Origin: Nitrospirota bacterium
GTDB taxonomy: Bacteria; Nitrospirota; UBA9217
Assembly: GCA_963790205.1 (NCBI GenBank)
Contig: CAWBNQ010000001.1
Coordinates: 800,001-864,000, forward strand
Length of the DNA stretch: 64,000 nt
Direction of reading: 5' to 3'
The notes beneath the pieces are model-generated. The model was not told where the DNA came from. It saw nothing but the letters and a program-made list of their open reading frames with translations, and did not search any database. The position numbers were made by a program, and so were the translations under genes. Each line of letters begins with the position of its first letter. The first letter of the stretch is position 1. This document shows positions 1 through 64,000 of this stretch, one piece after another.

Positions 1-51
1 TGACCGAGGCTCATTCATCCGGCAGCGCCGGCAGCCAGAGCTTCCGGGCAG

Positions 52-717
52 CTACTGGTTCGTTTTTTTCTCCGCATAGGCTGCCAGCTTTTTATAAAAA
101 TCCCTGCCTAGGAACGTTTCGATCGTTTTTTTGAGGCTCTTGTACATCGGCGCCCCTTTCGGCTTCTTCATGCAGGGGATATGGTCGAGGTAGGGAGTGT
201 CCTGGATGGAAAGCACCTGCTTGCCGTCCCCGGTTGAGTAAAATGCGAGCGGATACTGGACGCAATCCGCGAACTTGAACTCTTCCCAGACCATTCCTTT
301 GTCAATGGCATGGGTGTGGACCGCGCAGTAACGGAAGCCTTCCTTGTTCGTGTAGAGGAGTGAACAGGTGTTCTTAAAGATCAGGATACAGCGGAAGTCC
401 TGGCCCTTGAAGGCCCTCCGGATCGCTCGGGCCTCGTCATCATGGATCTCGCAGCCCTTGAGGCACTGTTTTTTGCAGTCCGCGAGTATCGTGCCGTTCT
501 TTTTGAGGACTCCCCGGTTCTCGGGACTCAGATAGGCCAGGATCTCGTCGAAATGCGCTTCGATTTTCTTCGTTTCCTGAGCGGGTACGATGCAGGCACG
601 GTAGCAGCATTGTGATTTGCAGTCGTAGCCTACCACGTCGCAGGTGTAGGGGCGGGTGAAGATCTCCGGGTTGACGAGCACCGAAGCGATCTCGACGAAG
701 CTTTTTTCTCCAGTCAC
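52..717 (-). CDS. Cys-rich protein, DUF3109-like (putative Zn/Fe-chelating)
   Basis: Motifs CDVVGYDCKSQCC, CAVH and CVQYP resemble DUF3109; likely GTG start at 717 with GGAGG upstream (ORF track extends to 810). Confidence 0.55.
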   Translation of the reverse strand: MTGEKSFVEIASVLVNPEIFTRPYTCDVVGYDCKSQCCYRACIVPAQETKKIEAHFDEILAYLSPENRGVLKKNGTILADCKKQCLKGCEIHDDEARAIRRAFKGQDFRCILIFKNTCSLLYTNKEGFRYCAVHTHAIDKGMVWEEFKFADCVQYPLAFYSTGDGKQVLSIQDTPYLDHIPCMKKPKGAPMYKSLKKTIETFLGRDFYKKLAAYAEKKTNQ

Positions 718-1196
718 GGTGGAACCTCCAGGTAGCAGAAGATTAAGAAGCCGGAAGCCTGTCTCCTGCATGATTTTCAACTCTCCGGCGACTGCCTCCC
801 GGGAGTGCAAAGCCCAATATTAAAACTATCCGCCCACGATGTAAAGTCTTTTTTGCGGATAGCGGCGACCGGTGTGCCGCGCTTTCGCACGCGGCCCGGA
901 AAACCGCACCAGAGAGCTCCGGAGGCCGCTTCATGCAGCTCTTTGCATGACGTTTCGGCACGAAATATCCCTCAACCGCCGAGCAAGCGGGCGGTGTCAA
1001 CGGCTCTCCGGCCGAATTTTTCGATTGCCCGACCACTGACAAGGAAAAATTTTTCAGAATGTGTTGATCAGGACCTCTCGTTGCTGCAAATTAGCTTTCT
1101 CCGCCTCCAAGGAGGACTGAAAAAGGCCGCGACAAGCCTCGTGAGGAGGGTGAAAAAGGGCCGCGAGAAAAAAATGAAGCTCTGGCCATTTTATTC

Positions 1197-1225
1197 TTGA
1201 CAAAGAGAGTTAATTTTGATAAATC
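1197..1225 (+). promoter_or_regulatory. Candidate sigma70 promoter of speD operon
   Basis: TTGACA (1197-1202), 17 nt, then TGn-TAAATC (imperfect extended -10). Confidence 0.45.
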
Positions 1226-1244
1226 ACACTTAACTTTAATGAGT

Positions 1245-1370
1245 GACGCGCCGTCTGAAGTAAGAGACGGATTGGATTCGGACGCTAGCCCTTCCGTGGG
1301 AACGGAAGGCGGTGCTTGCGGAGATCCCGACCCTGTCGGGAAGCTTGTGAAGCAGGCGGAGAAGGAGGTA
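1245..1370 (+). promoter_or_regulatory. Structured 5' leader of speD (candidate cis-regulatory RNA)
   Basis: Three consecutive hairpins: CCGTCT/AGACGG (1251-1270); CCTTCCGT-GGGA-ACGGAAGG (1290-1309); TCCCGAC-CCT-GTCGGGA (1325-1341) extended by TGCTT/AAGCA (1313-1354); followed by AGGAGG RBS. Confidence 0.45.
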
Positions 1371-1376
1371 AACAGG

Positions 1377-1805
1377 TTGCACGCGTTAGGAACCCACCTG
1401 TTGCTAGAATTGCGGGATTGCAACCGCAAAACCCTCGGTAATCTGGAGTTTGTACAGGAAACACTAAAAAATGCCGCACTTGAGGCAAAGGCGACGATTG
1501 TAGAAGTCGCTTTCCACGAGTTCAGCCCCTTTGGCATCAGCGGGATGGTGGTCATCGCCGAATCCCATCTTGCCATCCATACGTGGCCGGAATACGGCTA
1601 CGCCGCAGTCGATGTCTTCACCTGCGGGGACCTGATCGATCCCAGGGTCGCCGCAAATTACCTCATTGAAAAGTTCAAGTCCAAAGACCCCTCGATCATC
1701 GAGATCAAGAGGGGGATCCTCGGCAATAAAAAGCTTCCCCATAAGGCCTTACCAGGAGAGACGCTTCAGCATGATAGAGCCCAAGAGCTACAAGTGGTTC
1801 ATTGA
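1377..1805 (+). CDS. speD: S-adenosylmethionine decarboxylase proenzyme
   Basis: GTHLLLEL, VIAESHLAIHTWPE (pyruvoyl cleavage site) and DVFTCG; TTG start after AGGAGG. Confidence 0.92.
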   Translation: MHALGTHLLLELRDCNRKTLGNLEFVQETLKNAALEAKATIVEVAFHEFSPFGISGMVVIAESHLAIHTWPEYGYAAVDVFTCGDLIDPRVAANYLIEKFKSKDPSIIEIKRGILGNKKLPHKALPGETLQHDRAQELQVVH

Positions 1806-2691
1806 GTATACGAGCCCCGAAGAGGGGCATTTGCACGGCATCCGCATGATCCACTATGCAAGCCAGACCAAGTACCAGCGGATGGAGATCATGGACAGTG
1901 GAAGCTATGGCCGGTGCCTCGTGTTGGACGGTAAGATGCAGTCCACCCTCACCGACGAATTCATCTACCATGAGGCGCTGGTGCATCCCGCGCTCCTCAC
2001 CCATCCGGACCCGAAACGGGTCTTTATCGTGGGCGGTGGCGAGGGGGCCACGCTCCGCGAGGTGCTCCGTCACAAGAGCGTGGAATACTGCATGATGGTG
2101 GACATCGACCAGGAAGTGGTCGAAAAGTCCAAGGAGTTCCTGCCTGAATGGCACCAGGGCGCTTTTGACGACCCGCGAACCGATCTGCGGTACATGGATG
2201 CGCGCAAGTATCTCGAAGAAACGACCGACACCTATGATGCCATAATCATTGATATTTCCGAGCCCGTTGAGGAAGGGCCTGCCTACCTCCTGTTCACGCG
2301 CGAGTTCTACGAGATCGTAAAAGAGCGTCTGAGCCCGGACGGGGTCATCTCCCTCCAGGCGGGGACCACGGCCCTGCATTCACTTTTGAACTTCACGGCC
2401 GTGGACAAGACCCTGAACGCCGTCTTCCCCGTGGTCGCCCCCTATGCCGTGTCCATTCCGTCCTTCGGCCTTCCCTGGGGCTTTACCCTGGCCTCGAAGA
2501 ACCTCGATCCACGGAAGTTCGCTCCCAAGGACCTGGACGCCATGATCAAGAAGAGGATCAAGGGCGAGAACCGGTACTACGACGGCATTACGAACCAGGG
2601 CATGTACATGCTGCCCAAGCATATTCGCAAGGCCTTAGCGGAAGAGACCAAGATCATAGAAGATAATGCGCCTCTCTTTACCTATCATTAA
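1771..2691 (+). CDS. speE: Polyamine aminopropyltransferase (spermidine synthase)
   Basis: LDGKMQ, DEFIYHEAL, GGGEG, VDID motifs; ATG 1771 with AGGAG; overlaps speD by 35 nt. Confidence 0.93.
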   Translation: MIEPKSYKWFIEYTSPEEGHLHGIRMIHYASQTKYQRMEIMDSGSYGRCLVLDGKMQSTLTDEFIYHEALVHPALLTHPDPKRVFIVGGGEGATLREVLRHKSVEYCMMVDIDQEVVEKSKEFLPEWHQGAFDDPRTDLRYMDARKYLEETTDTYDAIIIDISEPVEEGPAYLLFTREFYEIVKERLSPDGVISLQAGTTALHSLLNFTAVDKTLNAVFPVVAPYAVSIPSFGLPWGFTLASKNLDPRKFAPKDLDAMIKKRIKGENRYYDGITNQGMYMLPKHIRKALAEETKIIEDNAPLFTYH

Positions 2692-2757
2692 TGGCTGGGG
2701 GAAAAGTTCCCCGGAGGATTTTCCCGTCGCCGACGCTGATAGGATAATAAAAAAACG

Positions 2758-4242
2758 ATGAATCCTCCTCCCAACCGAATAGAGGACGAGCAGTTCCGCA
2801 CTCCCCTGTTCGACGCAATGGTCAACCTTGCCGAGAGTCGCAAGGTCTCCTTCCATACCCCCGGTCATAAGAGCGGCAAAGGCATTTCAACCCGGTTCCG
2901 AAAATTCGTGGGACCGCGCATTTTCTCCATCGACCTTACGACACTTGACGAGGTCGACTCGCTCCAGAACCCCACGGGAGTCATCAAGGAAGCGCAGGAG
3001 CTTGCCGCCAGGTCCGCAGGCGCGGACCGCTCGTACTTTTTAGTGAACGGCACCACCGTGGGAAACCACGCCATGGTGGCCTCCACGACCGGGCCCGGCG
3101 ATAAAGTGATCATCGCCCGTAACTGCCACCGCTCCGTGCTTACCGGTCTTATCATGAGCGGAGCCCAGCCGATCTTCTTTCAGCCGGCCTTTGACCGGGA
3201 CCTCAAGCTCACCCTGAACGTCACCTTCGCGGCCGCGAAACAGGCCATTGACGCCAACCCCGGGGCGCGGGCGCTGCTTATCACGAGCCCGAACTACTAT
3301 GGCCTCTGCGCCGATATCGAGAAGATCATTCCCTATGCCCACGAGAAAGGCCTTATCGTGTTCGTGGACGAGGCGCACGGCCCTCACCTCAAGTTCAACC
3401 CCAAGCTGCCCATCTGCGCGCTCGAGGCAGGGGCCGACCTCTGTGTCCAGTCCACGCACAAGATCGTGGGCGGCATGACCCAGGCCTCCATGCTCCATGC
3501 AAAAGCCGAGCGGATCAATATCGACGATGTGACAAACACGCTTAAACTCCTGCAGACCACGAGCCCGTCCTATATCCTGATGGCATCCCTCGACCTGGCG
3601 CGCATGCAGATGGCCACGGAAGGCAAGAAACTCCTGAACCGGACTATCAAGCTTGCCGAGGAAGCCCGCGCGGAGATCAACAAGATCCCCGGCATCACCT
3701 GTTTTGGCAGGGAGCAGGCCAGGGGAGCGGGCATGGCGGACATGGACGTGACCAAGCTCACCATCACGGTCTCGGATATGGGGCTTTCGGGTTACCATGT
3801 GTCCCATGTGCTGAACACCCGCTTCGGCATCCAGGTGGAGATGGCGGACCCTTTCCACGTGCTCGTGATCGTATCGATCGGAGACCGCCAGGACGACCTG
3901 AACCTGCTTGTGGAGTCTCTCCGCGTGATCGCCATGGAGACCGGGCTCCAGGGCGCGCTCCTGCCGCTCGATAAGGTCCATCCGCCGATGCTCCAGAACC
4001 GTTTTGCCATGACGCCCCGCAAGGCCTTCTATTCCGACAGCGAGCTTGTGAACGTGAACGACGCCGCGGGCAGGGTCTCGACGGAGATCGTGACCGTTTA
4101 TCCCCCCGGCATCCCGCTCCTTGTCCCCGGAGAAGAGATTTCCCGCGACGCCATCGACTACCTCCAGAACATGGCAGGTCTCGGCGCGATCATCGACGGC
4201 ATGAACGAGAACAACACCCTCGTGCGCGTGGCAAAGGCATAA
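2758..4242 (+). CDS. Fold-type I PLP-dependent Orn/Lys/Arg decarboxylase (probably arginine decarboxylase)
   Basis: FHTPGH, RNCHRS, DEAHG, QSTHK (PLP Lys), TTSPSY, YPPGIP; polyamine operon context. Confidence 0.88.
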   Translation: MNPPPNRIEDEQFRTPLFDAMVNLAESRKVSFHTPGHKSGKGISTRFRKFVGPRIFSIDLTTLDEVDSLQNPTGVIKEAQELAARSAGADRSYFLVNGTTVGNHAMVASTTGPGDKVIIARNCHRSVLTGLIMSGAQPIFFQPAFDRDLKLTLNVTFAAAKQAIDANPGARALLITSPNYYGLCADIEKIIPYAHEKGLIVFVDEAHGPHLKFNPKLPICALEAGADLCVQSTHKIVGGMTQASMLHAKAERINIDDVTNTLKLLQTTSPSYILMASLDLARMQMATEGKKLLNRTIKLAEEARAEINKIPGITCFGREQARGAGMADMDVTKLTITVSDMGLSGYHVSHVLNTRFGIQVEMADPFHVLVIVSIGDRQDDLNLLVESLRVIAMETGLQGALLPLDKVHPPMLQNRFAMTPRKAFYSDSELVNVNDAAGRVSTEIVTVYPPGIPLLVPGEEISRDAIDYLQNMAGLGAIIDGMNENNTLVRVAKA

Positions 4243-4390
4243 TCCTTAAATCCCTTGGACACGCACAAGACCGGATTTTCATCGATTATCTTAGGGCCTA
4301 AAGCCTTGTACGAGTCATCTCGATAAAAGTATCACTGTCGTTTTGTTGCCAAGCAAGTCTGCGTAATCTTCTATGTTAAAAAGCAAGTCT

Positions 4391-4638
4391 TTCTTTTGGC
4401 ATAAACGCATCTCTTTTATTAAGGAGCGATTTATAGCGAACGCAATCTTCAAACCCAATCTTCTATGAGCAGACAGTCTTCGTTGATGAAGAAAACGCTG
4501 CATTGCCTTGATTAATTATGAAGGCGTGGGTTCGTAGTCTGTGGAAGCACAGACGGCATCTTTCGATCCGCTGTAGATTACGCAAGACGATACCCACGGT
4601 GAAACACGGGTTTAAGATCGGCTATAAATATCGGTTTT
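4391..4638 (-). ncRNA. Putative bridge/seek RNA of the IS110 element (exact ends unknown)
   Basis: Stem-internal loop-stem at 4525-4598 whose two loop strands match the two insertion flanks; segment 4459-4467 matches the element end. Confidence 0.75.
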
Positions 4639-5709
4639 TTATTGAACAACCGCCGTAGTGTATTCTTGTTGGTTCTTTAAAACGTACCGGACGCGGTTTA
4701 ACAGCTTCCGGGCGATCCGAACGATAGCTTTGGTCTTTGTCATGTGTTTGCACAGCTCATTGAACGCCATCATTAGGGCAGGGTCTTTTCGCACCGCCGT
4801 CCAAGCGCTTTCGATCAAGACGAAGCGAAGCTGGGCGTTCCGCCTGCCGGTCATGCCGGTTTTAAGGTCCTTTTCCCCGCTGGAATCGGTATCGGGGATA
4901 AGGCCAACGTAGCTGCAGAGTTTGTCGAGCGTCTTGAAACGATTGATGTCATACAGCTCCGTCAAGAGCATCATCGCGGTCAAGGTACTGATTCCCGGCA
5001 CGGTCTTAAGTATCCGGACATTGTTCCGATAGTCGTCCGAATTGGCCAGGGCGCGGATCGCCCGGTTCATCTCGGCAATGATATGCCGAAGATGCTTAAG
5101 CTCGTCTAAGTGTATCTTGAGTGATAGGTTGCCGCTGGCCCGCTCCATTTGTACGGACTCGATCCAATTGATGAAGCGTTTGGACCAGTAACCGTTGATG
5201 AAATCGTCCGGTATGTCGATACCGTAAAAGCTCAGGATCGACTTGATCTGGTTCTTGCAGCGAGTTTGTTTCCTTACCATGCTATTTCGAGTACGAAGGA
5301 GGCTGCGGTCCTCGACTTTTGGTCGCGTAGGGACATAGATCCCTTCGATGTCGCCGTTTCTGAGGCTCCGGGCTAGCTTGCGGCAGTCCACCCGGTCGGT
5401 CTTGCCTGCGCGCTCTTTGTCTTTTGTGGGCACATCCGCCGGATTGACCACGAGACATTGTATGCCTCGCTCCTGAAGCCGGTCATGTATCCAGAAACCG
5501 GAGTAACCGGCCTCATAGACCGACTTATAGGCTGCACCCGGAAAATTGCGTTTGAGATAGTTTACCAGCACCCCGACCTCCGGAGGTTGTGAAAAGGTCT
5601 TATGCTCGAACTGATCGGTAAAAATACTGATGCTCCAACTTTTCTTATGAATGTCCATACCGACATAAATTTGTTGACCAGTGAAATCGAGTCTGCTAAC
5701 GTTATTCAT
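4639..5709 (-). CDS. IS110 family transposase/recombinase
   Basis: RuvC-like DEDD motifs VGMDIHK, YEAG and KTDRVD; C-terminal TVPGI...YVGL...SSG catalytic Ser domain. Confidence 0.96.
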   Translation of the reverse strand: MNNVSRLDFTGQQIYVGMDIHKKSWSISIFTDQFEHKTFSQPPEVGVLVNYLKRNFPGAAYKSVYEAGYSGFWIHDRLQERGIQCLVVNPADVPTKDKERAGKTDRVDCRKLARSLRNGDIEGIYVPTRPKVEDRSLLRTRNSMVRKQTRCKNQIKSILSFYGIDIPDDFINGYWSKRFINWIESVQMERASGNLSLKIHLDELKHLRHIIAEMNRAIRALANSDDYRNNVRILKTVPGISTLTAMMLLTELYDINRFKTLDKLCSYVGLIPDTDSSGEKDLKTGMTGRRNAQLRFVLIESAWTAVRKDPALMMAFNELCKHMTKTKAIVRIARKLLNRVRYVLKNQQEYTTAVVQ

Positions 5710-5832
5710 GGCAAGTCTCCTTTTGGTGTATTTTGGTCCGGGATAGACCTAATATACCTTAAGTCAGACTTGCCTTTTTAATCATAAGGTCTGTGTGCTC
5801 TGCGGATCAACTTATACCGTAAGGAGCTCTTC

Positions 5833-7074
5833 ATGCTTTTTCAAGCGTTGCTCGGTCTCATGGTGTTCACCGGGATCGCCTGGCTCATGAGCGAGAACAG
5901 GAGGGGCGTCCGGTACACCATCGTCCTGACCGGCATCGCGGTCCAGCTCTGCATTGCGGGCATCCTTCTCTTCATTCCGTTTTTCAAGAAGTTCTTTTTG
6001 CTTCTCAATAATGTCGTCCTGGCGCTTGAATCAGCGACCAGGGCGGGCACGTCCTTTGTGTTCGGTTATATCGGCGGCGGCGCGCCGCCTTTCCTGCTCC
6101 AGGACCCGGGATCGAACTTCATCCTCGCTTTCCAGGCGCTCCCGCTCGTGCTCGTGATCGGAGCGTTATCAGGGCTTCTCTTTTACTGGCGAATATTGCC
6201 GTATATCGTACGGGGCTTCTCCTTCCTTCTTCAGAAAACCATGAACATCGGCGGCGCTCTCGGGCTCGGAGCCTCGACCACGATCTTCCTCGGCATGGTG
6301 GAAGCGCCGCTCGTCATCAAACCGTATCTCAAGAACATGACCAGGAGCGAGCTCTTCTCGCTCATGACCGTTGGCATGGCCTGTATCGCCGGGACCGTGA
6401 TGGTCCTGTACGCGACGATCCTTCAAGGCGTGATACCCGACCCGCTCGGCCACATTCTCGTCGCGTCTTTTATTCACGTGGCCGCAGCCATAACGATCGC
6501 ACGCATCATGGTGCCCGAGTCCGGGGAGGAGACCTCGGGCAGCTTTATTCCCCGGAGAACGGCCACCAGCTCCATGGACGCCGTGGTCAAAGGGACCATG
6601 GACGGTCTTCAACTCCTTCTGAACATCATCGCCATGCTCGTGGTCATGGTGGCCCTGGTGCATCTTGCGAACCTGCTCATCGGCCTGCTTCCCGACCTGG
6701 GCGGCAAGCCGCTCACGCTTCAGCGCATTCTCGGTTTCGCCATGGCCCCGATCGTCTGGCTCTTCGGCATCCCGTGGCCGCAGGCCCAGACCGCCGGATA
6801 CCTCATGGGAACCAAGACCATCCTGAACGAGCTGCTCGCGTTCTTGGAAATGTCCAAGCTTCCGGCCGAGGCGCTCGACCCGCGCAGCCGCCTGATCATG
6901 ACCTATGCCCTCGCGAGCTTCGCCAACTTCGGAAGTCTCGGTATCCTCATCGGCGGCCTAGGGAGCCTCGCGCCGGAGCGGCGCGACGAGGTCGTGGGGC
7001 TCGGCATGAAGGCGCTCGTTGCGGGCACGCTCGCCACCTGCATGACGGGCGCGGTGATCGGGATATTTACCTGA
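5833..7074 (+). CDS. Concentrative nucleoside transporter (NupC/CNT family)
   Basis: AGTSFVFG, FAFQ-like LAFQALP, GMVEAP, LNE, FANFGS motifs; multi-TM. Confidence 0.9.
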   Translation: MLFQALLGLMVFTGIAWLMSENRRGVRYTIVLTGIAVQLCIAGILLFIPFFKKFFLLLNNVVLALESATRAGTSFVFGYIGGGAPPFLLQDPGSNFILAFQALPLVLVIGALSGLLFYWRILPYIVRGFSFLLQKTMNIGGALGLGASTTIFLGMVEAPLVIKPYLKNMTRSELFSLMTVGMACIAGTVMVLYATILQGVIPDPLGHILVASFIHVAAAITIARIMVPESGEETSGSFIPRRTATSSMDAVVKGTMDGLQLLLNIIAMLVVMVALVHLANLLIGLLPDLGGKPLTLQRILGFAMAPIVWLFGIPWPQAQTAGYLMGTKTILNELLAFLEMSKLPAEALDPRSRLIMTYALASFANFGSLGILIGGLGSLAPERRDEVVGLGMKALVAGTLATCMTGAVIGIFT

Positions 7075-7192
7075 TCAGATCCGCAGGGCGCATGACGTAT
7101 GGCGTTTCAGGTTTTATATCCTGCCTTTAGCTCCTTGCTCCATGCTCTTCTCTTCGATACCCTTCCTCTCGCTAATCTGATATAATTCAATC

Positions 7193-8806
7193 ATGCGCTT
7201 TTTTCGCTATCGAGGCAGGTTCTTTCAAGGCGTGGGCCTTTTCCTTCGAGTGCTCCTGAGCTACAAGCTCCTCGGCCTCAGGAACGCCTTTGCCTCACCC
7301 GCGGTAAGGCAGGAGCGGCTGAAACGGCTGCACGCTGCCACGGCCCGCCTGCTTCGCGAGCACATGATCGAAATGCGCGGCGTCCTTATCAAGATCGGTC
7401 AGTTCATGTCCTCCCGCGTCGATATCCTGCCCGAGGAGTATACCGACGAGCTCTCGAAGCTCCAGGACCAGGTTCCGCCCGCCCCGTTTGCCGACATCGC
7501 GCGGCGCGTTACGGAAGAGCTCGGGCCCATGGACGAGGTTTTCTCGTCCTTCGACGAAGTCCCGATCGCTTCGGCCTCGCTGGGGCAGGTCCACAAGGCG
7601 TGCCTCAGGGACGGGGACTGCATCGTGGTCAAGGTCCAGTACCCCGGCATCGAAGAGGTGATCGCCGCGGACATGAAGACGCTCAAGTTCGTGATACGCA
7701 TCCTGAGGCTCCTCTTCCGGCATATCAACCTCGACGTGATCTACTCCGAGTTCTCCCGGATCGTCATGGAAGAACTGAATTACCTCCAGGAGGGAAAAAA
7801 CGCCGAGACCTTTGCCCGGAACTTCGCCGAAAACAAGCGGATCGCGATCCCGATGGTCTACTGGCCGTTTACGACGTCCAAGGTGCTTACCCTCGAATAT
7901 CTCGAAGGCATCAAGATAACCGAATTCGACCTGATCGACAAGCAGGGGATCGACCGCAAAGAGGTCGCGCGCATTCTCGCCGAGGCATACGCACAGATGT
8001 TCTTTGTCGACGGCCTGTTCCACGGAGACCCGCATCCCGGCAATATCTTCGTGCGGCCCGGGCCCGAGGTCATCCTCGTGGACTTCGGGATGGTGGACCG
8101 CATTTCGGCGCCGCGGCGAGAGGCGCTTCGCCGCGCCTTTACCGCCATCGTTGACCGCGACGGCCTCGGGTTCGTCCGCGCGCTCGTGGACATGGGGTTC
8201 ATACCGCTCACGAAGGACATCCAGCCGCTCGTGCAGTTCGTCGAGAGAATTTTGTCGAAATACCGCGACCTGTCCGCTTCCGAGTTCAAGGCCATGGACA
8301 TCGATGAAATCGGCCGCGACATCCGGGAGGCGCTCCAACTCAATACGGCGATCCAGATCCCGAACGACTTCATTCTCTTCGGCAGGGTCGTCGGGATGTT
8401 GAACGGCCTCGGTTCGAGGCTTGATCCCGACACCAACATCATAGAGATCGCGGCGCCCTTTGCCAGGCGCTTCATCAAGGCCGAAGAGTTTACGCCCGCC
8501 GGAATACTCAAGAATGCGGCCGTGACCGGACGCGCGCTCGCGAGGCTGCCGAAGCTTCTGGCCGACTTTCTCGTGACCACCAGCCGCGGCGAGACGCGGG
8601 TGGAGATCACCTCGAAGGATATCGTCGAGGAGCTCAGAAAGATCTCGAGCATCGGAAGGGGCTTTATTCTCTCCATCCTCATTGTGGGGCTCGGCATGGC
8701 GTCGCTCTTCCTTCGCATCAATCACTTCAACCGGGAAAGTTTGTGGGCGGCGATCGGCGCAGGGACGCTGCTTCTCTGGCTGGTGCTGAGTTTGAGAAAG
8801 ACCTGA
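7193..8806 (+). CDS. ABC1/UbiB/AarF family atypical kinase
   Basis: IKIGQ, LQD, ASASLGQVH, VKVQYP, HGDPHPGN, DFG; two C-terminal TM helices. Confidence 0.92.
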   Translation: MRFFRYRGRFFQGVGLFLRVLLSYKLLGLRNAFASPAVRQERLKRLHAATARLLREHMIEMRGVLIKIGQFMSSRVDILPEEYTDELSKLQDQVPPAPFADIARRVTEELGPMDEVFSSFDEVPIASASLGQVHKACLRDGDCIVVKVQYPGIEEVIAADMKTLKFVIRILRLLFRHINLDVIYSEFSRIVMEELNYLQEGKNAETFARNFAENKRIAIPMVYWPFTTSKVLTLEYLEGIKITEFDLIDKQGIDRKEVARILAEAYAQMFFVDGLFHGDPHPGNIFVRPGPEVILVDFGMVDRISAPRREALRRAFTAIVDRDGLGFVRALVDMGFIPLTKDIQPLVQFVERILSKYRDLSASEFKAMDIDEIGRDIREALQLNTAIQIPNDFILFGRVVGMLNGLGSRLDPDTNIIEIAAPFARRFIKAEEFTPAGILKNAAVTGRALARLPKLLADFLVTTSRGETRVEITSKDIVEELRKISSIGRGFILSILIVGLGMASLFLRINHFNRESLWAAIGAGTLLLWLVLSLRKT

Positions 8807-8853
8807 GCTTGCACGAAGGCGCAGATGAAGAAGGCGGAACTGGAGGTCCGGCT

Positions 8854-9804
8854 ATGATACGGCTGAAGCGAGCGATCGTTTTCACGCTCACCGCGGCGAT
8901 CGCGGCTGCAATCTCTATAACCTCGTACGCCCATGGCGTCGCGGGACAGCGGTTTTTCCCGACCACCTTTGCCGTGGACGATCCCTTTATTTCCGATGAG
9001 TTTTCCGTGCTCTACAATTCGATAAAGATGAACGACGAGGCAGGGGGGCCGCGGATTCAAACTTCGTCGCTTGACGTGGGATATTCCAAGCGCATCCTGC
9101 CCGACTTCGGCATAGAGGTCGATGAATCTTACCAGCGTCTTCGCACCGATGGAGACGGCACGGTGAGCGGCTTCGGCAATCTCGGGGTGAATGTGAAGTA
9201 CCAGTTCTATACGAGCGCCGAGCATGAGACGATCCTTTCCGCCGGCGTGTCGGATGAGCTCGGCGACACGGGAAACCGCAACGTGGGCTCCGATTCCTTC
9301 TCAACGATATCCCCGGCCTTTTATTTCGGCAAAGGGTTCGGCGACCTGCCGGATTCAGCCGGACTTTTAAGGCCCCTGGCGGTCACCGGGGTCCTTGGCC
9401 TGAATTTCCCCTCGCGTCCTCAAACCGTAACGGTGAACGATCAGACGGGCGAACTCGACACAGCACGCAACCCGACAACACTCACGTGGGCGTTCACTAT
9501 CCAGTACAGCCTCATGTATCTCCAGTCGGCGGTGAAGGACGTGGGGCTCGGCGTTCCGTTCAACCGGATGGTCGCGGTCATCGAGTTTCCCATGGAGACC
9601 TGCCTGAACGGGAACTGTAAACATCAGACGACCGGCACCGTAAACCCGGGGATCGCGTGGATCGGCAAATATACGGAGCTGGGCCTTGCCGCGGAGGTCC
9701 CCATGAACCCGCGGTCCGGAGCAGGTACAGGGATCTTCGTCCTTTTTCATCTTTTCATCGATGATCTCTTTCCGAAAAGCATAGGGAGACCGGTATTTCC
9801 GTGA
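8854..9804 (+). CDS. Exported protein, probable outer-membrane beta-barrel linked to copCD
   Basis: Signal peptide ending AHG, alternating beta-strand pattern, translationally coupled to copC; ATG 8854 after GGAGG. Confidence 0.6.
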   Translation: MIRLKRAIVFTLTAAIAAAISITSYAHGVAGQRFFPTTFAVDDPFISDEFSVLYNSIKMNDEAGGPRIQTSSLDVGYSKRILPDFGIEVDESYQRLRTDGDGTVSGFGNLGVNVKYQFYTSAEHETILSAGVSDELGDTGNRNVGSDSFSTISPAFYFGKGFGDLPDSAGLLRPLAVTGVLGLNFPSRPQTVTVNDQTGELDTARNPTTLTWAFTIQYSLMYLQSAVKDVGLGVPFNRMVAVIEFPMETCLNGNCKHQTTGTVNPGIAWIGKYTELGLAAEVPMNPRSGAGTGIFVLFHLFIDDLFPKSIGRPVFP

Positions 9805-10187
9805 AAAAAACCGCACGATCTTCTGATGTCGGAGCAGCGGCCGCGATCTTGGTCGCGGTGTTTCTCTTCATCATGCCTGCCGCCGCTCAGGGCCACGCAT
9901 ACCCCGACCATGCCGACCCGAAAGTGGGCTCGACCATCTCCGTCGCTCCGACCCAGGTCCGCATCTGGTTCGACAGCGACCTAGAGCCGGTTTTTTCCTC
10001 GATCATGGTTCACACCGCTGACGGCAGGATGGTGGACAAAGGAGACGGGGGCGTGGCTGCGTCCGACCCGACGCTTCTTGAGGTGAGCGTGCCACCCCTG
10101 CCACCGGGCAAATATATCGTCATCTGGAGCGTCGTTGCACGGGACGGGCACCGCACTTCGGGAGACTATACGTTCACGATCAAATGA
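9801..10187 (+). CDS. copC: Copper-binding protein CopC
   Basis: Signal peptide then mature N-terminal His (HAY); C-terminal WSVVARDGH...GDYTF. Confidence 0.9.
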   Translation: MKKTARSSDVGAAAAILVAVFLFIMPAAAQGHAYPDHADPKVGSTISVAPTQVRIWFDSDLEPVFSSIMVHTADGRMVDKGDGGVAASDPTLLEVSVPPLPPGKYIVIWSVVARDGHRTSGDYTFTIK

Positions 10188-10203
10188 GGAGAATCCGGCC
10201 GGC

Positions 10204-12021
10204 ATGAACCTTATTCTTCATATTATCCCGTCGTGGCTGGAGCTCGTGTTCCTGGCCTATTGTATCGGCGCTCTTGCCTGCCGTCTCTGGGTCTTCCCGG
10301 CTTCGGCAAATATGGCTCAGTCCGAACAGGGACAGGTCGGCGACCGCGTGTGGCTTGCCCTTGCCGTCGGTATTGTCCTGACCCTTGCAAGCGGCGCCGT
10401 CAACCTGTTGGTGCGCACGGCAGAGATGAGCGTCAGCCCCCTTTGGGAGGCTTTTTCTTCGCTTCCCGCAGTCGTTTTGAAGACACACTTCGGAGAGGTC
10501 TGGCTCATCCGCATTACGGGTCTTGTCCTCGTGCTGGCGGTCGCATGGGCGGGGAGGACATACCGTGATTCACGATTGATCCTGTATTTTCTCCTCGGCA
10601 TCGGAGCGATCGTCGCCATGACCGAAAGCGCTTCGGGGCACGCCGCGGATGCGGGCGATTTCAGCCTGAATGAAATCGTGGATTGGCTCCATCTTTTTGC
10701 AGCGTCGGTCTGGGGAGGGGGCCTTTTCGTCCTGTCGGCAACGGTTCTTCCTCTTCTCGCCCGGGGGGGGGCTGAGGGAGCGCGTTCGATCGCCGGTGTT
10801 GCCGCGCGTTTTTCCCGGATGGCGGGCATTGCGGTCGGGACAATCGCCCTGACGGCCCTGTACAACGCATGGGTGTACGCGGGCAGCGTGAATGCGCTTC
10901 TCAGAACGCCTTACGGCAGAACGATCATCGTCAAGCTCGTTCTCTTTATCGCCCTTCTTATTCTTGCCGCGTATAACCGCTATGTCCGGGTCCCGCGTTT
11001 ACTGGAACTGGCGAACATGCCGACGCCGCGCAGGAATGTTCCCGGCGGCCTTCTCGCGCCTCTTCTGGCCCCTTTCGTACGCGATGCGGCCGGAGACGCG
11101 GACGTCGCGCGCTTCGCGCGGAGCCTGCGGGTTGAGGCGCTTCTTATAGCCGGCGTGTTCTTTTGCGCCGCTCTCCTCCGCCATGAGGTTCCGGCAAAGC
11201 ATTTTTTACACCTGGAACATGCGGGGGTGCACGCCGACCATGGGCGCATGCACCATGCAGTCCCGGGAGCGGAGCCGGTGATACATCTTGAGACGGACCC
11301 GGCAACGATCATTGCCGGAACGCCGGCAACGCTCACGGTCCGCATTGAAGACGGGAACGGCAGGCCGCTCCAGGGACTGGCCGTCCACCACGAGCGGATC
11401 CTCCATGTCGTCATTATCGGCGAGGACCTGAACGTCTTTGCGCACATTCACCCGGAGGATATCGGCCCGGTCACCACTGCGATGGTGAAGAAGGCGACAT
11501 TCCCGGTGCGGTATGTATTTCCGAAGGCGGGGCGATATCTGATCGGTTTTGACTTCGCCGCATCCGATGCTCTCTACAGCAAACAGGTCGTGCTCACCGT
11601 CTCCGGCGGGCCGCGTATGGGGAGGCAGAAGGTCGATCTCTCGCGGTCGAAGAATTTCGGCCATTATCGGGTCACCCTTTCGACGTCACCAGAAGGCATC
11701 AAGGCGGGAGAGGAGACGGTACTCGCGTATCGCATCGAAAAGGACGGAATGCCGGTGACGGACCTTCAGCCCTATCTGGGCGCCCCGATGCACCTCTCCG
11801 TCGTTCGCGCCGACCTCGCGCAGTTCATGCACATCCACGGGGTCCTGCCGGGTGAGGCTCAAGCCCATGAAGACCATATGCACGCCATGCCTCCCGAAAG
11901 GTTCGGGCCTGAGATCGATGCCGATGTCGTCTTCCCCTCGAAGGGCATCTACAAGATCTTCGGCCAGGTACAACACAAGGGCAAGGTCCTGCTCTTCGAT
12001 TTCATGGTGGAAGTGCAGTAG
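10204..12021 (+). CDS. copD: CopD-family copper transporter fused to a His-rich linker and tandem metal-binding domains
   Basis: SGHAA, WLHL..ASVWGGG, RFS, YG..IIVK; C-terminal half has two LH.V....DL..F.H.H repeats. Confidence 0.8.
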   Translation: MNLILHIIPSWLELVFLAYCIGALACRLWVFPASANMAQSEQGQVGDRVWLALAVGIVLTLASGAVNLLVRTAEMSVSPLWEAFSSLPAVVLKTHFGEVWLIRITGLVLVLAVAWAGRTYRDSRLILYFLLGIGAIVAMTESASGHAADAGDFSLNEIVDWLHLFAASVWGGGLFVLSATVLPLLARGGAEGARSIAGVAARFSRMAGIAVGTIALTALYNAWVYAGSVNALLRTPYGRTIIVKLVLFIALLILAAYNRYVRVPRLLELANMPTPRRNVPGGLLAPLLAPFVRDAAGDADVARFARSLRVEALLIAGVFFCAALLRHEVPAKHFLHLEHAGVHADHGRMHHAVPGAEPVIHLETDPATIIAGTPATLTVRIEDGNGRPLQGLAVHHERILHVVIIGEDLNVFAHIHPEDIGPVTTAMVKKATFPVRYVFPKAGRYLIGFDFAASDALYSKQVVLTVSGGPRMGRQKVDLSRSKNFGHYRVTLSTSPEGIKAGEETVLAYRIEKDGMPVTDLQPYLGAPMHLSVVRADLAQFMHIHGVLPGEAQAHEDHMHAMPPERFGPEIDADVVFPSKGIYKIFGQVQHKGKVLLFDFMVEVQ

Positions 12022-12128
12022 CTGCCGCTTTATTTCATTCCTGCCGTATAACTTACCTGTTCAAATATGATTCCCTTTAGAAACGTTGAAATGCGGGTTG
12101 TGATTGTTTTAAAAAACGGACTGTGCAT

Positions 12129-13022
12129 TTAAGATGTGTGAGTAGGTCTTAAACCTCCTCCCGGGAGAAGCTTGGCTGCCAACCAGCCTGTCGCGTAGAG
12201 TACGCCGAGAAGGGTAACATCCGTCGGGCCGACCGGTAAGTCCCATTGATATGCCATCCAGAAGCCGAAAAACGCGGCCGCGCCGCCGACCAAAGAGGCG
12301 AGCACCGTGAACTGGCGCATGGTGCGCGCGTACTGATGCGCAGTCAGTGCGGGAATCAGCAAGAATCCGAATGCGATGAGCGGGCCCACACTGAGCACTG
12401 CCGTTGAGACGGTTAATCCAATCAGTAAGTAGAGCAAAATATCCCAGAAAATGACATTTTTGCGAAGAATAATTCCCATATCGCGGTCGAACGAGACAAG
12501 GAGCAACTCCTTGTGGAACAGCCCCAGTGCCGCGAGAACGAGCGTAAGCGTCGCCGCCGTCAGCACGAGATCGAAATTGGAGATGGTGATGACCTCCCCT
12601 TTCAGCATATCGAGCCAGCCGATTTCACCGTAAGGGTTTTTTGACAGCACTAAGATGCTGAGCGCGGCGGCCACGACGTAAGCGGTGCCGAGCCGGCCTT
12701 CAGGTTGCCCGCGCCCGCGTCGTTCCAGGAATGCCAGGACCAGGATCGCGACCAGCGAGAATGTTATTGAGCCGGCAAAGGCGAGCGCGTGCGCGCTGTG
12801 TGAGCCGTACTCGGTCAGTTTGAATCCGAGCCACAGAGGAAGCGAGAGCGCGATAGCAACGCCGGTCGAGGAAATCTGAGGCAACGCCACCCCCATGAAC
12901 ACCAGCCGACGCATCACGAGAAACACGCCTACGAGCGGGCAAGCGAAGCCGACGAGCACGCTGGTGTACAGCGAGTTACGGAGAAGAAAATCAAAAGAGA
13001 GAATCTGATGAAGCGTTTCCAT
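12129..13022 (-). CDS. Zn/Mn ABC transporter permease (ZnuB/MntB-like)
   Basis: GVFLVMRRLVF.G.AL, SFD, LLIPA.TA, DLP.GP; ABC-3 family pattern. Confidence 0.88.
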   Translation of the reverse strand: METLHQILSFDFLLRNSLYTSVLVGFACPLVGVFLVMRRLVFMGVALPQISSTGVAIALSLPLWLGFKLTEYGSHSAHALAFAGSITFSLVAILVLAFLERRGRGQPEGRLGTAYVVAAALSILVLSKNPYGEIGWLDMLKGEVITISNFDLVLTAATLTLVLAALGLFHKELLLVSFDRDMGIILRKNVIFWDILLYLLIGLTVSTAVLSVGPLIAFGFLLIPALTAHQYARTMRQFTVLASLVGGAAAFFGFWMAYQWDLPVGPTDVTLLGVLYATGWLAAKLLPGGGLRPTHTS

Positions 13023-13023
13023 G

Positions 13024-13737
13024 TCAGCCCATCCCTATTTCGAATATTTCCGCCATTCGTTCGACGGTGAGCAGTTCGTCGGCCGCCCCGTGGAAAACCT
13101 TGCCCTCGTGCAGCCAGATGACTTTCTCAGCATAGTGGCGGACGGCTGAAAAGTCGTGCGTAACGAGCAGGACCGTGATTTTTCTTTCCTTGCCGATGTG
13201 CGAAATGAACTCCAGCACGGCGGTCGTTGCCTCGCGGTCTACTCCCGCCGTGGGTTCGTCCAGCACCAGGACGTCGGGTCGCGTGGCCAGGGCGCGCGCG
13301 ATGAGCACGCGTTGCTTCTGGCCGCCGGAGAGCTCGGCAAAGCGCTTGTGGGAAAAATCCTCCGCGCCCGCTGCGTGCAGACATTCGCGCGTGAAGGCTC
13401 GTTCGACCGGTGGGATAAGACGTCCCGGGCGTATGCGGCCATAAACGCCCATAAGCGCAACATCGAACCCTGTGAGCAGATACACTGGGTCGAACTGGTT
13501 GGATTGAGGGACATAGCCGAATGTGAGCGGTGCACCTGCCGACGCGGTATCGATGCGGCCCGAGACCGGCGGCAACAGTCCAAGCAGTGTTTTGAGCAGG
13601 GTCGATTTTCCCGAACCGTTGGCCCCGAGGATAGCGGTGAAGCTTGCCCGGGAAATGGAGAGCGTAAGTCCGGACAGTACCGGCTGACCGTTGTAGCCTA
13701 TACTCAGATTTTCCAGTGTGATCAGTGGTTCATTCAT
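13024..13737 (-). CDS. Zn/Mn ABC transporter ATPase (ZnuC-like)
   Basis: Walker A GANGSGKS, GYVPQ, LSGGQKQR, LDEPT, VTHD. Confidence 0.92.
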   Translation of the reverse strand: MNEPLITLENLSIGYNGQPVLSGLTLSISRASFTAILGANGSGKSTLLKTLLGLLPPVSGRIDTASAGAPLTFGYVPQSNQFDPVYLLTGFDVALMGVYGRIRPGRLIPPVERAFTRECLHAAGAEDFSHKRFAELSGGQKQRVLIARALATRPDVLVLDEPTAGVDREATTAVLEFISHIGKERKITVLLVTHDFSAVRHYAEKVIWLHEGKVFHGAADELLTVERMAEIFEIGMG

Positions 13738-13790
13738 CGTCTGTTATGTGGGTGTCCGCCCGGGGACCGGGCGGACACTTTCTCCCTATT

Positions 13791-14723
13791 TTATTTCCTT
13801 GCCTGCACGGCAGTTACCATCGTATGAACGATATAATCCATCATTTTAATGTACGTATCCGTATTGGGCACGCCGCCCGGCATGATCGGCAGAGTGATCA
13901 TGGTCGCGCCGGTCTGTTCGGCGATGATTTTCGGCACCTTTTCGGGAAACTGCGGCTCGCGCACGACGATGGGGACCCGTTCGGCCTTCATCCGGGTGAT
14001 CAGGTCCTCAATGTGGCGCGGCGTCGGATCGATGCCGGGTCTCAGTTCTATCGTGCCGACATAGTCCATGCCGAAGCGCGCCGCAAAGTAAGGCCAGTGC
14101 TCATGATAGGACACGAACTTCACTCCCTTGAGCGGCTTGGCTTCCTTCTCCCACTCGGCTATCTTGGTGTTGAGCCTGGCGAGATACGCATCGCGGTTGC
14201 GCGTGAATTCCGCCTGATACTGGGGGGCAAAGGCCACCAGGGCGTTGTAGATGTTCGCAAGCGCGGTCTTTGCCAATACCGGATCGAGCATGTAATGCGG
14301 GTTGCCGTAGGGGTGCACGTCGCCCGCAGCGTGTCCGGTTGATTTGGGCACATCGCGCGGGATGATGCCTTGCGAGCAGTCCACGTAGCCGGACCTGTTT
14401 ACCTGAATGCGGGGATTCTTGCTGGCTTCAATCAGCGCGGGCAGAAATGCATGCTCGCAATCCAGCCCCACCAGGACCAGCAGATCGGCCCGGTTCAAGA
14501 TCGGCACGAAGCTCGGTTTCATCGGCACCCCGTGCGTGTCTTCGACGCCGGTGGCCAGGCTGTGGACCTCGACCAGGTCCCCGCCCACGGCGCGTGCCAG
14601 GTCCGCGAGGTCGGTAAGCGTCGTGACAATCCGGATTTTGGCGGCATGGGCGGGCGTCGCCCACCCGCACAACGCCCCGAAGAGCGCGCTTATCGATAGT
14701 ACAATGAATAATTTGGATTTCAT
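13791..14723 (-). CDS. Zn/Mn ABC substrate-binding protein (ZnuA/TroA-like)
   Basis: Signal peptide, DTH, GDVHPYGNPHY, YH.. and ELRPG ligands; ATG 14723 after AGGAGA. Confidence 0.88.
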   Translation of the reverse strand: MKSKLFIVLSISALFGALCGWATPAHAAKIRIVTTLTDLADLARAVGGDLVEVHSLATGVEDTHGVPMKPSFVPILNRADLLVLVGLDCEHAFLPALIEASKNPRIQVNRSGYVDCSQGIIPRDVPKSTGHAAGDVHPYGNPHYMLDPVLAKTALANIYNALVAFAPQYQAEFTRNRDAYLARLNTKIAEWEKEAKPLKGVKFVSYHEHWPYFAARFGMDYVGTIELRPGIDPTPRHIEDLITRMKAERVPIVVREPQFPEKVPKIIAEQTGATMITLPIMPGGVPNTDTYIKMMDYIVHTMVTAVQARK

Positions 14724-14745
14724 AGTATATTTCTCCTTTCCAGAG

Positions 14746-16155
14746 TTAACGCTGCTGCCACCCATGCGAGTGCGCGCCGATGATCCACGCCCATTGCAGA
14801 TAAACAGCATTATCAGAGCGCAGGCCGGATTCAGCGTTGGGTTTGGTGTACGTATATTGAAGGCGCAGCTGATTCCAGTGACTGAGTGCCCATGTCATAT
14901 TCGCAGAGTACGCCGAGGTTTTGGCTTGCTTGTTCACCATGTCCTCCAGCGCTTCATATTGGACTCCGTTTGACCATTGTCGGTGCCACTTGTAAATGAG
15001 ATAGGAGTACATGCCATAGGAGCTGACAGATTGTCGGGATACAGGTCCGCCTGAAGGGCCCACGTCGTATCGGTTGTCGCTGTGGAGCACTTCCGTGCCC
15101 CACGTGATGGTCTGGAACTGATTGTTGCGAAGAGGCTTCCAGCTCAGCACCAGGTCCGCTCCCACGAGGCGCCGCTCGCGTTCGGTCAACGTGCTGCCGC
15201 CTACGGTTGGAAACAATGGATTAGCAGGGTCGGGCGCCCACTGCGCAGTCGTCTTCGGGTTCCACAGGCCAGAAATGCCGGGTTCGAGCGAAATATCCGG
15301 CGTCAGGTCGAAATACGTGGACAAGCGGCCCCAATAGTTCAATCCACTCCCCTGACGGAAATCTCCGGCGAAGTTCGGGGGGTTATCACCGCCGAACTGA
15401 TCACCCGCGCCGAGCGTCAGGCTGATGTAGTGCTCGACCGGCACGAGCCAATTAACCTGCAACCCGTCCGTCCTCGACTCGCCGCCGATGTATTGCGCGA
15501 GTACGAGCGGTCGATTCACAAAGGGCAGCTCATGATCGTGGATGTAGCCCAGGCGACCGAATTCGCCGAAGAACCGTCCCGCCTTCACCTCCAGGTTCCC
15601 CGGCAGTGCCGTTGTCTGGATCGCGGCCTCTTCGATTCCCCAGCTCTCTTCGCCGGTGACCGGGTCGGCTGAACCGTTGACCACCACATAGCCCTTCGTG
15701 AACGGGTCCACTGACGCGGCTGCGTTCAGCTCCACCGAACGTTGAAATATATCATACCCCCCGGGACGGTCGCTGCCCGTCTCCGCGGACCCTTTACTGC
15801 GATAGGAGAAGATCGTCTCACCCACGAGCCCGATGGCCGGGTTGAACTCGCTCGGCAGGACTTTCCTTTGCGCTTCGGCCACTTGATCAACCTTCTCGTT
15901 CAGCTCCTGGACCTTCTGCTGGAGTTCTTGGTCTGTTTGCTGCTGCGTCTGGCCCTGTTGAGGCGCCTGGTCCTTTTGCTTTGAGATATTTTTTTTCAAT
16001 GAATCTATGGTATTTTGTTGTTCTTCAATGGTCTTTGACTGGTTTTGTACCGTGTCTTCAAGCTTCTGGAGCCGCTCCGCCGTATCGTCGGCAAAAACTG
16101 CCCGGCTGAACGAGCAGAAAGTAAGAATGCAGAGGATGCACAATACTCGTTTCAT
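14746..16155 (-). CDS. Outer-membrane porin-like protein of the metal-uptake operon
   Basis: Signal peptide, Gln-rich coiled coil, FNPAI, VDP, H.H motif, C-terminal IGAHSH; first gene of the znu-like operon. Confidence 0.7.
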   Translation of the reverse strand: MKRVLCILCILTFCSFSRAVFADDTAERLQKLEDTVQNQSKTIEEQQNTIDSLKKNISKQKDQAPQQGQTQQQTDQELQQKVQELNEKVDQVAEAQRKVLPSEFNPAIGLVGETIFSYRSKGSAETGSDRPGGYDIFQRSVELNAAASVDPFTKGYVVVNGSADPVTGEESWGIEEAAIQTTALPGNLEVKAGRFFGEFGRLGYIHDHELPFVNRPLVLAQYIGGESRTDGLQVNWLVPVEHYISLTLGAGDQFGGDNPPNFAGDFRQGSGLNYWGRLSTYFDLTPDISLEPGISGLWNPKTTAQWAPDPANPLFPTVGGSTLTERERRLVGADLVLSWKPLRNNQFQTITWGTEVLHSDNRYDVGPSGGPVSRQSVSSYGMYSYLIYKWHRQWSNGVQYEALEDMVNKQAKTSAYSANMTWALSHWNQLRLQYTYTKPNAESGLRSDNAVYLQWAWIIGAHSHGWQQR

Positions 16156-16228
16156 AAGGCCCTCCATGGATGATTGATTATGCGCGTAAATGGATCGAGC
16201 AGGCCCCTTATTGCGTTCGGACGCAATT

Positions 16229-16257
16229 TTTCCGAAATGATATAACTATTACGGAAA
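16229..16257. promoter_or_regulatory. Imperfect palindrome: possible Zur/Fur-like box or leader hairpin
   Basis: TTTCCGAAATGATATAACTATTACGGAAA about 75 nt upstream of the porin start; adjacent hairpin ATTGCGT/ACGCAAT 16210-16227. Confidence 0.3.
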
Positions 16258-16349
16258 GATTAAGAAGGAGCTTCCCCTCACGATCAAGCGAAGATCGATA
16301 GGGAAGTCCCGCTCTTACCATTAGATTGTGAGCTGCAATTTGTGGGTAT

Positions 16350-16619
16350 TTACACAGGGGGTGCGCGATTGCGCAGGGAATAGGAAAAGAGATTGCCGGT
16401 AAGGGCCGGAGCGGATGCAATAAAGGTTATTTCGGTAAAACAGGGGACGCCGTCAACGGCAGTGAAAGAGTGGCTGGTTGCGGGCACATGATTAATTGCA
16501 ATACAGATGGGGCAGTCGTGGTCGTCCGCCGTATTTTCATGGTGATGCGATACCACCACGAACGTGGAAGCAAGAAAAATCAGAATGAGAAAAACAGTAA
16601 TGCGTTTGTTCCAGAGCAT
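16350..16619 (-). CDS. DUF2946-like leader protein (signal/TM, HHH, CPIC, C-terminal RAPP)
   Basis: Translation ...SHHHENTADDHDCPIC...SLRNRAPPV; own promoter. Confidence 0.8.
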   Translation of the reverse strand: MLWNKRITVFLILIFLASTFVVVSHHHENTADDHDCPICIAINHVPATSHSFTAVDGVPCFTEITFIASAPALTGNLFSYSLRNRAPPV

Positions 16620-16642
16620 GGAGCCCCTTTCGCTTGATAATG

Positions 16643-16671
16643 AGTCTAAACTATGCCGATGAATTTGTCAA
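16643..16671 (-). promoter_or_regulatory. sigma70 promoter
   Basis: TTGACA-17-TAGACT on minus strand. Confidence 0.7.
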
Positions 16672-16782
16672 GATTTTGTATCCGGAGTGCTTCCGAACAT
16701 GTCATCCTGGGGGTTTTGAAGTGAATCGCTGGAATTAATAGTGCGGAAATGGTGATTAAAAAATAGGGTTTGCGTCCAGACA

Positions 16783-17718
16783 CTAGTTCAGGTAGCGAAC
16801 CGGATTAACAGGCAGGCCGTTGAGCCGGACCTCGTAATGCACATGAGGCCCGGTACTCGACCCGGTATTCCCGGAATACGAGATTATGTCGCCACGCTTC
16901 ACGTGCTGTCCCGGTTTGACGTTTAACCGGGAATTGTGGCCGAAAACGGTCTTAAGACCGTATCCGTGGCTGAGCTCGACCACGTTGCCGTAGCCGGATT
17001 CGAAACCCGCTTTGATAACCACCCCGTCGGCGGGTGCGAGCACGGGGGTGCCGATTTGGGCCGCAATGTCGATGCCCTCATGAAATTGTAACTTGCCGTT
17101 GATCGGAGATATCCTGCTGCCGAACGGAGAAGTGACCCATCCTCGGACCGGCCAGACCGCGGGAGTCGAAGCATAGAGCGAACGTTTGTCCTCAAAGTAT
17201 TCGATCAGGGTCTGCAGGCTCGTCTCCTGCTTCGAAGCCGCCCCCTGGAGCTGAGTCAATTCCTGATGCATTTCCTTGAGCGCCTCGTCCTGTTTCTTTT
17301 CACCGATTGCGGCAAGGTTCTGAAGCCCGAGTTCATCCCGGCCCCCGATACCGAGGAGCAGCTGCGGCTTATCGCGGGGCCTGAGATTTACGGCCCGCCG
17401 CAGCTTCGTGTCCAGGTCGCGGATCAGGAACATCTGGCGTTTATAATCGATCAGGTTGAGGGCGAAGTTCTGGACCCGGGCCTTCTGCTGCATGAGTTCC
17501 TCGCTCATGGACTGCAGTTCAGATACTTTCTCTTGGACGTCATTATATTCATAAAGAAGATAGACTGAAAGGACAAGTGCTCCGGCAAGAAAGAGAAGGG
17601 CAGACTTAATCACTGATTTGGAAATGCTCAGGGTCCTGACGCGCGCATTGGGACCGGGAAGGAACATAAAAGTAACATATTCTTTTTTTCTAACATTTCT
17701 TGAATTCCTACCCCGCAT
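16783..17718 (-). CDS. M23 family Zn metallo-endopeptidase with TM and coiled coil
   Basis: HEGID (HxxxD), GYG, GPHVHYEV (HxH); ATG 17718 after GGAGGA. Confidence 0.92.
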   Translation of the reverse strand: MRGRNSRNVRKKEYVTFMFLPGPNARVRTLSISKSVIKSALLFLAGALVLSVYLLYEYNDVQEKVSELQSMSEELMQQKARVQNFALNLIDYKRQMFLIRDLDTKLRRAVNLRPRDKPQLLLGIGGRDELGLQNLAAIGEKKQDEALKEMHQELTQLQGAASKQETSLQTLIEYFEDKRSLYASTPAVWPVRGWVTSPFGSRISPINGKLQFHEGIDIAAQIGTPVLAPADGVVIKAGFESGYGNVVELSHGYGLKTVFGHNSRLNVKPGQHVKRGDIISYSGNTGSSTGPHVHYEVRLNGLPVNPVRYLN

Positions 17719-17964
17719 GCTTCCTCCTAAAGCAAACAACCGGTTAATGATTTGTTCCCCATCGTGTTATCAACGACATGAACCTAGTCTCCTTAAACAG
17801 AGCTTCTCATTTGCCGGCGCTCTTTAGCTTTTCGCACTGAAGAGAGACCGTTTACGCTTCTTCAACTGCAATGGACGCTATGATTTCTTCCCGGCCGAGC
17901 GAAGAGCGATAGGGAAGTCCAGCTCTTACCACATTAGATTGCAAGACGCAAATGTGGCGGGCGA

Positions 17965-18234
17965 TTACACAGGGGGAGCGTGATTGCGCAGGGAGTAGAA
18001 AAAGAGATTACCGGTAAATACAGGCGAGAGAGCGGCAACTGTTGCTTGCGTGAAACCGGGGACGTTATCAAAAACGGCCGCCCACTGGCTGGTTGCGGGC
18101 AGATGATCAATTGCAACACAGATGGGACAGCCGTGGCTGTCAGCCGTATTTTCATGGTGGTGCGATACAGCCATGAACGTGGAAACAAGGAGAATCAGTA
18201 TTAGGAATGTGGAAATTCGACAACGGCTGATCAT
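17965..18234 (-). CDS. Second DUF2946-like leader protein (paralog; C-terminal HAPP)
   Basis: ...SHHHENTADSHGCPIC...SLRNHAPPV; same length (89 aa) as 16350-16619. Confidence 0.8.
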   Translation of the reverse strand: MISRCRISTFLILILLVSTFMAVSHHHENTADSHGCPICVAIDHLPATSQWAAVFDNVPGFTQATVAALSPVFTGNLFFYSLRNHAPPV

Positions 18235-18257
18235 AGTTTTCCTTTCACCCAAAACAA

Positions 18258-18286
18258 AGATTACTTCTTGTAGTTGAATTTGTCAA
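18258..18286 (-). promoter_or_regulatory. sigma70 promoter
   Basis: TTGACA-17-TAATCT; shares TTGACAAATTCA with the 16643-16671 promoter. Confidence 0.65.
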
Positions 18287-18403
18287 GAAGTTGTTTAAAA
18301 AATGCCGTCAGAAGACAAGCATTGTCGGTGTTTCAAATGCCGGACAACGCAAAATTATAACTTTACGTTGACACCCACATGAAGCGGCACTTATATTGCC
18401 GGT

Positions 18404-18688
18404 ATGAGATGGACAGTCTTACTTGTTCTCGTGGCGGTTCTATCCGGGATCTGTTCTCCTCAAGCCGCGAAAATATACGTCATTCGAGACGGCCACCTGA
18501 TGATCGGCCCACGTGACGTTAGCCGCTCGGCGGCGCCAGTCCTCGCTGCGCATGGCGATGTGCCGTGCCTGAAGACAGGCGCCTGCATCCAGATTCCCGC
18601 GTCACTAATCGCTTATACGAACATTCTTGATCCGGTTTTTCCTCAATTGCTCTTTCCACAACAAAATGACCAGCCTCCGAAAGCGTAG
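18404..18688 (+). CDS. Small exported leader-like protein ending QPPKA
   Basis: Signal peptide, His/Cys residues, Pro-Pro C-terminus; TTGACA-18-TATATT ends 6 nt before ATG. Confidence 0.55.
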   Translation: MRWTVLLVLVAVLSGICSPQAAKIYVIRDGHLMIGPRDVSRSAAPVLAAHGDVPCLKTGACIQIPASLIAYTNILDPVFPQLLFPQQNDQPPKA

Positions 18689-18828
18689 AAAACGCATCAA
18701 TATTAACCACGAGAACACAAAGGTCCCGGGTAAAAAGAGCGCTTGACTCAAAGCCAGCACATGATTTTCGTCGTTCCCTGGCGCCCCGCGGCAAAAAAAT
18801 CCTAAAATGTTTTTCAGAGGCTACTACT

Positions 18829-19797
18829 ATGAAAAAGTCGTTACTCTTGACCTTAACAGCAGCAGCTTTTATTTTTTCGGCGAACGCGAGCTTTGCCTGT
18901 GATTTCTGTCTGTTATCGCAAGGCATTTCGCCGCTCGACACCATGAAAGGAACGGGCATCAAGATCAGCGAGCGGTACACGCTGCTCGATCAGATATACC
19001 AGGGAGCGAGCGAGAAAACGAACCCGGGAGCCAAGGAGACCCATTGGACAACGGAGCTCACCGGATTTTACGGCATCACGCCGGACTTCATGGTGCTGGC
19101 CGTTATTCCGTACAAATACGGCAGAACGACCGGTGAAGCCGACATGACCATGATTCCTTCCCTGCTCGATACCGCGATGGCTGGCGACGCTGCGGGGCTG
19201 GGAGATGTTGCGCTTCTAGGTCGGTACACATTTTTGAAGCAGGAAAATCCTGATGCCACGAACGTCATGGCCGGTCTTGTCGGAATCAAGTTTCCGACCG
19301 GAAGAACGAATGCACGGACGTCGGACGGCATGGATTATCTCGACAGCCACATGCAGCCGGGGACGGGCTCGACGGACTACCTCCTGGGGCTCTCTTTCAG
19401 TCATTCGCTCAGCCGCTTCTCGGTGTCCGCCAACGTGCTCGGCACGATTGCCGGGGCGGGAAAGTTCGGGACCACGGAGCATGAGTTCGGAAACTCCATG
19501 AACTATGACGTGACCGCAAAATATCGCGTTATCCCCAAGCAGTTCTCGCCCATGAAGCCCCAGCTCTTTGCGGCGCTCGGGCTGAACGGAGAAGTGCGGG
19601 AGCGGGAAAAGGAAGACCACGTGACCGTACCGGACTCGGGCGGGAATATCATTTATCTTTCGCCGGGACTGCAGCTCGTGCTCGCGCCGCACTGGATCGT
19701 GGACCTGTCGTACCAGCGCGCGATCTATCACAATCTTTACGGGACCCAGCTCGGCGAAACCTATAAGGCGGTCACCGGGGTGACGTATTTATTTTAA
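18829..19797 (+). CDS. Outer-membrane transporter (MetA-pathway/Phenol_MetA_deg-like beta-barrel) with N-terminal CxxC
   Basis: Signal peptide then CDFC; GLGD, KFPTG, QPGTGS.D; C-terminal TYLF. Confidence 0.75.
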   Translation: MKKSLLLTLTAAAFIFSANASFACDFCLLSQGISPLDTMKGTGIKISERYTLLDQIYQGASEKTNPGAKETHWTTELTGFYGITPDFMVLAVIPYKYGRTTGEADMTMIPSLLDTAMAGDAAGLGDVALLGRYTFLKQENPDATNVMAGLVGIKFPTGRTNARTSDGMDYLDSHMQPGTGSTDYLLGLSFSHSLSRFSVSANVLGTIAGAGKFGTTEHEFGNSMNYDVTAKYRVIPKQFSPMKPQLFAALGLNGEVREREKEDHVTVPDSGGNIIYLSPGLQLVLAPHWIVDLSYQRAIYHNLYGTQLGETYKAVTGVTYLF

Positions 19798-19820
19798 CGA
19801 TCGGAGCGAGACTGAAATAC

Positions 19821-19854
19821 AAAAGGCCGCTGAGAAATCTCAGCGGCCTTTTTT
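19821..19854. terminator. Bidirectional intrinsic terminator
   Basis: AAAAGGCCGCTGAGA-AA-TCTCAGCGGCCTTTTTT between convergent genes. Confidence 0.9.
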
Positions 19855-19881
19855 GCGCATGGCAATCGCGATGTCCGGAGT

Positions 19882-21670
19882 CTACTCCGCCCTCACCAGG
19901 TCCTCGAACCGGATATCCACTCCGAACACGCCGACGATCTCGCTGTTTTCGTTGCTAATGGGCGCAGAGACGGTGATGCAGAGCGCGCCGGTGATCTTCG
20001 AGGTATAGAAGTCCGACACGAAGCTCTTGCCGTCCTTTACGGGGCTGATGAACCACGGCCGGTCCGAAAAATTGTCCCCGAGGCCCGAATGCTCGAACTG
20101 GGCCTTGTACTGGATCTGGGTGATGTTCTTGGTGGTCTTCCTGCCCTCGGCGTTCACCACGTAGGCGAACTGGATAAAGGGGTTCTCGTCCAGCAGTTTT
20201 TGGATAACGGACTCCTGCTTCGCATGGTCCATGGTGCGCATCTCGTTCTTTTCCACCATTCTCTCGACGAGGTGAAGCGATATCTCCTGGGCCTTTTTCT
20301 TGAGCTTGTCCAGGTCGGACACGAAGTATTCGGGCAAATATTTTTTCGTCTTCTCGATCAGCTCGTCGTGAGAGATGCTCGTTGTCCTGCCCTGCTCGTA
20401 CTGTTCCATCACCCACTTGTGCACCTTCGCCAGCCCCGGATGGCGCTTGTCGATCTTCTTGTCCGCATCAAGCTGGAGGTGACTGTTCACCCAGTGGGCG
20501 ATGCCCGCGATGCCGGACTTGTCGGTGATGATGACGCCCATGGGCCGCTTGAGGATCTTCGAGGTGTCGAAGATATTGTAGATCTCCTCGTTCTTCATCA
20601 TGCCGTCGGCATGGATGCCCGCGCTCGTGGAGTTGAACTCGGAGCCCACAAAGGGATAATTGGCCGGGATCGGGAAGTCCATCTCCCTGCGGAAATACTC
20701 GGCCATCTCGGTGATGGCGATGGTGTCGATGCCCGCGTCGTTGCCGGTGAGGCTGATGTAATCGATCAGCATGGCCTCGACGGGCGTGTTGCCCGTGCGC
20801 TCGCCGAATCCCAAGAAGCGCCCCGTTTACCGAAGAGCAGCCGTACATCCACGCAGCGATGCCGTTGACGAGCCCTTTATGGAAGTCGTTATGACCGTGC
20901 CACTCGAGCTGTTCCGACGGAACGCCGCCGTCGTGAATGAGCGCGTAGAAAATTTCAGGAACGCCGCGCGGCAGCGCCGTGCCGGGGAAGGGAAACCCGT
21001 AGCCCATGGTGTCGCAGGCCCTGATCTTGATCGGCACCTTTGCCTGTTCCGAAATCTTCATCAGCTCCTGCGCGAAAGGGATGACGAAGCCGTAGAAGTC
21101 AGCCCGTGTAATGTCTTCGAGGTGGCAGCGGGGAATAATGCCCTGCTCGAGCGCCGTGGCAACGATGTCGAGGTACGCCTTGAGCGCGTCTTTGCGCGAC
21201 ATATTAAGCTTGAGGAAGATGTGATAGTCCGAGCAGGAGGTCAGGATCCCGGTCTCCTTGAGCCCCATCTCCTTCACGAGCTTGAAGTCGTTCTTGTTCG
21301 CCCTGATCCAGCCGGTGATCTCCGGATACCGGTAGCCGCGCTCCCTGCAGAGCCGCACCGCTTCCCGGTCCTTCTCCGAATAGAGGAAAAACTCGGTCTG
21401 GCGGATCACGCCGTTCGGGCCGCTCATGCGGTGCATGAAGTCGAAGATGTCGGCGATCTGCTTCGGCGTATAAGGCGGCCGGGACTGCTGGCCGTCGCGG
21501 AAGGTGGTGTCCGTGATCCAGATGTCCTTGGGGATGTTGGTCTGGATAAGCCGTTCTTCGAGCACCACGCGCGGGACGCTCGCATAGGGGAACATGTCCC
21601 GGTACAGGACCGGCTCCTTCACGTCCTTGAGCTCGAAGGGTGTTTTTGTTGTCTGCTTTTTAATGGTCAA
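19882..21670 (-). CDS. DRE-TIM metallolyase (Re-citrate synthase-like) with C-terminal Cache/PDC-like domain; frameshift near 20810
   Basis: DTTFRDGQQ, CHLED, HGHNDF, G.GERTGN, AGIHADG; removing one G restores ALLGFGERTGN; C-terminus SDRPWF...FYTSKITG.LCITVSAP..GVFGVDI. Confidence 0.78.
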
Positions 21671-21682
21671 CGGAACCTCCTG

Positions 21683-21781
21683 ACTAAAACAAATCCTAAA
21701 TGCGAATTTCGAAATACTAAATGTTTTTACTTTTGGATATTTGAATTTATGTCGGATTTAGGTTTTCGTACTTGGAATTGC
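21683..21781. repeat. AT-rich heptamer-based imperfect palindromic intergenic repeat
   Basis: AAATCCT/AAATGCG/AATTTCG units mirrored by ATTTAGG/ATTTGA; same style at 25664-25783, 31159-31249 and about 50515-50556. Confidence 0.6.
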
Positions 21782-21782
21782 C

Positions 21783-22442
21783 TTACGCTCCCCTGATTCC
21801 CCTGATTGCCGACGCATAATCCTTGGCGCCAAAGACAGCCGAGCCTGCAACGAGGATGTCGGCCCCGGCCTTGATGATCTCTGCCGCGTTCGAAGGTTTT
21901 ACCCCGCCGTCCACCTCGATCTCGGTCTTGAGCCCAAGGTCGTTGATCCGTTTCCGGAGACTGGTTATCTTTTCCAGCGCCGAGGGGATGAAGGCCTGGC
22001 CGCCGAAGCCGGGGTTCACGGACATGATGAGCACCATGTCCACATTGGACAGAACGTAGTCCAGGCTCGTGAGCGGCGTCGCCGGGTTGAGCGCCACCGC
22101 CGCCTTGACGCCTTTGTGCTCCTTGATCGACTGGACGAGCCGGTCCAGATGAAAAGCAGTCTCCACATGGACCGTGATATAGTCAGCGCCCGCCCTGGCG
22201 AAATCGGCGATGTACAGCTCGGGATTCGTTATCATGAGGTGGACGTCGAGCGGCAGCTTCGTGGACCTGCGGGCCGCTTCGACGATCAAGGGCCCGATGG
22301 TGATGTTCGGCACGAAGTGGCCGTCCATCACGTCGACGTGAATGATATCGGCGCCGGCGGTCTCAACGGCCCTGATCTCCTCGCCCAGCCGGGAAAAATC
22401 AGCGGAGAGGAGCGAGGGAGCTATCTTGATTTTTTTTATCAT
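21783..22442 (-). CDS. rpe: Ribulose-phosphate 3-epimerase
   Basis: [36 protein letters not shown]. Confidence 0.97.
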
Positions 22443-22476
22443 GTCATTCCTCAAAAAACAACTGCGCGTTGCGCGC

Positions 22477-23193
22477 TTACCTGCTCACCACAATATCCAC
22501 CGTCGCATCGGCGGCAACCGGCGAACCCGCGCCCGGCTTCTGCTGTATGACGGTGCGTTCCGCTGCCGCAGTTTTTTCGCCCGCTGCCCTGTAAAGCACC
22601 CGGCGCTGCAGTCCCATGCGGTCGATGGTCTTTACGGCCTCTTCCGCCCTTTTTCCCGTCAGCTTAGGCATAACGAACGTCTCGGCCTTCCTGCCGGAAC
22701 TGACCAGCAGGCTGATTGCGCCGCCCTTGTCAAGCTGGCTGCCGGCCGGAGGGTCCTGGGCGATCACAATATCGCGATCCACGCTCTCGGACGAGACCCG
22801 CGAAACCGTGCCGGGGACGAACCCCGCCTGCCGGACCATGATGTCGGCCTTGCGATAAGGCTCTCCTGTGAGCTTCGGCGCTTGCGCGTCGCTCGGGCCC
22901 TGGCTCACGATCACGTGGATTTGCCGGCCCTTTTTGATGCCGTTTCCCGCGGCGGGCGACTGGGATATCACGGCGTCGCGCGGCAGGGTCGGATGGGGCT
23001 CGCGCCGGTCGACCTTGAGCTGCAGGCCCTGTTGGGTGACGGTCTCGAGCGCGGTCACGATGTCCTTGCCCGTAAGGTCGGGCACGCGCACCTCATCCTG
23101 CTGCAGAAGCAGCGCAACGACCGCGAAGGCGCTCACGATGCCCACACCCACCAGCGCTAGGAATATGCCGAGACCTTTCAGAAATCTTTTCAT
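22477..23193 (-). CDS. Membrane-anchored triple-PASTA domain protein
   Basis: N-terminal TM; three repeats of (V/A/M)P.LTG...VI.Q.P.AG...VS. Confidence 0.88.
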
Positions 23194-23385
23194 GAGTTAA
23201 GCACCTATTTTACCCAGAATGGACGCAAGAAGCAAGATTTTTGGCCGAGAAGGGAAACGAATTTTCGCGGATAAAACCATGACGAAAAAAGCATTTGGGT
23301 ATGGATACGGCCGGGTTTGCACTGATTTTTAATAGTAAAACCGACAGTTGCGAATCAAATTCGACCCAAATTGAAAACAAAATTC

Positions 23386-23521
23386 AGCCGCGAAGGCTCT
23401 AAGACTCAAAGAAAACATGAAGAATTAAGGTATTTTACAAATAGGTATTTATTCACTGAATGAATTTCTTCGTGCCCTCGAGTCTTTGTGGCGTGCTTGG
23501 TTCCGGCTTGTCCGGGTTAGG
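23386..23521. repeat. REP-like inverted repeat remnant
   Basis: GCCGCGAAGGCTCTAAG...ATGAAGAA mirrored by TTCTTCGT...CTCGAGTCTTTGTGGC, followed by GTTCCGGCTTGTCCGGGTTAGG. Confidence 0.5.
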
Positions 23522-23562
23522 GAAACATCACGCAAATCCCGCGGCCCCGTGTCAATCCGCTG

Positions 23563-24894
23563 CTAAGAATGTTTTCTTACCAGCCTCACGCCGAAAAATC
23601 CATCCATTGCCGGCTCATCGGGAAAAGTGCGAAAAAAACCTCTATCATCCACAAGTCTGGCTGCAGATGCAGGAAGAAGCTGTTGCGGATCCTCTATGGC
23701 AAATTCGTTGTGCTCCGCAAGAAAAGAATCGATCACCTCCTCGTTTTCTTCAGGCTCCGTGGTGCAGGTCGCGTAAACCAGCGCGCCGCCGGGCTTGAGC
23801 AGTAAGGCACAATTCTCGAGGATCCCGCGCTGGAGCACAGCCCGCTCCCTGATTGCTTTTTCGTTCTTGTTCCAACGCCCGTCGGGATGCCTGCGAAGCA
23901 CGCCGAGGCCCGAGCAGGGGGCGTCGATCAGGACCTTGTCGAACCGGCCTTCTTGATACTTCATCGCATCACCCCATACCGGAGAGATGATGGATATGCC
24001 GAGCCGCGCACTGTTCTCGCGGATCCTCTTGAGGCGGCCCTGATCGCTTTCGAGCGCTATGACCGCACCGCGGTTCTCCATGAGTTCGGCAAGGTGCGTT
24101 GCTTTGCCGCCCGGCGCGGCGCACGCATCGAGCACGGTCTCGCCGGGCCGGGGGCCGAGCATGAGGCTGATAAGCTGGGGTGCCTGGTCCTGGACCATAA
24201 ACCAGCCCTTTCCATAGGCCGTGAGCGAACGAAGGCCCGGCGACGAGATGATTTCAAGACCGACGGTCGAATAGGCGGTTTCGATTGCCGCTGCGCCTTC
24301 CGCTTCGAGCGAGGCTTTTAGCCGGTCCCGCGTGGTCTTGAGCGTGTTGGCCCTGACACTGAGCGGCGCAGGCCGGTTGTTCTCGCGCAGAAGCCTTTCC
24401 GCTCTTTCCTCGCCGAACCGCTTCACCCAGCGCCTCACGAGCCATTCGGGGTGGGAATGGAGAATAGAGAGCCTCTTGACCGGATCGTCCGGGCCGGGAC
24501 CAACGAGGGAGGCGCGCTTACGGTCCAGGTTCCTGAGCAGGCCGTTCACGTAACCGCCTTTTTTTCCATAATCCTTGGCCAGGTCGGCCGCGGTGTTCAC
24601 CGCTGCGCTCACAGGGATCTTGTCCAGAAAAAGCATCTGGTAGGCGCCGAGGCGAAGAATGTTCCTGGTCCATGCGTCGGTCTTCGCAAGAGGATGTGTG
24701 GAAAATTGATTCAAGGTCCAGTCCAGGAGCGTCCGGTTCCTGAGCGTTCCGTAGACGAGTTCGAGGATAAAGGCGTTGTCGCGCGCATCGAAGGCCTGCC
24801 GTGCCCGGTCCAAAAGCGCGTCAGCAAAGGCCCCGGTCTCGACGCGGGTAAGTATCTCGAGGGCTTTCTCCCGGGGTTTATCCTTCTGTGCCAC
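23563..24894 (-). CDS. rsmB: 16S rRNA m5C967 methyltransferase
   Basis: N-terminal NusB-like domain; DACAAPGGK, DAPCSG, YATCT; likely GTG start. Confidence 0.94.
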   Translation of the reverse strand: MAQKDKPREKALEILTRVETGAFADALLDRARQAFDARDNAFILELVYGTLRNRTLLDWTLNQFSTHPLAKTDAWTRNILRLGAYQMLFLDKIPVSAAVNTAADLAKDYGKKGGYVNGLLRNLDRKRASLVGPGPDDPVKRLSILHSHPEWLVRRWVKRFGEERAERLLRENNRPAPLSVRANTLKTTRDRLKASLEAEGAAAIETAYSTVGLEIISSPGLRSLTAYGKGWFMVQDQAPQLISLMLGPRPGETVLDACAAPGGKATHLAELMENRGAVIALESDQGRLKRIRENSARLGISIISPVWGDAMKYQEGRFDKVLIDAPCSGLGVLRRHPDGRWNKNEKAIRERAVLQRGILENCALLLKPGGALVYATCTTEPEENEEVIDSFLAEHNEFAIEDPQQLLPASAARLVDDRGFFRTFPDEPAMDGFFGVRLVRKHS

Positions 24895-25657
24895 GGGTAT
24901 CACAATGGCCGCTTGCGAGGTATTCAAGCGCTTCGGCAACTTTGCCGATGTTCACGCTGGTATTAAAGCATGGCCCGAAAGGACGTTCGTTCAGGATGCC
25001 GATCACCGGAAGGGGGTAGGCGTCCTGGATGCCGCTCGTCAGGTCCCGCTCGCAGGCCACGGCGATGATCGCCTGCGGTTTCGCTTCCGCCACCCGCCGG
25101 CGCGCGAGCGTGCCGCCGGTTGCAACCGAGAGGTGCACGTCGTGTTTTTTCGCGAGCACTACCAGGTCCTTTATCTTGCACTTGCCGCAGGCCTGACACT
25201 TGTACGCATCGGTCGTGATTTTGATGGCGCAGTCGTTGAACTGGAGGCAGTGCGGCATGAGGAGCAGGATGCGCCTGGGCTTGATGTCGCGGCACTTGGC
25301 CCGGACCAGGAGGTTGTTCACTTCCACAAAGGACTGCTGGATCTTTTCCTTCGAGATACCGAGGAGTTTGCCCAGTACGATCATGATGGGAAAGAGCACC
25401 TCGATCACGATCCCCCGGAGCCGCGCGGCGAAAAAAATTTCCCTGCCCCGTATGAGGGTGAGGATGAGCAGCCCCACGCCGAGGATCAGGATGCTGAGCG
25501 CCGTACCCATGCTGAAGCAGACGATCGTGGGCGCAAGGGGATGGATGTTCTTCAGGCCGATGTAGGGGATCAGATACAGCCCCACGGTGGCTGCGGTGAT
25601 AAGAAATGCCGTAAAGACGATGAGGCCGATAAATATGCGTTTTTTGGGTTCAGACAT
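24878..25657 (-). CDS. DUF116 domain membrane protein
   Basis: LMPHCLQ, CQACGKC, ATGG, AVACERDL, GPC.NT. Confidence 0.85.
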   Translation of the reverse strand: MSEPKKRIFIGLIVFTAFLITAATVGLYLIPYIGLKNIHPLAPTIVCFSMGTALSILILGVGLLILTLIRGREIFFAARLRGIVIEVLFPIMIVLGKLLGISKEKIQQSFVEVNNLLVRAKCRDIKPRRILLLMPHCLQFNDCAIKITTDAYKCQACGKCKIKDLVVLAKKHDVHLSVATGGTLARRRVAEAKPQAIIAVACERDLTSGIQDAYPLPVIGILNERPFGPCFNTSVNIGKVAEALEYLASGHCDTRGTEG

Positions 25658-25663
25658 GTTCTT

Positions 25664-25783
25664 TAAAATTCCGGATTACAAATCCTAAATTGCAAATAAA
25701 TTCCATACTCCAAAATCCAAAACGTTTGGAACTTTGAATTTGATGTCTGGTGCTTATTTGTGATTTGGTATTTGAGATTTGGC
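25664..25783. repeat. Heptamer-based imperfect palindromic repeat overlapping the fmt 3' end
   Basis: ACAAATC/AAATTGC/AAATTCC versus ATTTGTG/ATTTGGT/ATTTGAG; encodes the Fmt tail KSQIPNHK. Confidence 0.6.
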
Positions 25784-26713
25784 GCTTGTTATCTCGAACT
25801 TCTTCCCTTCAATTTCGCGGTGGCCGCGCAGAAAGTCAGCCGCAGGCATGGGTTTTTTGCCTGCCGGCTGAATGCGGAGGATGCGGAGCAGCCCTTTTCC
25901 CGTGCCCACCTCGAGCGTGTTATCCGCCCGCTGGTGCACGAGGGCGGGTTCTCCCTCCCCGGGAAGGACCTCGGTCTCGAGTATCTTGATCATGCCCCCG
26001 TCGAGAAACGTATACGCTCCCGGCCAGGGAGAAAAACCCCGCACCCTGTTGTGTATGTCCGCCGCGGGAAGAGTCCAGTCAACAAGCCCATCTTCCTTTT
26101 TTAGAAGCGGCGCGAGCGTCGCTTTCGACTCGTCCTGCACCCTCGGCTTGAGAATTCCCGATCCAACGAGCAACAGAGACTTCGTGATGAGCCGAGCGCC
26201 GAGCGCCGAGAGCGTTTCCGTCAACGCGCCCGATGTGTCCCCGGGGCCTATCGGGTGGCTTTCCTGCATGAGGACAGCGCCGGTGTCCATGCCTTCGTCC
26301 ATCTGCATGATGGTAATGCCGGTCTCCTTATCGCCGCGGATGATCGCCCAATTGATGGGTGCGGCGCCCCGGTATGCGGGGAGGAGCGAGGCATGTATAT
26401 TGATGCAGCCGTATTTCGGCAAGGCCAGGACCTCTTTCGGCAGGATCTGTCCGTAGGCAGCCACAACGATGACATCGGGGTTGAGCTTGCGGAGCGCATC
26501 GATGAATATCGGCTCCCGCACGCGTTTGGGCTGATAGAGCGGGAGGCCCAATTGCAGCGCAACGGCCTTGACCGGAGGCGCTGCCACGTTTCGGCCCCTG
26601 CCCGCCGGTTTGTCGATGCGCGTGACCACTCCGACGATTTCATGACCCGCCTCAGCCAAAGCCCGGAGGGGCGGCACGGCAAACTGCGGCGTGCCCATGT
26701 ATACGAGTCTCAT
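25754..26713 (-). CDS. fmt: Methionyl-tRNA formyltransferase
   Basis: MGTPQFA, INIHASLLP.YRGAAPI, GMDTG. Confidence 0.97.
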   Translation of the reverse strand: MRLVYMGTPQFAVPPLRALAEAGHEIVGVVTRIDKPAGRGRNVAAPPVKAVALQLGLPLYQPKRVREPIFIDALRKLNPDVIVVAAYGQILPKEVLALPKYGCINIHASLLPAYRGAAPINWAIIRGDKETGITIMQMDEGMDTGAVLMQESHPIGPGDTSGALTETLSALGARLITKSLLLVGSGILKPRVQDESKATLAPLLKKEDGLVDWTLPAADIHNRVRGFSPWPGAYTFLDGGMIKILETEVLPGEGEPALVHQRADNTLEVGTGKGLLRILRIQPAGKKPMPAADFLRGHREIEGKKFEITSAKSQIPNHK

Positions 26714-26830
26714 AAGCTAAAATCCGTCGGGCGAAAAAAAATGAGTCCCTCAGGGGTTAGGCGGAAAGCGTAAGAGCGAAAAGCTTCAGCCCTCCCGGCC
26801 CCTGTCTCTCGTCTTCCCGTTTTTAACACA

Positions 26831-27358
26831 TCATGGCTTCTCGGTCTTGTCCAGCGCCATTTTTTTTAGTCTTCGCTTGAAAATGCTTTTTTTGAGCGGG
26901 CTCAGCCTGTCTATGAACAGCAGTCCGTTGAGATGGTCGATTTCATGCTGGAGGGCCTTTGCCAGGAGTCCTTCGGCCTCGAGTTCGAAGATTTTTCCTG
27001 TCCGGTCCTGGGCGCGCACCTTTACCCTGGAGGCGCGCTTTACTTTCTCCGCGTACTCGGGAATACTGAGGCAACCTTCCTCCTCCACGACCGATCCTTC
27101 CAGGGAGAGGATCTCCGGATTGACGATCACCAGCAGCGGGTGATGCTTTTCTTTCTCTTCCCTGGTGCTCAAATCTATGACCGCGATCTGGAGCGAAACG
27201 CCTACCTGGTTGGCGGCGAGCCCCACTCCCGGGGCAGCGTGCATGGTTTCCACCATGTCGTCGATCAGGCGTTCAATCGCGCCGTTGATGCTGGTAACAC
27301 GATCGGTTTTCCGTCGCAGTACAGGATCTGGGAATTTTCGAATCTCGCGAAGTGCCAT
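26831..27358 (-). CDS. def: Peptide deformylase
   Basis: GVGLAANQ, EGCLS, QHEIDHLNG. Confidence 0.97.
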   Translation of the reverse strand: MALREIRKFPDPVLRRKTDRVTSINGAIERLIDDMVETMHAAPGVGLAANQVGVSLQIAVIDLSTREEKEKHHPLLVIVNPEILSLEGSVVEEEGCLSIPEYAEKVKRASRVKVRAQDRTGKIFELEAEGLLAKALQHEIDHLNGLLFIDRLSPLKKSIFKRRLKKMALDKTEKP

Positions 27359-27453
27359 ATAATCATATTTAACATGATTTATTTTTAAAATCAAGGTTTA
27401 AGATGGGACGACAGTTGTTGACACCCTGCCGGGCTTTATGGTATTTTTAGACC

Positions 27454-30400
27454 ATGGCCATCGACAAGAATGCTGTTATCAAGGAAGCCCAGAAGTTCGC
27501 CGCCAAAGGCCAGTTCGATAAAGCCATTGCCGAGTGGAAAAAGCTCGTCAAAGAGTCTCCGAATGATGCCAATATTTTCAACACGATCGGCGACCTGTGT
27601 CTTAAAAAAGAAGCAAAAGCGGACGCGGTCGACGCCTATAAGAAGGCCGCGGACATCCTCGCTGCCGACGGGTTCACCTCCAAGGCCATCGCGCTTTACA
27701 AAAAAGTCCTCAATATAGACCCCAAAAAGATCGAAGCCCACCTTGCCCTCGCCGACCTGAACGCGGAGAAGGGCCTCACCGGAAACGCGCTTGAAAGTTA
27801 CAAGCTCGTTGCTGACCATTATAAACAGCGCCAGGAGATGTCCAAGGCCCTCGGCATCTACCAGAAGATGGCCGACCTGAACCCCTCGAACAGCGCCTTC
27901 AGGATCAAACTCGCGGACATGTACGCGAAGGAGGGCATGAAGAAGGAAGCGGTCAAGGCGTACCTCGAAGTTGCCGACGTGTACATGTCCAAAGAAGCGT
28001 TCCAGGACGCCCGGCAGATATTTGAAAAGGCCCTTGCCCTTGACCCGAACAGCAAGCAAGTCTACCACAAGGCAGGCATCATCTATTATAAGGAAGGCAA
28101 ATATGTAGAGGCCTGTAAAGCGCTCAAGCCTGCTGTTGAGAGCGACCCGTCAAATAAAGAACTTATCGACATGTATCTTGATGCGCTCGCGAAAGCCGGC
28201 CGTGATGCCGAGGCCGAGGAAATATATAAAAAGCTCCTGTCCGAGGACGCCACCAGGATCGACCTGCGCGAAAAACTGTTCCACCTCTACCTCGCGAGGA
28301 AGGAGCATGACAAGGCGCTTGCCGAAGCGAGGATCATAGCAGAAGAGCGGCTCAAAGGCAGGGAGGCTTCCGGTGAGAAGGGCTGCAAACTGCTGCCCGG
28401 CACAGGAGCGGTCGCGCCTGATGAGGGCACGAACGCCGCTCTGGAGGCCCTCAAGGGCCTTGTAGCTGAAAACCCCGGCTTTGTCGAGGCGCGGCGAACA
28501 TTGAGTGATTTCTATGCCAAGGTAGGCTGCGGACAGGATGCAGCCCGGGAACTCCTTCAGGCGGCGGAGATCCTTATCAACGAGGGCGACAAAGACGGCG
28601 CCAAGGGAGCGCTTGCCAGAGCAATCGAGCTCGCGCCCGATTTGACCGAAGCCAGGCAGCGACTCGAAAGCCTGCAGCCTCCGCCCGCAGCGCCTGGATT
28701 CGTGATCGCTGAGACGGTTGTGCCGCAACCGGCGCCACCTGTTATGCCGCCGGCCGTGCCGAGGGCCGAAGAAGACCCCGCCATTGCCGAGGCCTTCACT
28801 GAAGTGGATGTGCTCGTCAAGTACGGTCTTTCGGCCAAGGCACTGGAACAGCTCGAAGGCCTGGCGAAAAAGTTTCCCGAAAGCGTACCGGTCCGCATCA
28901 AACTGCGCGACCTCTACGGAGACCAGGGAAATGTGGGCAAGGCTGTGGCCCACATGCTCGTTCTTGCCGACCTCTATGCCAAGAGTGGTGTGCAGGACCA
29001 GGCCGAGTCTGTTTTGCAAACCGCGCTCGAGCTCGATCCCGACAATGCGGAGGTCCAGTCGCGGCTCGGCATGGCCCCGGCCCCGTCGGCGTCCGCACCG
29101 GCGCCGGCTGCGCCCGGGGAGTTTACCTTCGAGGAACCGCTCGCAGAAGCGCCGTTGCTTGATGAGGTATTGCCTCCTGCTGAAGCACAGTCTGCAGAGA
29201 TAACCACGGGATTTGAGGGGCTGGATATGACGCCTCCGGAACTAGGGGAAGAACTTGTTGTTCCCGGTCCTGCCGCACGCGACGAACCCGCGTTCGAAGC
29301 GCCTGCCGAAGAACCTCCCGCGTCCGGAGAGATCGCCTTCGAAGAGCCGTTCACGGTCCCCGACATTCCAACGGAGGGGCCGCAGCCGCCTTTGGAAGAG
29401 ATGACTGTTGCGGAGCCGCAGGAGCCGGCTCCGGGAGAACGGCTGAAACAGCCCCTCGGCCGGGAAACGGAGCGTCAAGCGTCCGCTCAAGAACCGCCGG
29501 CAAAAGAGGCGGATCTCAAGGAGATATGGGCCGAAGCCGAGTTCTACTACCAGCAGGGCCTGTTCGACGAGGCAAAGAAGCATTACGCAAAGATCATACA
29601 ATACGATCCGGGCGACAAACAGGCGATCGACCGTCTCACTGAGATATCCCGTGAAGCGGAGGAGACGCAGGAATTTTCAAAGCTCGCCGAAGCGGTCGAT
29701 GAGCTTGAAGGGTATGCACCGGCAAGCGGGACAGGTGAGTCCGGAGCAGTAATGGCCGCGAGCGAATCCGATGATGAAGCGGTCCGCATGCTGATGCAGG
29801 AAATAGCGCAGCTCAAGCAGCAAAGCGGAACACCGCCGGTCGAAGCCGCGGCCCCTCCGGCTCCCCCGAAGGCTCCTGTCGTTGACGAGAAAATGAACGT
29901 CACGGCAGTCCCCGGCAGGACGGACGCGCGGCAACAAGAACAACGCGCGGAAGAGGATTTCTTCGACCTCGGCGAGGAATTGCGCGAAAGCGGAACCCCG
30001 GCGCTCCCTCCGAAGCGAAAAGGACAGGAAGCGAAGCAGCCCGATGATTTCTTCGATCTCGCTTCGGAGCTCCGGGACGAGCTGAGCAGCGTCGCCGTTC
30101 CGCCGCCGTCATCCGCGTCCGCCGAAGAGCAGAGCCTGGACGATATCTTCGAGGAATTCAAAAAAGGCGTTGAGAAGCAGGCGGTCAAGGAAGACGTCGA
30201 TACCCACTATAACCTCGGTGTTGCCTATAAGGAGATGGGGCTCTTGGATGACGCGATCGCCGAGTTCGTTTTGACGCCGGAACAGGAGCCCAAGTTCGTT
30301 CAGAGCCGTTATATGCTCGGCCTGTGCTACATGGACAAGGGCGAGTATCAGAAGGCCATTGCCGAGATACAGAATGCATTGAAGTATTCAGAAAATTTCG

Positions 30401-30687
30401 GCGTCGACGTTCAAGAACGCATCGGCCTTTACTATGACCTCGGGCTCGCGTACCAGCTTGCGGGAGAGGCGGGCAGTGCACTGAGTGAGTTCCAGAAAGT
30501 TTACAATATTGACCCGGGATATCGGGATGCCGCCTCCAAGATAAAGGAGCTCCAGAAGGGAGACTTCATATCTCTTGAACAGCTGAAGGACGACATCGAA
30601 AAGGAGATTTCCTTCAAGTTCCTTGAGGAAGGCGAACGGATAGAACGCGAGGAAAAAATCCGGAAAAATGAAAAAGTCAGAAACTGA
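27454..30687 (+). CDS. Large TPR protein with acidic Pro/Glu-rich linkers (FimV/polar-hub-like architecture)
   Basis: N- and C-terminal TPR arrays; EVDVLVKYGL and EAEFYYQQGL modules; THYNLGVAYKEMGL. Confidence 0.8.
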   Translation: MAIDKNAVIKEAQKFAAKGQFDKAIAEWKKLVKESPNDANIFNTIGDLCLKKEAKADAVDAYKKAADILAADGFTSKAIALYKKVLNIDPKKIEAHLALADLNAEKGLTGNALESYKLVADHYKQRQEMSKALGIYQKMADLNPSNSAFRIKLADMYAKEGMKKEAVKAYLEVADVYMSKEAFQDARQIFEKALALDPNSKQVYHKAGIIYYKEGKYVEACKALKPAVESDPSNKELIDMYLDALAKAGRDAEAEEIYKKLLSEDATRIDLREKLFHLYLARKEHDKALAEARIIAEERLKGREASGEKGCKLLPGTGAVAPDEGTNAALEALKGLVAENPGFVEARRTLSDFYAKVGCGQDAARELLQAAEILINEGDKDGAKGALARAIELAPDLTEARQRLESLQPPPAAPGFVIAETVVPQPAPPVMPPAVPRAEEDPAIAEAFTEVDVLVKYGLSAKALEQLEGLAKKFPESVPVRIKLRDLYGDQGNVGKAVAHMLVLADLYAKSGVQDQAESVLQTALELDPDNAEVQSRLGMAPAPSASAPAPAAPGEFTFEEPLAEAPLLDEVLPPAEAQSAEITTGFEGLDMTPPELGEELVVPGPAARDEPAFEAPAEEPPASGEIAFEEPFTVPDIPTEGPQPPLEEMTVAEPQEPAPGERLKQPLGRETERQASAQEPPAKEADLKEIWAEAEFYYQQGLFDEAKKHYAKIIQYDPGDKQAIDRLTEISREAEETQEFSKLAEAVDELEGYAPASGTGESGAVMAASESDDEAVRMLMQEIAQLKQQSGTPPVEAAAPPAPPKAPVVDEKMNVTAVPGRTDARQQEQRAEEDFFDLGEELRESGTPALPPKRKGQEAKQPDDFFDLASELRDELSSVAVPPPSSASAEEQSLDDIFEEFKKGVEKQAVKEDVDTHYNLGVAYKEMGLLDDAIAEFVLTPEQEPKFVQSRYMLGLCYMDKGEYQKAIAEIQNALKYSENFGVDVQERIGLYYDLGLAYQLAGEAGSALSEFQKVYNIDPGYRDAASKIKELQKGDFISLEQLKDDIEKEISFKFLEEGERIEREEKIRKNEKVRN

Positions 30688-30689
30688 CA

Positions 30690-30794
30690 TGCCTAATTTT
30701 TAGGCTGCTGATTAAATATAAGGCAGTACTCTCTCCTCTTCTTACCATTAATCCACTGAAAGTTAATATTTTTTGTTCTAGCATTAAAATTGCT
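30690..30794 (+). promoter_or_regulatory. Candidate NtrC-type enhancer pair plus degenerate sigma54 promoter for glnB-glnA
   Basis: TGCCTAATTTTTAGGCT (30690-30706), TGATTAAATATAAGGCA (30709-30725), TAGCAT-N5-TTGCT (30779-30794; AG in place of GG). Confidence 0.4.
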
Positions 30795-30799
30795 TCTAA

Positions 30800-31158
<359 letters not shown>

Positions 31159-31159
<1 letters not shown>

Positions 31160-31249
31160 AATAAATTATGAATTCCGAAATCCGAAGCTCTAAATAATTT
31201 AGAATTTCGAAATTAGAAAAAATTAGAAATTAGGATTTGATATTAAATT
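31159..31249. repeat. AT-rich heptamer repeat between glnB and glnA
   Basis: AATTCCG AAATCCG ... AATTTCG AAATTAG AAATTAG AAATTAG. Confidence 0.55.
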
Positions 31250-31262
31250 GAGGAGGAACCAA

Positions 31263-32675
31263 ATGACACCGAAAGATGCACTGAAGCTGGCAAAAGAGAA
31301 CAAGGCAATGATGGTCGACTTCAAATTCATGGATTTCCCGGGGTTGTGGCAGCACTTTTCCGTCCCGGTGGACGAACTGACCGAGGGCATCTTCGAGGAA
31401 GGCCTCGGTTTCGACGGATCGAGCATCCGCGGCTGGCAGTCTATCCATACCTCGGACATGCTCGTCGTGCCCGATGCCGAAACGGCGGTGATGGACCCCT
31501 TCACCAAGTATCCGACCATGTCGCTGATCTGCAACATCGTAGACCCGATCACGAAGGAGCGTTACTCCCGCGATCCGCGCTACATCGCACAGAAGGCCGA
31601 AGCGTACCTCAAGTCCACCGGCATCGGTGACACCTGCTACATGGGTCCCGAGCCGGAATTCTTCATTTTCGACGACGTCCGCTTTGACCAGAATTCCCAC
31701 GAAGGCTACTACCACATCGACAGCAGCGAAGGCATATGGAACAGCGGCCGCGTGGAAAACCCGAACCTCGGTTACAAACCGCGCCACAAGGAAGGCTACT
31801 TCCCGGTGCCGCCCATCGACTCCCAGGAGGACATCCGCTCCGAGATGGTAGAAGAGATGCAGAAGGTCGGCATCTACGTGGAGCGCCAGCACCATGAAGT
31901 GGCGACCGCGGGCCAGGCCGAGATCGATATCCGGTTCAGCAACCTGGTCAAGTGCGCCGACCAGGTCATGTTCTTCAAGTACATCATCAAGAACGTGGCC
32001 AAGCGGAACGGGAAGACCGTGACCTTCATGCCCAAACCTCTTTTCGGAGATAACGGCTCGGGCATGCATACCCACCAGTCCATCTGGAAGGGCGGCAAGC
32101 CCCTGTTCTCCGGTGACCAGTATGCCGGCATGTCCCAGATGGCGCTCCACTACATCGGCGGCATCCTCAAACATGCGAAAGTGATCGCCGCCTTCACGAA
32201 CCCCACGATGAACTCCTACAAACGCCTGACCCCGGGCTTCGAAGCGCCGGTGAACCTGGCCTACTCGAGCCGGAACCGCTCGGCCTCGGTCCGTATCCCG
32301 ATGTACAGTGCGAACCCCAAGACCAAGAGGATCGAGGTACGCTTCCCCGACCCGTCCTGCAACCCCTACATGGCCTTCGCTGCCATGCTGATGGCGGGCC
32401 TCGACGGCATTGAGAACAAGATCGATCCGGGCCAGCCGCTCGACAAGGACATCTATGATATGGCTCCGGAAGAACTGGCGAACGTGCCTTCCATGCCGGG
32501 ATCGCTTGAAGAGGCGCTGGACAACCTCGAAGCGGACCACAGCTTCTTGATGAAGGGCGACGTGTTCACCAAGGACGCCATCGAAATGCATATCAACTAC
32601 AAGAGGACCAAGGAAGTGGACGCGCTCCGGCTCCGTCCCCATCCTTACGAGTTCTTCCTGTACTATGACATTTAA
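31263..32675 (+). CDS. glnA: Glutamine synthetase type I (beta; adenylylation motif)
   Basis: [42 protein letters not shown]. Confidence 0.98.
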
Positions 32676-32698
32676 CAGTTGATTGATGCACTGCACTC

Positions 32699-32738
32699 AA
32701 AACCGGAACTCTCTTAATGAAAGGGTTCCGGTTTTTTT
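32699..32738 (+). terminator. Intrinsic terminator after glnA
   Basis: AACCGGAACTCT/AGGGTTCCGGTT stem plus T7. Confidence 0.85.
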
Positions 32739-32810
32739 CGTCTGTAGCTTTTTCCCTCCGTCGCTTCACCTTGTTTGAACTTGTCGCCGGTCTCACGCTA
32801 TAATATCATT

Positions 32811-35800
32811 ATGAAACTGTCCGATCTTCTTGACACTCGGGTCATCACCGTCAACCTGAAGGCACGGGACAAAAGAGGGGCTTTGGAGGAGATGGTCGGC
32901 ATTCTCCGGAGGTCCGGGCGGCTCAGGGACTCCGGTGAAATAGTCAAAGCCCTTCTGGACAGGGAGGCCACCGAGAGCACCGCCGTGGGACGGGGGGTGG
33001 CGTTTCCCCACGCGAGGGTGGACGGCCTGAAGGACCCCGTTGCCCTCCTCGCTGTGTCAAAAAGGGGCGTTGATTTTTTTGCCAGGGATCATCATCCAGT
33101 CCACTTGTTCTTTCTTTTTTTGACCCCCACGGAAAAGACGGATGTTCATCTCCAGATTCTTTCCAAGTCATCCGCGATCTTTTCCGACGCCCCTCTTTAT
33201 CACACCCTCAAGCGGGTCAGGACCCCTCATTCCGCCCTCGGTCTCCTCCTCCATCATGAAAAGGGCGGGAAGGAGGTCTTCTTCCCGCTGCCTCTGGAGA
33301 ACATCTACGAGGAACTCGGCACGGATGCGTCCGGGCTGACGGAAGAGGAGGCATTGAAAAGGCTGGAACGCTACGGCCCCAATGTCCTGAAAGAGGTCAG
33401 GGGAAAGCCCCTCCTCTTACGGTTTATCGAGAACTTTACAAGTTTTTTCGCCCTCCTCCTCTGGACAGGAGGAATTCTGGCATTTTTCGCCCGACATGCC
33501 GGAGCTTGGCTGGGCCATCTTTGCCGTAATCATCATCAATGCGGTCTTCAGCTTCTGGCAGGAGTACAAGGCGGAACGGGCACTGGAGGCGCTCAAGAGG
33601 CTTCTACCCCGCATGGCCCGCGTCCTCCGGGCCGGGACGAAGAAGGAGGTGCCGGCAACGGACCTTGTCCCCGGGGACATTATTCTCCTGGAGGAAGGAG
33701 ACGCTGTCTCGGCGGATGCGCGGCTCATTGAAGCATCGGACATGCGGGTCGACAACTCTACACTTACCGGCGAGTCGAAGCCGATCCATAAAACAGCTGA
33801 GGCGGTCGCTGACGGCAGGGAGTTTCTCTGGACCGAGATCCCGAACCTCGTTTTTGCGGGCACAACGGTTTCATCCGGAAGCGGCAGGGGCGCGGTCATC
33901 GCAACGGGGATGCACACGGAGATCGGCAGGATCGCCTCCCTTACCCAGGAGCTGAAGGATGAAAAAAGTCCTCTTCAGCACGAGATAGAAAAGGTAACAA
34001 AAATCGTCACCATCCTCTCGGTGTCAATGGGCGTCCTCTTCTTCTTCATCGGGACCTCCCTCGGCAAGCTGAGCCTCGCCGCTGCATTCCTCTTCGCCAT
34101 AGGGATCATCGTCGCCAATGTGCCCGAGGGGCTCCTACCTACTGTTTCCCTGTCCCTGGCAATGGCAGTGCAGCGCATGGTCAAAAGGAACGTGCTGGTG
34201 AAAAAACTCTCGTCGGTAGAGACCCTGGGGTGCACGACGGTCATCTGCACGGACAAGACCGGCACGCTCACGACCAACGAGATGACAGTGACAAAGATAT
34301 GGGTCAACGGGAAAGTGATCGAGATAAGCGGTGCGCACTACGAGCCTGCTGGAAATTTTTATTACCAGGGGGTCTCGTTGTCGCGCGAGGAGATGAGGGA
34401 GAACGGCCTTTACCGGCTCTTTGACGCTTCGATCCTCTGCAACAGCTCTTCTTTGCTTCCTCCTCAAAAAGCCGGAGATAGGTGGTCAATTCTGGGAGAC
34501 CCAACCGAAGCTGCCCTCCTGGTCATGGCCGCAAAAGGGGGGATTGACATTGCTGCAAGGAGCCGCGCCTTCCCCCGGATCGGCCATCTTCCTTTCGAGT
34601 CCGTGAGGAAGCGGATGACCTGTATCAACCTTGTCGAGGGCAGGCCCGCGGCCCACGTCAAAGGAGCGCCTGCGGAGACCCTGGTGCTTTGCACGCACAT
34701 TCTTCTGAACAACAGAAGCGAACCGCTGACAGACGAGCTTCGCCGGAACATCCTGTTGGAAAACGATGCCCTTGCAAAGGACGGGCTGCGCGTGCTCGGG
34801 ATCGCAGAGAGGCCTCTTGAGTCCGATGGCGGATTCAGCGTCGAGAAGACCGAGAGGGACTTGATCTTCCTGGGACTCACCGGAATGATGGACCCGCCGC
34901 GGCCTGAGGTGCCCAAGGCCATGGAGCTTTGCCGCAGGGCGGGGATCAAAGCAATCATGATCACCGGAGACTACGGCCTCACTGCCCTCGCCATAGCGAA
35001 AAAGATCGGCCTTGCGCGGACGGAGAACCCGCGCGTTATGACAGGCCATGAGCTCTCCGAGATCGACGAGGAAGGCCTCAATCGGATTTTGAAGGAAGAG
35101 GTGATCTTCGCCCGGGTCTCGCCCGAGCACAAGATGAGGATCGTTTCAGCCCTGAAGCAATCGGGCGAGGTCGTCGCGGTGACCGGCGACGGGGTGAACG
35201 ACGCGCCTGCGCTTAAGAAGGCGGACATCGGCGTGGCCATGGGCATGCGGGGCTCCGACGTGGCCAAGGAAGCTGCGGCCATGATCCTCATTGATGACAA
35301 CTTCGCCTCCATCGTGTCGGCCATCGAAGAGGGCCGGGCCGTGTATTCCAATATCAAGAAGTTCGTGGCCTACATATTCGCGAGCAACATCCCCGAGGTC
35401 GTTCCCTTCATCGCCTTCGTCCTGTTCAAGATCCCTCTCCCGCTCACGGTGATGCAGATCCTGGCCGTGGACCTGGGCACGGACCTCGTGCCTGCCCTTG
35501 GCCTCGGAACAGAGCCGCCTGAGCCCGGCACCATGGACCAGCCCCCGAGACCGCGGGACAAAAGGCTCCTCGATCTGCCGCTTCTCCTTCGGGCCTACTG
35601 TTTTCTGGGGCCCATCGAGGCGGTTGCCAGTATGGCCGGGTTCTTCTTCATCTACCTCGAAAACGGGTGGAGGCCCGGGATAGAGATGGCGGATTCGGGA
35701 ACGCTATATCTTACTGCCACAACCATGTCCCTTGCCGGTATCGTGGCCTCTCAAATCGGCAATGTCTTTGCGTGCAGGACCGAGCGGGAATCGGTATTCA

Positions 35801-36009
35801 GTGCCGGGCTCTTTGCCAACAGGCTTGTCCTGTGGGGTATCGCAACAGAGCTCGCTATCATAACATGCCTGATTTATGCGCCTCCTTTGCAAAGGATCTT
35901 CGGGCTTGCCCCTCTCGCTATCAAGGAATTGGCCTTTCTTCTGATCTTCCCTCCTATCCTTCTGTTGATGGAGGAGGCAAGGAAGAGGATCGTAAGAAGA
36001 GCAGCGTGA
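32811..36009 (+). CDS. PTS EIIA domain fused to a P2-type (Na,K/H,K-like) cation ATPase; frameshift near 33491
   Basis: EIIA: REATESTAVGRGVAFPHAR; ATPase N-domain GLTEEEA..RL..YGPN in the same frame; removing one C gives AFFADMPEL; TGES, ANVPEGL, DKTGTLT, TGD, GDGVND, SNIPE, DLGTD. Confidence 0.85.
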
Positions 36010-36041
36010 GACTCTGCACCACCCCCTTTCTCGAAACTCGC

Positions 36042-36108
36042 CTTTATGAAATTTTTATGTTTTTCGCGCCGTTCTTAGCAGCAATTTAATCCCGGATATG
36101 CTTATATT
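36042..36108 (+). promoter_or_regulatory. KdpE-box-type promoter of kdp operon
   Basis: T-rich TTTAT direct repeats and -10 TATATT; aligns without gaps to 41353-41401. Confidence 0.65.
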
Positions 36109-36132
36109 TATGCATGCAGAGGAGGTAGCCGG

Positions 36133-36213
36133 ATGGACATCCTGTTTGTCGGAATTACGATTGTGCTCTTCGTTGCAAGCTGGTTTTTCGTGAAACTTGT
36201 TGAACGAGTGTAA
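36133..36213 (+). CDS. 26-aa single-TM micro-peptide upstream of kdpF
   Basis: MDILFVGITIVLFVASWFFVKLVERV; strong GGAGGT RBS; absent from the ORF track. Confidence 0.7.
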   Translation: MDILFVGITIVLFVASWFFVKLVERV

Positions 36214-36235
36214 AAATTGCGGGAGGGGAGACGCG

Positions 36236-36328
36236 ATGGAAATCTTCTACTGGATAGGCGGCATTCTCGCCGCAGCGTTGTTGGTCTATCTCTTGATAGC
36301 ACTTCTTAAACCGGAGGCATTGTCATGA
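36236..36328 (+). CDS. kdpF: K+-transporting ATPase subunit F
   Basis: MEIFYWIGGILAAALLVYLLIALLKPEALS (YL..ALLKPE motif); ATGA overlap with kdpA. Confidence 0.88.
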   Translation: MEIFYWIGGILAAALLVYLLIALLKPEALS

Positions 36329-38127
36329 CCGGCAACGATCTTGTGCAAATAATTTTATATTTTGGCGTTTTGCTGCTCCTCGCAAAACCGCTCGGTGTCT
36401 ACATGGCGCGGGTCTACGAAGGACAGCCTTCGGGCCTGGACCGAATGCTCGGCCCTTTTGAACGCCTTTTCTACCGGCTTTGCGGCATTAAGCCGGAGGA
36501 GGAAATGAGCTGGAAGAAGTACGCCGGTGCAGTGCTTCTCTTCAGCGCAGCGGGATTTTCCTTCCTCTATCTTCTGCAACGGCTTCAGGGAATGCTGCCG
36601 CTCAATCCGCAAAAGTTCGCAGGGGTCCGGCCTGACCTTGCCTTCAACACGGCAGTGAGCTTCGTTACGAACACGAACTGGCAGAACTACGGCGGTGAAA
36701 CAACGATGAGCTACCTCACGCAAATGGCAGGGCTTGCGGTCCAGAATTTCGTGTCAGCGGCAGCCGGCATGGCAGTGCTCGTTGCCATGATCCGCGGGTT
36801 CAAGAGACACTCGGCTGACACCATTGGTAATTTCTGGGCCGATCTCACCCGTTCAACGCTGTATATCCTGATCCCGCTTTCACTGATCTATTCACTGCTG
36901 CTCGTTTCGCAAGGTGTAGTCCAAACGTTCAGCGAGTACAAGACCGTGCAGCTCATTCACGGCATCACCTACGATAATCCGAAGCTCGATGCCCAGGGCT
37001 ATTCGATCAAGGATGAAAAGGGGAATCCGGTGACTGAGAAGGCGGAGATGAAAGAGCAGGTCATCCCGCTCGGCCCTGCTGCTTCTCAGATCGCGATTAA
37101 ACAGCTTGGGACGAACGGCGGCGGCTTCTTCAATGTCAATTCAGCCCATCCTTTTGAGAACCCGACCGCGCTCTCCGATTTCCTGGAGGTCCTGGCGATC
37201 CTCCTGATACCTGCTGCGCTCTGTATCACCTTCGGCAAGATGGTCGGAGACATGCGCCAGGGGTGGGCCCTTCTTGCGGCGATGATTATTGTGCTTGTCA
37301 CGCTGACGACCCTGTGTGTCTGGAGTGAACAGCACGGCAATCCGCGTTTCGCATCCATCGGGGTTGATCAACAAGCAAGCGACATGCAGCCGGGCGGCAA
37401 CATGGAGGGAAAGGAAGCGCGCTTCGGGATCGTGAACTCCGCGATCTGGGCCACCGCTACCACGGCGGCTTCGAACGGTTCCATCAATTCGATGCACGAT
37501 TCCTTCACGCCAATGGGCGGTCTCTATCCCATGGTGCTCATCCAGCTTGGCGAAGTCATCTTCGGCGGAGTCGGATCGGGACTTTACGGCATGCTGGTCC
37601 TGGCCATTATTACGGTCTTCATAGCGGGCCTCATGGTAGGGCGCACGCCGGAGTATCTGGGCAAGAAGATCGAGATGTTCGAGATGAAGATGGCCTCGGT
37701 CGCGGTACTCGTTGTCAATGCCCTGGTCAAGATCGGCACGGCAGTCGGCGTTGCGACTACAGCGGGAGCAGCGGGAGTCGCGAACCCCGGCCCGCATGGA
37801 TTTTCAGAGATCCTCTACGCCTTCTCATCTGCAGCGAACAATAACGGCAGTGCCTTTGCGGGCCTATCCGCCAACACGATCTTCTATAACACTGCCCTCG
37901 GCATCTCCATGTTCCTCGGCCGGTTCTGGGTGATCATCCCGGTGCTTGCCATTGCGGGCTCGCTTGCGAAGAAGAAGCAGGTTCCTGCGGGCTTGGGAAC
38001 GCTGCCGACCCATACGCCCTTGTTCGTGGCGCTCCTGATCGGAGTCATTGTGATCGTAGGCGCTTTGACGTTCATGCCGGCCTGGGCGCTCGGGCCGATT
38101 GCTGAACATTTGATGGCCACACGATAG
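36325..38127 (+). CDS. kdpA: K+-transporting ATPase subunit A
   Basis: SFVTNTNWQ, LGTNGGG, SNGS, GVGSG, NNGSAF selectivity motifs. Confidence 0.97.
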   Translation: MTGNDLVQIILYFGVLLLLAKPLGVYMARVYEGQPSGLDRMLGPFERLFYRLCGIKPEEEMSWKKYAGAVLLFSAAGFSFLYLLQRLQGMLPLNPQKFAGVRPDLAFNTAVSFVTNTNWQNYGGETTMSYLTQMAGLAVQNFVSAAAGMAVLVAMIRGFKRHSADTIGNFWADLTRSTLYILIPLSLIYSLLLVSQGVVQTFSEYKTVQLIHGITYDNPKLDAQGYSIKDEKGNPVTEKAEMKEQVIPLGPAASQIAIKQLGTNGGGFFNVNSAHPFENPTALSDFLEVLAILLIPAALCITFGKMVGDMRQGWALLAAMIIVLVTLTTLCVWSEQHGNPRFASIGVDQQASDMQPGGNMEGKEARFGIVNSAIWATATTAASNGSINSMHDSFTPMGGLYPMVLIQLGEVIFGGVGSGLYGMLVLAIITVFIAGLMVGRTPEYLGKKIEMFEMKMASVAVLVVNALVKIGTAVGVATTAGAAGVANPGPHGFSEILYAFSSAANNNGSAFAGLSANTIFYNTALGISMFLGRFWVIIPVLAIAGSLAKKKQVPAGLGTLPTHTPLFVALLIGVIVIVGALTFMPAWALGPIAEHLMATR

Positions 38128-38146
38128 CAGGAACCATTGAGGAGAA

Positions 38147-40228
38147 ATGACAATGAGCAGTAAATCGAAAAAGAGGTCGCTCTTTGAACCGATGATCGTA
38201 AAAAAAGCATTATTGGATTCGTTCAGAAAATTGAATCCAGTTTACCAGATCAAGAACCCTGTAATGTTTGTCGTGGAAATCGGCAGCATCTTGACGACAC
38301 TCCTGTTTTCTCACGCAGTGCTGACGGGAAAAGGCGAGGCGTCGCCTTCCTTCATACTGCAGATCTCCGTCTGGCTCTGGATAACGGTGCTCTTCGCCAA
38401 CTTTGCGGAATCCATGGCAGAAGGCCGCGGCAAGGCCCAAGCCGATTCGCTTCGCAAAACGCGGTGCGAGGTCATGGCCAAGCGGCTTGCGAAGCCGGAA
38501 CCTGATGCGGATGCCACCCAAGTGTCCTCTTCGCAGCTAAAAAAAGGCGATGTTGTCCTCGTGGAAGCCGGCGACATCATTCCCATGGATGGCGAAATCA
38601 TCGAGGGGGTAGCCTCGGTCAATGAAAGCGCCGTGACCGGCGAAAGCGCGCCCGTGATCCGGGAAAGCGGCGGGGACCGGAGCGCAGTCACCGGAGGGAC
38701 CACAGTCCTGTCCGACTGGCTCGTCATCCGCATCACGACAAGTCCGGGAGAGACGTTCCTTGACCGGATGATCAGCATGGTGGAAGGCGCGAAACGACAG
38801 AAGACTCCGAACGAGATCGCGCTCGACATTCTTCTTGCGGGCATGACGATCATCTTCCTGCTCGTGTGCGTGACGCTCCTTCCCTATTCTCTCTTCAGCA
38901 TCAAGGCCGCAGGTCAGGGCGCACCGATTACCATCACCGTGCTTGTTGCCCTTTTGGTATGCCTCATCCCGACCACGATCGGAGGGCTCCTCTCGGCCAT
39001 CGGCATTGCGGGCATGGACCGGATGATCCAGGCAAATGTGATCGCCATGTCGGGCAGGGCCGTAGAAGCAGCCGGAGACGTTGACGTTCTGTTGCTCGAT
39101 AAAACCGGCACCATCACTCTCGGAAACCGGCAGGCCACCGAGTTTATTCCCGCACCGGGAGTGCACGTAGGCGCACTTGCTGACGCGGCGCAGCTCGCCT
39201 CATTAGCAGATGAAACTCCCGAGGGAAGAAGCATCGTCGTTCTTGCAAAGGAAAAATATGAGCTCAGGGCGAGAGACATCCACAGTATCGGAGCAACATT
39301 CGTGCCGTTCACTGCGCAGACGCGCATGAGCGGTGTTAATCTCGACAACCGTGAAATCCGAAAAGGCGCAGCAGACTCAGTTGAAAAGTACGCCCAAAAA
39401 ATGGGCGGGACCTTCCCTTCCGATGTTCGCTCGATCGTGGATGATATTGCCAAACAGGGCGCAACGCCGCTCGTGGTTGCCGAGGGACATAAAGTGCTCG
39501 GCGTCATCCGGTTAAACGATATCGTCAAGGGAGGGATCAAGGAACGGTTCGCGGAGATGCGCAAGATGGGGATCAAGACGATTATGATCACCGGCGACAA
39601 CCCGCTGACCGCCGCCGCGGTCGCGGCCGAGGCTGGCGTAGATGATTTCCTGGCCGAGGCAACGCCCGAGGCAAAGCTCAAGCTGATCCGCGAACACCAG
39701 AAAGGCGGAAGGCTCGTGGCCATGACCGGCGACGGCACGAACGACGCGCCCGCACTCGCACAGGCGGACGTTGCCGTGGCCATGCACACCGGCACCCAGG
39801 CGGCAAAGGAAGCAGGGAACCTCGTGGACCTCGATTCCAATCCCACGAAGCTCATTCAGATCGTCGAGATCGGAAAGCAGCTTCTGATGACCCGCGGCAC
39901 GCTCACGACCTTCAGCATCGCGAACGACGTGGCGAAATATTTCGCCATTCTGCCGGCCGCGTTCATTTCCATCTATCCGGCGCTGGGAGCGCTCAACATC
40001 ATGGGCCTGGCCACCCCGCAAAGCGCCGTGTTGTCCGCGGTGATCTTTAATGCTTTAATCATTATATTCCTGGTCCCCCTGGCGCTACGCGGAGTAAAAT
40101 ACCGGCCCCTTGGGGCTTCGATTGTTCTGCGCAACAACGCACTGATCTATGGAGTCGGCGGGTTGATCGTGCCGTTCATCGGCATCAAACTGGTCGACAT
40201 GTTGATAACTGCAATGCATATAGTTTGA
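38147..40228 (+). CDS. kdpB: K+-transporting ATPase subunit B
   Basis: NPVMFVV, TGES, CLIPTTI, DKTGT, GDGTND, NDVAKYF. Confidence 0.97.
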
Positions 40229-40256
40229 GAACCGTTTGAACAGTTTGAACGGTTAT
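40224..40256. repeat. 9-nt tandem repeat (GTTTGAACN)
   Basis: CCGTTTGAACAGTTTGAACGGTTAT; longer copy at 44198-44279. Confidence 0.65.
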
Positions 40257-40269
40257 AACCGGAGGAAAC

Positions 40270-40842
40270 ATGTTCACCATGATTCGTAACGCATTCATGT
40301 CCTTGTTGCTGTTTACAATACTCACGGGGATTATCTACCCCCTGGCTGTGACCGGGATCGCTCAAGTAGTCTTTCCCCGTCAGGCGAACGGCAGCGTCAT
40401 CACGAAGAACGGCAAAGCCGTCGGATCGAAGCTGATCGGTCAGCAGTTCGACGACCGGAAATATTTCTGGGGAAGACCGTCGGCGACGACACCCTATCCT
40501 TATAACGGCGGGTCATCGACCGGCTCCAACCTCGGCCCGAACAACCCTGACCTCATGAAGGCTGTGCAGGCGCGTATAGATGCTCTGCGTGCCGCCGATC
40601 CGGGCAACGGGGCAAAAATCCCCGTTGACCTGGTCACGGCTTCCGGCAGCGGTCTCGATCCCCATATCAGTCCGGCTGCTGCCGAATATCAGATACGCCG
40701 AGTGGCAAAGGCCCGGGGACTCGAGGAGGCCAAGGTCCGCGACATCGTTGTCAATAACACAACAGGACGCTGGCTCGGCATGATCGGCGAGCCGGTGGTT
40801 AATGTCCTGGAACTGAACCTCGCGCTCGATGAAGAGAAGTAA
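40270..40842 (+). CDS. kdpC: K+-transporting ATPase subunit C
   Basis: [37 protein letters not shown]. Confidence 0.97.
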
Positions 40843-40858
40843 CTGTGGAGGATACAAT

Positions 40859-41248
40859 ATGAAAAAGATTGCAGGGCTTCTTGCTGTTCTTCTTATCTTA
40901 TGCGCATGGCTGCCTCAGCTCGTCAACGCCGTTTCCTGGTCTCCCCTCCAGGAGGAACGTGAAGCGAAAGAAGCTAAGGGAATCATGGTGAAAGGAACAG
41001 TAGTATGCCTGTTTCAGAGCGGGACCTCGGACGTAAGGAAGGCGATCAATATTTATGATATCCTTCCTGTCTACCGGGAAAGTAGGTCCCATGAGATCCT
41101 GGAAGTAGGAAAGATCAAGGTGCTTTCCTATGTAGGGGAAGATTATTTGAAAGGCGAGGTTGTCGAAGGCGAACTGAAAGCCGGCGATATCGCGAAAAAA
41201 GGCGAGGCTGCCGGGCTGATAATATCGTCTGAAAACAGCTGTAAGTGA
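40859..41248 (+). CDS. Hypothetical exported protein within kdp locus
   Basis: GGAGGA RBS; signal peptide MKKIAGLL...; beta-rich (VGKIKV...GEVVEG..KAGD). Confidence 0.65.
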   Translation: MKKIAGLLAVLLILCAWLPQLVNAVSWSPLQEEREAKEAKGIMVKGTVVCLFQSGTSDVRKAINIYDILPVYRESRSHEILEVGKIKVLSYVGEDYLKGEVVEGELKAGDIAKKGEAAGLIISSENSCK

Positions 41249-41352
41249 GGTGCGCGTATATCCTCTCGACTACTCTTCCGGCAAGGCGAAACAAACGTAC
41301 CTTTGCGACCAACAGTTGAAACAGTGAAACTCCGCAGTTTACCTTCAACCAT

Positions 41353-41418
41353 CTTTATACAATTTTAATGCTTTCCGGTCCATTTTTTACGGCAATTTAA
41401 TGCAAGCCTGTCTATACT
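41353..41418 (+). promoter_or_regulatory. Second KdpE-box-type promoter upstream of kdpD
   Basis: CTTTATACAATTTTAATG...GCAATTTAAT and -10 TATACT. Confidence 0.6.
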
Positions 41419-41504
41419 AAATATTCTGCACAGAATGCGCAAAATATGCGAAAATATAAATCATATAAGGTTTTCTCTGTTAATCTTTGGGAGCTTATAT
41501 ATAC

Positions 41505-44192
41505 ATGGAAGAACGCAGGCCTAGTCCCGATGAGCTTCTGGACAGAGTGCGCCGGGAAACCGAACGGAGTCGCGAGGGGCAGCTGAAGATATTCTTCGGC
41601 GCCGCTCCCGGTGTCGGGAAAACCTATGCCATGCTCGAGGCCGCACGCCAGAAGAAACGCGAGGGCCTGGAAATCGTGGTCGGTCTTGTCGAGACCCACG
41701 GCCGTATAGAGACCGAGGCGCTCCTCGAGGGACTGGAAGTCCTGCCCCGCAGGAACATCGAGTATCGCGGCTCCATCCTGAAGGAGTTCGATCTCGACAG
41801 CGCTCTTCTTCGCAAGCCTGCTATCATGCTTGTTGATGAACTTGCCCACACGAATGCCCCCGGCTCCCGCCACAAGAAACGCTGGCAGGACATCTATGAG
41901 CTGCTGGGGGCCGGCATCTCCGTCTACACCACCGTAAACGTGCAACACCTCGAAAGCCTGAACGATGTAGTCGCCCAGATCACGGGCATCAACGTCCGGG
42001 AAACCATCCCCGATTTTCTCCTCGACCGTGCCGATGAAATAGAGCTGATTGACCTGCCCCCCGACGACCTGCTTCAGCGTCTACGGGAAGGCAAGGTGTA
42101 CATGCCGGATCAGGCGGCCGCGGCCATCGAAAACTTCTTTCGCAAAGGCAACCTGATCGCGCTCCGCGAGCTCGCGCTCCGCCGCACCGCAGACCGCGTG
42201 GACGAGCAGATGCAGGTCTACCGGCAGGACAAGGGGATCAAGGACATCTGGCCTGCCGGGGAGCGGATACTGGTTTGCGTCGGGCATAATCCGCGCTCTA
42301 TTCGATTGATCCATGCTGCGCGGCGCCTGGCAGCGGGGCTTCGCACCGAATGGATCGCGGTGCACGTAGAGGCCCCCTCGCGGGTGCGCTCCTCGGAAAG
42401 CGACATCAAACAACTGGCCGACCATATGAGGCTGGCTGAAAGCCTGGGCGCCGAGACCGTTACGCTCTCCGGTCAGCGGATGAGCGAAGAAATTCTCACC
42501 TATGCCCGCAGCCGGAACGTGACGAGGATCATCATCGGCAAACCGACCCATGCGCGCTGGAAGGACAAGTTTTTCGGTTCACCCCTAGACGAGATCGTAC
42601 GCGGGAGCGGCGACATTGATGTCTATGTCATCAGCGGAGACGTTGCAGAACCCCATGTTCACCGTGATGCCGGCGCCCGGACCCGCACTTGGCGCAAAAG
42701 GGAATGGGCCTTAAGCGTGGCTGCCGTCACGGCGTGTACGGTCCTGGCACAGCTCCTGTCTTCCTACTTCGAGCGGCTGGACATCGCCATGATATACTTG
42801 CTCGGCGTCGTTTTCGTCGCGAGCCGCACGAGCAAGTGGCCGTCGCTCTTCGCCGCGCTCCTTTCCGTCGCGGCCTTCGACTATTTCTTCATCACTCCCT
42901 ACTATACCTTTGCCGTCAGCGATGTCCGGTACTTTATCACCTTCGCCGTCATGTTCATCGTTTCTTTCGTCATCAGCAGGCTCACGCTCCGGGTTCGCCA
43001 ACAGGCCGAGGCCGCGAGACTGCGCGAGCGCAGGACCGCGGCCCTGTACAACTTGAGCCGCGACCTGGTACGCGAGCGGGGGGCGATGCGGCTCTCCGAG
43101 ATCGCCATGAAACACATCGGCGAAGTATTCGACAGCCAGGTCGCGATCCTCCTTCCCGACGAGCAGAACCGCCTCGCCGCCGCAGCGGGCGGGACCTTTG
43201 CTTTCACCCCCGTGCAGCAGGAGCTGAGCGTTGCGCAATGGGTATACGAACACCGCCAGCCGGCCGGACTGGGCTCCGATACGCTGCCTGGCGCCAAGGC
43301 GCTTTATTTGCCGCTGATCGCCTCTGCCGGCGTCACCGGCGTCATCGGCATCCTTCCAAAATCCGCACCGGACGGGTTCGAGCCGGAACAGCTACACTAT
43401 CTGGAGGCATTTGCGAACCAGACGGCCATTGCCATTGAGCGCTCCTTTCTGGGCGAGGCGGCCCAGCGGGCCTTGCTGAAGGCGGAAACGGAAAGCCTGC
43501 GGAACACGCTTTTAAGCTCCATTTCCCACGACCTCCGGACACCGCTCTCGGCGATCACCGGTGCGGCGACGACGCTCCTGCAACGGGATGTTCTGCTCGA
43601 CACCGACAGTCGCCTCGACCTGGTCACGACCATCCAGGAAGAGGCGGAGCATCTGAACAGGATCATCAAGAACGTTCTCGACATGACACGGCTCGAATCA
43701 GGGGCCATTCAGGTGAACAAGGAATGGCAGTCCCTCGAGGAGATCGTAGGCGTGGTGCTGAACCGCCTCGGCGACCGCCTGAACGATCATCCGGTAACCG
43801 TGAAACTGCCCGGGAACCTGCCGCTCATTCCCTTTGACGGCCTGCTCATCGAACAGGTCCTGGTGAATCTCTTCGACAACGCAATCAAGTACACGCCCAA
43901 GGGTACGCCGCTGGAACTGTCGGCGTCGGAGTCGTTCTATACGGTGACCGTTGAGCTTGCCGACCGAGGTCCCGGCATTCCGCCGGGGGACGAAGAGCGC
44001 ATCTTCGAGAAATTCGTGCGCGGCCGGGGCGTCGCGGGCGGCGTGGGCCTGGGGCTCGCCATCTGCCGCACCATCATCAACGCCCACGGCGGCAGGATAT
44101 GGGCGGAGAACCGCGAGAACGGCGGGGCCGTATTCCGATTTACCCTGTCCTCGGCGGGGCTCCCGCCGGCGCAGAAGAAGGAAGAAGAGTGA
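41505..44192 (+). CDS. kdpD: Sensor histidine kinase KdpD
   Basis: GAAPGVGKT, VDELAH, Usp domain, 4 TM, GAF, SHDLRTPL, GLGLAIC. Confidence 0.97.
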   Translation: MEERRPSPDELLDRVRRETERSREGQLKIFFGAAPGVGKTYAMLEAARQKKREGLEIVVGLVETHGRIETEALLEGLEVLPRRNIEYRGSILKEFDLDSALLRKPAIMLVDELAHTNAPGSRHKKRWQDIYELLGAGISVYTTVNVQHLESLNDVVAQITGINVRETIPDFLLDRADEIELIDLPPDDLLQRLREGKVYMPDQAAAAIENFFRKGNLIALRELALRRTADRVDEQMQVYRQDKGIKDIWPAGERILVCVGHNPRSIRLIHAARRLAAGLRTEWIAVHVEAPSRVRSSESDIKQLADHMRLAESLGAETVTLSGQRMSEEILTYARSRNVTRIIIGKPTHARWKDKFFGSPLDEIVRGSGDIDVYVISGDVAEPHVHRDAGARTRTWRKREWALSVAAVTACTVLAQLLSSYFERLDIAMIYLLGVVFVASRTSKWPSLFAALLSVAAFDYFFITPYYTFAVSDVRYFITFAVMFIVSFVISRLTLRVRQQAEAARLRERRTAALYNLSRDLVRERGAMRLSEIAMKHIGEVFDSQVAILLPDEQNRLAAAAGGTFAFTPVQQELSVAQWVYEHRQPAGLGSDTLPGAKALYLPLIASAGVTGVIGILPKSAPDGFEPEQLHYLEAFANQTAIAIERSFLGEAAQRALLKAETESLRNTLLSSISHDLRTPLSAITGAATTLLQRDVLLDTDSRLDLVTTIQEEAEHLNRIIKNVLDMTRLESGAIQVNKEWQSLEEIVGVVLNRLGDRLNDHPVTVKLPGNLPLIPFDGLLIEQVLVNLFDNAIKYTPKGTPLELSASESFYTVTVELADRGPGIPPGDEERIFEKFVRGRGVAGGVGLGLAICRTIINAHGGRIWAENRENGGAVFRFTLSSAGLPPAQKKEEE

Positions 44193-44197
44193 GTGTC

Positions 44198-44279
44198 TGA
44201 CGGTTCAAGCAGTTTAATCTGTTTAAACGGTTTAAACCGTTTGAACGGTTGTCACGGCTTGAACAGTTTGAACGGTTAT
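44198..44279. repeat. 9-nt tandem repeat array between kdpD and kdpE
   Basis: About 9 degenerate units of GTTT(G/A)AAC(G/A/C); ends TTGAACAGTTTGAACGGTTAT as does the 40224 copy. Confidence 0.7.
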
Positions 44280-44283
44280 TACC

Positions 44284-44991
44284 ATGACTGAAGACAAAGA
44301 ACTTATATTGCTGATCGAGGACGAGCCGCAGATGCGGCGTTTCCTGCGTATCACGCTCCAGGGCCACGGTTATCGCCTGGTGGAGGCGGGGACTGCACAG
44401 GAGGGCTTGATGCAGGCGACGACGCGCAACCCCGACATCGTGCTCCTCGACCTCGGCCTGCCCGATCTGGACGGACTGGAAGTAACAAAAAGATTGCGCG
44501 AATGGACCCAGACGCCGATCATCGTCATTTCCGCGCGGGAACAGGAGCAGGACAAGGTGAAGGCCCTCGACGCGGGCGCTGACGACTACCTGACGAAGCC
44601 CTTCAGCGCCGGCGAGCTCATGGCACGGATCCGCGTCGCGCTCCGGCACGCGGCCCGCCAGACTGCCGGCAGGCAGGAGCCGGTTTTTATTCTCCAGAAC
44701 CTGCGCGTCGATCTGGCGCAGCGGCAGGCGTTTATCGATGATAAGGAAGTGCACCTTACGCCCATTGAGTATAAACTGCTGACGGTGCTGGTCCGGCATG
44801 CCGGCAGGGTCATCACCCACACCCAGCTTTTAAAGGAAGTCTGGGGGCCGGCTCACGTAAACGAGGTCCAGTATCTGCGTGTGTACATGACCCAGCTCAG
44901 ACATAAACTCGAAGCAGACCCAGCACGCCCCCGGTTTCTGATGAATGAGCCGGGGATCGGGTATCGGCTTAAATACGATCCGGAAGGATGA
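44284..44991 (+). CDS. kdpE: Response regulator KdpE (OmpR family)
   Basis: LDLGLPD, GADDYLTKPF, YLRVYM..LR.KLE.DP..P. Confidence 0.95.
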   Translation: MTEDKELILLIEDEPQMRRFLRITLQGHGYRLVEAGTAQEGLMQATTRNPDIVLLDLGLPDLDGLEVTKRLREWTQTPIIVISAREQEQDKVKALDAGADDYLTKPFSAGELMARIRVALRHAARQTAGRQEPVFILQNLRVDLAQRQAFIDDKEVHLTPIEYKLLTVLVRHAGRVITHTQLLKEVWGPAHVNEVQYLRVYMTQLRHKLEADPARPRFLMNEPGIGYRLKYDPEG

Positions 44992-45231
44992 CGAGCCGCA
45001 AACGAGCCGCAAAAACCTGCACACGGTTTGATCATTTGTCTAAAAATGCGTCACCAAGGCGGCCCTTTCGCAACTCCGTGACAACCACCGTGGATTGCTC
45101 TCCTCGTAAAAACAACAACATGCCGAGAGGGCCATTCTTATTCTTGCAATGGTACATACCTTGCTTTATAATTACCCTCATTGCAGCGCAGAAGAGATAC
45201 AGCCGGAACGCCGGCGGATGTCAGCAGGAGT

Positions 45232-47241
45232 ATGAATTTCATGGACCAACCTGGTAAGCCGTCCCTGTTGCAGCAAATAAAACACCTGATCCTCGGCGGT
45301 AAGCACAACATTGATGATTCGTCGCTTTTCCACAAGCTCGCCCTTATCGCCTTCTTTGCCTGGGTCGGGCTCGGGGCCGACGGCCTTTCGTCATCCTGCT
45401 ACGGCCCGGAAGAAGCTTTTCTCGCCTTCAAGGGCCATGTTTACCTCAGTATCATTGTCGCCCTCATGTCGGGTATCACCGTATTTATCATCGCTACCAG
45501 CTACTCCCAGATCATTGAGCTCTTTCCCACGGGAGGGGGCGGATATCTCGTTGCCAGCAAACTGCTCTCACCCACAGCCGGCATGGTGTCGGGATCGGCG
45601 CTATTGATCGATTATGTGCTTACGATCACGATTTCCGTGGCCAGCGGAGCGGACGCCCTGTTCAGCTTCCTCCCGCCGGCATGGCTGCCGTACAGGCTCA
45701 CGTTTGCGCTCTTTGGTGTCCTGGTTCTTACCGTCATGAACATGCGCGGGGTCAAGGAATCGGTCCTTCCCCTGGTGCCGATTTTCCTTACGTTCGTTAT
45801 CACCCATGCTTTCATTATCGCCTACGCCTTGTTTGTGAATCTTGGAAGCTTCGGCGCAGTCGCCGCCGCAACGAGAGCGGACGTGGTACAAACGCAAGCG
45901 GAACTCGGTTTCGCCGGGATGCTTCTACTTATTCTGCGCGCCTACAGCATGGGCGCCGGCACCTACACGGGAATCGAGGCGGTGAGCAACGGCCTGCCGA
46001 TCCTCCGAGAACCGAAGGTCCAGACCGGCAAGCGGACCATGCGCTACATGGCGTTTTCCCTTGCTCTCGTGGTTATGGGCCTGATGCTCGCCTATCTCCT
46101 CTACCGGGTCGTGCCCCAAACCGGGAAAACATTGAATGCAGTGTTGTTCGAGACCATGACCAAGGGTTGGGGCAGGGGAGGGGCCGTCTTCGTGCTCGTT
46201 ACACTCCTGTCCGAGGCGGCGCTCCTGTTCATCGCGGCCCAGGCGGGTTTTCTCGACGGGCCGCGGGTGCTCGCGAACATGGCCCTGGACCGGTGGTTCC
46301 CGACCAAGTTCAGCATGCTCTCCGATCGTCTGGTGACGCAGAAAGGGATCCTGATGATGGGCGGCGCGGCCTTTGTCACGATGGTCCTGACGAACGGTTC
46401 GGTGAAATATCTGGTCGTCTTGTACAGCATCAACGTGTTTATCACGTTTTTCCTCTCCCAGCTCGGCATGGTCCGCCACTGGTGGCAGGTCCGCGGCAAA
46501 GAGGCCCACTGGGAGAAGAAGCTGTTCATAAACGGCCTGGGCATGACGCTCACCTTTTTCATTCTTTCGACCGTCACGATAATCAAGTTCCACGAAGGCG
46601 GCTGGATCACGATGATTCTCACGGGAACGCTCGTCGGCATTGCGGTGCTCACCAGGCGCCATTACCGCAATACGTTTCGGATCCTTCACCGGCTGGATGA
46701 GTTGGTGAACGTGGCGGAGTCTTCCTGTCCCGCGTTTCCCGGCGAACAGGGGACGCAAAAGGAACTGAAGGTGAAGTACGATCCTCAGGACAAGACCGCG
46801 GTCCTGCTCGTCAACGGCTTCAACGGCCTCGGGCTCCATACGCTGTTCAGCATCATCAGGCTCTTCGGCGGGACGTTCAAGAACTTTGTTTTCATCCAGG
46901 TCGGCGTGGTAGACGCCGGCAACTTCAAGGGGGCCGAGGAGATGTCCCGCATGAAGGCCGAGGTGAGGAAGGAGCTGGACCGCTACGTGCATTACATGCG
47001 GTGTCACGGATATTATGCCGCCGGGTATTCCTCATTCGGCACGGATGTCGTCGACGAAATAGACCGCCTCATGCCGCAGATCCTGGAGCGTTTTCCCAAT
47101 GCGATTCTTTTTGGCGGCCAGCTCGTGTTTCCGAAGACCTCGTTTTTATCCGGCGTTTTTCACAACTATACGATCTTCGCGGTCCAGCGGAGATTTTACA
47201 GCCAGGGTATTCCCGTTGTCGTCCTCCCGATCCGGGTTTGA
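45232..47241 (+). CDS. APC-superfamily permease, KimA-like putative K+ transporter
   Basis: ADGLSSSCYGPE, GGGGY, DY.LT, TGIEAVSNG; cytoplasmic C-terminal domain; start 45232 or 45241. Confidence 0.75.
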   Translation: MNFMDQPGKPSLLQQIKHLILGGKHNIDDSSLFHKLALIAFFAWVGLGADGLSSSCYGPEEAFLAFKGHVYLSIIVALMSGITVFIIATSYSQIIELFPTGGGGYLVASKLLSPTAGMVSGSALLIDYVLTITISVASGADALFSFLPPAWLPYRLTFALFGVLVLTVMNMRGVKESVLPLVPIFLTFVITHAFIIAYALFVNLGSFGAVAAATRADVVQTQAELGFAGMLLLILRAYSMGAGTYTGIEAVSNGLPILREPKVQTGKRTMRYMAFSLALVVMGLMLAYLLYRVVPQTGKTLNAVLFETMTKGWGRGGAVFVLVTLLSEAALLFIAAQAGFLDGPRVLANMALDRWFPTKFSMLSDRLVTQKGILMMGGAAFVTMVLTNGSVKYLVVLYSINVFITFFLSQLGMVRHWWQVRGKEAHWEKKLFINGLGMTLTFFILSTVTIIKFHEGGWITMILTGTLVGIAVLTRRHYRNTFRILHRLDELVNVAESSCPAFPGEQGTQKELKVKYDPQDKTAVLLVNGFNGLGLHTLFSIIRLFGGTFKNFVFIQVGVVDAGNFKGAEEMSRMKAEVRKELDRYVHYMRCHGYYAAGYSSFGTDVVDEIDRLMPQILERFPNAILFGGQLVFPKTSFLSGVFHNYTIFAVQRRFYSQGIPVVVLPIRV

Positions 47242-47355
47242 CCCTCCCCTCCTGACGAATGCCGCAGCACCTCTCGTGAAAGGGCCCTTATTTTCGCCGC
47301 AGGTCCCGTTTTTTTGGTTGACCCGGCCATTCACCTAGTTTACTATGGTAGCCGT

Positions 47356-50300
47356 ATGCTGCAAATCAGGCTCCATGCCAAATTCCTCGTCCTGGTCCTC
47401 GGCAGTCTTAGTATCTTCCTCGGTCTCTTGTCCTATGCCCTGGTTCAACGGGAATCGAACATCCTTGCTCAAAAAGCCGATGAAGAACAGCATGTTCTTG
47501 CCTTTACGGTTTTATCGGACCTGAAGCAGAGCATGCTGAAGGGGGAGCCGCGCAGGACCCTGGAACTCATGGACGGCATTCGCGGTACCTACGGACTCGT
47601 AAGGCTGCAGGTTGTGAGAAGCGACGGGAGCCCTGCCTTCGGCATCACGGGAGGCAGTCTCGTCGCCATGCCGCAGATTGACCGGGTAATCAAAACAGGC
47701 GAGGAGGTTTCCTTTCAGGAAAACGGCAACGTCCCTCTCCGCACCATCCTGTATCCGTTGAAAAACGAAGGCAGATGCAACAAATGCCACGGCAGGCAAA
47801 AAAACATTCTCGGCGTTCTGCTCGTCTCTCTCTCGCTGGAAAACGCCGTCAAGGAGATCCAGGAGAGCAAGAGAAACCTCACCTTCTCTCTCACGGCACT
47901 GATCCTCATGATCGGAAGCATGCTCTATTTCGCAATCCGGAAGGTCATCCTTTCCCCTCTCACCATACTCCACGAAGGCGTGGAACGTTTCGGCAGGGGC
48001 GAGTTTGAGCACCGCGTCAGCCTGTCTACGAATGACGAGATCCAGGACCTTGCCCGGTCATTCAACGCGATGGCCGGCCGGATCGAGGAGTCTTATTCGG
48101 GCCTCGAAAACAAGATCCGGGAACGGACGGCACAGCTTTCCGTCGCCATGGAGGAGGTCGAGGACAAGGCAAGACGCCTCTATGAGTTCAGCCGTGACAT
48201 GGCGAGCGTCTCGCGTCTTTCAACCAAGGTTTTCAATGCCGAACAATCGCTTGAGCAGCTTCTCGACCAGTTCATGTGGGCCATTGATCGAGGGTTAGGG
48301 TATAAACAGTCGCTGCTTTGCCTTGTCGACCGCAACCGGGTGCGACTGGACGTGAAGCGAGATTCGGGCCTGGGGGCCATGCTCGGAATCACGAGCCAAG
48401 CCCTTGCCGGGGACAGCCCCTTTGCCGCGCTGGTGCGCACGGGCAGGGAATTATACGTGCATGATGCCGGACGGGACCCGGTGTTCAACCGCCCTCAGCA
48501 ATCAGTTGCATCTGAAACACGCGGCCTGTATGTAATTCCCATCCTGAACGGCACGCGCAACAAGATGTGCTGGCGCGAGAAGAACTGTATCCGCGCCGAT
48601 TGTCCGGCCTACAAACGGGAAGACGAACTCTGCTGGCTCGTTGACAATACTCTCTGCGGGAATGCGCTGATCGAGTCCTACCACAATAAACTTGCCTACT
48701 GCATGACCTGCGAGGTATTTCCCGTTCTCGGCGTTCTCGTGGTCGGGGCCCGCCCCGGGCGGCCATTCAGAAGACGGGACGTGAGCGTCCTCCGTATTCT
48801 GGCTGCGGAAATGGGAGCGGCCCTCGAGAACCATCGACTCTACGGCGATAACCGGCAGGTGGTCAAGGAACTGCTCGAACTTCACAAGGTGACCGCGCTG
48901 GCGCTCGCCGAGCTTTCCCTCGACCGCACCCTTGAGGCGTTCACGGATTCGGCCCTGAAGTTTTCGGGGCTGGATACCTGCAATTTCTGGCTGTTGTCTG
49001 ACGACGGACGTGAGCTCATATACAAGGCCGGCGGTTGTCTCGGCCCGGACCCCGGTCCCGGTCCCGAGAGGATTCCGCTGGATGCCGGCGTGCTTGGCCG
49101 CGCCTTCAAACAGAATGCGATCATAACGGAGTATTATGAGGTATTCACCGATCCGACACCGCTGGGAAATGCAATGGCGGCACAGGGGCTCCCGTCGCTG
49201 CTTGCGGTGCCCCTGAAGACTGAGGGCCGCCCCCTCGGCGTGTTCACCGTCCATAAAAAAAGCACGGCCCCGTTTCTAGAGACCGAAATTGCGGCGTTCA
49301 TGCTCTTCGCCAACCACGCGGCCATGGCGATCAATGTCTGCTTACTGAGTGAAGAACTAAAGAGCCAGAACAGGGAGCTTGCGCGAAACATCAACCTCAG
49401 GGAGGGCATCCTCACGAGCATGTCGAGCGGCGTGATGCTTCTCGACATGACCGGCACGGTGGAGCTTATCAACCAGGCGGGCGCCGAGATACTGCATTCC
49501 CGCCCCGCGGAAGTGATGAACCGTCGGCTGACGGATCTGTTCCCCCAGGCCGCGGCGTTCCTGGCGTCATCGGTGGGCCCCTACCAGGAGGTCGAGATCG
49601 AAAGGCAGGACGGCGCGAGCGTTCCCATCGGCTTTTCAAGCGCCTATTGCCGCGCCGTATCCGGCGAGCGTGAGGGGATCATCGTGGTCTACCGCGACCT
49701 GACCGAGATCAAGGTGCTTCAGACCGAGGTGCTCAATAAGGAGCGGTTCGCGGCGATGGGAAGGATGGTCGCCGGCGTGGCCCATGAGATCAGAAATCCC
49801 CTGTTCGGGATCAGCTCTATCGGCCAGATCTTCGAGCGGGAACTGATGGATCCTGCCCACCGGGAATTGGCGCGCGCGCTGTTGTCCGAGACAAAGAGGC
49901 TGAATCAGCTTGTTGAAGAACTGCTGGTTTACGGCCGTCCGATGAAGCTCGTTCCCGGCTGGTGCGATCTCCTGGAGCTCTGGGAGGAAGTGATCGGAAT
50001 GCACCGGGACGAAATCGATGGAAAAGGGCGTCAAGATAAGCACCGGCCTCGATATCGGGCGGGCGCGCGCCTATTTGGACGCGAATCAGATCCGCCAGGT
50101 GTTCCTGAACCTGCTCCGAAATGCCATTGAAGCCACGCCCCCGGGCGGCGAGATCACGATCAGGCTGCTGCTCGAGGACCGGTTCATCATATTCAAAGTT
50201 GCCGACACGGGCGGCGGGATCCCGGCGGAAAATATCGACAAGGTCTTCGACCTCTTCTTCACCACGAAACCCCGGGGCACCGGCCTCGGGCTGGGGATCT

Positions 50301-50455
50301 GCAAAAAGATCGTTGAAGACCACGGCGGCGTGATATCAATAGAGAGCAGGCAAGGGGACTGGCTCGAGGAGCGAAAAGGGACGACGGTAACGGTAAAGCT
50401 TCCGTATCGGGGGATGCCGCAAAGCGCCGATGTCCAAGCATCAAATAACAAATAA
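47356..50455 (+). CDS. Multi-sensor histidine kinase (periplasmic CxxCH, HAMP, GAF with Cys-rich insert, GAF, PAS, HisKA, HATPase); frameshift near 50022
   Basis: CNKCH, DEIQDL..SFN.M, AHEIRNPL; second frame has QVFLNL..NA, DTG.GI, FFTTK..GTGLGL; promoter TTGACC-17-TACTAT at 47318-47346. Confidence 0.85.
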
Positions 50456-50560
50456 ATTGCAAATGACACGCGCTCAACCGCAAGGCATTGGTCAATCGAG
50501 TTTTGATGATTTGGATAGTAATTGAAATCCGGGATCTGTAATTTGGGAATTTAAAATCAT

Positions 50561-51913
50561 ATGCCGAGTATTCTTATCATAGACGATGACCAGGCCATCA
50601 CCGAGATGCTGGTTCATTACTTTACCGCCAAACGTTGGGCCGCGGCGGGCGCCGAACGGGGCGAGCAGGGAAGAGAGCTCGCCGAGAAATGTTCGCCGGA
50701 CGTGATCCTCCTGGACGTGAAGCTGCCCGACATGGACGGGATCGAGGTCCTGAAGAAGCTCAAGGCCCAGGGAAGCACCGCCGCGATCGTCATCATGACC
50801 GGTGGGGGGTCCATTCCGAACGCCGTCGAAGCGATCAAGCTCGGCGCCGAGCAATACCTTACCAAGCCCCTGGCGTTTGCCGAGCTGGACAGACTGATGG
50901 ACCGGATCCTCGAGACGAGAAAGCTCAGGATCGAAAACCTCTATTACCGTAACCGCATGGACCATCCCCTGGCAGGCACCTCGCAGGAAATCCAGAAGCT
51001 CCACCACCTGATCGACCTCATGGCGGAGAACGCCGACACGACCGCTTTGCTGCTCGGCGAGAGCGGCACGGGCAAAGAGCTGGTGGCCCGGGAGATCCAC
51101 CGTCGGAGCGTCCGGAACGAGCGGCCTTTTCTCGATATCAATTGCGCGGTCCTGTCCGAAACGCTGCTCGAGAGCGAAATTTTCGGCCACGAACGCGGCG
51201 CTTTCACGGATGCGCGCGAGCTCAAGCGGGGACTGCTTGAAGTGGCGGACGGCGGCACGGTCCTGCTCGACGAGATCGGCGAAATGCCGTACGCGGTGCA
51301 GCCCAAACTGCTTCGGGTCCTCGAAACCCGGAGCTTCCGGCGTGTCGGCGGGACGAGGGACATTCCCGTCAATGTGCGCATCATCGCCGCCACGAACCGC
51401 GACCTGGAAAAGGCCGTGGGGGGAGGGCGCTTCCGGGAAGACCTCTACTACCGCCTGCATGTTTTTCCCATCCAGCTCCCGCCGCTGCGGCAGCGGCCGT
51501 CGGACATCCCGGCGCTGACTGCGTATTTTCTGGACCTGTTCAATGCTACCCTGAAGAAAGCCATGACGGGATTCACGCCGCGGGCCATGGAACTCATGGG
51601 ACGGTATTCGTGGCCGGGCAATGTGCGCGAGTTGAAGAACATCGTGGAGCGCGCGATGGTACTGTCGAGGAACGCGGTGATCGACATCGACATGCTCCCG
51701 CGGGAAATTGTGGGACTGCGGTATGACGGGGAAGAACCAATGCGCGAGCCTCAGGCCGGCAATGCTCATAAAAAAACACTGGGCGATATCGAGCGGGAGC
51801 ATATTCTGGACGTGCTTCGCGCCGAAGGAAGCAATCGGACCGCGGCGGCCAGGGTCCTCGGGATTTCCCGCTCCACGCTCCAGGATAAACTCAAGAAATA
51901 CGGAGTAACCTAG
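50561..51913 (+). CDS. sigma54-dependent response regulator (NtrC family)
   Basis: REC domain, GESGTGKE, GAFTDA, DEIGE, WPGNVREL, Fis HTH. Confidence 0.95.
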   Translation: MPSILIIDDDQAITEMLVHYFTAKRWAAAGAERGEQGRELAEKCSPDVILLDVKLPDMDGIEVLKKLKAQGSTAAIVIMTGGGSIPNAVEAIKLGAEQYLTKPLAFAELDRLMDRILETRKLRIENLYYRNRMDHPLAGTSQEIQKLHHLIDLMAENADTTALLLGESGTGKELVAREIHRRSVRNERPFLDINCAVLSETLLESEIFGHERGAFTDARELKRGLLEVADGGTVLLDEIGEMPYAVQPKLLRVLETRSFRRVGGTRDIPVNVRIIAATNRDLEKAVGGGRFREDLYYRLHVFPIQLPPLRQRPSDIPALTAYFLDLFNATLKKAMTGFTPRAMELMGRYSWPGNVRELKNIVERAMVLSRNAVIDIDMLPREIVGLRYDGEEPMREPQAGNAHKKTLGDIEREHILDVLRAEGSNRTAAARVLGISRSTLQDKLKKYGVT

Positions 51914-52064
51914 CCGGCGGCAGGCCCGGCCCTCTGAATAAACAGAATGCGCACTTCTCGTCCAACGCCTGCTCCAGCCGGACATTTTTCTTGATTTTTT
52001 CCCGCGTTCATACGATAATGACCCTCTTGATGCAACTACTGACAATTTTGAGGAGGTTTGATAC

Positions 52065-52718
52065 ATGAGGATCATCTTACTAGGCGCGCCGGGCGCGGGC
52101 AAAGGCACGGTGGCAAAACTGTTGACGAAGCTGGACGGGTCGGTTCAGATCTCGACCGGAGATATCCTCCGCGGCGCGGTCAAGGCGGGCACGCCGCTCG
52201 GCAAAGAAGCGCAGGGTTACATGGACCGGGGCGATCTGGTCCCTGATTCGCTGATCATGGGCATCATGGAGAACAGGCTCCAGGAGAAGGACTGCCAGAA
52301 GGGCTTCCTGCTCGACGGGTTTCCGCGCACGATCCCGCAGGCGGACGAACTGGGCAAGATGCTCCAGAAACTGAACATCAAGCTCGATCTCGTGGCGAAC
52401 ATTGATGTTCCACGCGACGTGATCCTCGACCGTCTCACGACCCGAAGAACCTGTTCCAACACATCGTGCCAGGAGATCTATAACATCAAGAGCAATCCTC
52501 CGGCGCCCGGAGACAAGTGCAAGAAGTGCGGCAGCCCCACGATCCAGCGCGCGGACGAGACCGTGGAGGCCATCTCCAAACGGCTTGATACCTACAATGA
52601 AAAGACCGCGCCGCTCATCGGTTACTACGAGAGGAAAGGCATGCTCCTCACCATCCGCGAAGCCGGCAGCGACGGCGTCGTGAATGCGATCAAGAAGGGG
52701 ATTGCGGCGAAGAAGTAG
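52065..52718 (+). CDS. adk: Adenylate kinase (Cys-containing lid)
   Basis: GAPGAGKGT, STGDILR, LDGFPRT; lid CSNTSC...CKKC. Confidence 0.96.
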   Translation: MRIILLGAPGAGKGTVAKLLTKLDGSVQISTGDILRGAVKAGTPLGKEAQGYMDRGDLVPDSLIMGIMENRLQEKDCQKGFLLDGFPRTIPQADELGKMLQKLNIKLDLVANIDVPRDVILDRLTTRRTCSNTSCQEIYNIKSNPPAPGDKCKKCGSPTIQRADETVEAISKRLDTYNEKTAPLIGYYERKGMLLTIREAGSDGVVNAIKKGIAAKK

Positions 52719-52733
52719 GAAGTCCTAAAAGAC

Positions 52734-52763
52734 AGGGCGGGATGATGCAATCCCGCCCTTTTT
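52734..52763 (+). terminator. Intrinsic terminator after adk
   Basis: AGGGCGGGAT/ATCCCGCCCT plus T tract. Confidence 0.85.
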
Positions 52764-52825
52764 CTACATCACGTCAATCACAAAAAAAGTGTTTTATGCT
52801 ATAGTTGCCGGTCAATAAAATTTCT

Positions 52826-53218
52826 ATGTTCAATCTCTCCGACAAGTCCATACTCGTTACCGATGATTCGTCGATCATGCGAATGTTCCTCGTGATGAGC
52901 TTGAAGCGTATGCTTACGGTCAATATTACGGAAGCAGTGAACGGGATCGACGCACTGGCGAAATTGAAGAGCGGCAAGTTCGATCTTCTCCTGACCGACA
53001 TGAACATGCCGGAAATGAACGGCGCCGAGTTGATCCGGTGCGTGCGCATCGGCATGAACAGCGACATCCCGATTGTGGTCATTACGACCATGGGAGAGAT
53101 AAAGGACCGGGAAGTCGGCATGTCGCTCGGCGCGAGCGGTTATCTTACCAAGCCGGTTAATCAGGCAGAGCTCATCAAGACGGTCTTAAAGCTTTTGGGA
53201 GGATATAACCTGTCGTGA
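52826..53218 (+). CDS. Single-domain response regulator (CheY-like)
   Basis: VTDDS, TDMNMP.MNG, ITT, YLTKP. Confidence 0.88.
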   Translation: MFNLSDKSILVTDDSSIMRMFLVMSLKRMLTVNITEAVNGIDALAKLKSGKFDLLLTDMNMPEMNGAELIRCVRIGMNSDIPIVVITTMGEIKDREVGMSLGASGYLTKPVNQAELIKTVLKLLGGYNLS

Positions 53219-53262
53219 GATTTAATTAAGAAGATTAACAAAATTCGGATGTTTGTATACAT

Positions 53263-53295
53263 AAGGCAGGATGGGTTTAATCATCCTGCCTTTTT
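53263..53295 (+). terminator. Intrinsic terminator
   Basis: AAGGCAGGATG/CATCCTGCCTT plus T tract. Confidence 0.8.
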
Positions 53296-53297
53296 CG

Positions 53298-53326
53298 TTG
53301 ACATCATCGAACAGCTCCCCTATACT
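53298..53326 (+). promoter_or_regulatory. Near-consensus sigma70 promoter driving the defence island
   Basis: TTGACA-17-TATACT. Confidence 0.75.
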
Positions 53327-53352
53327 CGCGAGTAATACGAAAAAAACTACTC

Positions 53353-53580
53353 ATGTCGCTAATTCCGCATTCAGGGCTGCAAATGACAAACCATAGCACA
53401 TGTCATCCCGAAGCCTTCTCCCGGGTCCTCATTGACCGTACCCTTTCCGATAGCGGCTGGGGGGATCTGCTGAGTTCCAAACAAGCCCCGTTCGAGTGTC
53501 ATGCGCTTAATGGACGCAATGTAGTGTCTATCTCGCCTAGAAACATCTACCAGGGCCATAAGGATAAGGGAATTAAATGA
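53353..53580 (+). pseudogene. Probable N-terminal remnant of a type I restriction subunit (hsdR)
   Basis: EAFSRVLIDRTLSDSGW resembles the E..R..ID..L...GW start of EcoAI-type HsdR; no helicase follows. Confidence 0.45.
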
Positions 53581-55688
53581 CACAAGAAGATATCATCCAA
53601 GCTACGCTCAAAGACAGTAGTTATCATCTTTCTCTTTTTTCCAAAGAGGAAATTGACGCGCTACGCACAAAAATTATCATCAAGGAATTAAAGGGCAAAA
53701 AAACGCCTTATGTCACGTGCATTGTTCGTGATAAGGATATTCAGCTTAAGCCGGAGGAAATCGTCCGCCAGCTTTATGCAGCAAGACTGATCGGCCAATA
53801 TGAGTATCCCAAAAAACGGCTTACCTTTGAGTATTCCGTTACGTTTGGCAGGGAGCAGAAAAGCGCCGACATTGTAGTTTTTGATAAGGACCGACCTGAT
53901 ACGCCGTACATCATCGTCGAGCTGAAAAAGCCGAAACTGAAAGAAGGCAAAGACCAGCTGCGTTCCTATTGCAATGCGACCGGCGCGCCGATGAGTGTAT
54001 GGACCAATGGCGAAAAGATTTCACATTACCACCGCAAAGACCCCAACTATTTTGAAGACATCACCGATATTCCAAAGGCAAGCCAAAGCCTTACGGACAT
54101 ACTCAGCGAGCGCTTTACCCTGAAAGATCTTATCATCAAAGATAAGCTCGCCAACGAACGGAAGTCCTTAAAGGACATCATTCTGGAAATGGAAGACGAA
54201 GTGCTGGCAAATGCCGGTGTGGACGTCTTTGAAGAGGTTTTTAAGCTCATTTTCACGAAGCTCTACGATGAATACCTGAGCCAGAAAGACAAAGGGATCC
54301 TTAATTATTTTTTGAAACAAGTTACTAAAACCGCAGTTGCTGAATCTGTCCCGAAATATGGCGAGAAACCCGGCTATCTTGATGGCTCCGATTATGATGC
54401 TTTAAAGGCTGCTGTAAGCGGAATCTCTGATGAAGGTTTCAGAGTGATGGAGTTCAGGAACTCCGGCCAGACAGATACGGAACTGAAAAACAAGATTCAG
54501 GGCTTGTTTGATAAAGCCAAGAATCAATGGACAGGTGTATTTCCCGAGGGTGCCGCTTTTGATTTGTCCGACAGCCACTTGGCGGTCTGCGTATCCAGCC
54601 TGCAGGACGTAAAACTCTTCAACTCCAATCTTCTGGTTGTAGACGAGGCTTTCGAATATCTGGTGAATAAATCCGCCAAAGGCGAGAAGGGGCAATACTT
54701 TACACCGCGCCATGTCATTGATATGTGCGTGCAGATGCTAAACCCCAAACGGGGCGAGTATATGATCGACACTGCTTCCGGCAGTTGCGGATTTCCAGTC
54801 CACACCATCTTCAAGCTCACAGGCCATCTTTTCACCAATGAGGAAATCCCGGAACAGGACAAAGAGTATGTGCTAAGAGTTTTCGGTATTGACTTTGACG
54901 AAAAGACCGTGCGTGTAGCACGCACCTTGAATCTCATCGCCGGGGATGGAGAAACCAATGTCCTGCATTTGAACACGTTGGATTATGACCGTTGGAGCGA
55001 CAAAACCGAAAAGGACCCAAAGTGGATTAACACCTATGGCAAGGGGTTTGAACGGCTAAAGAAGCTGGCCGTTGATAAAGGCAGCAATAAACAATTCTGC
55101 TTTGATCTGCTTATGGCCAATCCGCCCTTTGCCGGGGACATCAAAGAGAGCCGCATTCTGCATCAGTACGAACTCGGCTTTAATTCCAATCACAAAGCAC
55201 AATCCAAAGTCGGTCGAGATATTTTGTTTATCGAGCGGAATCTCGACTTTCTCAAGCCAGGCGGCCGCATGGCGATCGTTCTGCCGCAAGGCCGATATAA
55301 CAACACAACGGATAAGCCTATTCGTGACTTTATTGCCCAACATGGACGCATTCTGGCAGTTGTCGGTCTGCATGGCAATACCTTCAAACCGCACACCGGT
55401 ACGAAGACGAGTGTTCTGTTTGTACAGAAGTGGGACGATAAGCTTTGTCCGAAAGTCGATGACTATCCCATCTACTTTGCGGTCAGCGAAAAAGGCGGCA
55501 AGGACAATTCTGGAGATTACATTTTTGTCAAAAACGGCAATGGTCAGTATAAGCTCGATAAAAACGGCCACCTTATCGTTGACCATGATCTGCATAACCA
55601 TAATGGTGAACTGCCTGACGGTATTGCAGAGGCGTTCGTGAAATTCGCCAAGACGGAAAAGTTCTCGTTCTGGGCTGGAGATAAATAA
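53577..55688 (+). CDS. Restriction-modification fusion: HsdR_N-like PD-(D/E)xK nuclease plus N6-adenine methyltransferase
   Basis: PEEIVRQ, ADIVV...VELK; GQYFTPR, DTASGSCGF (motif I), NPPF (motif IV). Confidence 0.9.
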   Translation: MTQEDIIQATLKDSSYHLSLFSKEEIDALRTKIIIKELKGKKTPYVTCIVRDKDIQLKPEEIVRQLYAARLIGQYEYPKKRLTFEYSVTFGREQKSADIVVFDKDRPDTPYIIVELKKPKLKEGKDQLRSYCNATGAPMSVWTNGEKISHYHRKDPNYFEDITDIPKASQSLTDILSERFTLKDLIIKDKLANERKSLKDIILEMEDEVLANAGVDVFEEVFKLIFTKLYDEYLSQKDKGILNYFLKQVTKTAVAESVPKYGEKPGYLDGSDYDALKAAVSGISDEGFRVMEFRNSGQTDTELKNKIQGLFDKAKNQWTGVFPEGAAFDLSDSHLAVCVSSLQDVKLFNSNLLVVDEAFEYLVNKSAKGEKGQYFTPRHVIDMCVQMLNPKRGEYMIDTASGSCGFPVHTIFKLTGHLFTNEEIPEQDKEYVLRVFGIDFDEKTVRVARTLNLIAGDGETNVLHLNTLDYDRWSDKTEKDPKWINTYGKGFERLKKLAVDKGSNKQFCFDLLMANPPFAGDIKESRILHQYELGFNSNHKAQSKVGRDILFIERNLDFLKPGGRMAIVLPQGRYNNTTDKPIRDFIAQHGRILAVVGLHGNTFKPHTGTKTSVLFVQKWDDKLCPKVDDYPIYFAVSEKGGKDNSGDYIFVKNGNGQYKLDKNGHLIVDHDLHNHNGELPDGIAEAFVKFAKTEKFSFWAGDK

Positions 55689-57094
55689 TGCAAGTAACGG
55701 TTGCAAAATTCTCAGAGGCCGAGAGAAACGAGAGAATCGATGCACAATTTTTCAAGCCTGAGTATGTAGATAGCTACAATAAAGTAATTACTGGGCGATA
55801 TGCGCTATTAAAAGACATTGCCCACATCACGGATGGTAATCACCTCAAAATAGCGGAAGATTTTGATGCGGTAGAAGGTGTTCGGTACTTACGAGGTCAG
55901 GATTTAGGTGCTGACATGATGCTTAACGACAGAAATGTCGTTTATATTCCAGAAACAGTCTATGACACGCTTAAACGATCCCATATTTACAAAAACGATG
56001 TGCTGATAACGATAGTCGGAGCGAATACGGGACTGGTGGGACTCGTTTACTCTCCCCCTCCGAAACTTGTCGCTAATTGCAAGCTGGGGATAGCGAGAGC
56101 TTTTAAAGGGGAAATCTTATCAGGATATTTATACGCTTTTTTGACCAGCAGATATGGACAACATCAAATATTGCGTTCCATCCGTGGTGGAGGCCAGACG
56201 GGGCTTATATTGCCGGATATGAGGCGGCTGGTTATCACCCGCCGATCAGACGCGTTTGAAAACGCAGTAAACGATATTGTCTCGACCGGCCACAAAAAAA
56301 CTCTCGACTCAAAAGAAGCTTTTTTAAAAGCACGGGGCTTTCTTTTGTCAGCGTTAAGCCTTTTGAATTGGCAGCCGAAACACACGCTTGCCTTCGTTAA
56401 AAATTTTTCCGATACCAGCACCGCCGACCGCATTGATGCTGAATATTTTCAACCCAAATATGATGAAATCGTCAAAGCCATAAAAAGCTATCCGGGCGGC
56501 TGGGATGTGCTCGCTAATTTGGTTAAGTTGAAGGACAATAATTTTACCCCAGCAGGTGAAATTGAATATAAATATGTCGAGCTATCCAATATTTCCGGCA
56601 ATGGCGAAATTACGGATTGCATGCTTGAAAAAGGGAAGGACTTGCCGAGCAGGGCAAGAAGAAGAGTGTCGACTGGAGATGTAATTGTTTCCTCAATTGA
56701 GGGGTCGCTATCAAGTACTGCTCTGATAGAGAAGGAATATGATCAAGCCCTTTGTTCAACGGGATTTTATGTTGTCAACTCCAAGTTTTTCAATTCTGAA
56801 ACCTTGTTGGTCCTCTTGAAAAGCATGGTTGGTCAATTGCAGTTGAAGAAGGGATGCAGCGGTACGATATTGACCGCCATCAACAAAGAAGAACTCACCA
56901 AGATTGTTTTGCCTAAAGTCAATGAAACCATTCAGGCTCAAATCAAACAAAAAATCACCGAGTCTTTCGACTTGCGCAGACAGTCCAAGTATCTGCTGGA
57001 ATGTGCCAAGCGGGGAGTGGAGCTTGCCATAGAGCAGGATGAAGACACGGCAATCAAGTGGCTGCAAGAGCAAACGCATGCGAGGGTACCGTAA
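55688..57094 (+). CDS. Restriction-modification specificity subunit (HsdS-like, two TRDs)
   Basis: Duplicated RIDA(Q/E)(F/Y)F.P.Y; NDVLIT and GDVIVS TRD motifs; coupled to the MTase stop. Confidence 0.85.
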   Translation: MQVTVAKFSEAERNERIDAQFFKPEYVDSYNKVITGRYALLKDIAHITDGNHLKIAEDFDAVEGVRYLRGQDLGADMMLNDRNVVYIPETVYDTLKRSHIYKNDVLITIVGANTGLVGLVYSPPPKLVANCKLGIARAFKGEILSGYLYAFLTSRYGQHQILRSIRGGGQTGLILPDMRRLVITRRSDAFENAVNDIVSTGHKKTLDSKEAFLKARGFLLSALSLLNWQPKHTLAFVKNFSDTSTADRIDAEYFQPKYDEIVKAIKSYPGGWDVLANLVKLKDNNFTPAGEIEYKYVELSNISGNGEITDCMLEKGKDLPSRARRRVSTGDVIVSSIEGSLSSTALIEKEYDQALCSTGFYVVNSKFFNSETLLVLLKSMVGQLQLKKGCSGTILTAINKEELTKIVLPKVNETIQAQIKQKITESFDLRRQSKYLLECAKRGVELAIEQDEDTAIKWLQEQTHARVP

Positions 57095-57105
57095 GCGGGT
57101 CTCAC

Positions 57106-58002
57106 ATGACAGAATATTATAAGATCATTAACCTGCGTTTTGATAGCCCGGAAGTCATTGAGCAGCTCGGAAGTAAACCGAAGTTCTGGTTCCGTATGTC
57201 TGATGATGAACAGCCGTGGCTTTTCAAATATACCCGTGAAAATACGGGCGAGGATTGGTCGGAGAAGATCGCCTCCGAGTTGGCCCATCTTTTGGAAATC
57301 CCAGCGGCTCAGGTCGAGTTGGCTATGTTCATGGGCAAGCGCGGAAGCGCTTCCCGCTCATTTGTGCTTACGACACAGGGCTTTGACTTGATCCATGGAA
57401 GCGAAGTACTTTCGGGCCGCGTGCTTGATTACGAAAAATCGAAGCAATGGCACCAGAGCCAACATTGCATCAAGAACATTATTACGGCAGTGGAATTAAC
57501 ATTCACACCGAGACAACGAATTCAGCAACTGCGAACACTCGCCGGTTTCATTGTTTTGGATGCCATAATCTGCAATACCGATCGGCACCACGATAACTGG
57601 GGTTTGCTGCACGGCCCATTTGGACGTGGAAAGGCAAGGCATCAGGTTGCCCCATCGTTTGACCACGCCTCTTCTTTGGGACGAGAACTCGGGGATGAAC
57701 GTCGTAAGGCAATGCTTGTCTCCAACGGGATTGAAAAGTATGTAATGAAAGGACGTGGCGGTATCTTTTGGGAAGATAGTGATGAGAAGGGCGAAAACCC
57801 GCTATTGTTGGCTATGAAAGCGGCAAAGGCTTATCCGACGTACTTTGCTCCCTGGCTGCAAAAGGTGAATAGGCTTGATTCCGTAGATATGGCTGGAATT
57901 ATCGAGCGCATTCCGGTACAATATATAAGTAGCGAAGCAAAAGAGTTTTGTCTCGGTCTCATGACCTATACTATTGCAAAACTAAAAGAGGCAACCCTAT
58001 GA
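57106..58002 (+). CDS. HipA/CtkA-like Ser/Thr kinase
   Basis: GSKPKFW, LFK, GEDWSE, NTDRHHDNW, APSFDHASSLG. Confidence 0.85.
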   Translation: MTEYYKIINLRFDSPEVIEQLGSKPKFWFRMSDDEQPWLFKYTRENTGEDWSEKIASELAHLLEIPAAQVELAMFMGKRGSASRSFVLTTQGFDLIHGSEVLSGRVLDYEKSKQWHQSQHCIKNIITAVELTFTPRQRIQQLRTLAGFIVLDAIICNTDRHHDNWGLLHGPFGRGKARHQVAPSFDHASSLGRELGDERRKAMLVSNGIEKYVMKGRGGIFWEDSDEKGENPLLLAMKAAKAYPTYFAPWLQKVNRLDSVDMAGIIERIPVQYISSEAKEFCLGLMTYTIAKLKEATL

Positions 58003-58757
58003 AAACACTTTTCCTTGCATGGCAGGATAAGACGTCAACCCGTGCATGGTATCCCATCGGGCGGCTCGATGCGGATGTCAAAAAAAATCACTTTCAATTC
58101 CGTTATACGCAGGGCGCGGAAATGGCCCATAAGAAAGCAGGGTTGGAGCCACTCGATGCCTTTCCCGATTTTCATAAGATTTATGAATCTGCTGATCTCT
58201 TTCCGCTGTTCCGCAATCGTATTTTAGGCGAAGGCCGGGAGGATTTTCAGGAGTACTTAAAGCAACTTGACCTGAGTCCGGGACATGCCGATCCGTTGGA
58301 AATTTTGGCGCTAACCGGCGGGGAACGACAGACCGACAATCTGGAAGTGTTTCCAAAAATCGAACGCAGCAAAAGCGGTGGGTTCAATTGCCGTTTTTTC
58401 CTGCATGGCTGGCGTCATGTCAATGAGCCGGCGCAAAAAAAGCTGATTGAACTAAAAGGGGGTGAACATCTGCGGGTGGCTGTTGAGTTGAACAATCCGG
58501 CAACCGTTCTCGCGTTACAACTGCAAACCCCCGACGATTATCATATGATCGGGTGGGCGCCGCGTTATTTGGTAAAGGACTTGTTTCAGGCAATTTGCGA
58601 AGCGCCTAACGATCTTACCGCTACTGTTGTGAAGGTTAATCTTTCGCCTGCTCCCGCGAAGCAGCGGGTGCTCATTGAGATCAAGGGGCGTTGGTTGGAA
58701 GATTATGAACCAATGTCAACTCAGGAATTTCAGCCCTTGATGGCAGTTGCTGCATAA
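57999..58757 (+). CDS. HIRAN-domain protein with HipS-like N-terminal domain
   Basis: LAWQD...PIGRL...FQFRY...LFPLF.NRI; C-terminal FFLHG.RH...E.NNP...A...IGWAPRY; ATGA-coupled to the kinase. Confidence 0.75.
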   Translation: MKTLFLAWQDKTSTRAWYPIGRLDADVKKNHFQFRYTQGAEMAHKKAGLEPLDAFPDFHKIYESADLFPLFRNRILGEGREDFQEYLKQLDLSPGHADPLEILALTGGERQTDNLEVFPKIERSKSGGFNCRFFLHGWRHVNEPAQKKLIELKGGEHLRVAVELNNPATVLALQLQTPDDYHMIGWAPRYLVKDLFQAICEAPNDLTATVVKVNLSPAPAKQRVLIEIKGRWLEDYEPMSTQEFQPLMAVAA

Positions 58758-58790
58758 GTTCACGACCTAAATATTGAACTGAAAATTTAT

Positions 58791-58830
58791 AAAGCCCGGC
58801 AATTTTGAAACTGTCGGGCTTTCATTTTTT
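58791..58830. terminator. Terminator between the defence island and hisF
   Basis: AAAGCCCGGCA/TGTCGGGCTTT stem. Confidence 0.75.
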
Positions 58831-58910
58831 AGACACAATGACAAATTGATTGATCTTCGGACTTTTCTACATTTTCTTTTAGCGACCGGTTGAACTCCCG
58901 CGACGAAGTA

Positions 58911-59768
58911 TTATAACCTCACCGGTACGCCGCGTTCCCTCAAGTATTCCTTCGCCTGCCTGATGGTGTATTCCCTGAAGTGAAAGATCGAGGCCGCGAG
59001 CGCGGCATCGGCCTTGCCCTTGGTAAATCCCTCATAGATGTGCTCAAGATTTCCAACGCCGCCTGAAGCGATGACCGGGACCGAGACCGCCTCGGCCACT
59101 GCGCGCGTGAGCGCAAGGTCATAACCGTTCTTCTGGCCGTCCTGGTCCATGCTCGTGAGCAGGATCTCTCCCGCGCCGTACTCCTCCATCATTCGCGCCC
59201 AGGCCACGGCATCGATGCCCATGGGCTTTCTGCCGCCGTGGGTGTATACTTCCCACTTCAGTTCGGAGTTCAGGGTTCGGAGTTCGGAGTTCGAAAGGAA
59301 TAGAACTTTATACTTTGGGTCATCTGCCCATTTGAGGGGCGGCTTGAAGTCAGGGTCATGAGCCACGACCTGCTTGGCGTCGATGGCGACGACGATGCAC
59401 TGGCTGCCGAAGCGCATGCTTGCGGCCTTGATGAATTCCGGGTCATGGACTGCGGTCGTGTTGATGGAGACCTTGTCGCAGCCCGCGAGGAGAAGGTTTC
59501 TGATGTCGTCAAGGTTTTTGATGCCCCCGCCGACCGTGAGCGGCATGAATACCTGCTCGGCGGTCCGGCGCACGATATCGAGAATGATGCCGCGCTCTTC
59601 GTGCGACGCGGTGATGTCCAAAAACGTGAGCTCGTCAGCGCCCTGCTCGTCGTAGACCTTCGCGATCTCGACGGGGTCGCCGGCATCCCTGAGGTTTACG
59701 AAGCTTACGCCTTTTACGACCCGTCCTGCTTTTACGTCGAGGCAGGGGATGATGCGTTTAGTTAACAT
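58911..59768 (-). CDS. hisF: Imidazole glycerol phosphate synthase cyclase subunit (with about 30-aa insertion)
   Basis: [36 protein letters not shown]. Confidence 0.96.
59260..59294. repeat. 5x heptamer tandem repeat (AGTTCGG) inside hisF
   Basis: AGTTCGG AGTTCAG GGTTCGG AGTTCGG AGTTCGA, translated as [11 protein letters not shown]. Confidence 0.8.
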
Positions 59769-59800
59769 ATCTTACTTAACTCCAAAAGCCAAAAAGATAT

Positions 59801-59879
59801 CTCTCGCGGAGGCGCGGAGAACGTAGCGAAAAATTAAATATGAATGCATTGCTCGGTGAGCTCTGCGCCTCTGCGAGGA
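59801..59879. repeat. REP-like inverted repeat
   Basis: CTCGCGGAGGCGCGGAG ... CTCTGCGCCTCTGCGAG. Confidence 0.7.
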
Positions 59880-59891
59880 AATGATTTGGTC

Positions 59892-60639
59892 TTATCTTGC
59901 GCACCGATTGTCGTTCATTTTTATGAAAGTTATCGCTTCCTTCAGATCAAGGGAACCGCTGTAAATGGCCTTGCCCGTGATCACGCCGGAAACGCCGGAG
60001 TATCTCACGGCAAGCAGGTTTTCAATGTCCTTCATCGTGTGTACCCCGCCCGATGCGATGACCGGGATGCGGATCGCTTCGGCGAGCGCTTTTGTCGCCT
60101 CGATGTTCGGGCCCGAAAGCATGCCGTCGCGCTTGATGTCCGTGTAGATGATGGCGATAACACCGTGGTCCTGCATCTGCTTCGCCAGGTCAACGGCCTT
60201 CACCTTCGTCACTTCGGCCCAGCCTTTGATCGCCACCATGCCCTCTTTCGCATCGATGCCGACAATGATCCTACCGGGGAACTTTTCGCAGGCCTCCCTG
60301 CACGAAGGCGGGGTTCTCGATGGCCGCGGTGCCGAGGATGATCCGGTCGATGCCGATCTTGACCAGTGTTTCGATCGTGGCCGTGTCCCGGATGCCGCCG
60401 CCCACCTCGATGGGGATCTTGATGGCGCCGCGGATCGCCTTGATGGCGTCGAGATTCTTCGGCGCGCCGGCAAAAGCGCCGTTCAAATCGACGACGTGCA
60501 AAAGCTCGGCGCCTTGCGCCTCCCAATGTTTCGCCGTGATCGCGGGGTCATCGGAGTAGACCGTGGCCTTGTTCATGAGCCCCTGTTCGAGGCGCACGCA
60601 CTTGCCTTCTTTTAGATCGATTGCAGGAATGATTAACAT
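59892..60639 (-). CDS. hisA: ProFAR isomerase HisA; frameshift near 60296
   Basis: IPAIDLK.G.CVRL, HVVDL, GGGIR; removing one G joins to EACEKFPG...TDIKRDG...ASGG. Confidence 0.92.
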
Positions 60640-60650
60640 AAAGGATTGTC

Positions 60651-60724
60651 TCTCGCAAAGCTCGCAAAGAACGCAAAGGGAATCATATCTTTAAAACCTG
60701 ACGCCCTTTGCGTCTTGGCGAGAA
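60651..60724. repeat. REP-like inverted repeat
   Basis: TCTCGCAAAG CTCGCAAAG AACGCAAAGGG ... CCCTTTGCGTCTTGGCGAGA. Confidence 0.7.
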
Positions 60725-60731
60725 AATGGTT

Positions 60732-61350
60732 TTATGATTTTTGCTCTCCGAATTTCTTTAGGATCGATAAACCCAAAGACTGGCTTTTCTCGGGATGAAA
60801 CTGGACCGCAAAAATATTGTCCTTCCAGACGCTCGAAACGAATTCGATCCCGTACGGCGTTGTTGTCGCGATCACTCCCTTGTCTTCAGGAACCACGTGA
60901 AAGGAGTGTACGAAGTACACATGACTGTTGTCCGGAACGTCCCTGAGCGCCGGGGCCCGGCGCTTGATCGATATCGAGTTCCAGCCCATGTGGGGAATCT
61001 TGAGACCTGAAAATTCAGGCCCTTTAAACCGGACCACGCGGCCTTTGATTATGTCCAGGCCCTTTGATATGCCGAACTCCTCGCTTTCCGTAAAGAGCAG
61101 CTGCAGTCCCGAGGCAGATGCCGAGAAAGGGCTTGCCGGAACGGATGCTCTGCTGAACCGCGTCGATGAGGCCGTACTCGCGGAGGTTGCGCATGCAGTC
61201 CGGAAAGGCCCCTACGCCGGGCAGGACGACCTTGCTTGCGCTCAGGATCGTTTTGGCGTCGCTCGTGACCACGGCCTCGTGGCCCACGCGCTCAAAGCCC
61301 TTCTGAACGCTCCTGAGATTTCCCATTCCGTAATCGATGATCGCAATCAT
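60732..61350 (-). CDS. hisH: Imidazole glycerol phosphate synthase glutaminase subunit; frameshift near 61109
   Basis: IDYGMGN, PGVGAF, GICLG(LQ once one G is removed), PHMGWN, YFVHS, QFHPEKS. Confidence 0.92.
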
Positions 61351-61360
61351 AAAAACCCCA

Positions 61361-61439
61361 ACCACAGAGGTCACAGAGAGAGAAACACGAAAGTTGTTTT
61401 TCTTCAAGACCTTGCTTTTTCTCTGCGTGCTCTGTGGTG
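61361..61439. repeat. REP-like inverted repeat
   Basis: ACCACAGAGGTCACAGAG ... CTCTGCGTGCTCTGTGGT. Confidence 0.7.
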
Positions 61440-61444
61440 AATGA

Positions 61445-62035
61445 CTAGATTTTGCCCTTGGTCGAGAGCACACCCTTGATCCTCGGATCGAGGCTTGTGG
61501 CCTGGTCCAGGGCGCGGCCGAAGGCCTTGAATATGGCTTCGAGCATGTGGTGGACGTCGCGGCCGTAATGGAGGCGGATGTGCAGGTTCATGCCGGCATG
61601 GTTCACAACGGACTGGAAGAAGTCCTCTGCCAGTCCGGGGTCGAAGTCCTTGAGCTTGTACTTCTTCGGCAAATCCACCTGGTATGCCAGGTAGGGCCTG
61701 CCGGACAGGTCCATCACCACCTGGGCCAGGGTCTCGTCCATGGGCACGGTCACATCTCCGTACCGGCGGATGCCTTTGCTGTCGCCGAGGGCTTTTTTGA
61801 GAGCCTGGCCGAAGGCGATGCCGAGGTCCTCGACCGTATGGTGGTCGTCGATCTCCGTGTCTCCCTTGGCCTTGAGCGTGAGGTCGAAAAAGCCGTGCCT
61901 GGCGATGTGAGAGAACATGTGGTCCATGAACGGCACGGACGTCCTGATGTTATATATGCCCGTCCCGTCGAGGTCCAGGGAAATTTTAATGTCCGTTTCC
62001 TTGGTCTTGCGTTCGATCGTCGCTTTGCGAGCCAT
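61445..62035 (-). CDS. hisB: Imidazoleglycerol-phosphate dehydratase
   Basis: [36 protein letters not shown]. Confidence 0.97.
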
Positions 62036-62131
62036 CCGGCCCCCTTCTTCTGGTACCTTAATGAAGTATGGAGTTAAATGTCGCGAAGGTCACCGAAAAC
62101 CTTCCCGCTCCTCAGCTCCCGAGCTGCTCTG

Positions 62132-63211
62132 CTACCGCTTCAAAATCTTATGGAGATGCTTGATGAACTCATTATTTTCTTCCGGCGTGCCCACGGTCAC
62201 GCGCAGACAGTTCTTGAGCGGCCCGGGCCTGTTCAGGTCCTTGATGAGGATGCCCGCCTCTTTGAGCTTTTCATGGATGCGCGTAGCATCGGTCGAGGTC
62301 CTGAAGAGGATAAAATTGGTTTCCGATGGATAGGCCGTGATGCCTTTTATGCCAATCAATTCATTATATAGTCTTTGCCGCGACGAAATCAACAGGGAAA
62401 TCTGCTGGTTCAGGACGTCCCTGCGTCCGAGCGCCGCCACCGCAGCCGCCTGGGAAAGGGTATTGATGTTATACGGCAGTCTGATCTTGTTGAGCTGGTC
62501 GATCACTTTCGCCGACGCCGTCAGCACGCCGATCCGAAGTCCCGCAAAGCCGATCTTCGAAAGCGTGCGCAGGATGATCATGTTCGGATACTCTCTCAGC
62601 ACGGGAAGATAGGACTTGCCGGAAAAGCTGAAATAGGCTTCGTCAATGACCACGGCGGCGCTGGTCTTGTTCAATATTTTTTGCACGGCCTCATCCGCGA
62701 AACGGTTCCCGGTCGGGTTGTTGGGATTGGCGAGAAAAATGACCTTGGCCTTGGCCTCCTTCGCTTTTTTGAGCATCTTGTCCGCGTTGAGGCTGAAGTC
62801 TTTGCCGAGCGGGACAACGGCCACCTCCTGCGAGAGCGCCCGGGAGGAGATGTCGTACATGGCAAAGGTGGGCGCCGGGATGAGGACCGGGCCGCCGAAA
62901 GCGAGAATGATCATTTGAATAAGTTCATCCGAGCCGTTCCCGAGGATCATCCGCTTCGTGCCGATGCCCCACAGCTCGGCAATGGCCTCTTTCAGCTTTG
63001 CGGCGGAAGGGTCGGGATAGCGGTTGACGGCTGCACCCTTGACCGCATCCAGGATGTTCTGCCTCACGTCCTCGGGCAAGGAAAAGGGGTTTTCCATGGC
63101 ATCGAGCTTGATGCGAAAAGGCGTTTCTTCCACAAAATAGGCCCTGAGCTTCCGCACCTCAGGCTTGACGAGCTTACTGATGTCCTTTGACTTTGGCGGC
63201 TTTCTCTGCAT
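62132..63211 (-). CDS. hisC: Histidinol-phosphate aminotransferase
   Basis: LDAMENP, RYPDP, GNGSDE, NPNNPTG, DEAY, RTLSK, RVTVG. Confidence 0.95.
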   Translation of the reverse strand: MQRKPPKSKDISKLVKPEVRKLRAYFVEETPFRIKLDAMENPFSLPEDVRQNILDAVKGAAVNRYPDPSAAKLKEAIAELWGIGTKRMILGNGSDELIQMIILAFGGPVLIPAPTFAMYDISSRALSQEVAVVPLGKDFSLNADKMLKKAKEAKAKVIFLANPNNPTGNRFADEAVQKILNKTSAAVVIDEAYFSFSGKSYLPVLREYPNMIILRTLSKIGFAGLRIGVLTASAKVIDQLNKIRLPYNINTLSQAAAVAALGRRDVLNQQISLLISSRQRLYNELIGIKGITAYPSETNFILFRTSTDATRIHEKLKEAGILIKDLNRPGPLKNCLRVTVGTPEENNEFIKHLHKILKR

Positions 63212-63316
63212 AATACGACGAATATACAAGAATCCGAAAAGATGTACAAGCAAAAATTACGCTGATTTCCGGGGACGAGTCCGTTTGCCGAGGCCGGAAA
63301 AGAGGTATCATGAAGT

Positions 63317-64000
63317 ATGAAGAAGATCGCGGCGATCATTTGTTGCCTGATGCTGGCGTATCATTTCGCGGGGGCGTCGGAATTCCGCTTTTCGTCCCGG
63401 CCTAACAAAGCCGGCCTGGTCCAATGGCGGGCCTGGGGCCCGGAAACCCTTGAAGAGGCGCGCAAAAAGGACCGGCTCATTCTGCTTTCCCTGAGCGCGG
63501 TCTGGTGCCACTGGTGCCATGTGATGGACGAGACGACCTACTCGAACGAAGAGATCATCGCGTTCATCAATGAACACTTTATTCCGGTGAGGGTCGATGC
63601 CGACATGAGGCCCGACATCGACAGCCTCTATAACCAGGGAGGCTGGCCCAGCACGGCGATCCTGACGCCCCAGGGGGAGGTGATCAGCGGCGGCACCTAT
63701 ATCCCGCCCGGGGAAATGCTCGCACGGCTCAAAAGGGCCTCGGCGCTGTACAAAAGTGACCGCAAAACGATCGCCTCACGGATCGAAGACATGAAGACCA
63801 AGAAGGAGCAGGGCGACTTTGGGAACAAGACGATTTCCGGCCGGCCCGGGAAAGGCGATCTGGAGAACATCGTCCGGCTCGTCAAAGGCTCTTTTGATGA
63901 AAAAAACGGCGGGTTCGGAATCGGCCAGAAATTTCCGGCGCCAGAGACCGTGGATTTTCTCCTTTCAATGTATGTAAAGAACAGGGACCCGGAGATCGAA
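63317..64000 (+). CDS. DUF255/YyaL thioredoxin-domain protein (runs off window)
   Basis: Translated by hand: signal peptide, W..WG.E....A, WCHWCHVM, VD.D.RPDID..Y..GGWP. Confidence 0.85.
   Translation, partial: MKKIAAIICCLMLAYHFAGASEFRFSSRPNKAGLVQWRAWGPETLEEARKKDRLILLSLSAVWCHWCHVMDETTYSNEEIIAFINEHFIPVRVDADMRPDIDSLYNQGGWPSTAILTPQGEVISGGTYIPPGEMLARLKRASALYKSDRKTIASRIEDMKTKKEQGDFGNKTISGRPGKGDLENIVRLVKGSFDEKNGGFGIGQKFPAPETVDFLLSMYVKNRDPEIE

Follow-up and report, generated by a model that had tools for sequence, protein, structure and literature searches.

The window analyzed here, a 64,000-nt stretch of a Nitrospirota genome, contains an insertion sequence of the IS110 type. The question that this locus raises is whether the element selects its insertion site through an RNA of its own and, if so, which bases of this RNA read the target and which read the element ends. 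An earlier note, made from the window alone, had proposed an intact RNA-guided recombinase with the RNA encoded 3' of the gene. All sequences quoted in that note occur at the coordinates given. Seven insertion sites, covariation among relatives, empty alleles and the catalytic residues support this proposal. Judging from these sequence comparisons, we consider it very probable that this is an intact IS110-superfamily element with IS1111-type ends that transposes by bridge-RNA-guided recombination. The features on which this reading is based are listed in Table 1.

Table 1. Features of the element and its insertion site (positions within the window)
Feature	Positions	Strand	Evidence
Insertion sequence	4370..5790	-	1,421 bp, between two CT cores; same ends in all genome copies
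DEDD recombinase gene, 356 aa	4639..5709	-	PF01548 and PF02371; NF033542, 210 bits (cut-off 140)
Core at element 3' end, CT	4368..4369	+	62 elements: CT 46, CC 15, TT 1
Core at element 5' end, CT	5791..5792	+	CT in 61/62 elements
Target left part, host DNA	4360..4367	+	Equals RNA strand 4584-4577; found in empty allele
Target right part, host DNA	5793..5797	+	Guide match 3/5 here, 4-5/5 in the other six copies
Subterminal inverted repeat	4376..4390	+	6 nt inside 3' end; contains predicted -35 box (4386-4381, minus strand)
Subterminal inverted repeat	5766..5781	+	9 nt inside 5' end; 15/16 positions, one indel
Predicted -10 box	5781..5786	-	17 nt from -35 box in joined circle only
Predicted bridge/seek RNA, ~200 nt	4429..4629	-	Long-range closing stem; fold z = -3.97
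Target-binding loop (outer stem, internal loop, inner stem)	4525..4598	-	Fold energies and pair counts
5' target guide, 8 nt + core	4575..4584	-	Own flank 6.35/7 non-core matches vs 3.42 for other flanks
3' target guide, 5 nt + core	4539..4545	-	Own flank 4.26/5 matches vs 1.71 for others
Predicted handshake dinucleotide, target loop	4537..4538	-	Equals first two bases of element 5' end, 76/76
Donor-binding loop	4455..4515	-	RCAGC...GUCUGY scaffold as in target loop; inner helix 94% paired, outer 67%
3' donor guide, 6 nt + core	4460..4467	-	Follows element 3' end in 74/74 elements, three variants
Weak 5' donor guide candidate	4506..4509	-	4 nt equal to 5786-5789; without core match
Predicted handshake dinucleotide, donor loop	4458..4459	-	First base equals target base beside core, 25/44

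Recombinase and element ends

The encoded protein contains the catalytic set D19, E66, D105, D108 and S277, with the serine located in a GL-P----SG motif. These residues align with D11, E60, D102, D105 and S241 of IS621, to which the similarity of the whole protein is weak (E 5e-6), and are conserved in the aligned relatives (D19 in 111/112, E66 in 107/107, D105 in 95/105, D108 in 104/105 and S277 in 93/99). The gene is followed by 269 nt of non-coding sequence downstream of the stop codon and preceded by 81 nt upstream of the start. Just upstream of the element, the gene run at 1197-4242 includes an Orn/Lys/Arg decarboxylase in a polyamine-type context; the open reading frames before the decarboxylase presumably encode S-adenosylmethionine decarboxylase and spermidine synthase.

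The core had previously been read as TCT. A 3-nt core was rejected because the adjoining base differs from that of the window in 28 of 62 elements; the core is thus CT, the third T being coincidental in the window copy, and A4538 and A4459 are better interpreted as handshake bases than as part of the core. Both junctions are readable in 72 elements, of which 57 have identical cores and 15 have unlike ones; in each of the latter, it is the 3' junction that carries the odd core, which fits a cut 3' of CT followed by exchange of those strands, as described for the IS621 structures (PMC11208158). A stretch of the flank that resembles the subterminal repeat (4351-4361) was found to be host DNA, given that it occurs with one change in empty alleles.

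When joined in silico through one core, the element ends yield TTGCTT and TATGAT separated by 17 nt, so that the junction is predicted to be promoter-like, of the sigma-70 type. The 17-nt spacing between the -10 box and a -35 hexamer starting with TTG recurs in 68 of 72 joined ends, a count in which the -10 box is partly fixed by the end-search pattern used. No circle junction turned up among contigs from 8 of the 23 listed runs, although such a search does not prove its absence. For the element in place, promoter-like sites are no more frequent than expected (2 versus 2.1), and a terminator search at the element returned none. Among the relatives, one locus (L016) has the same ~65-nt host stretch on both sides of the element, suggestive of a tandem target or a duplication, and five (L100, L106, L107, L109 and L110) have a longer 3' end, in which an additional segment common to them separates the RNA from the terminal repeat.

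Genomic copies and empty sites

The 4.34-Mb assembly encompasses six whole copies of the element that are 99.9-100% identical and one copy split between the end of contig C3 and the start of C11. All seven have common ends and a single orientation within the target. The two target guides, 4584-4575 and 4545-4539, together spell a 15-nt target consisting of 8 nt, CT and 5 nt, and the copies match it at 15, 14, 14, 14, 14, 14 and 13 positions, where one of the 14/15 matches assumes that the two contig-end halves form one copy. None of the seven, therefore, lies at a site unrelated to the guides. The window copy is the worst match (13/15), which explains why the earlier note arrived at a shorter guide and a 13-nt target. 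The identity of 4584-4575 with 4360-4369 noted at that time is exact; on the 3' side, 4543-4538 is indeed the reverse complement of 5790-5795, but the guide itself is the 7-nt segment 4545-4539.

Unfilled sites with a core are also present in the genome: 1 matches at 15 positions, 4 at 14, 11 at 13 and 47 at 12, that is, 16 sites at 13-15/15 in 4.34 Mb. Five of these (14-15/15) equal or surpass most of the filled sites, and hence base-pairing alone does not determine site use.

The empty allele, which the earlier note had suggested looking for as a check, was found in metagenome contigs. In a contig of run X3, position 4366 is joined to 5790, with exactly 1,423 bases skipped and three letters that fit either side; the skipped bases correspond to the element plus one core, without further target duplication. 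Contigs from X3, X4 and X5 join 4368 to 5795 via three other letters, with equal net length, and a third, more diverged empty allele is present in X4 and X6. The search covered contigs from 8 of the 23 listed runs, and the alleles belong to relatives that are ~90% identical, sampled by two studies. Two genomes of the same family lack the element, and there the decarboxylase gene directly neighbors the nucleoside-transporter gene. A palindrome upstream of another copy (C1:291851-291981) contains a 13-nt stub of the element 5' end in the exact insertion register, which forms a 24-nt direct repeat with the neighboring junction 109 bp away; this stub may have been left behind by a copy since lost, or it may reflect an assembly artefact.

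Target guides covary with insertion sites

To compare guides and flanks across relatives, we compiled 63 loci found in species genomes plus the top 80 of 200 metagenomic ones. Of the 141 rows with a match, including the window, 118 were at least 54% identical (the other 23, mostly Bacteroidota, were left out), and 62 had both guides and both flanks, some part being missing in the remaining 56; the guide and end patterns were devised after sight of the sequences. The nearest hosts with a name among these loci are assemblies of Nitrospirota and Syntrophales.

When 5,000 non-coding ends were simulated, a match of at least 10 nt to the left 20-mer arose in 0.5% and a match of at least 6 nt to the right 20-mer in 70%. 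The 3' guide is thus not trustworthy from the window alone and is established by the other genome copies and the relatives. The 62 elements provide 46 distinct guide pairs, that of the window being represented by L068. The summed match of these pairs to their own flanks is 488, compared with 241.5 +/- 12 after permutation, and none of 10,000 permutations reached 488, a figure that overstates independence given the shared ancestry of the relatives. The own flank is the best or tied in 38 of the 46 pairs; the 5' guide was scored at the best of three registers, for own and other flanks alike. The loop strands thus covary with the flanks, in line with the expectation set out in the earlier note. 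In a tree of 47 proteins, sister tips differ in their guides and, in step with these, in their flanks; the window element and L066, which are 93% identical, are one such case.

Seven loci (L092, L094, L101, L106, L107, L109 and L110) use one and the same 5' guide in two registers that are offset by a single base, the core being CT or CC, and their palindrome family differs from that of the window element. A related element in a soil RNA library (run X20) has changes at 4578 and 4582, inside the 5' guide, which would retarget the element to the other palindrome unit type.

The predicted RNA and its target loop

The non-coding end folds better than all 200 of 200 shuffled sequences. A stem formed by 4620-4610 with 4454-4443 is paired in 81% of cases and shows two-sided changes in 7 of 11 pairs, which suggests an RNA of ~200 nt with both loops enclosed by a long-range stem. 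An Rfam search with the element RNA produced two weak matches far below threshold and no family. In one RNA run, contigs of a related element span its whole length at flat depth, with no discrete RNA visible.

The stem-loop previously drawn around the target guides appears to be real, with the inner stem paired at 90% over 45 aligned RNAs, but it is not the minimum-energy fold: the open-loop fold has an energy of -24.6 kcal/mol, 3.6 above the -28.2 kcal/mol of a four-way junction in which both guides are hidden, and RNAalifold likewise prefers a hairpin over the 3' guide. The pair closing the inner stem, 4574:4549, is A-U in 22 of the 45 RNAs, G-C in 21, G-U in 1 and unpaired in 1. In the competing fold, pairing reaches 48% for the 5'-guide hairpin, and of the pairs in the 3'-guide hairpin, the two unique ones are broken in 13 and 29 of the 45 RNAs. 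Five further pairs of the latter hairpin are well conserved (four of them in 43 or more of the 45 RNAs); the competing fold is thus disfavored and no more than that. The compensatory pair supports the open loop even though this is not the lowest-energy fold.

The putative donor loop and predicted handshake bases

The scaffold of the second loop is nearly invariant, and its inner hairpin shows compensatory changes. The segment 4467-4459 is the reverse complement of 4367-4375, as reported previously, and the role of donor guide proposed for it is supported by its tracking of the element end throughout the elements compared. A longer, 11-nt match of 4467-4457 to the junction was set aside as partly coincidental, since the RNA bases are largely fixed while the targets change.

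For the second donor guide, of which the earlier note had found no convincing example, the best candidate is 4509-4506. It covaries loosely: all 7 elements whose end is changed have the variant base, as do 17 of 66 whose end is unchanged. This 4-nt, core-less 5' donor strand is the one real departure from IS621, in which, as described, all four guides include the core.

Dinucleotides next to the 3' guides show the pattern known as handshake guides (PMC11208158). The complete agreement in the target loop consists of 69 elements of one kind and 7 of another, and these 7 may represent few events. For the donor loop, the observed agreement was reached by 66 of 10,000 permutations.

Target palindromes and the arrays around GxxExxY genes

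Six of the seven copies are inserted in the outer unit of palindromes of ~75-95 bp, the arms of which consist of two or three ~9-nt units; the window copy lies in a lone arm, that is, a half-repeat. A pattern census of the genome, which overlooked two filled palindromes, recovered 18 distinct ones; by our own sorting, 4 of 9 palindromes with the unit type of the guide are filled compared with 0 of 9 with the other type. A palindromic partner is absent for most relatives outside the closest clade.

Repeats of similar construction are found around genes of the GxxExxY family (TIGR04256), which lie between inverted arrays of 8-10-nt units, with the unit sequence differing from gene to gene. Such arrays flank the five GxxExxY genes inspected in this genome (C1:1053999-1054349, C2:41956-42303, C3:657483-657830, C5:46043-46381 and C6:63136-63486) and most of the 28 parsed among 30 loci from the same family (L144-L173). 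A GxxExxY match above the cut-off was detected in 47 of the 61 genomes searched, and in one locus (L162), the unit type of the window element adjoins the GxxExxY gene. Of 47 reconstructed insertion sites, three agree with GxxExxY flanks at no fewer than 16 of 18 positions (L083, 18; L099, 18; L068, 17), compared with 0 of 47 controls, and all three belong to the 13-member clade of the window element.

The six target palindromes contain no gene. An element beside a GxxExxY gene was seen in 0 of 143 loci, and 0 of the 7 genome copies adjoin one; the elements thus appear to use gene-less versions of the arrays. A combined test for a palindromic partner and 9-nt periodicity was noisy, with a clear score in only some of the 13 closest elements, so that the link to GxxExxY is carried by array inspection and by the site matches within the clade. 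Our guess is that the arrays are the ends of a mobile cassette. The element points to these repeats, of which we found no description in the GxxExxY/TIGR04256 literature, judged by title or abstract.

Proposed mechanism and alternative explanations

By analogy with IS621 and ISEc11, the element would form a circle, and the joined ends would create a sigma-70-type promoter with 17-nt spacing that transcribes the gene and the ~200-nt RNA. One recombinase dimer would hold the target loop, the two strands of which would pair with opposite strands of the 15-bp site, and another would act with the donor loop at the circle junction. Ser277 would cut the strands 3' of CT, the handshake bases would assist their exchange, and rejoining would insert the element together with one core, without duplicating anything more. 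The natural target would be the outer unit of a dispersed palindrome of ~9-nt units, and the window copy would represent a looser insertion into a lone half-repeat.

The most serious alternative concerns donor recognition only. The 74-nt target loop could be the entire working RNA, for the target and for target-flanked ends, with the protein recognizing the ends through the subterminal repeats and the second loop dispensable or vestigial. IS1111 seekRNAs of 70-100 nt suffice for movement, and excision requires target flanks, according to the account in PMC11187229; the weakness of the 5' donor strand and the 67% pairing of the outer helix of the donor loop are also compatible with this possibility. 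We regard it as unlikely, although not negligible, in view of the 3' donor strand that follows three end variants in 74 of 74 elements, and of the nearly invariant second-loop scaffold with compensatory changes in the inner hairpin.

It could also be argued that the protein, or a DNA hairpin, picks the palindromes and that the RNA segments are passive copies of flanking DNA, given that six of the seven copies reside in palindromes and some equally good sites are empty. This explanation is largely refuted and, in our estimate, very improbable: the window copy occupies a lone half-repeat, a palindromic partner is missing for most relatives beyond the closest clade, proteins with 85-93% identity use different targets in step with their guides, and the two strands match opposite DNA strands, overlapping at the core. 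That the guide matches are due to chance or to an assembly artefact is scarcely credible, even though the 6-nt match taken alone arises in most simulations, considering the seven independent sites, the covariation across relatives and the presence of near-identical elements at other matching sites in public runs.

Relationship to known RNA-guided elements

The element is a clear member of the IS110 superfamily that is of the IS1111 type in layout. With the IS1111 seekRNA elements (ISEc11, ISKpn4 and ISPa11; PMC11187229), it shares the 3' non-coding end from which the RNAs of that group arise, subterminal inverted repeats (7-17 bp in IS1111), the GL-P----SG motif, a top-strand match located 5' of the bottom-strand match, and a junction promoter, in this case a predicted one. 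Natural retargeting (ISEc11/ISXne4) and insertion into repeats (REP, by ISPa11), described in the same source, are further points of similarity. The IS1111 proteins consist of 330-350 aa compared with 356 aa here. The terminal extensions of 9 and 6 nt differ from the IS1111 rule of 7 (or 6) and 3, so we do not claim IS1111 membership in the strict sense. A covarying, donor-matching second loop also sets the window element apart from those described in the consulted sections of PMC11187229. RNAs of the 3' non-coding end are predicted for 93% of IS1111 elements by a second study, which also mentions donor-binding bases located in multi-loops (PMC11208160).

The resemblance to IS621 (PMC11208160, PMC11208158) includes two pseudo-symmetric loops, the CT core, a 7-nt 3' guide that includes the core, handshake bases beside this guide, the DEDD residues plus serine, and repeat targets. 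Unlike IS621, in which the RNA is encoded 5' of the gene, the window element carries it on the 3' side and has long subterminal repeats. IS4321/IS5075 and other repeat-targeting elements likewise land within repeats of end-like sequence, with base and orientation fixed, whereas the repeat used by the window element resembles the arrays around GxxExxY genes.

At the protein level, the identity to IS4321 is 21% over 296 aa. The best near-full-length matches among six references are ISHvo10 (28%), which PMC11187229 places among the more diverged elements beside the IS1111 cluster, and an IS110-family transposase from Leptospira (29%); the closest of the references are therefore still less than 30% identical. 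Assignment of the Leptospira protein to IS1533 was rejected because its N-terminus did not look like that of IS1533. By eye, the N-terminal motifs are shared with a Bacteroidetes cluster (row 148 of Supplementary Table 1 of PMC11208160), so that the lineage appears to be already included in the protein tree of that study; the supplement, as far as consulted, gives this cluster no ISfinder name and no description of an RNA or a target. A motif search of supplements of PMC11187229 detected no named ISfinder relative. In the text passages and supplements searched, we found no RNA model for this lineage, although a published one may exist.

Published work already covers the mechanism, the location of the RNA 3' of the gene, natural reprogramming and repeat targeting, so that the element would come as no surprise to a specialist, and its value is practical. 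What might be new, tentatively and as a combined proposal that we consider less probable than its negation, is a lineage of bridge recombinases from sediment bacteria in which the donor is read by approximately one guide strand together with long subterminal repeats, and the nearest clade of which has repeatedly rewritten its target guides, tracking the unit variants of GxxExxY arrays and their gene-less derivatives. If true, such a lineage would represent a natural half-donor system that preys on what is probably a mobile cassette. The combination of a two-loop RNA, a covarying donor guide and handshake bases with IS1111-type ends bears on the unity of seekRNAs and bridge RNAs. The 46 natural guide pairs on one scaffold make the tolerated positions visible, including CC cores and one-base register shifts, and a recombinase this distant from the named references compared, with a 15-bp target, is a candidate for editing screens.

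Two other IS110-family elements, 24% and 27% identical to the window transposase, are present in the same genome in two copies each (C1:229726-230706 and C1:496675-497655; C2:81259-82131 and C5:25588-26460), apparently also with long 3' non-coding ends.

Follow-up and report, generated by a model that had tools for sequence, protein, structure and literature searches.

The window, a stretch of 64,000 nucleotides from a Nitrospirota bacterium, contains three short open reading frames that, judged by sequence comparison, belong to two unrelated families of candidate leader peptides. ORF1 and ORF2 form the first, which resembles the copper-responsive leader CruR. ORF3 is a degraded copy of the second, the ERPP family, with serine in place of Cys40 and no attenuator. 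The prediction for both families is that the nascent peptide, directed to the membrane, arrests its own ribosome at a C-terminal Pro-Pro. A signal from the envelope would be perceived by a cysteine 51 residues upstream of the proline, and transcription of the downstream genes would depend on the stall. This explanation, with one principle for two families, is considered moderately probable as a whole.

Organization of the region

12129..13022, minus strand: ABC-3 permease, ZnuB-like (profile match)
13024..13737, minus strand: ABC ATPase, ZnuC-like (profile match)
13791..14723, minus strand: metal-binding protein of ZnuA type; alignment to ZnuA matches three His ligands, LDPL position without Asp
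14746..16155, minus strand: porin-like outer-membrane protein with N-terminal coiled coil; weak BBP2 match (E 0.027), no clear family
16189..16322, minus strand: structured intergenic RNA 3' of ORF1; outer stem around inner hairpins, porin ribosome-binding site left free
16350..16619, minus strand: ORF1, CruR/DUF2946-like leader, 89 aa, ending RAPPV; hydrophobic N-terminus, H25-H27, C36xxC39, RAPP at 85-88
16643..16671, minus strand: ORF1 promoter TTGACA-17-TAGACT; promoter scan, 10/12; layout recurs in homologs
16783..17718, minus strand: M23 peptidase, second genomic copy, without the TTGAC promoter present at 23 other M23 loci
17870..17935, minus strand: shortened ORF1-type intergenic hairpin 3' of ORF2 (repeat and fold comparison)
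17965..18234, minus strand: ORF2, 89 aa from ATG, ending HAPPV; ORF1 paralog, spacing of 45 kept
18258..18286, minus strand: ORF2 promoter TTGACA-17-TAATCT, read by eye; absent from the promoter-scan output
18350..18365, no strand: palindromic motif, consensus TAAAATTATAATTTTA, directly upstream of the ORF3 -35 box; kept in the ERPP family
18368..18397, plus strand: ORF3 promoter TTGACA-18-TATATT; promoter scan, 11/12; 6 nt to ATG
18404..18688, plus strand: ORF3, 94 aa, ending NDQPPKA; divergent ERPP member, Ser at the Cys40 position
18829..19797, plus strand: beta-barrel protein with N-terminal CxxC (starts CDFC); PF13557, E 2.4e-8
19821..19852, no strand: perfect inverted repeat with T/A tails, likely terminator of the barrel unit (repeat search)

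A preliminary description of this DNA had reported the three small ORFs with these lengths and ends, HHH and CPIC in ORF1 and ORF2, a TTGACA promoter for each ORF, and the downstream genes (the porin with ZnuA, ABC ATPase and ABC-3 permease; the M23 peptidase; the CxxC barrel), all of which are borne out. The copper genes copC and copD adjoin the ORF1 region on the opposite strand. No Rfam match near the gathering score was found between positions 12000 and 21000 of the window, and NCBIfam gave nothing meaningful for ORF1, ORF2 or ORF3.

The whole genome was scanned for short ORFs with a hydrophobic N-terminus and a RAPP/HAPP/ERPP-type end. Eleven matches were obtained, nine of them with a cysteine 49–52 residues before PP. 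The same scan of the reversed genome and of the complemented genome found one match each, neither with a cysteine at this distance. All three window ORFs have a C>G-rich stretch in the 3' half, as expected of a Rho site, and the C-minus-G excess before PP (0.22, 0.19 and 0.18 for ORF1, ORF2 and ORF3) can be set against genomic 95th and 99th percentiles of 0.115 and 0.18. This Rho-site criterion is weak, because the excess comes partly from Pro-rich codons.

ORF1, a CruR-like leader

By its export signal, CxxC and RAPP hallmarks, ORF1 is a predicted CruR-like RAPP leader. Its CxxC lies exactly 45 residues before RAPP, within the CruR spacing of 45 plus or minus 2, and hydropathy maxima of 2.99 (ORF1) and 2.89 (ORF2) indicate an N-terminal export signal or transmembrane segment in both paralogs. 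The C-terminus is RAPP (31) or RGPP (14) in 45 of the 46 homologs, with a spacer of 45 residues in 42 and of 46 in three, and H25, C36, C39, P87 and P88 are invariant across 26 aligned sequences of the family. An AlphaFold2 model shows a confident helix at residues 2–24 and low confidence beyond it (pLDDT 62).

Against DUF2946 (PF11162), ORF1 scores 19.1 bits (E 0.0024) and ORF2 17.7 bits, both under the gathering score of 23.7, which is passed by three of the 46 homologs, one of them at 74% identity. ORF1 and ORF2 are best filed as CruR-like, without strict DUF2946 membership. Weak matches to DUF2607 (PF10795; E 0.0015–0.049) occur in 13 of the 46 homologs, all under the cut-off, and ORF1 itself has none.

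In the window, ORF1 has its own promoter and porin-znuACB follows 182–194 nt downstream, so that the leader precedes a metal-homeostasis operon across a long intergenic region. The same porin type lies downstream at 21 of 30 distinct loci of the family. Three of the 30 head TonB receptors and five head unrelated genes, and the ligand may therefore vary within the family. The intergenic RNA shows weak covariation: in an alignment of nine sequences, two of 27 pairs are changed on both sides. A candidate Zur box in the same region was rejected, as the homologs show this stretch to be a variable hairpin, and one of them (L006) lacks it.

ORF2 and the M23 peptidase

ORF1 and ORF2 were correctly recognized as paralogs: they share 64% protein identity, and the DNA repeats between them reach 85% and 74%. 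ORF2 is an old paralog. Its origin by a recent tandem duplication of ORF1 was rejected, since the dS between the two (0.62) is like that to homologs from other genera. The arrest motif differs, with a His codon (CAC) where ORF1 has Arg (CGC). HAPP occurs in none of the 46 homologs and at one of the 30 distinct loci, which is ORF2 itself; it departs from the RAPP of CruR and fits the R/Q/H-A/G-P-P motif of the RQH arrest peptides.

ORF2 lies before an M23 peptidase gene, not at the head of a metal-homeostasis operon. Its inclusion in a regulon through this gene finds no wider backing: apart from this genome, the link was seen in one near-identical strain, and it is absent at the 23 other informative M23 loci (25 other rows, less two in which the gene starts at a contig end), so a conserved leader-M23 unit was rejected.

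ORF3 and the ERPP family

ORF3 shows clear homology (E 6.5e-31) to a family of proteins of about 94 aa, present in 78 of 301 Nitrospirota genomes and lacking any Pfam match. The family, which may overlap with one of 29 published CutF-like clusters, is apparently undescribed; a search of mostly open-access papers, the main text of the survey of those clusters included, returned none on it. Cys40 is found in 120/120 close and 150/150 diverse homologs, and the Cys-to-Pro distance is 51 in 123 of 142 measurable members. The family thus has a single Cys40 in place of CxxC, and it ends in E/D-R/H/Q-P-P in place of RAPP. Position -2 is acidic in 140 of 145 members, where RAPP needs Arg, and the motif matches no tested arrest motif. 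Length is fixed, with PP 2–3 residues from the stop in all 120 close homologs. Conservation is poor in the central part of the protein, and the AlphaFold2 model of one member has low confidence beyond the N-terminal helix (pLDDT 59).

At 59 of 69 ERPP loci a TTGAC is located 33–38 nt ahead of the start codon, as against 58 of 3548 long ORFs; the start codon itself is about 6 nt 3' of the -10 box, a spacing that ORF3 shares. The ERPP mRNA is likely to be leaderless. The upstream palindrome, which scores 18.5 bits at ORF3, is likely to be an operator; a genome scan gave 52 matches of at least 15 bits, many of them probably AT-rich noise. The ERPP gene is always first in its unit, ahead of many different genes. 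These include split-Soret-like cytochromes, TlpA and CxxC barrels, and also copper-chaperone-like genes; a regex-based tally of the downstream classes is rough. The first three classes suggest a redox or copper signal rather than zinc. The ortholog of the barrel gene in the window follows an ERPP leader at two further loci (L027 and L162).

No homology between ORF3 and the ORF1 family was detectable (hhalign probability 6%), and none of 20 ERPP members matches PF11162; an ESM Atlas similarity of 0.93 between ORF3 and a cluster with 22% DUF2946 is only a feature-level lead. The proposed likeness to CruR and DUF2946 proteins accordingly stands for ORF1, in geometry, motifs and position before a porin and ZnuA-type importer, and falls for ORF3. 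Across the wider family there is no conservation of the supposed Cys pair of ORF3 (C55/C61); the conserved residue is Cys40, replaced by Ser in this assembly. Reading QPP as a RAPP or QAPP variant was rejected on register, since Gln is at -1 and not at -2. With an acidic residue at the RAPP Arg position in the ORF3 motif and HAPP confined to ORF2, the idea of natural RAPP, HAPP and QPP variants side by side finds no support.

A terminator/antiterminator RNA downstream of ERPP genes

An RNA with alternative terminator and antiterminator pairings follows the ERPP gene at 48 of 68 loci (21 of the 48 belonged to the training alignment) and is lacking at the other 20. In the genome of the window it lies 3' of the three other ERPP copies only; nhmmer found none at ORF3, and L027 likewise has no attenuator. 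The terminator stem (B:C) is 92% paired over 21 sequences, and five pairs are changed on both sides. Its covariation score was reached by none of 500 shuffles, and slid controls gave 39–48%. The A:B antiterminator pairs at 82% with no covariation. Segment A extends from +14 to +27 nt after the stop, which is ribosome-footprint distance. A search for a conserved anti-antiterminator in the coding region that would block segment A gave no consistent pairing. A folding test of segment A (0.53 free versus 0.83 masked, no control) is suggestive only. The ERPP family probably switches a downstream transcription terminator.

It is improbable, in our judgement, that the ERPP peptides are small exported proteins without arrest, while an RNA-binding protein or a ligand switches the terminator or the terminator sets a fixed readthrough ratio. 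The motif does lack the Arg at -2 required for RAPP arrest, no anti-antiterminator emerged, almost a third of the loci have no RNA, and the conserved palindrome offers transcriptional control. Against this reading stand the fixed length, the PP so close to the stop, the poorly conserved middle with no confident fold, the position at the head of a unit before many different genes, and segment A at footprint distance; the Cys-to-Pro distance, moreover, equals that of CruR and ORF1. A further reading, that ORF2 and the window copy of ORF3 are decaying relics that now supply promoters and that ORF1 is the sole working switch here, is possible but doubtful. R85H of ORF2 is a singleton, the RNA 3' of ORF2 is truncated, and the near-identical strain is missing 101 nt of the ORF2 spacer; ORF3 carries C40S, is 27–40% identical to its family and has no attenuator. 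Against decay, the frames, lengths and promoters of both ORFs are intact, and ORF2 shows purifying selection overall (dN/dS 0.29–0.52 versus homologs, at dS of about 0.5–0.9). The near-identical strain keeps the ORF2 His codon (one contig of run X1), and in its contigs 18521 A>T gives Cys40 in ORF3. The attenuator is also absent from L027, which has the same barrel gene.

Zinc and the extent of the regulon

ORF1 likely controls zinc uptake, and zinc is the best guess for its ligand. Zinc sensing is suggested because a His/Cys cluster in the leader is combined with a ZnuA-like binding protein downstream. The best structural relatives of this protein are ZnuA (E 9e-23), its site has three His and no Asp, and the invariant His and CxxC of the leader would form a zinc-type ligand set. 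No paper on a zinc-sensing RAPP leader was found in the search of mostly open-access literature. The genome carries three Fur-family genes, and a transcriptional zinc regulator is therefore possible. Cluster A-I binding proteins are promiscuous, which leaves room for ORF1 as a stalling leader for another metal (Co, Ni, Mn, Cu) or for several. Leaders about 70–74% identical to ORF1 precede TonB-ExbBD operons of unassigned substrate, CruR is copper-specific with a moderate zinc effect, and copC/copD are adjacent. This possibility is nonetheless unlikely in view of the ZnuA matches, the three His without Asp and the zinc-type ligand set inferred for the leader, and the cop genes are on the opposite strand.

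The earlier preference for zinc over copper survives as a best guess for ORF1 and probably does not apply to the ERPP family, whose targets are redox and copper-chaperone-like genes. One zinc regulon with three functional leaders bearing RAPP, HAPP and QPP variants, as the preliminary description proposed, is very unlikely. The three ORFs are adjacent and share C-rich 3' halves and, at the family level, the Cys-to-Pro register; ORF2 is under purifying selection, and a Zur-controlled cell-wall endopeptidase is a precedent for a zinc-controlled wall hydrolase (PMC6381278). The two families, however, have no detectable homology, ORF3 differs from ORF1 in promoter type, RNA element and downstream genes, the ORF2-M23 link is unconserved, and the window ORF3 is without the family Cys and RNA.

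Comparison with known systems

CruR of Bordetella pertussis (Bp2923) requires a spacer of 45 (PMC9426467), and its arrest at RAPP has been shown in vitro (PMC12992588). As described there for CruR, ORF1 combines an export signal, CxxC, a 45-residue spacer and a C-terminal RAPP; it opens a metal-uptake operon across a long intergenic region, and its 3' half is C>G-rich (PMC9426467). At 89 aa it is shorter than CruR (145 aa), it has an invariant His ahead of CxxC, and the genes behind it encode a porin and a ZnuA/ABC-3 importer, where CruR heads a TonB copper transporter; its score is under the Pfam cut-off, its source is a member of Nitrospirota, and a conserved multibranch RNA lies 3' of it (PMC9426467). 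ORF2 departs from CruR in its HAPP, and ORF3 has neither CxxC nor RAPP (PMC9426467).

CutF of Rhodobacter capsulatus is also a short leader that is exported, carries Cys/His ligands and ends in prolines other than RAPP (PPP); copper makes it stall, and a hairpin that covers the ribosome-binding site is thereby opened (PMC9973294). Many close ERPP members have a CxxxC, a likeness to CutF-like proteins, but the family differs in its one invariant Cys, E/D-R/H/Q-PP end, likely leaderless start and terminator/antiterminator (PMC9973294). All three window ORFs pass the broad filter of a survey of 29 CutF-like clusters (fewer than 150 aa, a hydrophobic N-terminus and PP among the final 15 residues; PMC9973294; bioRxiv 10.1101/2025.02.05.636593), and the ERPP family also fits the broad rule that adds a signal peptide and a same-strand gene within 1 kb. 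The main text of the survey makes no mention of zinc, ZnuA or Nitrospirota. CruR works without its export signal, CutF does not, and the secretion coupling named in the preliminary description is putative for the window leaders. In the literature found, nascent-chain metal sensing is described for copper only (CruR, CutF).

The arginine of the arrest motif is irreplaceable in ApcA, ApdA and ApdP, and most RAPP-like sequences taken from ordinary proteins do not stall. What links the RQH arrest peptides (ApdA, ApdP) to the window leaders is an R/H-A-P-P C-terminus on a small protein that bears a localization signal (PMC10987492; PMC10951233). HAPP is natural in uDF_RQH_Lachnospirales and QAPP in uA_RQH_Myxococcales; natural HAPP peptides can arrest in vitro, and a natural HAPP peptide arrests less well in vivo (PMC10987492). 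The DQPP of ORF3 is unlike QAPP in its register (PMC10987492). RQH peptides precede sec/yidC genes and have no metal cluster, whereas ORF2 precedes an M23 peptidase and ORF3 a CxxC barrel (PMC10987492; PMC10951233).

ShyB is an M23 peptidase. As a spare peptidoglycan endopeptidase of Vibrio cholerae it resembles the gene behind ORF2, including possible zinc control, but Zur controls it at its promoter, and homologs are found in one genus after another (PMC6381278).

Proposed mechanism and significance

Under zinc scarcity, a ribosome translating ORF1 would remain arrested on RAPP and shield the C-rich 3' half of the gene, which would let the porin-znuACB mRNA, presumably co-transcribed with the leader, be extended. 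Binding of zinc to the His25/His27/Cys36/Cys39 cluster would free the ribosome, with termination as the predicted result. ORF2, the older paralog, would have a probably weaker HAPP arrest and, in this lineage, would have come to lie ahead of a second M23 gene that lacks a promoter. In intact ERPP copies the stalled ribosome would leave segment A free to pair with B, preventing the B:C intrinsic terminator, and the signal is probably thiol-reactive, that is, copper or sulfur/redox state. The window ORF3 appears to have lost the RNA of this switch and, in this assembly, the cysteine.

Taken jointly, ERPP would be a new leaderless class of arrest peptide with an acidic-basic-Pro-Pro stall and single-Cys thiol sensing (copper, sulfane sulfur or redox), acting as a terminator switch for split-Soret-like cytochromes, TlpA and copper-chaperone-like genes across Nitrospirota; its 51-residue geometry would have been reached independently of CruR, and ORF1 would be a zinc-sensing CruR-type leader. 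This combined proposal is tentative, and we give it somewhat less than an even chance of holding in full.

ORF1 would be a compact test case for nascent-chain zinc sensing. The ERPP family matters more. Its arrest, if true, would break the rule of the irreplaceable RAPP arginine, and an exported sensor peptide would then act through an intrinsic terminator, not through Rho or a hidden ribosome-binding site. With a cysteine 51 residues before the P-site proline in two unrelated families, the effect of a ligand on nascent-chain pull becomes directly testable, and hundreds of natural variants are available for this question.

Candidate leaders in the window

The three candidate leaders lie where the preliminary description had placed them, as confirmed on the window sequence:

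16350-16619, minus strand: ORF1, 89 aa, RAPPV, before porin-znuACB; promoter matched by consensus scan
17965-18234, minus strand: ORF2, 89-aa paralog, HAPPV, before an M23 peptidase gene; promoter TTGACA-17-TAATCT, read by eye
18404-18688, plus strand: ORF3, unrelated, 94 aa, QPPKA, before a CxxC beta-barrel gene; promoter matched by consensus scan

Searching the whole genome for short ORFs that combine a hydrophobic N-terminus with a RAPP/HAPP/ERPP-type end gave 11 matches: six RAPP/HAPP leaders, four leaders of the ERPP family, to which ORF3 belongs, and one shadow ORF. Control scans gave one match in the reversed genome and one in the complemented genome. The leader pattern is not due to chance. 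The proposal of a single regulon of three leaders fails, since profile comparison shows no similarity between the ORF1 and ERPP families. Nor is QPP a variant of RAPP; it is a minority form of the ERPP motif (19/145).

The ORF1 family

The match of ORF1 to DUF2946 is weak (19.1 bits, cut-off 23.7); of 46 homologs, three score above the cut-off. The 46 homologs end in RAPP (31) or RGPP (14, plus one farther from the end), and the spacer from CxxC to the motif is 45 residues in 42 and 46 in three. The copper-linked leader peptide CruR has 45 intervening residues, with only small changes tolerated (PMC9426467), and in vitro its ribosome was shown to arrest with the P and A sites occupied by the two Pro codons (PMC12992588). 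ORF1 thus shares the motif and spacing of CruR but lies below the Pfam cut-off. The 3' half of ORF1 is C-rich, resembling the CruR Rho site. By analogy, ORF1 would work like CruR.

The family is present in 17/36 genomes of the same taxonomic family (single query) and 31/201 phylum genomes (profile search). At 30 distinct loci, classed by eye, the leader is followed by the same porin-like gene (21), a TonB receptor (3), the M23 gene (1) or others (5). In all three longer regions that show the porin, a ZnuA-type gene comes after it, as it does at one further locus in the same genome. Structurally, the binding protein of the ORF1 operon is closest to ZnuA: three His residues align, and the LDPL position lacks an Asp. 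Among aligned leader homologs, His25 never varies and His27 hardly does. Because of this ZnuA-like protein and context and the conserved His residues, zinc is our best guess for the ligand of ORF1. A literature search found no paper on a zinc-sensing RAPP leader; published surveys extend such leaders past copper to Ni/Co-type neighbours and diverse genes. The predicted fold of the spacer RNA has a conserved outer stem and inner hairpins and leaves the porin ribosome-binding site free, with weak covariation (2/27 pairs, nine close sequences).

Four more CxxC/RAPP leaders occur in this genome (G000:C3:1081630, minus; C3:1063137, plus; C5:268561, minus; C3:618649, minus). One heads another porin and ZnuA-type unit with a seemingly fragmented porin, two precede small HNH-like genes and one a small Cys-rich gene; some may have been stranded by rearrangement. 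At L005, L007 and L111, TonB receptor-ExbB-ExbD-TonB operons begin with leaders that share 70-74% identity with ORF1; the spacer RNA is the same, with extra sequence before the gene. Convergent with the znu operon, window 8743-12021 (plus) holds a barrel-like gene, copC and a copD fusion with a His-rich linker; in L033 this barrel gene comes after an ERPP leader, and in L073 there is one close by.

ORF2 and the neighbouring M23 gene

ORF2 and ORF1 differ by a dS of 0.62, comparable to homologs from other genera, and dN/dS is 0.29-0.52 for ORF2 versus 0.28-0.38 for ORF1. By sequence comparison ORF2 is an old paralog, and selection on it has been mostly purifying. Its HAPP, one base away from RAPP, is a singleton among the homologs and loci compared, and the evidence for its function is mixed. 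Arg is irreplaceable in the arrest peptides ApcA, ApdA and ApdP; a natural HAPP peptide arrests in vitro, less efficiently in vivo (PMC10987492), and R/HxPP was recovered by a selection cited in PMC10951233.

Elsewhere in the genome the M23 gene has a counterpart at 80% identity, which makes the window gene a second copy. At each of the 23 other informative M23 loci, the gene has a TTGAC promoter of its own, with no leader of this kind. The leader-M23 pairing, previously counted in the regulon, is a lineage-specific arrangement rather than a conserved unit. As the TTGAC promoter is absent at the window copy, its expression probably depends on the ORF2 promoter. Near-identical-strain contigs keep the junction and lack 101 nt of spacer. 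An 11-codon mini ORF with a good Shine-Dalgarno sequence (17744-17779, minus) lies directly before the M23 gene, partly within those 101 nt.

The ERPP family

Besides ORF3 the genome encodes three paralogs, and relatives occur in 27/60 sampled genomes; a profile search places the family in 78/301 phylum genomes from 13 families, and one collection holds 401 proteins. The 28 named loci related to ORF3 all come from Nitrospirota, and Pfam has no match for the family. A literature search found no paper on it; published lists of CutF-like clusters might include it (PMC9973294). Cys40 is kept in 120/120 close members and in 150/150 diverse ones (the best 150 of 428 representatives at 50% identity). 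The end reads E/D-R/H/Q-P-P, with position -2 acidic in 140/145. Cys40 stands 51 residues ahead of the first Pro in 123/142 measurable members, the distance of Cys36-Pro87 in ORF1 and Cys90-Pro141 in CruR.

TTGAC lies 33-38 nt 5' of the start at 59/69 loci, versus 58/3548 long ORFs, and the commonest distance from the -10 box to the ATG is 6 nt; with the promoter so near the start, the mRNA is likely leaderless. Directly upstream of the -35 box is a 16-bp palindrome (self-complementarity 10.0/16, versus 6.1 shuffled). Strong palindrome matches also precede genes lacking the leader, labelled from reading translations rather than a family scan: an outer-membrane transporter plus TusA-like gene (G000:C1:889664), a beta-propeller protein (C11:148438) and an ArsR/DsrE-like cluster (C14:189529). 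There are hints of a sulfur-related regulon behind this palindrome.

Downstream of the stop codon, segment A (+14 to +27) has its complement in segment B (antiterminator). Alternatively, B pairs with segment C, and a U-tract follows the resulting long stem (terminator). B:C is 92% paired, with 5/19 pairs changed on both sides in 21 selected sequences, and 0/500 shuffles reached its covariation score. A:B is 82% paired yet nearly invariant, and so lacks covariation support. The RNA profile matches 48/68 loci, its 21 training rows included; its matches within this genome are confined to the three other ERPP copies:

G000:C5:344175-344459, plus strand: intact ERPP leader
G000:C5:294107-294391, plus strand: intact ERPP leader
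G000:C10:122184-122468, minus strand: intact ERPP leader

All three keep Cys40-His41 and the palindrome, have the terminator/antiterminator in full, and stand before TlpA or split-Soret-like genes; the copies at C5:294 kb and on C10 are nearly identical to each other. When the ribosome-covered region was masked, the predicted A:B pairing rose from 0.53 to 0.83 (29 loci, without control).

By rough regular expression, the 68 loci carry downstream Tat-exported split-Soret-like C_GCAxxG_C_C proteins (24), TlpA/ResA thioredoxins (13) and CxxC barrels (8). TonB receptors (one with TonB-copper as top match), NosL, multiheme cytochromes, Met-rich lipoproteins and YedF also occur. This gene set points to a copper or sulfur/redox signal for the ERPP family instead of zinc. 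ERPP leaders also head an ExtKL-type multiheme (seleno)cytochrome (L167:905-1798, minus) and a unit with the selenium-metabolism protein YedF (L166:1689-2339, plus).

ORF3 is the outlier: it is 27-40% identical to the family and carries Ser40-Arg41, unlike the family Cys40. Contigs of a near-identical strain, in runs X1 and X2, carry the base giving Cys40, so Ser40 either arose recently or is an assembly error. The RNA profile did not find the attenuator at ORF3, nor at L027, which bears ORF3's barrel gene. Nearby, a gene we take to be isopropylmalate/homocitrate-synthase-like is apparently split over two frames near 20800 (20468-21670 and 19882-20814, minus), by either frameshift or assembly error.

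Proposed mechanism

Both families are most likely cis-acting stalling leaders in which ribosome arrest would keep the downstream genes on; stalling, ligand, direction and secretion coupling are all inferred. On release, transcription would stop through Rho at ORF1, by analogy with CruR, and at the intrinsic terminator at most ERPP loci, where the blocking of segment A might involve Rho action on the C-rich end of the coding sequence. The logic of CutF, also copper-linked, is the opposite, and its signal peptide is required, unlike that of CruR. The ERPP family is the most valuable result, and is better studied in the three intact copies elsewhere in the genome, which are the best test substrates.

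What the first reader, a model, noticed from the sequence alone, without database searches (positions are those of the whole stretch)
32811..36009. PTS-EIIA domain fused to a Na,K-ATPase-like pump, between glnA and kdp
Seen: an EIIA(Ntr/Fru)-type domain with intact phospho-His (GVAFPHAR) runs in frame into the ATPase N-domain before the frameshift, so the fusion does not depend on correcting the error. TM motifs GIIVANVPEGLL, SNIPE and DLGTD match the P2C (Na,K/H,K-ATPase) ion-binding signature. Established: free EIIA-Ntr regulates K+ uptake via TrkA and KdpD in E. coli. Inference: a hard-wired phosphorylation switch linking N/C status to a monovalent-cation pump, possibly also contacting the neighbouring KdpD.
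Basis: partly seen in the sequence, partly recalled or inferred. Interest (0 to 1): 0.72.

Follow-up and report, generated by a model that had tools for sequence, protein, structure and literature searches.

The report
PTS sensor domain fused to cation pump
This gene joins a PtsN-type phosphotransferase (EIIA) signalling domain to an ion pump whose ion pocket resembles the animal sodium-potassium pump; the fusion is real, widespread and unstudied, the break in this copy is likely an assembly error, and the domain is predicted to let the cell's phosphorelay switch a pump that likely moves potassium.

Summary
Window 32811-36009 (+) encodes one 1065-residue protein: a PTS_EIIA_2 domain (aa 6-146), a short linker, then a complete P2-type ATPase. 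One extra base at 33492-33495 splits it. All three related contigs that bridge the site lack that base. The read-through is collinear with 1065-aa homologues (best 90% identical).

The break is most likely an assembly error. Nine of 110 orthologue-like genes sampled elsewhere in this genome carry similar breaks, including NAD kinase, GpsA and Lon. The read-through also shows no decay.

The fusion is a single clade spread over several phyla. Both EIIA histidines are kept in 112 of 115 members. The ion-site residues match the Na,K-ATPase, except that its M8 Asp is always Asn here. The genome has HPr, EI, HprK and a free PtsN.

The glnB-glnA, kdp and KimA-like neighbours are shared only within this lineage, not by distant fused loci. 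The pump's ion, the phosphotransfer and any contact with KdpD are untested.

No paper on the fusion was found in ten searches. This scan has reported the same fusion three times on other DNA. It is an unstudied variant of known parts.

The parts
32691..32747 (+). Intrinsic-terminator hairpin plus U-run after glnA. It separates glnA from the pump gene.
   Evidence: RNA fold -22.7 kcal/mol, z -4.16, 0 of 200 shuffles as good; sequence.
32775..32804 (+). Sigma-70-like promoter, TTGAAC-18-TATAAT. The -10 box ends 6 nt before the ATG, so the mRNA is predicted to be leaderless.
   Evidence: 10 of 12 consensus matches. [C/A]TATAAT stands 6-7 nt before the ATG in 13 of the 15 same-lineage loci aligned (12 GCTATAAT, L096 GATATAAT), TATACT in L107, none in L106. 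No Shine-Dalgarno sequence is visible.
32811..33491 (+). 5' part of the pump gene (first frame): EIIA domain, linker, Cation_ATPase_N and M1.
   Evidence: Pfam; translation.
32826..33248 (+). PTS_EIIA_2 domain (aa 6-146), PtsN-like.
   Evidence: Pfam 92.8 bits. Best PDB matches are PtsN 2A0J, 4GQX, 3URR and 1A6J.
33009..33011 (+). Codon of His67 (in GVAFPHAR), the predicted phospho-acceptor.
   Evidence: Sequence. His in 112 of 115 fused homologues. It aligns with the AIPH histidine of the PtsN structures.
33492..33495 (+). Site of the single extra base (cgac, after a ccc run). The reading frame moves by +1 here.
   Evidence: 3 of 3 bridging contigs of relatives lack one base at 33493, 33494 or 33495.
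33496..36009 (+). 3' part of the pump gene (second frame): M2, A, P and N domains, M3-M10, and the stop codon.
   Evidence: Pfam E1-E2_ATPase 171.8, Cation_ATPase_C 163.8, Cation_ATPase 67.1 and Hydrolase 65.1 bits.
34252..34254 (+). Codon of Asp481 (in CTDKTGT), the catalytic phospho-aspartate.
   Evidence: Asp in 115 of 115.
35383..35484 (+). M5-M6 ion-site residues: S858, N859, E862 (SNIPE) and D887, D891 (DLGTD).
   Evidence: Aligned residue for residue with Na,K-ATPase alpha-3. Conservation.
35752..35850 (+). M8-M9 residues Q981, N984 and E1013. N984 stands where Na,K-ATPase alpha-3 has Asp923.
   Evidence: Second aligned stretch. Each residue is kept in 115 of 115.
30815..32675 (+). Context: glnB (P-II, 30815-31159) and glnA (31248-32675), upstream.
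   Evidence: Pfam P-II 117 bits, Gln-synt_C 463 bits.
36133..36328 (+). Context: a small hydrophobic ORF (36133-36213) and kdpF (36236-36328).
   Evidence: ORF list. The kdpF call rests on its size, hydrophobicity and overlap with the kdpA start; no family search was run.
36325..44991 (+). Context: kdpA, kdpB, kdpC, kdpD and kdpE.
   Evidence: Pfam.
45181..47241 (+). Context: KimA-like K+ transporter (APC family).
   Evidence: PDB 6S3K KimA, 207.5 bits, E 3.4e-60. AA_permease_2, 56.8 bits.

Best explanation
Window 32811-36009 encodes a 1065-residue protein that joins a PtsN-type EIIA domain to a complete P2-type cation pump with Na,K-ATPase-like ion-site residues. The single extra base that splits it here is likely an assembly error. 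The pump is predicted to be switched by phosphorylation of His67 from HPr/EI and likely moves K+ against Na+ or H+.

Shown:
- The domain order is EIIA (aa 6-146), a roughly 12-residue low-confidence linker, then Cation_ATPase_N, the A, P and N domains, and M1-M10.
- All catalytic motifs are present (TGES, DKTGT, GDGVNDAP).
- The fusion is one clade found in several phyla.
- Both EIIA histidines and the carboxylate/amide ion ligands are conserved.
- HPr, EI, HprK and a free PtsN are present in the genome.
- The gene has its own promoter-like site directly before the ATG.

Inferred:
- HPr~P donates phosphate to His67.
- The EIIA domain is tethered to the start of the actuator domain. It would bind or release the cytoplasmic headpiece according to its phosphorylation state, and so gate the E1/E2 cycle. 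N- or C-terminal autoinhibitory domains do this in other P-type pumps.
- The substrate is a monovalent cation. Sites I and II are kept, and the third Na+ site is altered by Asn984. This suggests a two-site K+ importer exchanging Na+ or H+.
For: Architecture and break: Pfam, read-through, gap-free collinearity with 20 homologues, and one base missing in 3 of 3 bridging contigs of relatives.

Assembly error:
- 9 of 110 orthologue-like genes sampled from 400 kb of relative G016 are split by frame changes in this genome. That is 11 junctions, or 1 per 11.8 kb.
- The split genes include Lon, NAD kinase, GpsA and UDG.
- The reverse control gave 3 junctions, all mirror images of the same breaks in this genome.
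- About 0.27 such breaks are expected in a 3.2-kb gene.
- The read-through differs at 0 of 275 columns that are at least 97% conserved in the other 115 sequences. The others have a median of 2 and a maximum of 13 differences.

Family:
- 115 of the 120 best database hits carry PF00359 plus the P-type set, at about 1065 aa.
- The fused proteins form one clade: 97% SH-like support, 23 flagged rows plus L009 and P0069.

Phospho-switch:
- His67 and His113 are each kept in 112 of 115.
- The best solved relatives of the domain are PtsN proteins.
- HPr and EI are found in the own genome.
- HPr is found in 8 of 8 other fusion-bearing genomes tested.
- No PF02378-type EIIC was found.
- In the AF2 model the EIIA domain is confident and the linker 153-157 has pLDDT under 50.

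Ion:
- Best PDB matches are Na,K-ATPase alpha (574 bits), then H,K (about 535), LMCA1 (508), SPCA (496) and SERCA (470).
- E439, E862, D887, D891, Q981, N984 and E1013 are each kept in 115 of 115.
- Ca-pump-like outgroup loci carry PEGLP and NLVTD instead.

K+ context:
- The gene lies beside kdpFABC-kdpDE and a KimA homologue.
- Same-lineage loci show it next to kdpABC, kdpD'-kdpE-kimA or kimA.
- A Brocadia ORF joins a KimA-like half to the EIIA-pump N-terminus.

Precedent: unphosphorylated PtsN binds KdpD and the K+/H+ antiporter YcgO (passages read in PMC9239096 and PMC11808508).
Against: - No assay exists. The ion, the direction of transport, the phosphotransfer and the docking of the EIIA domain are all inferred.
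- The protein is below the curated cut-offs of both the IIC model (659 against 946) and the PMR1-type Ca model (649 against 798). Public sources label homologues as Ca2+- or Mg2+-transporting ATPases.
- The K+ and glnA neighbourhood is shared by descent within one lineage. Downstream K+ genes are seen in the window and 6 of 9 other same-lineage loci that have downstream sequence. They are absent at 6 of 6 distant fused loci.
- The EI lacks a GAF domain, so the glutamine/2-oxoglutarate input known for PtsP is not available here.
- A mannose-family EIID gene lies beside HPr, so this PTS is not purely regulatory.
- The source reads were not available. No run holds more than 0.21 of the sampled words, so the break was not checked directly.
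- The fusion is patchy: 8 of 301 sampled genomes of the phylum. A real loss in this strain is therefore conceivable.
Confidence: 0.55

Rival explanations
1. The break is real, and this strain carries a freshly inactivated pump gene. Only an EIIA plus M1 stub of about 300 residues, or nothing, would be made.
For: - The extra base is in the deposited sequence.
- The gene is accessory: close copies were found in only 8 of 301 sampled genomes of the phylum.
- Another family member (G252) has a copy with two frame changes.
- Kdp, a KimA-like transporter and Kup could cover K+ uptake.
Against: - Frame breaks hit 9 of 110 sampled orthologue-like genes in this genome, among them NAD kinase, GpsA and Lon. 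This points to assembly errors.
- The read-through shows 0 changes at 275 highly conserved columns.
- The promoter-like site is intact.
- G252 is also a contiguous assembly and may carry the same kind of error.
Confidence: 0.12
2. The pump is a divalent-cation (Ca2+ or Mg2+) ATPase, as several databases label its homologues. In this reading the EIIA domain tunes Ca/Mg export or import.
For: - The TIGR01522 PMR1-type Ca model scores 649 bits, almost the same as the IIC model.
- JGI names for homologues are 'Ca2+-transporting ATPase' and 'magnesium-transporting ATPase'.
- LMCA1 and SPCA are not far behind in the PDB search.
Against: - M4 NVPEGLL, M5 SNIPE and M6 DLGTD match Na,K-ATPase residue for residue.
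- The Ca-pump-like outgroup in the same search carries PEGLP and NLVTD.
- All scores are below the curated cut-offs, so the database names are automatic.
Confidence: 0.15
3. The EIIA domain does not gate its own pump. It would act in trans, for example on KdpD, as a membrane-anchored PtsN. Alternatively it is a phosphate sink or a purely structural N-terminal module.
For: - Free PtsN acts by binding partners such as KdpD and YcgO (PMC9239096, PMC11808508).
- kdpD lies 5.5 kb downstream.
- The linker is flexible in the model.
Against: - The fusion is kept as one clade across phyla, including 6 of 6 distant loci without kdp nearby.
- A free PtsN is kept as well.
- A covalent tether to the actuator domain is the simplest route to control in cis.
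Confidence: 0.13
4. The transported K+ congener is NH4+. The pump would be an ATP-driven ammonium importer placed after glnB-glnA.
For: - The position directly downstream of glnB-glnA is conserved in same-lineage loci.
- Fused or related pumps occur in anammox and nitrifier lineages: Brocadiaceae, Nitrospira, Nitrosomonas.
- That Na,K- and H,K-ATPases accept NH4+ at the K+ sites is recalled from memory and was not checked here.
Against: - The genome already has three Amt genes.
- A terminator separates glnA from the pump gene.
- Distant fused loci have no nitrogen genes beside them, except a nos cluster in one lineage.
Confidence: 0.05

Closest known systems
Na,K-ATPase and H,K-ATPase alpha subunits (P2C; e.g. 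PDB 8D3U, 2ZXE, 7X23)
   Same: - They are the best solved-sequence matches, at 574 and about 535 bits.
- M4 IVANVPEGLL, M5 SNIPE and M6 DLGTD(L/M)VPA are identical.
- Tyr854, Gln981 and Glu1013 align with the corresponding Na,K residues.
- Both have a 10-helix P2 architecture.
   Different: - The protein is below the curated IIC cut-off.
- The M8 Asp (Asp923 of alpha-3) is Asn in 115 of 115.
- The long M7-M8 outer loop is missing. The alignment breaks between query residues 956 and 967, against residues 871-906 in the chain.
- No beta-subunit gene was found, but that search had no positive control.
- The N-terminus is an EIIA domain.
Free EIIA-Ntr (PtsN) controlling K+ transport in trans (KdpD in E. 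coli, R. leguminosarum, P. putida and S. fredii; YcgO in E. coli)
   Same: - Same domain family, with PtsN structures as the best matches.
- The phospho-His is conserved.
- The logic is the same: the phosphorylation state decides binding to a cation-transport component (passages in PMC9239096 and PMC11808508).
   Different: - Here the domain is covalently joined to the transporter.
- It scores below the PtsN equivalog cut-off (67 against 138.7 bits).
- The genome keeps a separate canonical PtsN in the rpoN-hpf-ptsN-hprK cluster.
LacS of streptococci and lactobacilli: a secondary transporter with a fused EIIA-Glc-like domain phosphorylated by HPr
   Same: A PTS EIIA domain is fused to a non-PTS transporter, and transport is modulated by HPr-dependent phosphorylation (passage in the review PMC10710835).
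   Different: LacS has a different EIIA superfamily (Glc type, not Ntr/Fru type), a C-terminal position of the domain, and a sugar/H+ carrier rather than an ATP-driven ion pump.
Terminal autoinhibitory (R) domains of P-type ATPases (P2B, P3A, P1B)
   Same: A terminal extra domain that regulates the pump (passage in PMC10654040). The position at the N-terminus feeds into the actuator domain.
   Different: Those domains respond to calmodulin, kinases with 14-3-3 proteins, or metals. None is a PTS domain. Regulation is only inferred here.
Unfused prokaryotic P2 pumps with the same ion-site motifs (Nitrospira, Nitrosomonas, cyanobacteria, some archaea)
   Same: - 45-56% identical cores.
- They share NVPEGLLPTV, SN[IV]PE and DLGTD.
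- They fall in the same large clade.
   Different: They have no EIIA domain. The fused proteins form one sub-clade. As far as my searches went, the function of the unfused ones is also not established.

Membership tests
P-type ATPase, P2 subfamily (HAD-IC) | The catalytic motifs TGES, DKTGT and GDGVNDAP. | tested here: met
   LTGESKP, CTDKTGTLT and TGDGVNDAPALK are present in the read-through. E321 and D481 are kept in 115 of 115. TIGR01494 scores 316.6 bits, over its cut-off of 62.3.
P-type ATPase, P2 subfamily (HAD-IC) | Cation_ATPase_N and Cation_ATPase_C flanks (10-helix type II layout). | tested here: met
   Pfam scores of 68.6 and 163.8 bits, both over their cut-offs. The helices appear in the AF2 model of the 90%-identical homologue.
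P2C Na,K/H,K-ATPase alpha (TIGR01106) | Score over the curated family cut-off. | tested here: not met
   659.4 bits against a cut-off of 946.1. The PMR1-type model scores 649 against 798.3.
P2C Na,K/H,K-ATPase alpha (TIGR01106) | Ligands of cation sites I and II in M4, M5 and M6 (Glu, Ser-Asn-Glu, Asp, Asp). | tested here: met
   They align residue for residue with alpha-3. E439, E862, D887 and D891 are kept in 115 of 115, S858 in 106 and N859 in 108.
P2C Na,K/H,K-ATPase alpha (TIGR01106) | The M8 aspartate of the third Na+ site. | tested here: not met
   Asn984 aligns with Asp923 of alpha-3. It is Asn in 115 of 115. The role of that Asp in Na+ site III is recalled from memory, not taken from a call.
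P2C Na,K/H,K-ATPase alpha (TIGR01106) | An obligatory beta subunit and the M7-M8 loop that binds it. | tested here: inconclusive
   PF00287 was not found in the own genome, but the control genomes were silent too. The alignment skips about 35 residues of the chain's M7-M8 loop, which argues against a beta subunit.
P2C Na,K/H,K-ATPase alpha (TIGR01106) | Na+/K+ or H+/K+ exchange activity. | not testable with these tools
   This needs biochemistry.
PTS EIIA, Ntr/Fru/Mtl type (PF00359) | Domain score over the cut-off, and both active-site histidines. | tested here: met
   92.8 bits against a cut-off of 27. H67 and H113 are each kept in 112 of 115.
PtsN / EIIA-Ntr equivalog (TIGR01419) | Score over the equivalog cut-off, and a stand-alone protein in the rpoN cluster. 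| tested here: not met
   67.1 bits against a cut-off of 138.7. The domain is fused, not free. The canonical PtsN is a separate 157-aa gene in the rpoN-hpf-ptsN-hprK cluster.
PtsN / EIIA-Ntr equivalog (TIGR01419) | Phosphorylation by NPr/HPr. | not testable with these tools
   HPr and EI are present. The transfer itself is untested.
Sugar-specific EIIA (Fru/Mtl) | A cognate EIIB/EIIC permease of the same family. | tested here: not met
   No PF02378 EIIC was found in the 98.3%-complete genome, while the control rang in 7 of 14 genomes. A mannose-family EIID does exist beside HPr, but it belongs to another PTS family.

The most novel reading that the evidence does not exclude
A beta-less, two-site prokaryotic cousin of the Na,K-pump imports K+ (or NH4+) in exchange for Na+ or H+. 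It is turned on or off directly by the PEP-driven phosphorelay through a built-in PtsN-like domain. That would be a one-protein link between energy and nutrient state and cation pumping, and a tractable bacterial model for P2C ion-site chemistry.
Probability: 0.3. Interest if true: 0.8.

Novelty: new variant of a known kind. Interest (0 to 1): 0.55.

Why it matters
PtsN is known to steer K+ homeostasis only in trans, by binding KdpD, YcgO and similar partners. A conserved covalent fusion of a PtsN-type domain to a primary ion pump would be the first case of a P-type ATPase gated by the PTS. It would make the question 'what does EIIA phosphorylation do to a transporter?' testable with a single purified protein.

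The pump core also belongs to a large, uncharacterised prokaryotic clade that shares the Na,K-ATPase ion pocket but lacks a beta subunit. Defining its ion and stoichiometry would bear on the origin of the animal sodium pump.

For this window there is also a practical lesson. The assembly carries frequent single-base frame breaks, so split genes in this genome should not be read as pseudogenes without the reads.

Tried and rejected
- Complex prediction (EIIA aa 1-152 against the pump headpiece aa 158-875) never ran. Docking of the domain, and any contact with KdpD, therefore remain untested.
- The look-up of sequencing runs listed no RNA holder, and no run held more than 0.21 of the sampled words.
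- The search for related loci with the full-length alignment chose universal P-type motifs and returned mostly unfused pumps. These were useful only as an outgroup. A second scan with the EIIA-only alignment was needed.
- Programmed +1 frameshifting was rejected, because relatives have no extra base at the site.
- Rfam found 0 families over their gathering scores in the window.
- A look for other split genes among 15 window ORFs found none. The genome-wide sample was what revealed the breaks.
- The first maximum-likelihood tree run timed out, so FastTree was used.
- Paper searches gave only background. Searches found no paper on an EIIA-P-type fusion. All ten searches cover open PMC and bioRxiv only, and subscription journals were not searched.
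- Searches were format errors.
- The search of earlier findings by place returned nothing.
Full report
**What is there.** Two overlapping ORFs on the + strand, 32775..33731 and 33496..36009, lie in frames that differ by +1.
- The first frame, from the ATG at 32811, holds a PTS_EIIA_2 domain (aa 6-146, 92.8 bits) and Cation_ATPase_N (aa 160-223, 68.6 bits).
- The second frame holds E1-E2_ATPase, Cation_ATPase, Hydrolase and Cation_ATPase_C.
- Reading CGAC at 33492 as a single step, with X at the break, gives a 1065-residue protein, P0003.
- Its junction, AFFA-X-MPELGW, is collinear without any gap with all 20 homologues aligned. The closest, 90% identical, reads AFFARMPELGW.

**The break.**
- No public run holds this strain; the best share of sampled words is 0.21.
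- I laid four wastewater runs of one study on 33000-34000. The three contigs of relatives that bridge the site are about 90-92% alike. Each lacks exactly one base at 33493, 33494 or 33495. The window therefore has one extra base, next to a CCC run and after a TTTTT run.
- To decide between a sequencing error and a mutation, I sampled 20 stretches of 20 kb from a same-family genome, G016. I took its 243 ORFs of at least 200 aa and searched them against the window's own genome.
- 110 queries had an orthologue-like best hit of at least 55% identity. Nine of these are split in this genome into adjacent pieces in different frames. That is 11 junctions, or one per 11.8 kb.
- Eight of the nine have clear Pfam families: Lon protease, NAD kinase, GpsA, a uracil-DNA glycosylase, LarC-type nickel insertion protein, a nitrite/sulfite reductase domain protein, an AMP-binding/acyltransferase protein and a ThiI-like protein.
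- The reverse search, this genome's ORFs against the G016 stretches, gave three junctions. All three are mirror images of the same breaks in this genome.
- Breaks in genes such as NAD kinase and GpsA are not credible as biology in a 98%-complete free-living genome. The assembly evidently carries frequent single-base indels.
- About 0.27 such breaks are expected in a 3.2-kb gene.
- The read-through also differs at none of 275 alignment columns that are at least 97% conserved among 115 homologues. The homologues themselves differ at a median of 2 and a maximum of 13 columns.
- I put the odds at about 0.85 for an assembly error and 0.12 for a very recent real frameshift. Programmed frameshifting is excluded, because relatives lack the extra base.

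**The family.**
- A search of 5.8 billion protein clusters scored 7997 candidates. 115 of the 120 best carry PF00359 together with the full P-type domain set, mostly at 1064-1073 residues.
- Their sources are labelled Nitrospirota, Deltaproteobacteria, Planctomycetes/Brocadiaceae, Nitrospinae and Thermodesulfobacteriota.
- The five hits without PF00359 are one 923-aa Jettenia protein and four shorter proteins, two of them labelled partial.
- A search with the EIIA part alone, among long proteins, found 70 hits at E of 1e-5 or better. Nine are Brocadia chimeras of 655-678 aa and the other 61 are P-type ATPase proteins, 60 of them carrying PF00359; four of the 61 (597-771 aa) lack part of the pump.
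- I built a FastTree tree of 93 pump cores. It holds 23 rows flagged as fused by an EIIA motif and 70 other rows, taken mostly from the genome-contig loci, which are largely unfused pumps.
- In this tree the fused proteins form one clade with 97% SH-like support. The clade also holds L009, whose EIIA is divergent but present by tblastn, and the 923-aa Jettenia protein that starts after the domain.
- The fusion therefore arose once and then spread, partly by horizontal transfer.
- Within the window's phylum it is patchy. A close copy was found in 8 of 301 sampled genomes including this one: 6 of 63 other same-family genomes, 1 of 1 in a second family, and none in the remaining families sampled.
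- All complete copies are open over 1079-1105 codons. The exception is G252, whose copy shows two frame changes. G252 may suffer from the same kind of assembly error.

**The EIIA domain.**
- Its best solved relatives are all PtsN proteins: 2A0J, 4GQX, 3URR and 1A6J.
- NCBIfam scores it at 84 bits for the fructose-type IIA domain model and 67 bits for the PtsN equivalog. Both are under their cut-offs.
- His67 (GVAFPHAR) and His113 (HLQIL) are each kept in 112 of 115 fused homologues.
- The genome has a canonical rpoN-hpf-ptsN-hprK cluster, followed by a mannose-family EIID gene, HPr and an EI without a GAF domain.
- No PF02378-type EIIC was found.
- HPr was found in 8 of 8 other fusion-bearing genomes tested, three of them from other phyla. 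HPr and PtsN are common in this phylum anyway. This shows only that the donor is available.
- An AlphaFold2 model of the 90%-identical homologue has mean pLDDT 81.2 and pTM 0.69. The EIIA domain is confident, and the linker at 153-157 is below pLDDT 50.
Whether the domain docks on the headpiece is therefore inferred only.

**The pump.**
- The best solved-sequence matches are Na,K-ATPase alpha subunits (574 bits). They are followed by H,K-ATPases (about 535), Listeria LMCA1 (508), SPCA (496) and SERCA (470).
- In that alignment M4 (IVANVPEGLL), M5 (SNIPE) and M6 (DLGTD-VPA) are identical to alpha-3.
- Gln981 and Glu1013 align with the chain's Gln920 and with the second Glu of its FEE motif. Asn984 stands where alpha-3 has Asp923.
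- E439, E862, D887, D891, Q981, N984 and E1013 are invariant in 115 of 115 fused proteins.
- The alignment skips about 35 residues of the Na,K M7-M8 outer loop.
- No beta-subunit family member was found in the genome, but that search had no positive control.
- NCBIfam puts the protein below the cut-offs of both the IIC model (659 against 946) and the PMR1-type Ca model (649 against 798). It is therefore not a member of either curated family.
- The same motif set (NVPEGLLPTV, SN[IV]PE, DLGTD) is widespread in unfused pumps of Nitrospira, Nitrosomonas, cyanobacteria and some archaea. The Ca-pump-like outgroup carries PEGLP and NLVTD instead.
- I read the pocket as monovalent-cation sites I and II plus an altered third site. 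This reading rests on recalled Na,K-ATPase mutagenesis, not on a call.

**Surroundings.**
- glnA ends in a strong hairpin with a U-run (-22.7 kcal/mol, z -4.16).
- A TTGAAC-18-TATAAT site follows at 32775-32804, with its -10 box ending 6 nt before the ATG.
- A [C/A]TATAAT box stands 6-7 nt before the ATG in 13 of the 15 same-lineage loci aligned (GCTATAAT in 12, GATATAAT in L096); L107 has TATACT there and L106 no match. No Shine-Dalgarno sequence is present. The mRNA is therefore predicted to be leaderless and transcribed on its own.
- Downstream lie a small hydrophobic ORF, kdpF, kdpABC, kdpDE and a KimA homologue (6S3K, 207.5 bits). After these come a HAMP-GAF-PAS kinase, a sigma-54 response regulator and adk.
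- The genome has Kup but no TrkH was found.
- In same-lineage loci the glnB-glnA-pump order recurs: G016, G018, L101, L102, L104, L105, L107, L108 and L109.
- What follows the pump varies. It is kdpABC in L101, L102, L107 and G021. It is a truncated kdpD plus kdpE and kimA in G018. It is kimA in L104. It is the HAMP-GAF kinase in G016, G005 and L109.
- The kdp-kimA block thus behaves as an insertion or deletion next to the pump gene.
- Six distant fused loci (L113, L117, L116, L003, L058, L009) have no kdp, kimA or glnA beside them.
- In Candidatus Brocadia an ORF joins the first ~390 residues of a KimA-like protein, 66% identical to the window's, to the EIIA-pump N-terminus. This shows the two genes adjacent in a second phylum, possibly after joint transfer.
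- The K+ link is therefore suggestive but not independent evidence.

**Mechanism.**
- Shown: the anatomy above.
- Inferred: HPr~P phosphorylates His67. The EIIA domain is tethered by a short flexible linker to the first segment of the actuator domain. It would bind or release the A/N/P headpiece according to its phosphorylation state and so gate turnover. This is analogous to terminal regulatory domains of other P-type pumps (PMC10654040, passages) and to the EIIA-Glc-like domain of LacS (PMC10710835, passage).
- The known biology of free PtsN makes a K+-moving pump the most likely target. Its unphosphorylated form binds KdpD in several species and the K+/H+ antiporter YcgO (PMC9239096 and PMC11808508, passages).
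- The input is more likely the PEP/pyruvate ratio and HprK-sensed metabolites than nitrogen, since the EI lacks a GAF domain.

**Novelty.**
- Ten full-text searches found no paper on an EIIA-P-type ATPase fusion. Subscription journals were not searched.
- Databases annotate the homologues automatically. One JGI name even lists both halves.
- This scan has reported the same fusion three times on other DNA, with the same reading: e1-5218973, e1-9597205 and e1-1226760 (seen after my own analysis).
- New in this report are the evidence that the break is an assembly error, the single origin of the fusion, the invariant Asn at the M8 position, the predicted leaderless promoter, and the lineage-limited glnBA/kdp/kimA context.

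Noticed in passing
own genome outside the window, e.g. G000:C3:738352-740779 (Lon), C3:775587-776436 (NAD kinase), C3:660161-661160 (GpsA): The assembly carries frequent frame breaks. 9 of 110 orthologue-like genes sampled against relative G016 are split, with 11 junctions or about 1 per 11.8 kb. Several junctions lie at short homopolymers. Split genes reported from this genome should be treated as likely assembly errors.
   Followed up: yes
window 45181-47241 (+): A 686-aa APC-family protein is a homologue of the K+ importer KimA (PDB 6S3K, 207.5 bits). It sits directly after kdpDE. No TrkH was found in the genome, but Kup is present.
   Followed up: partly
window 36133-36213 and 36236-36328 (+): Two small hydrophobic ORFs stand before kdpA. 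The second (30 aa, overlapping the kdpA start) looks like kdpF. The first (26 aa, with its own GGAGG) is unexplained.
   Followed up: no
P0127-P0135 (Candidatus Brocadia, 655-678 aa): A chimeric ORF joins the first ~390 residues of a KimA-like transporter to the EIIA domain (from about residue 17) and the first ~300 residues of the pump. Both partners are truncated. It is seen on many contigs, so it is probably a real deletion junction in that species.
   Followed up: partly
L133 (G252:C12:211000-223000), about 4664-7848: A same-family genome holds a copy of the fused pump gene with two frame changes, near residues 33-89 and 379-387. It may be another assembly-error case or a decaying copy.
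   Followed up: partly
window 32786-32804 and the same place in L101, L104, L105, L107, L108, L095: The bases just before the -10 box (CTCACGC-TATAAT) are conserved beyond the hexamer itself. This may be an extended -10 element or an operator.
   Followed up: no
window 53577-58757: A low-GC stretch (0.46-0.47, against about 0.57 elsewhere) holds an N6-methylase/HSDR_N fusion protein and a HipA_C-domain protein. It is probably an acquired restriction-modification and toxin island.
   Followed up: no
L113 10867-12229, L117 5646-6068, L003 9105-9710: Small CBS-pair proteins lie near the fused pump gene in three distant lineages. This could be chance.
   Followed up: no
L097 (G018) 3029-4516: Next to the pump gene, G018 keeps only the C-terminal half of KdpD (matching aa 406-901) with kdpE, and no kdpABC. 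It is either a sensor kinase stripped of its KdpD/Usp N-terminus or a deletion remnant.
   Followed up: no
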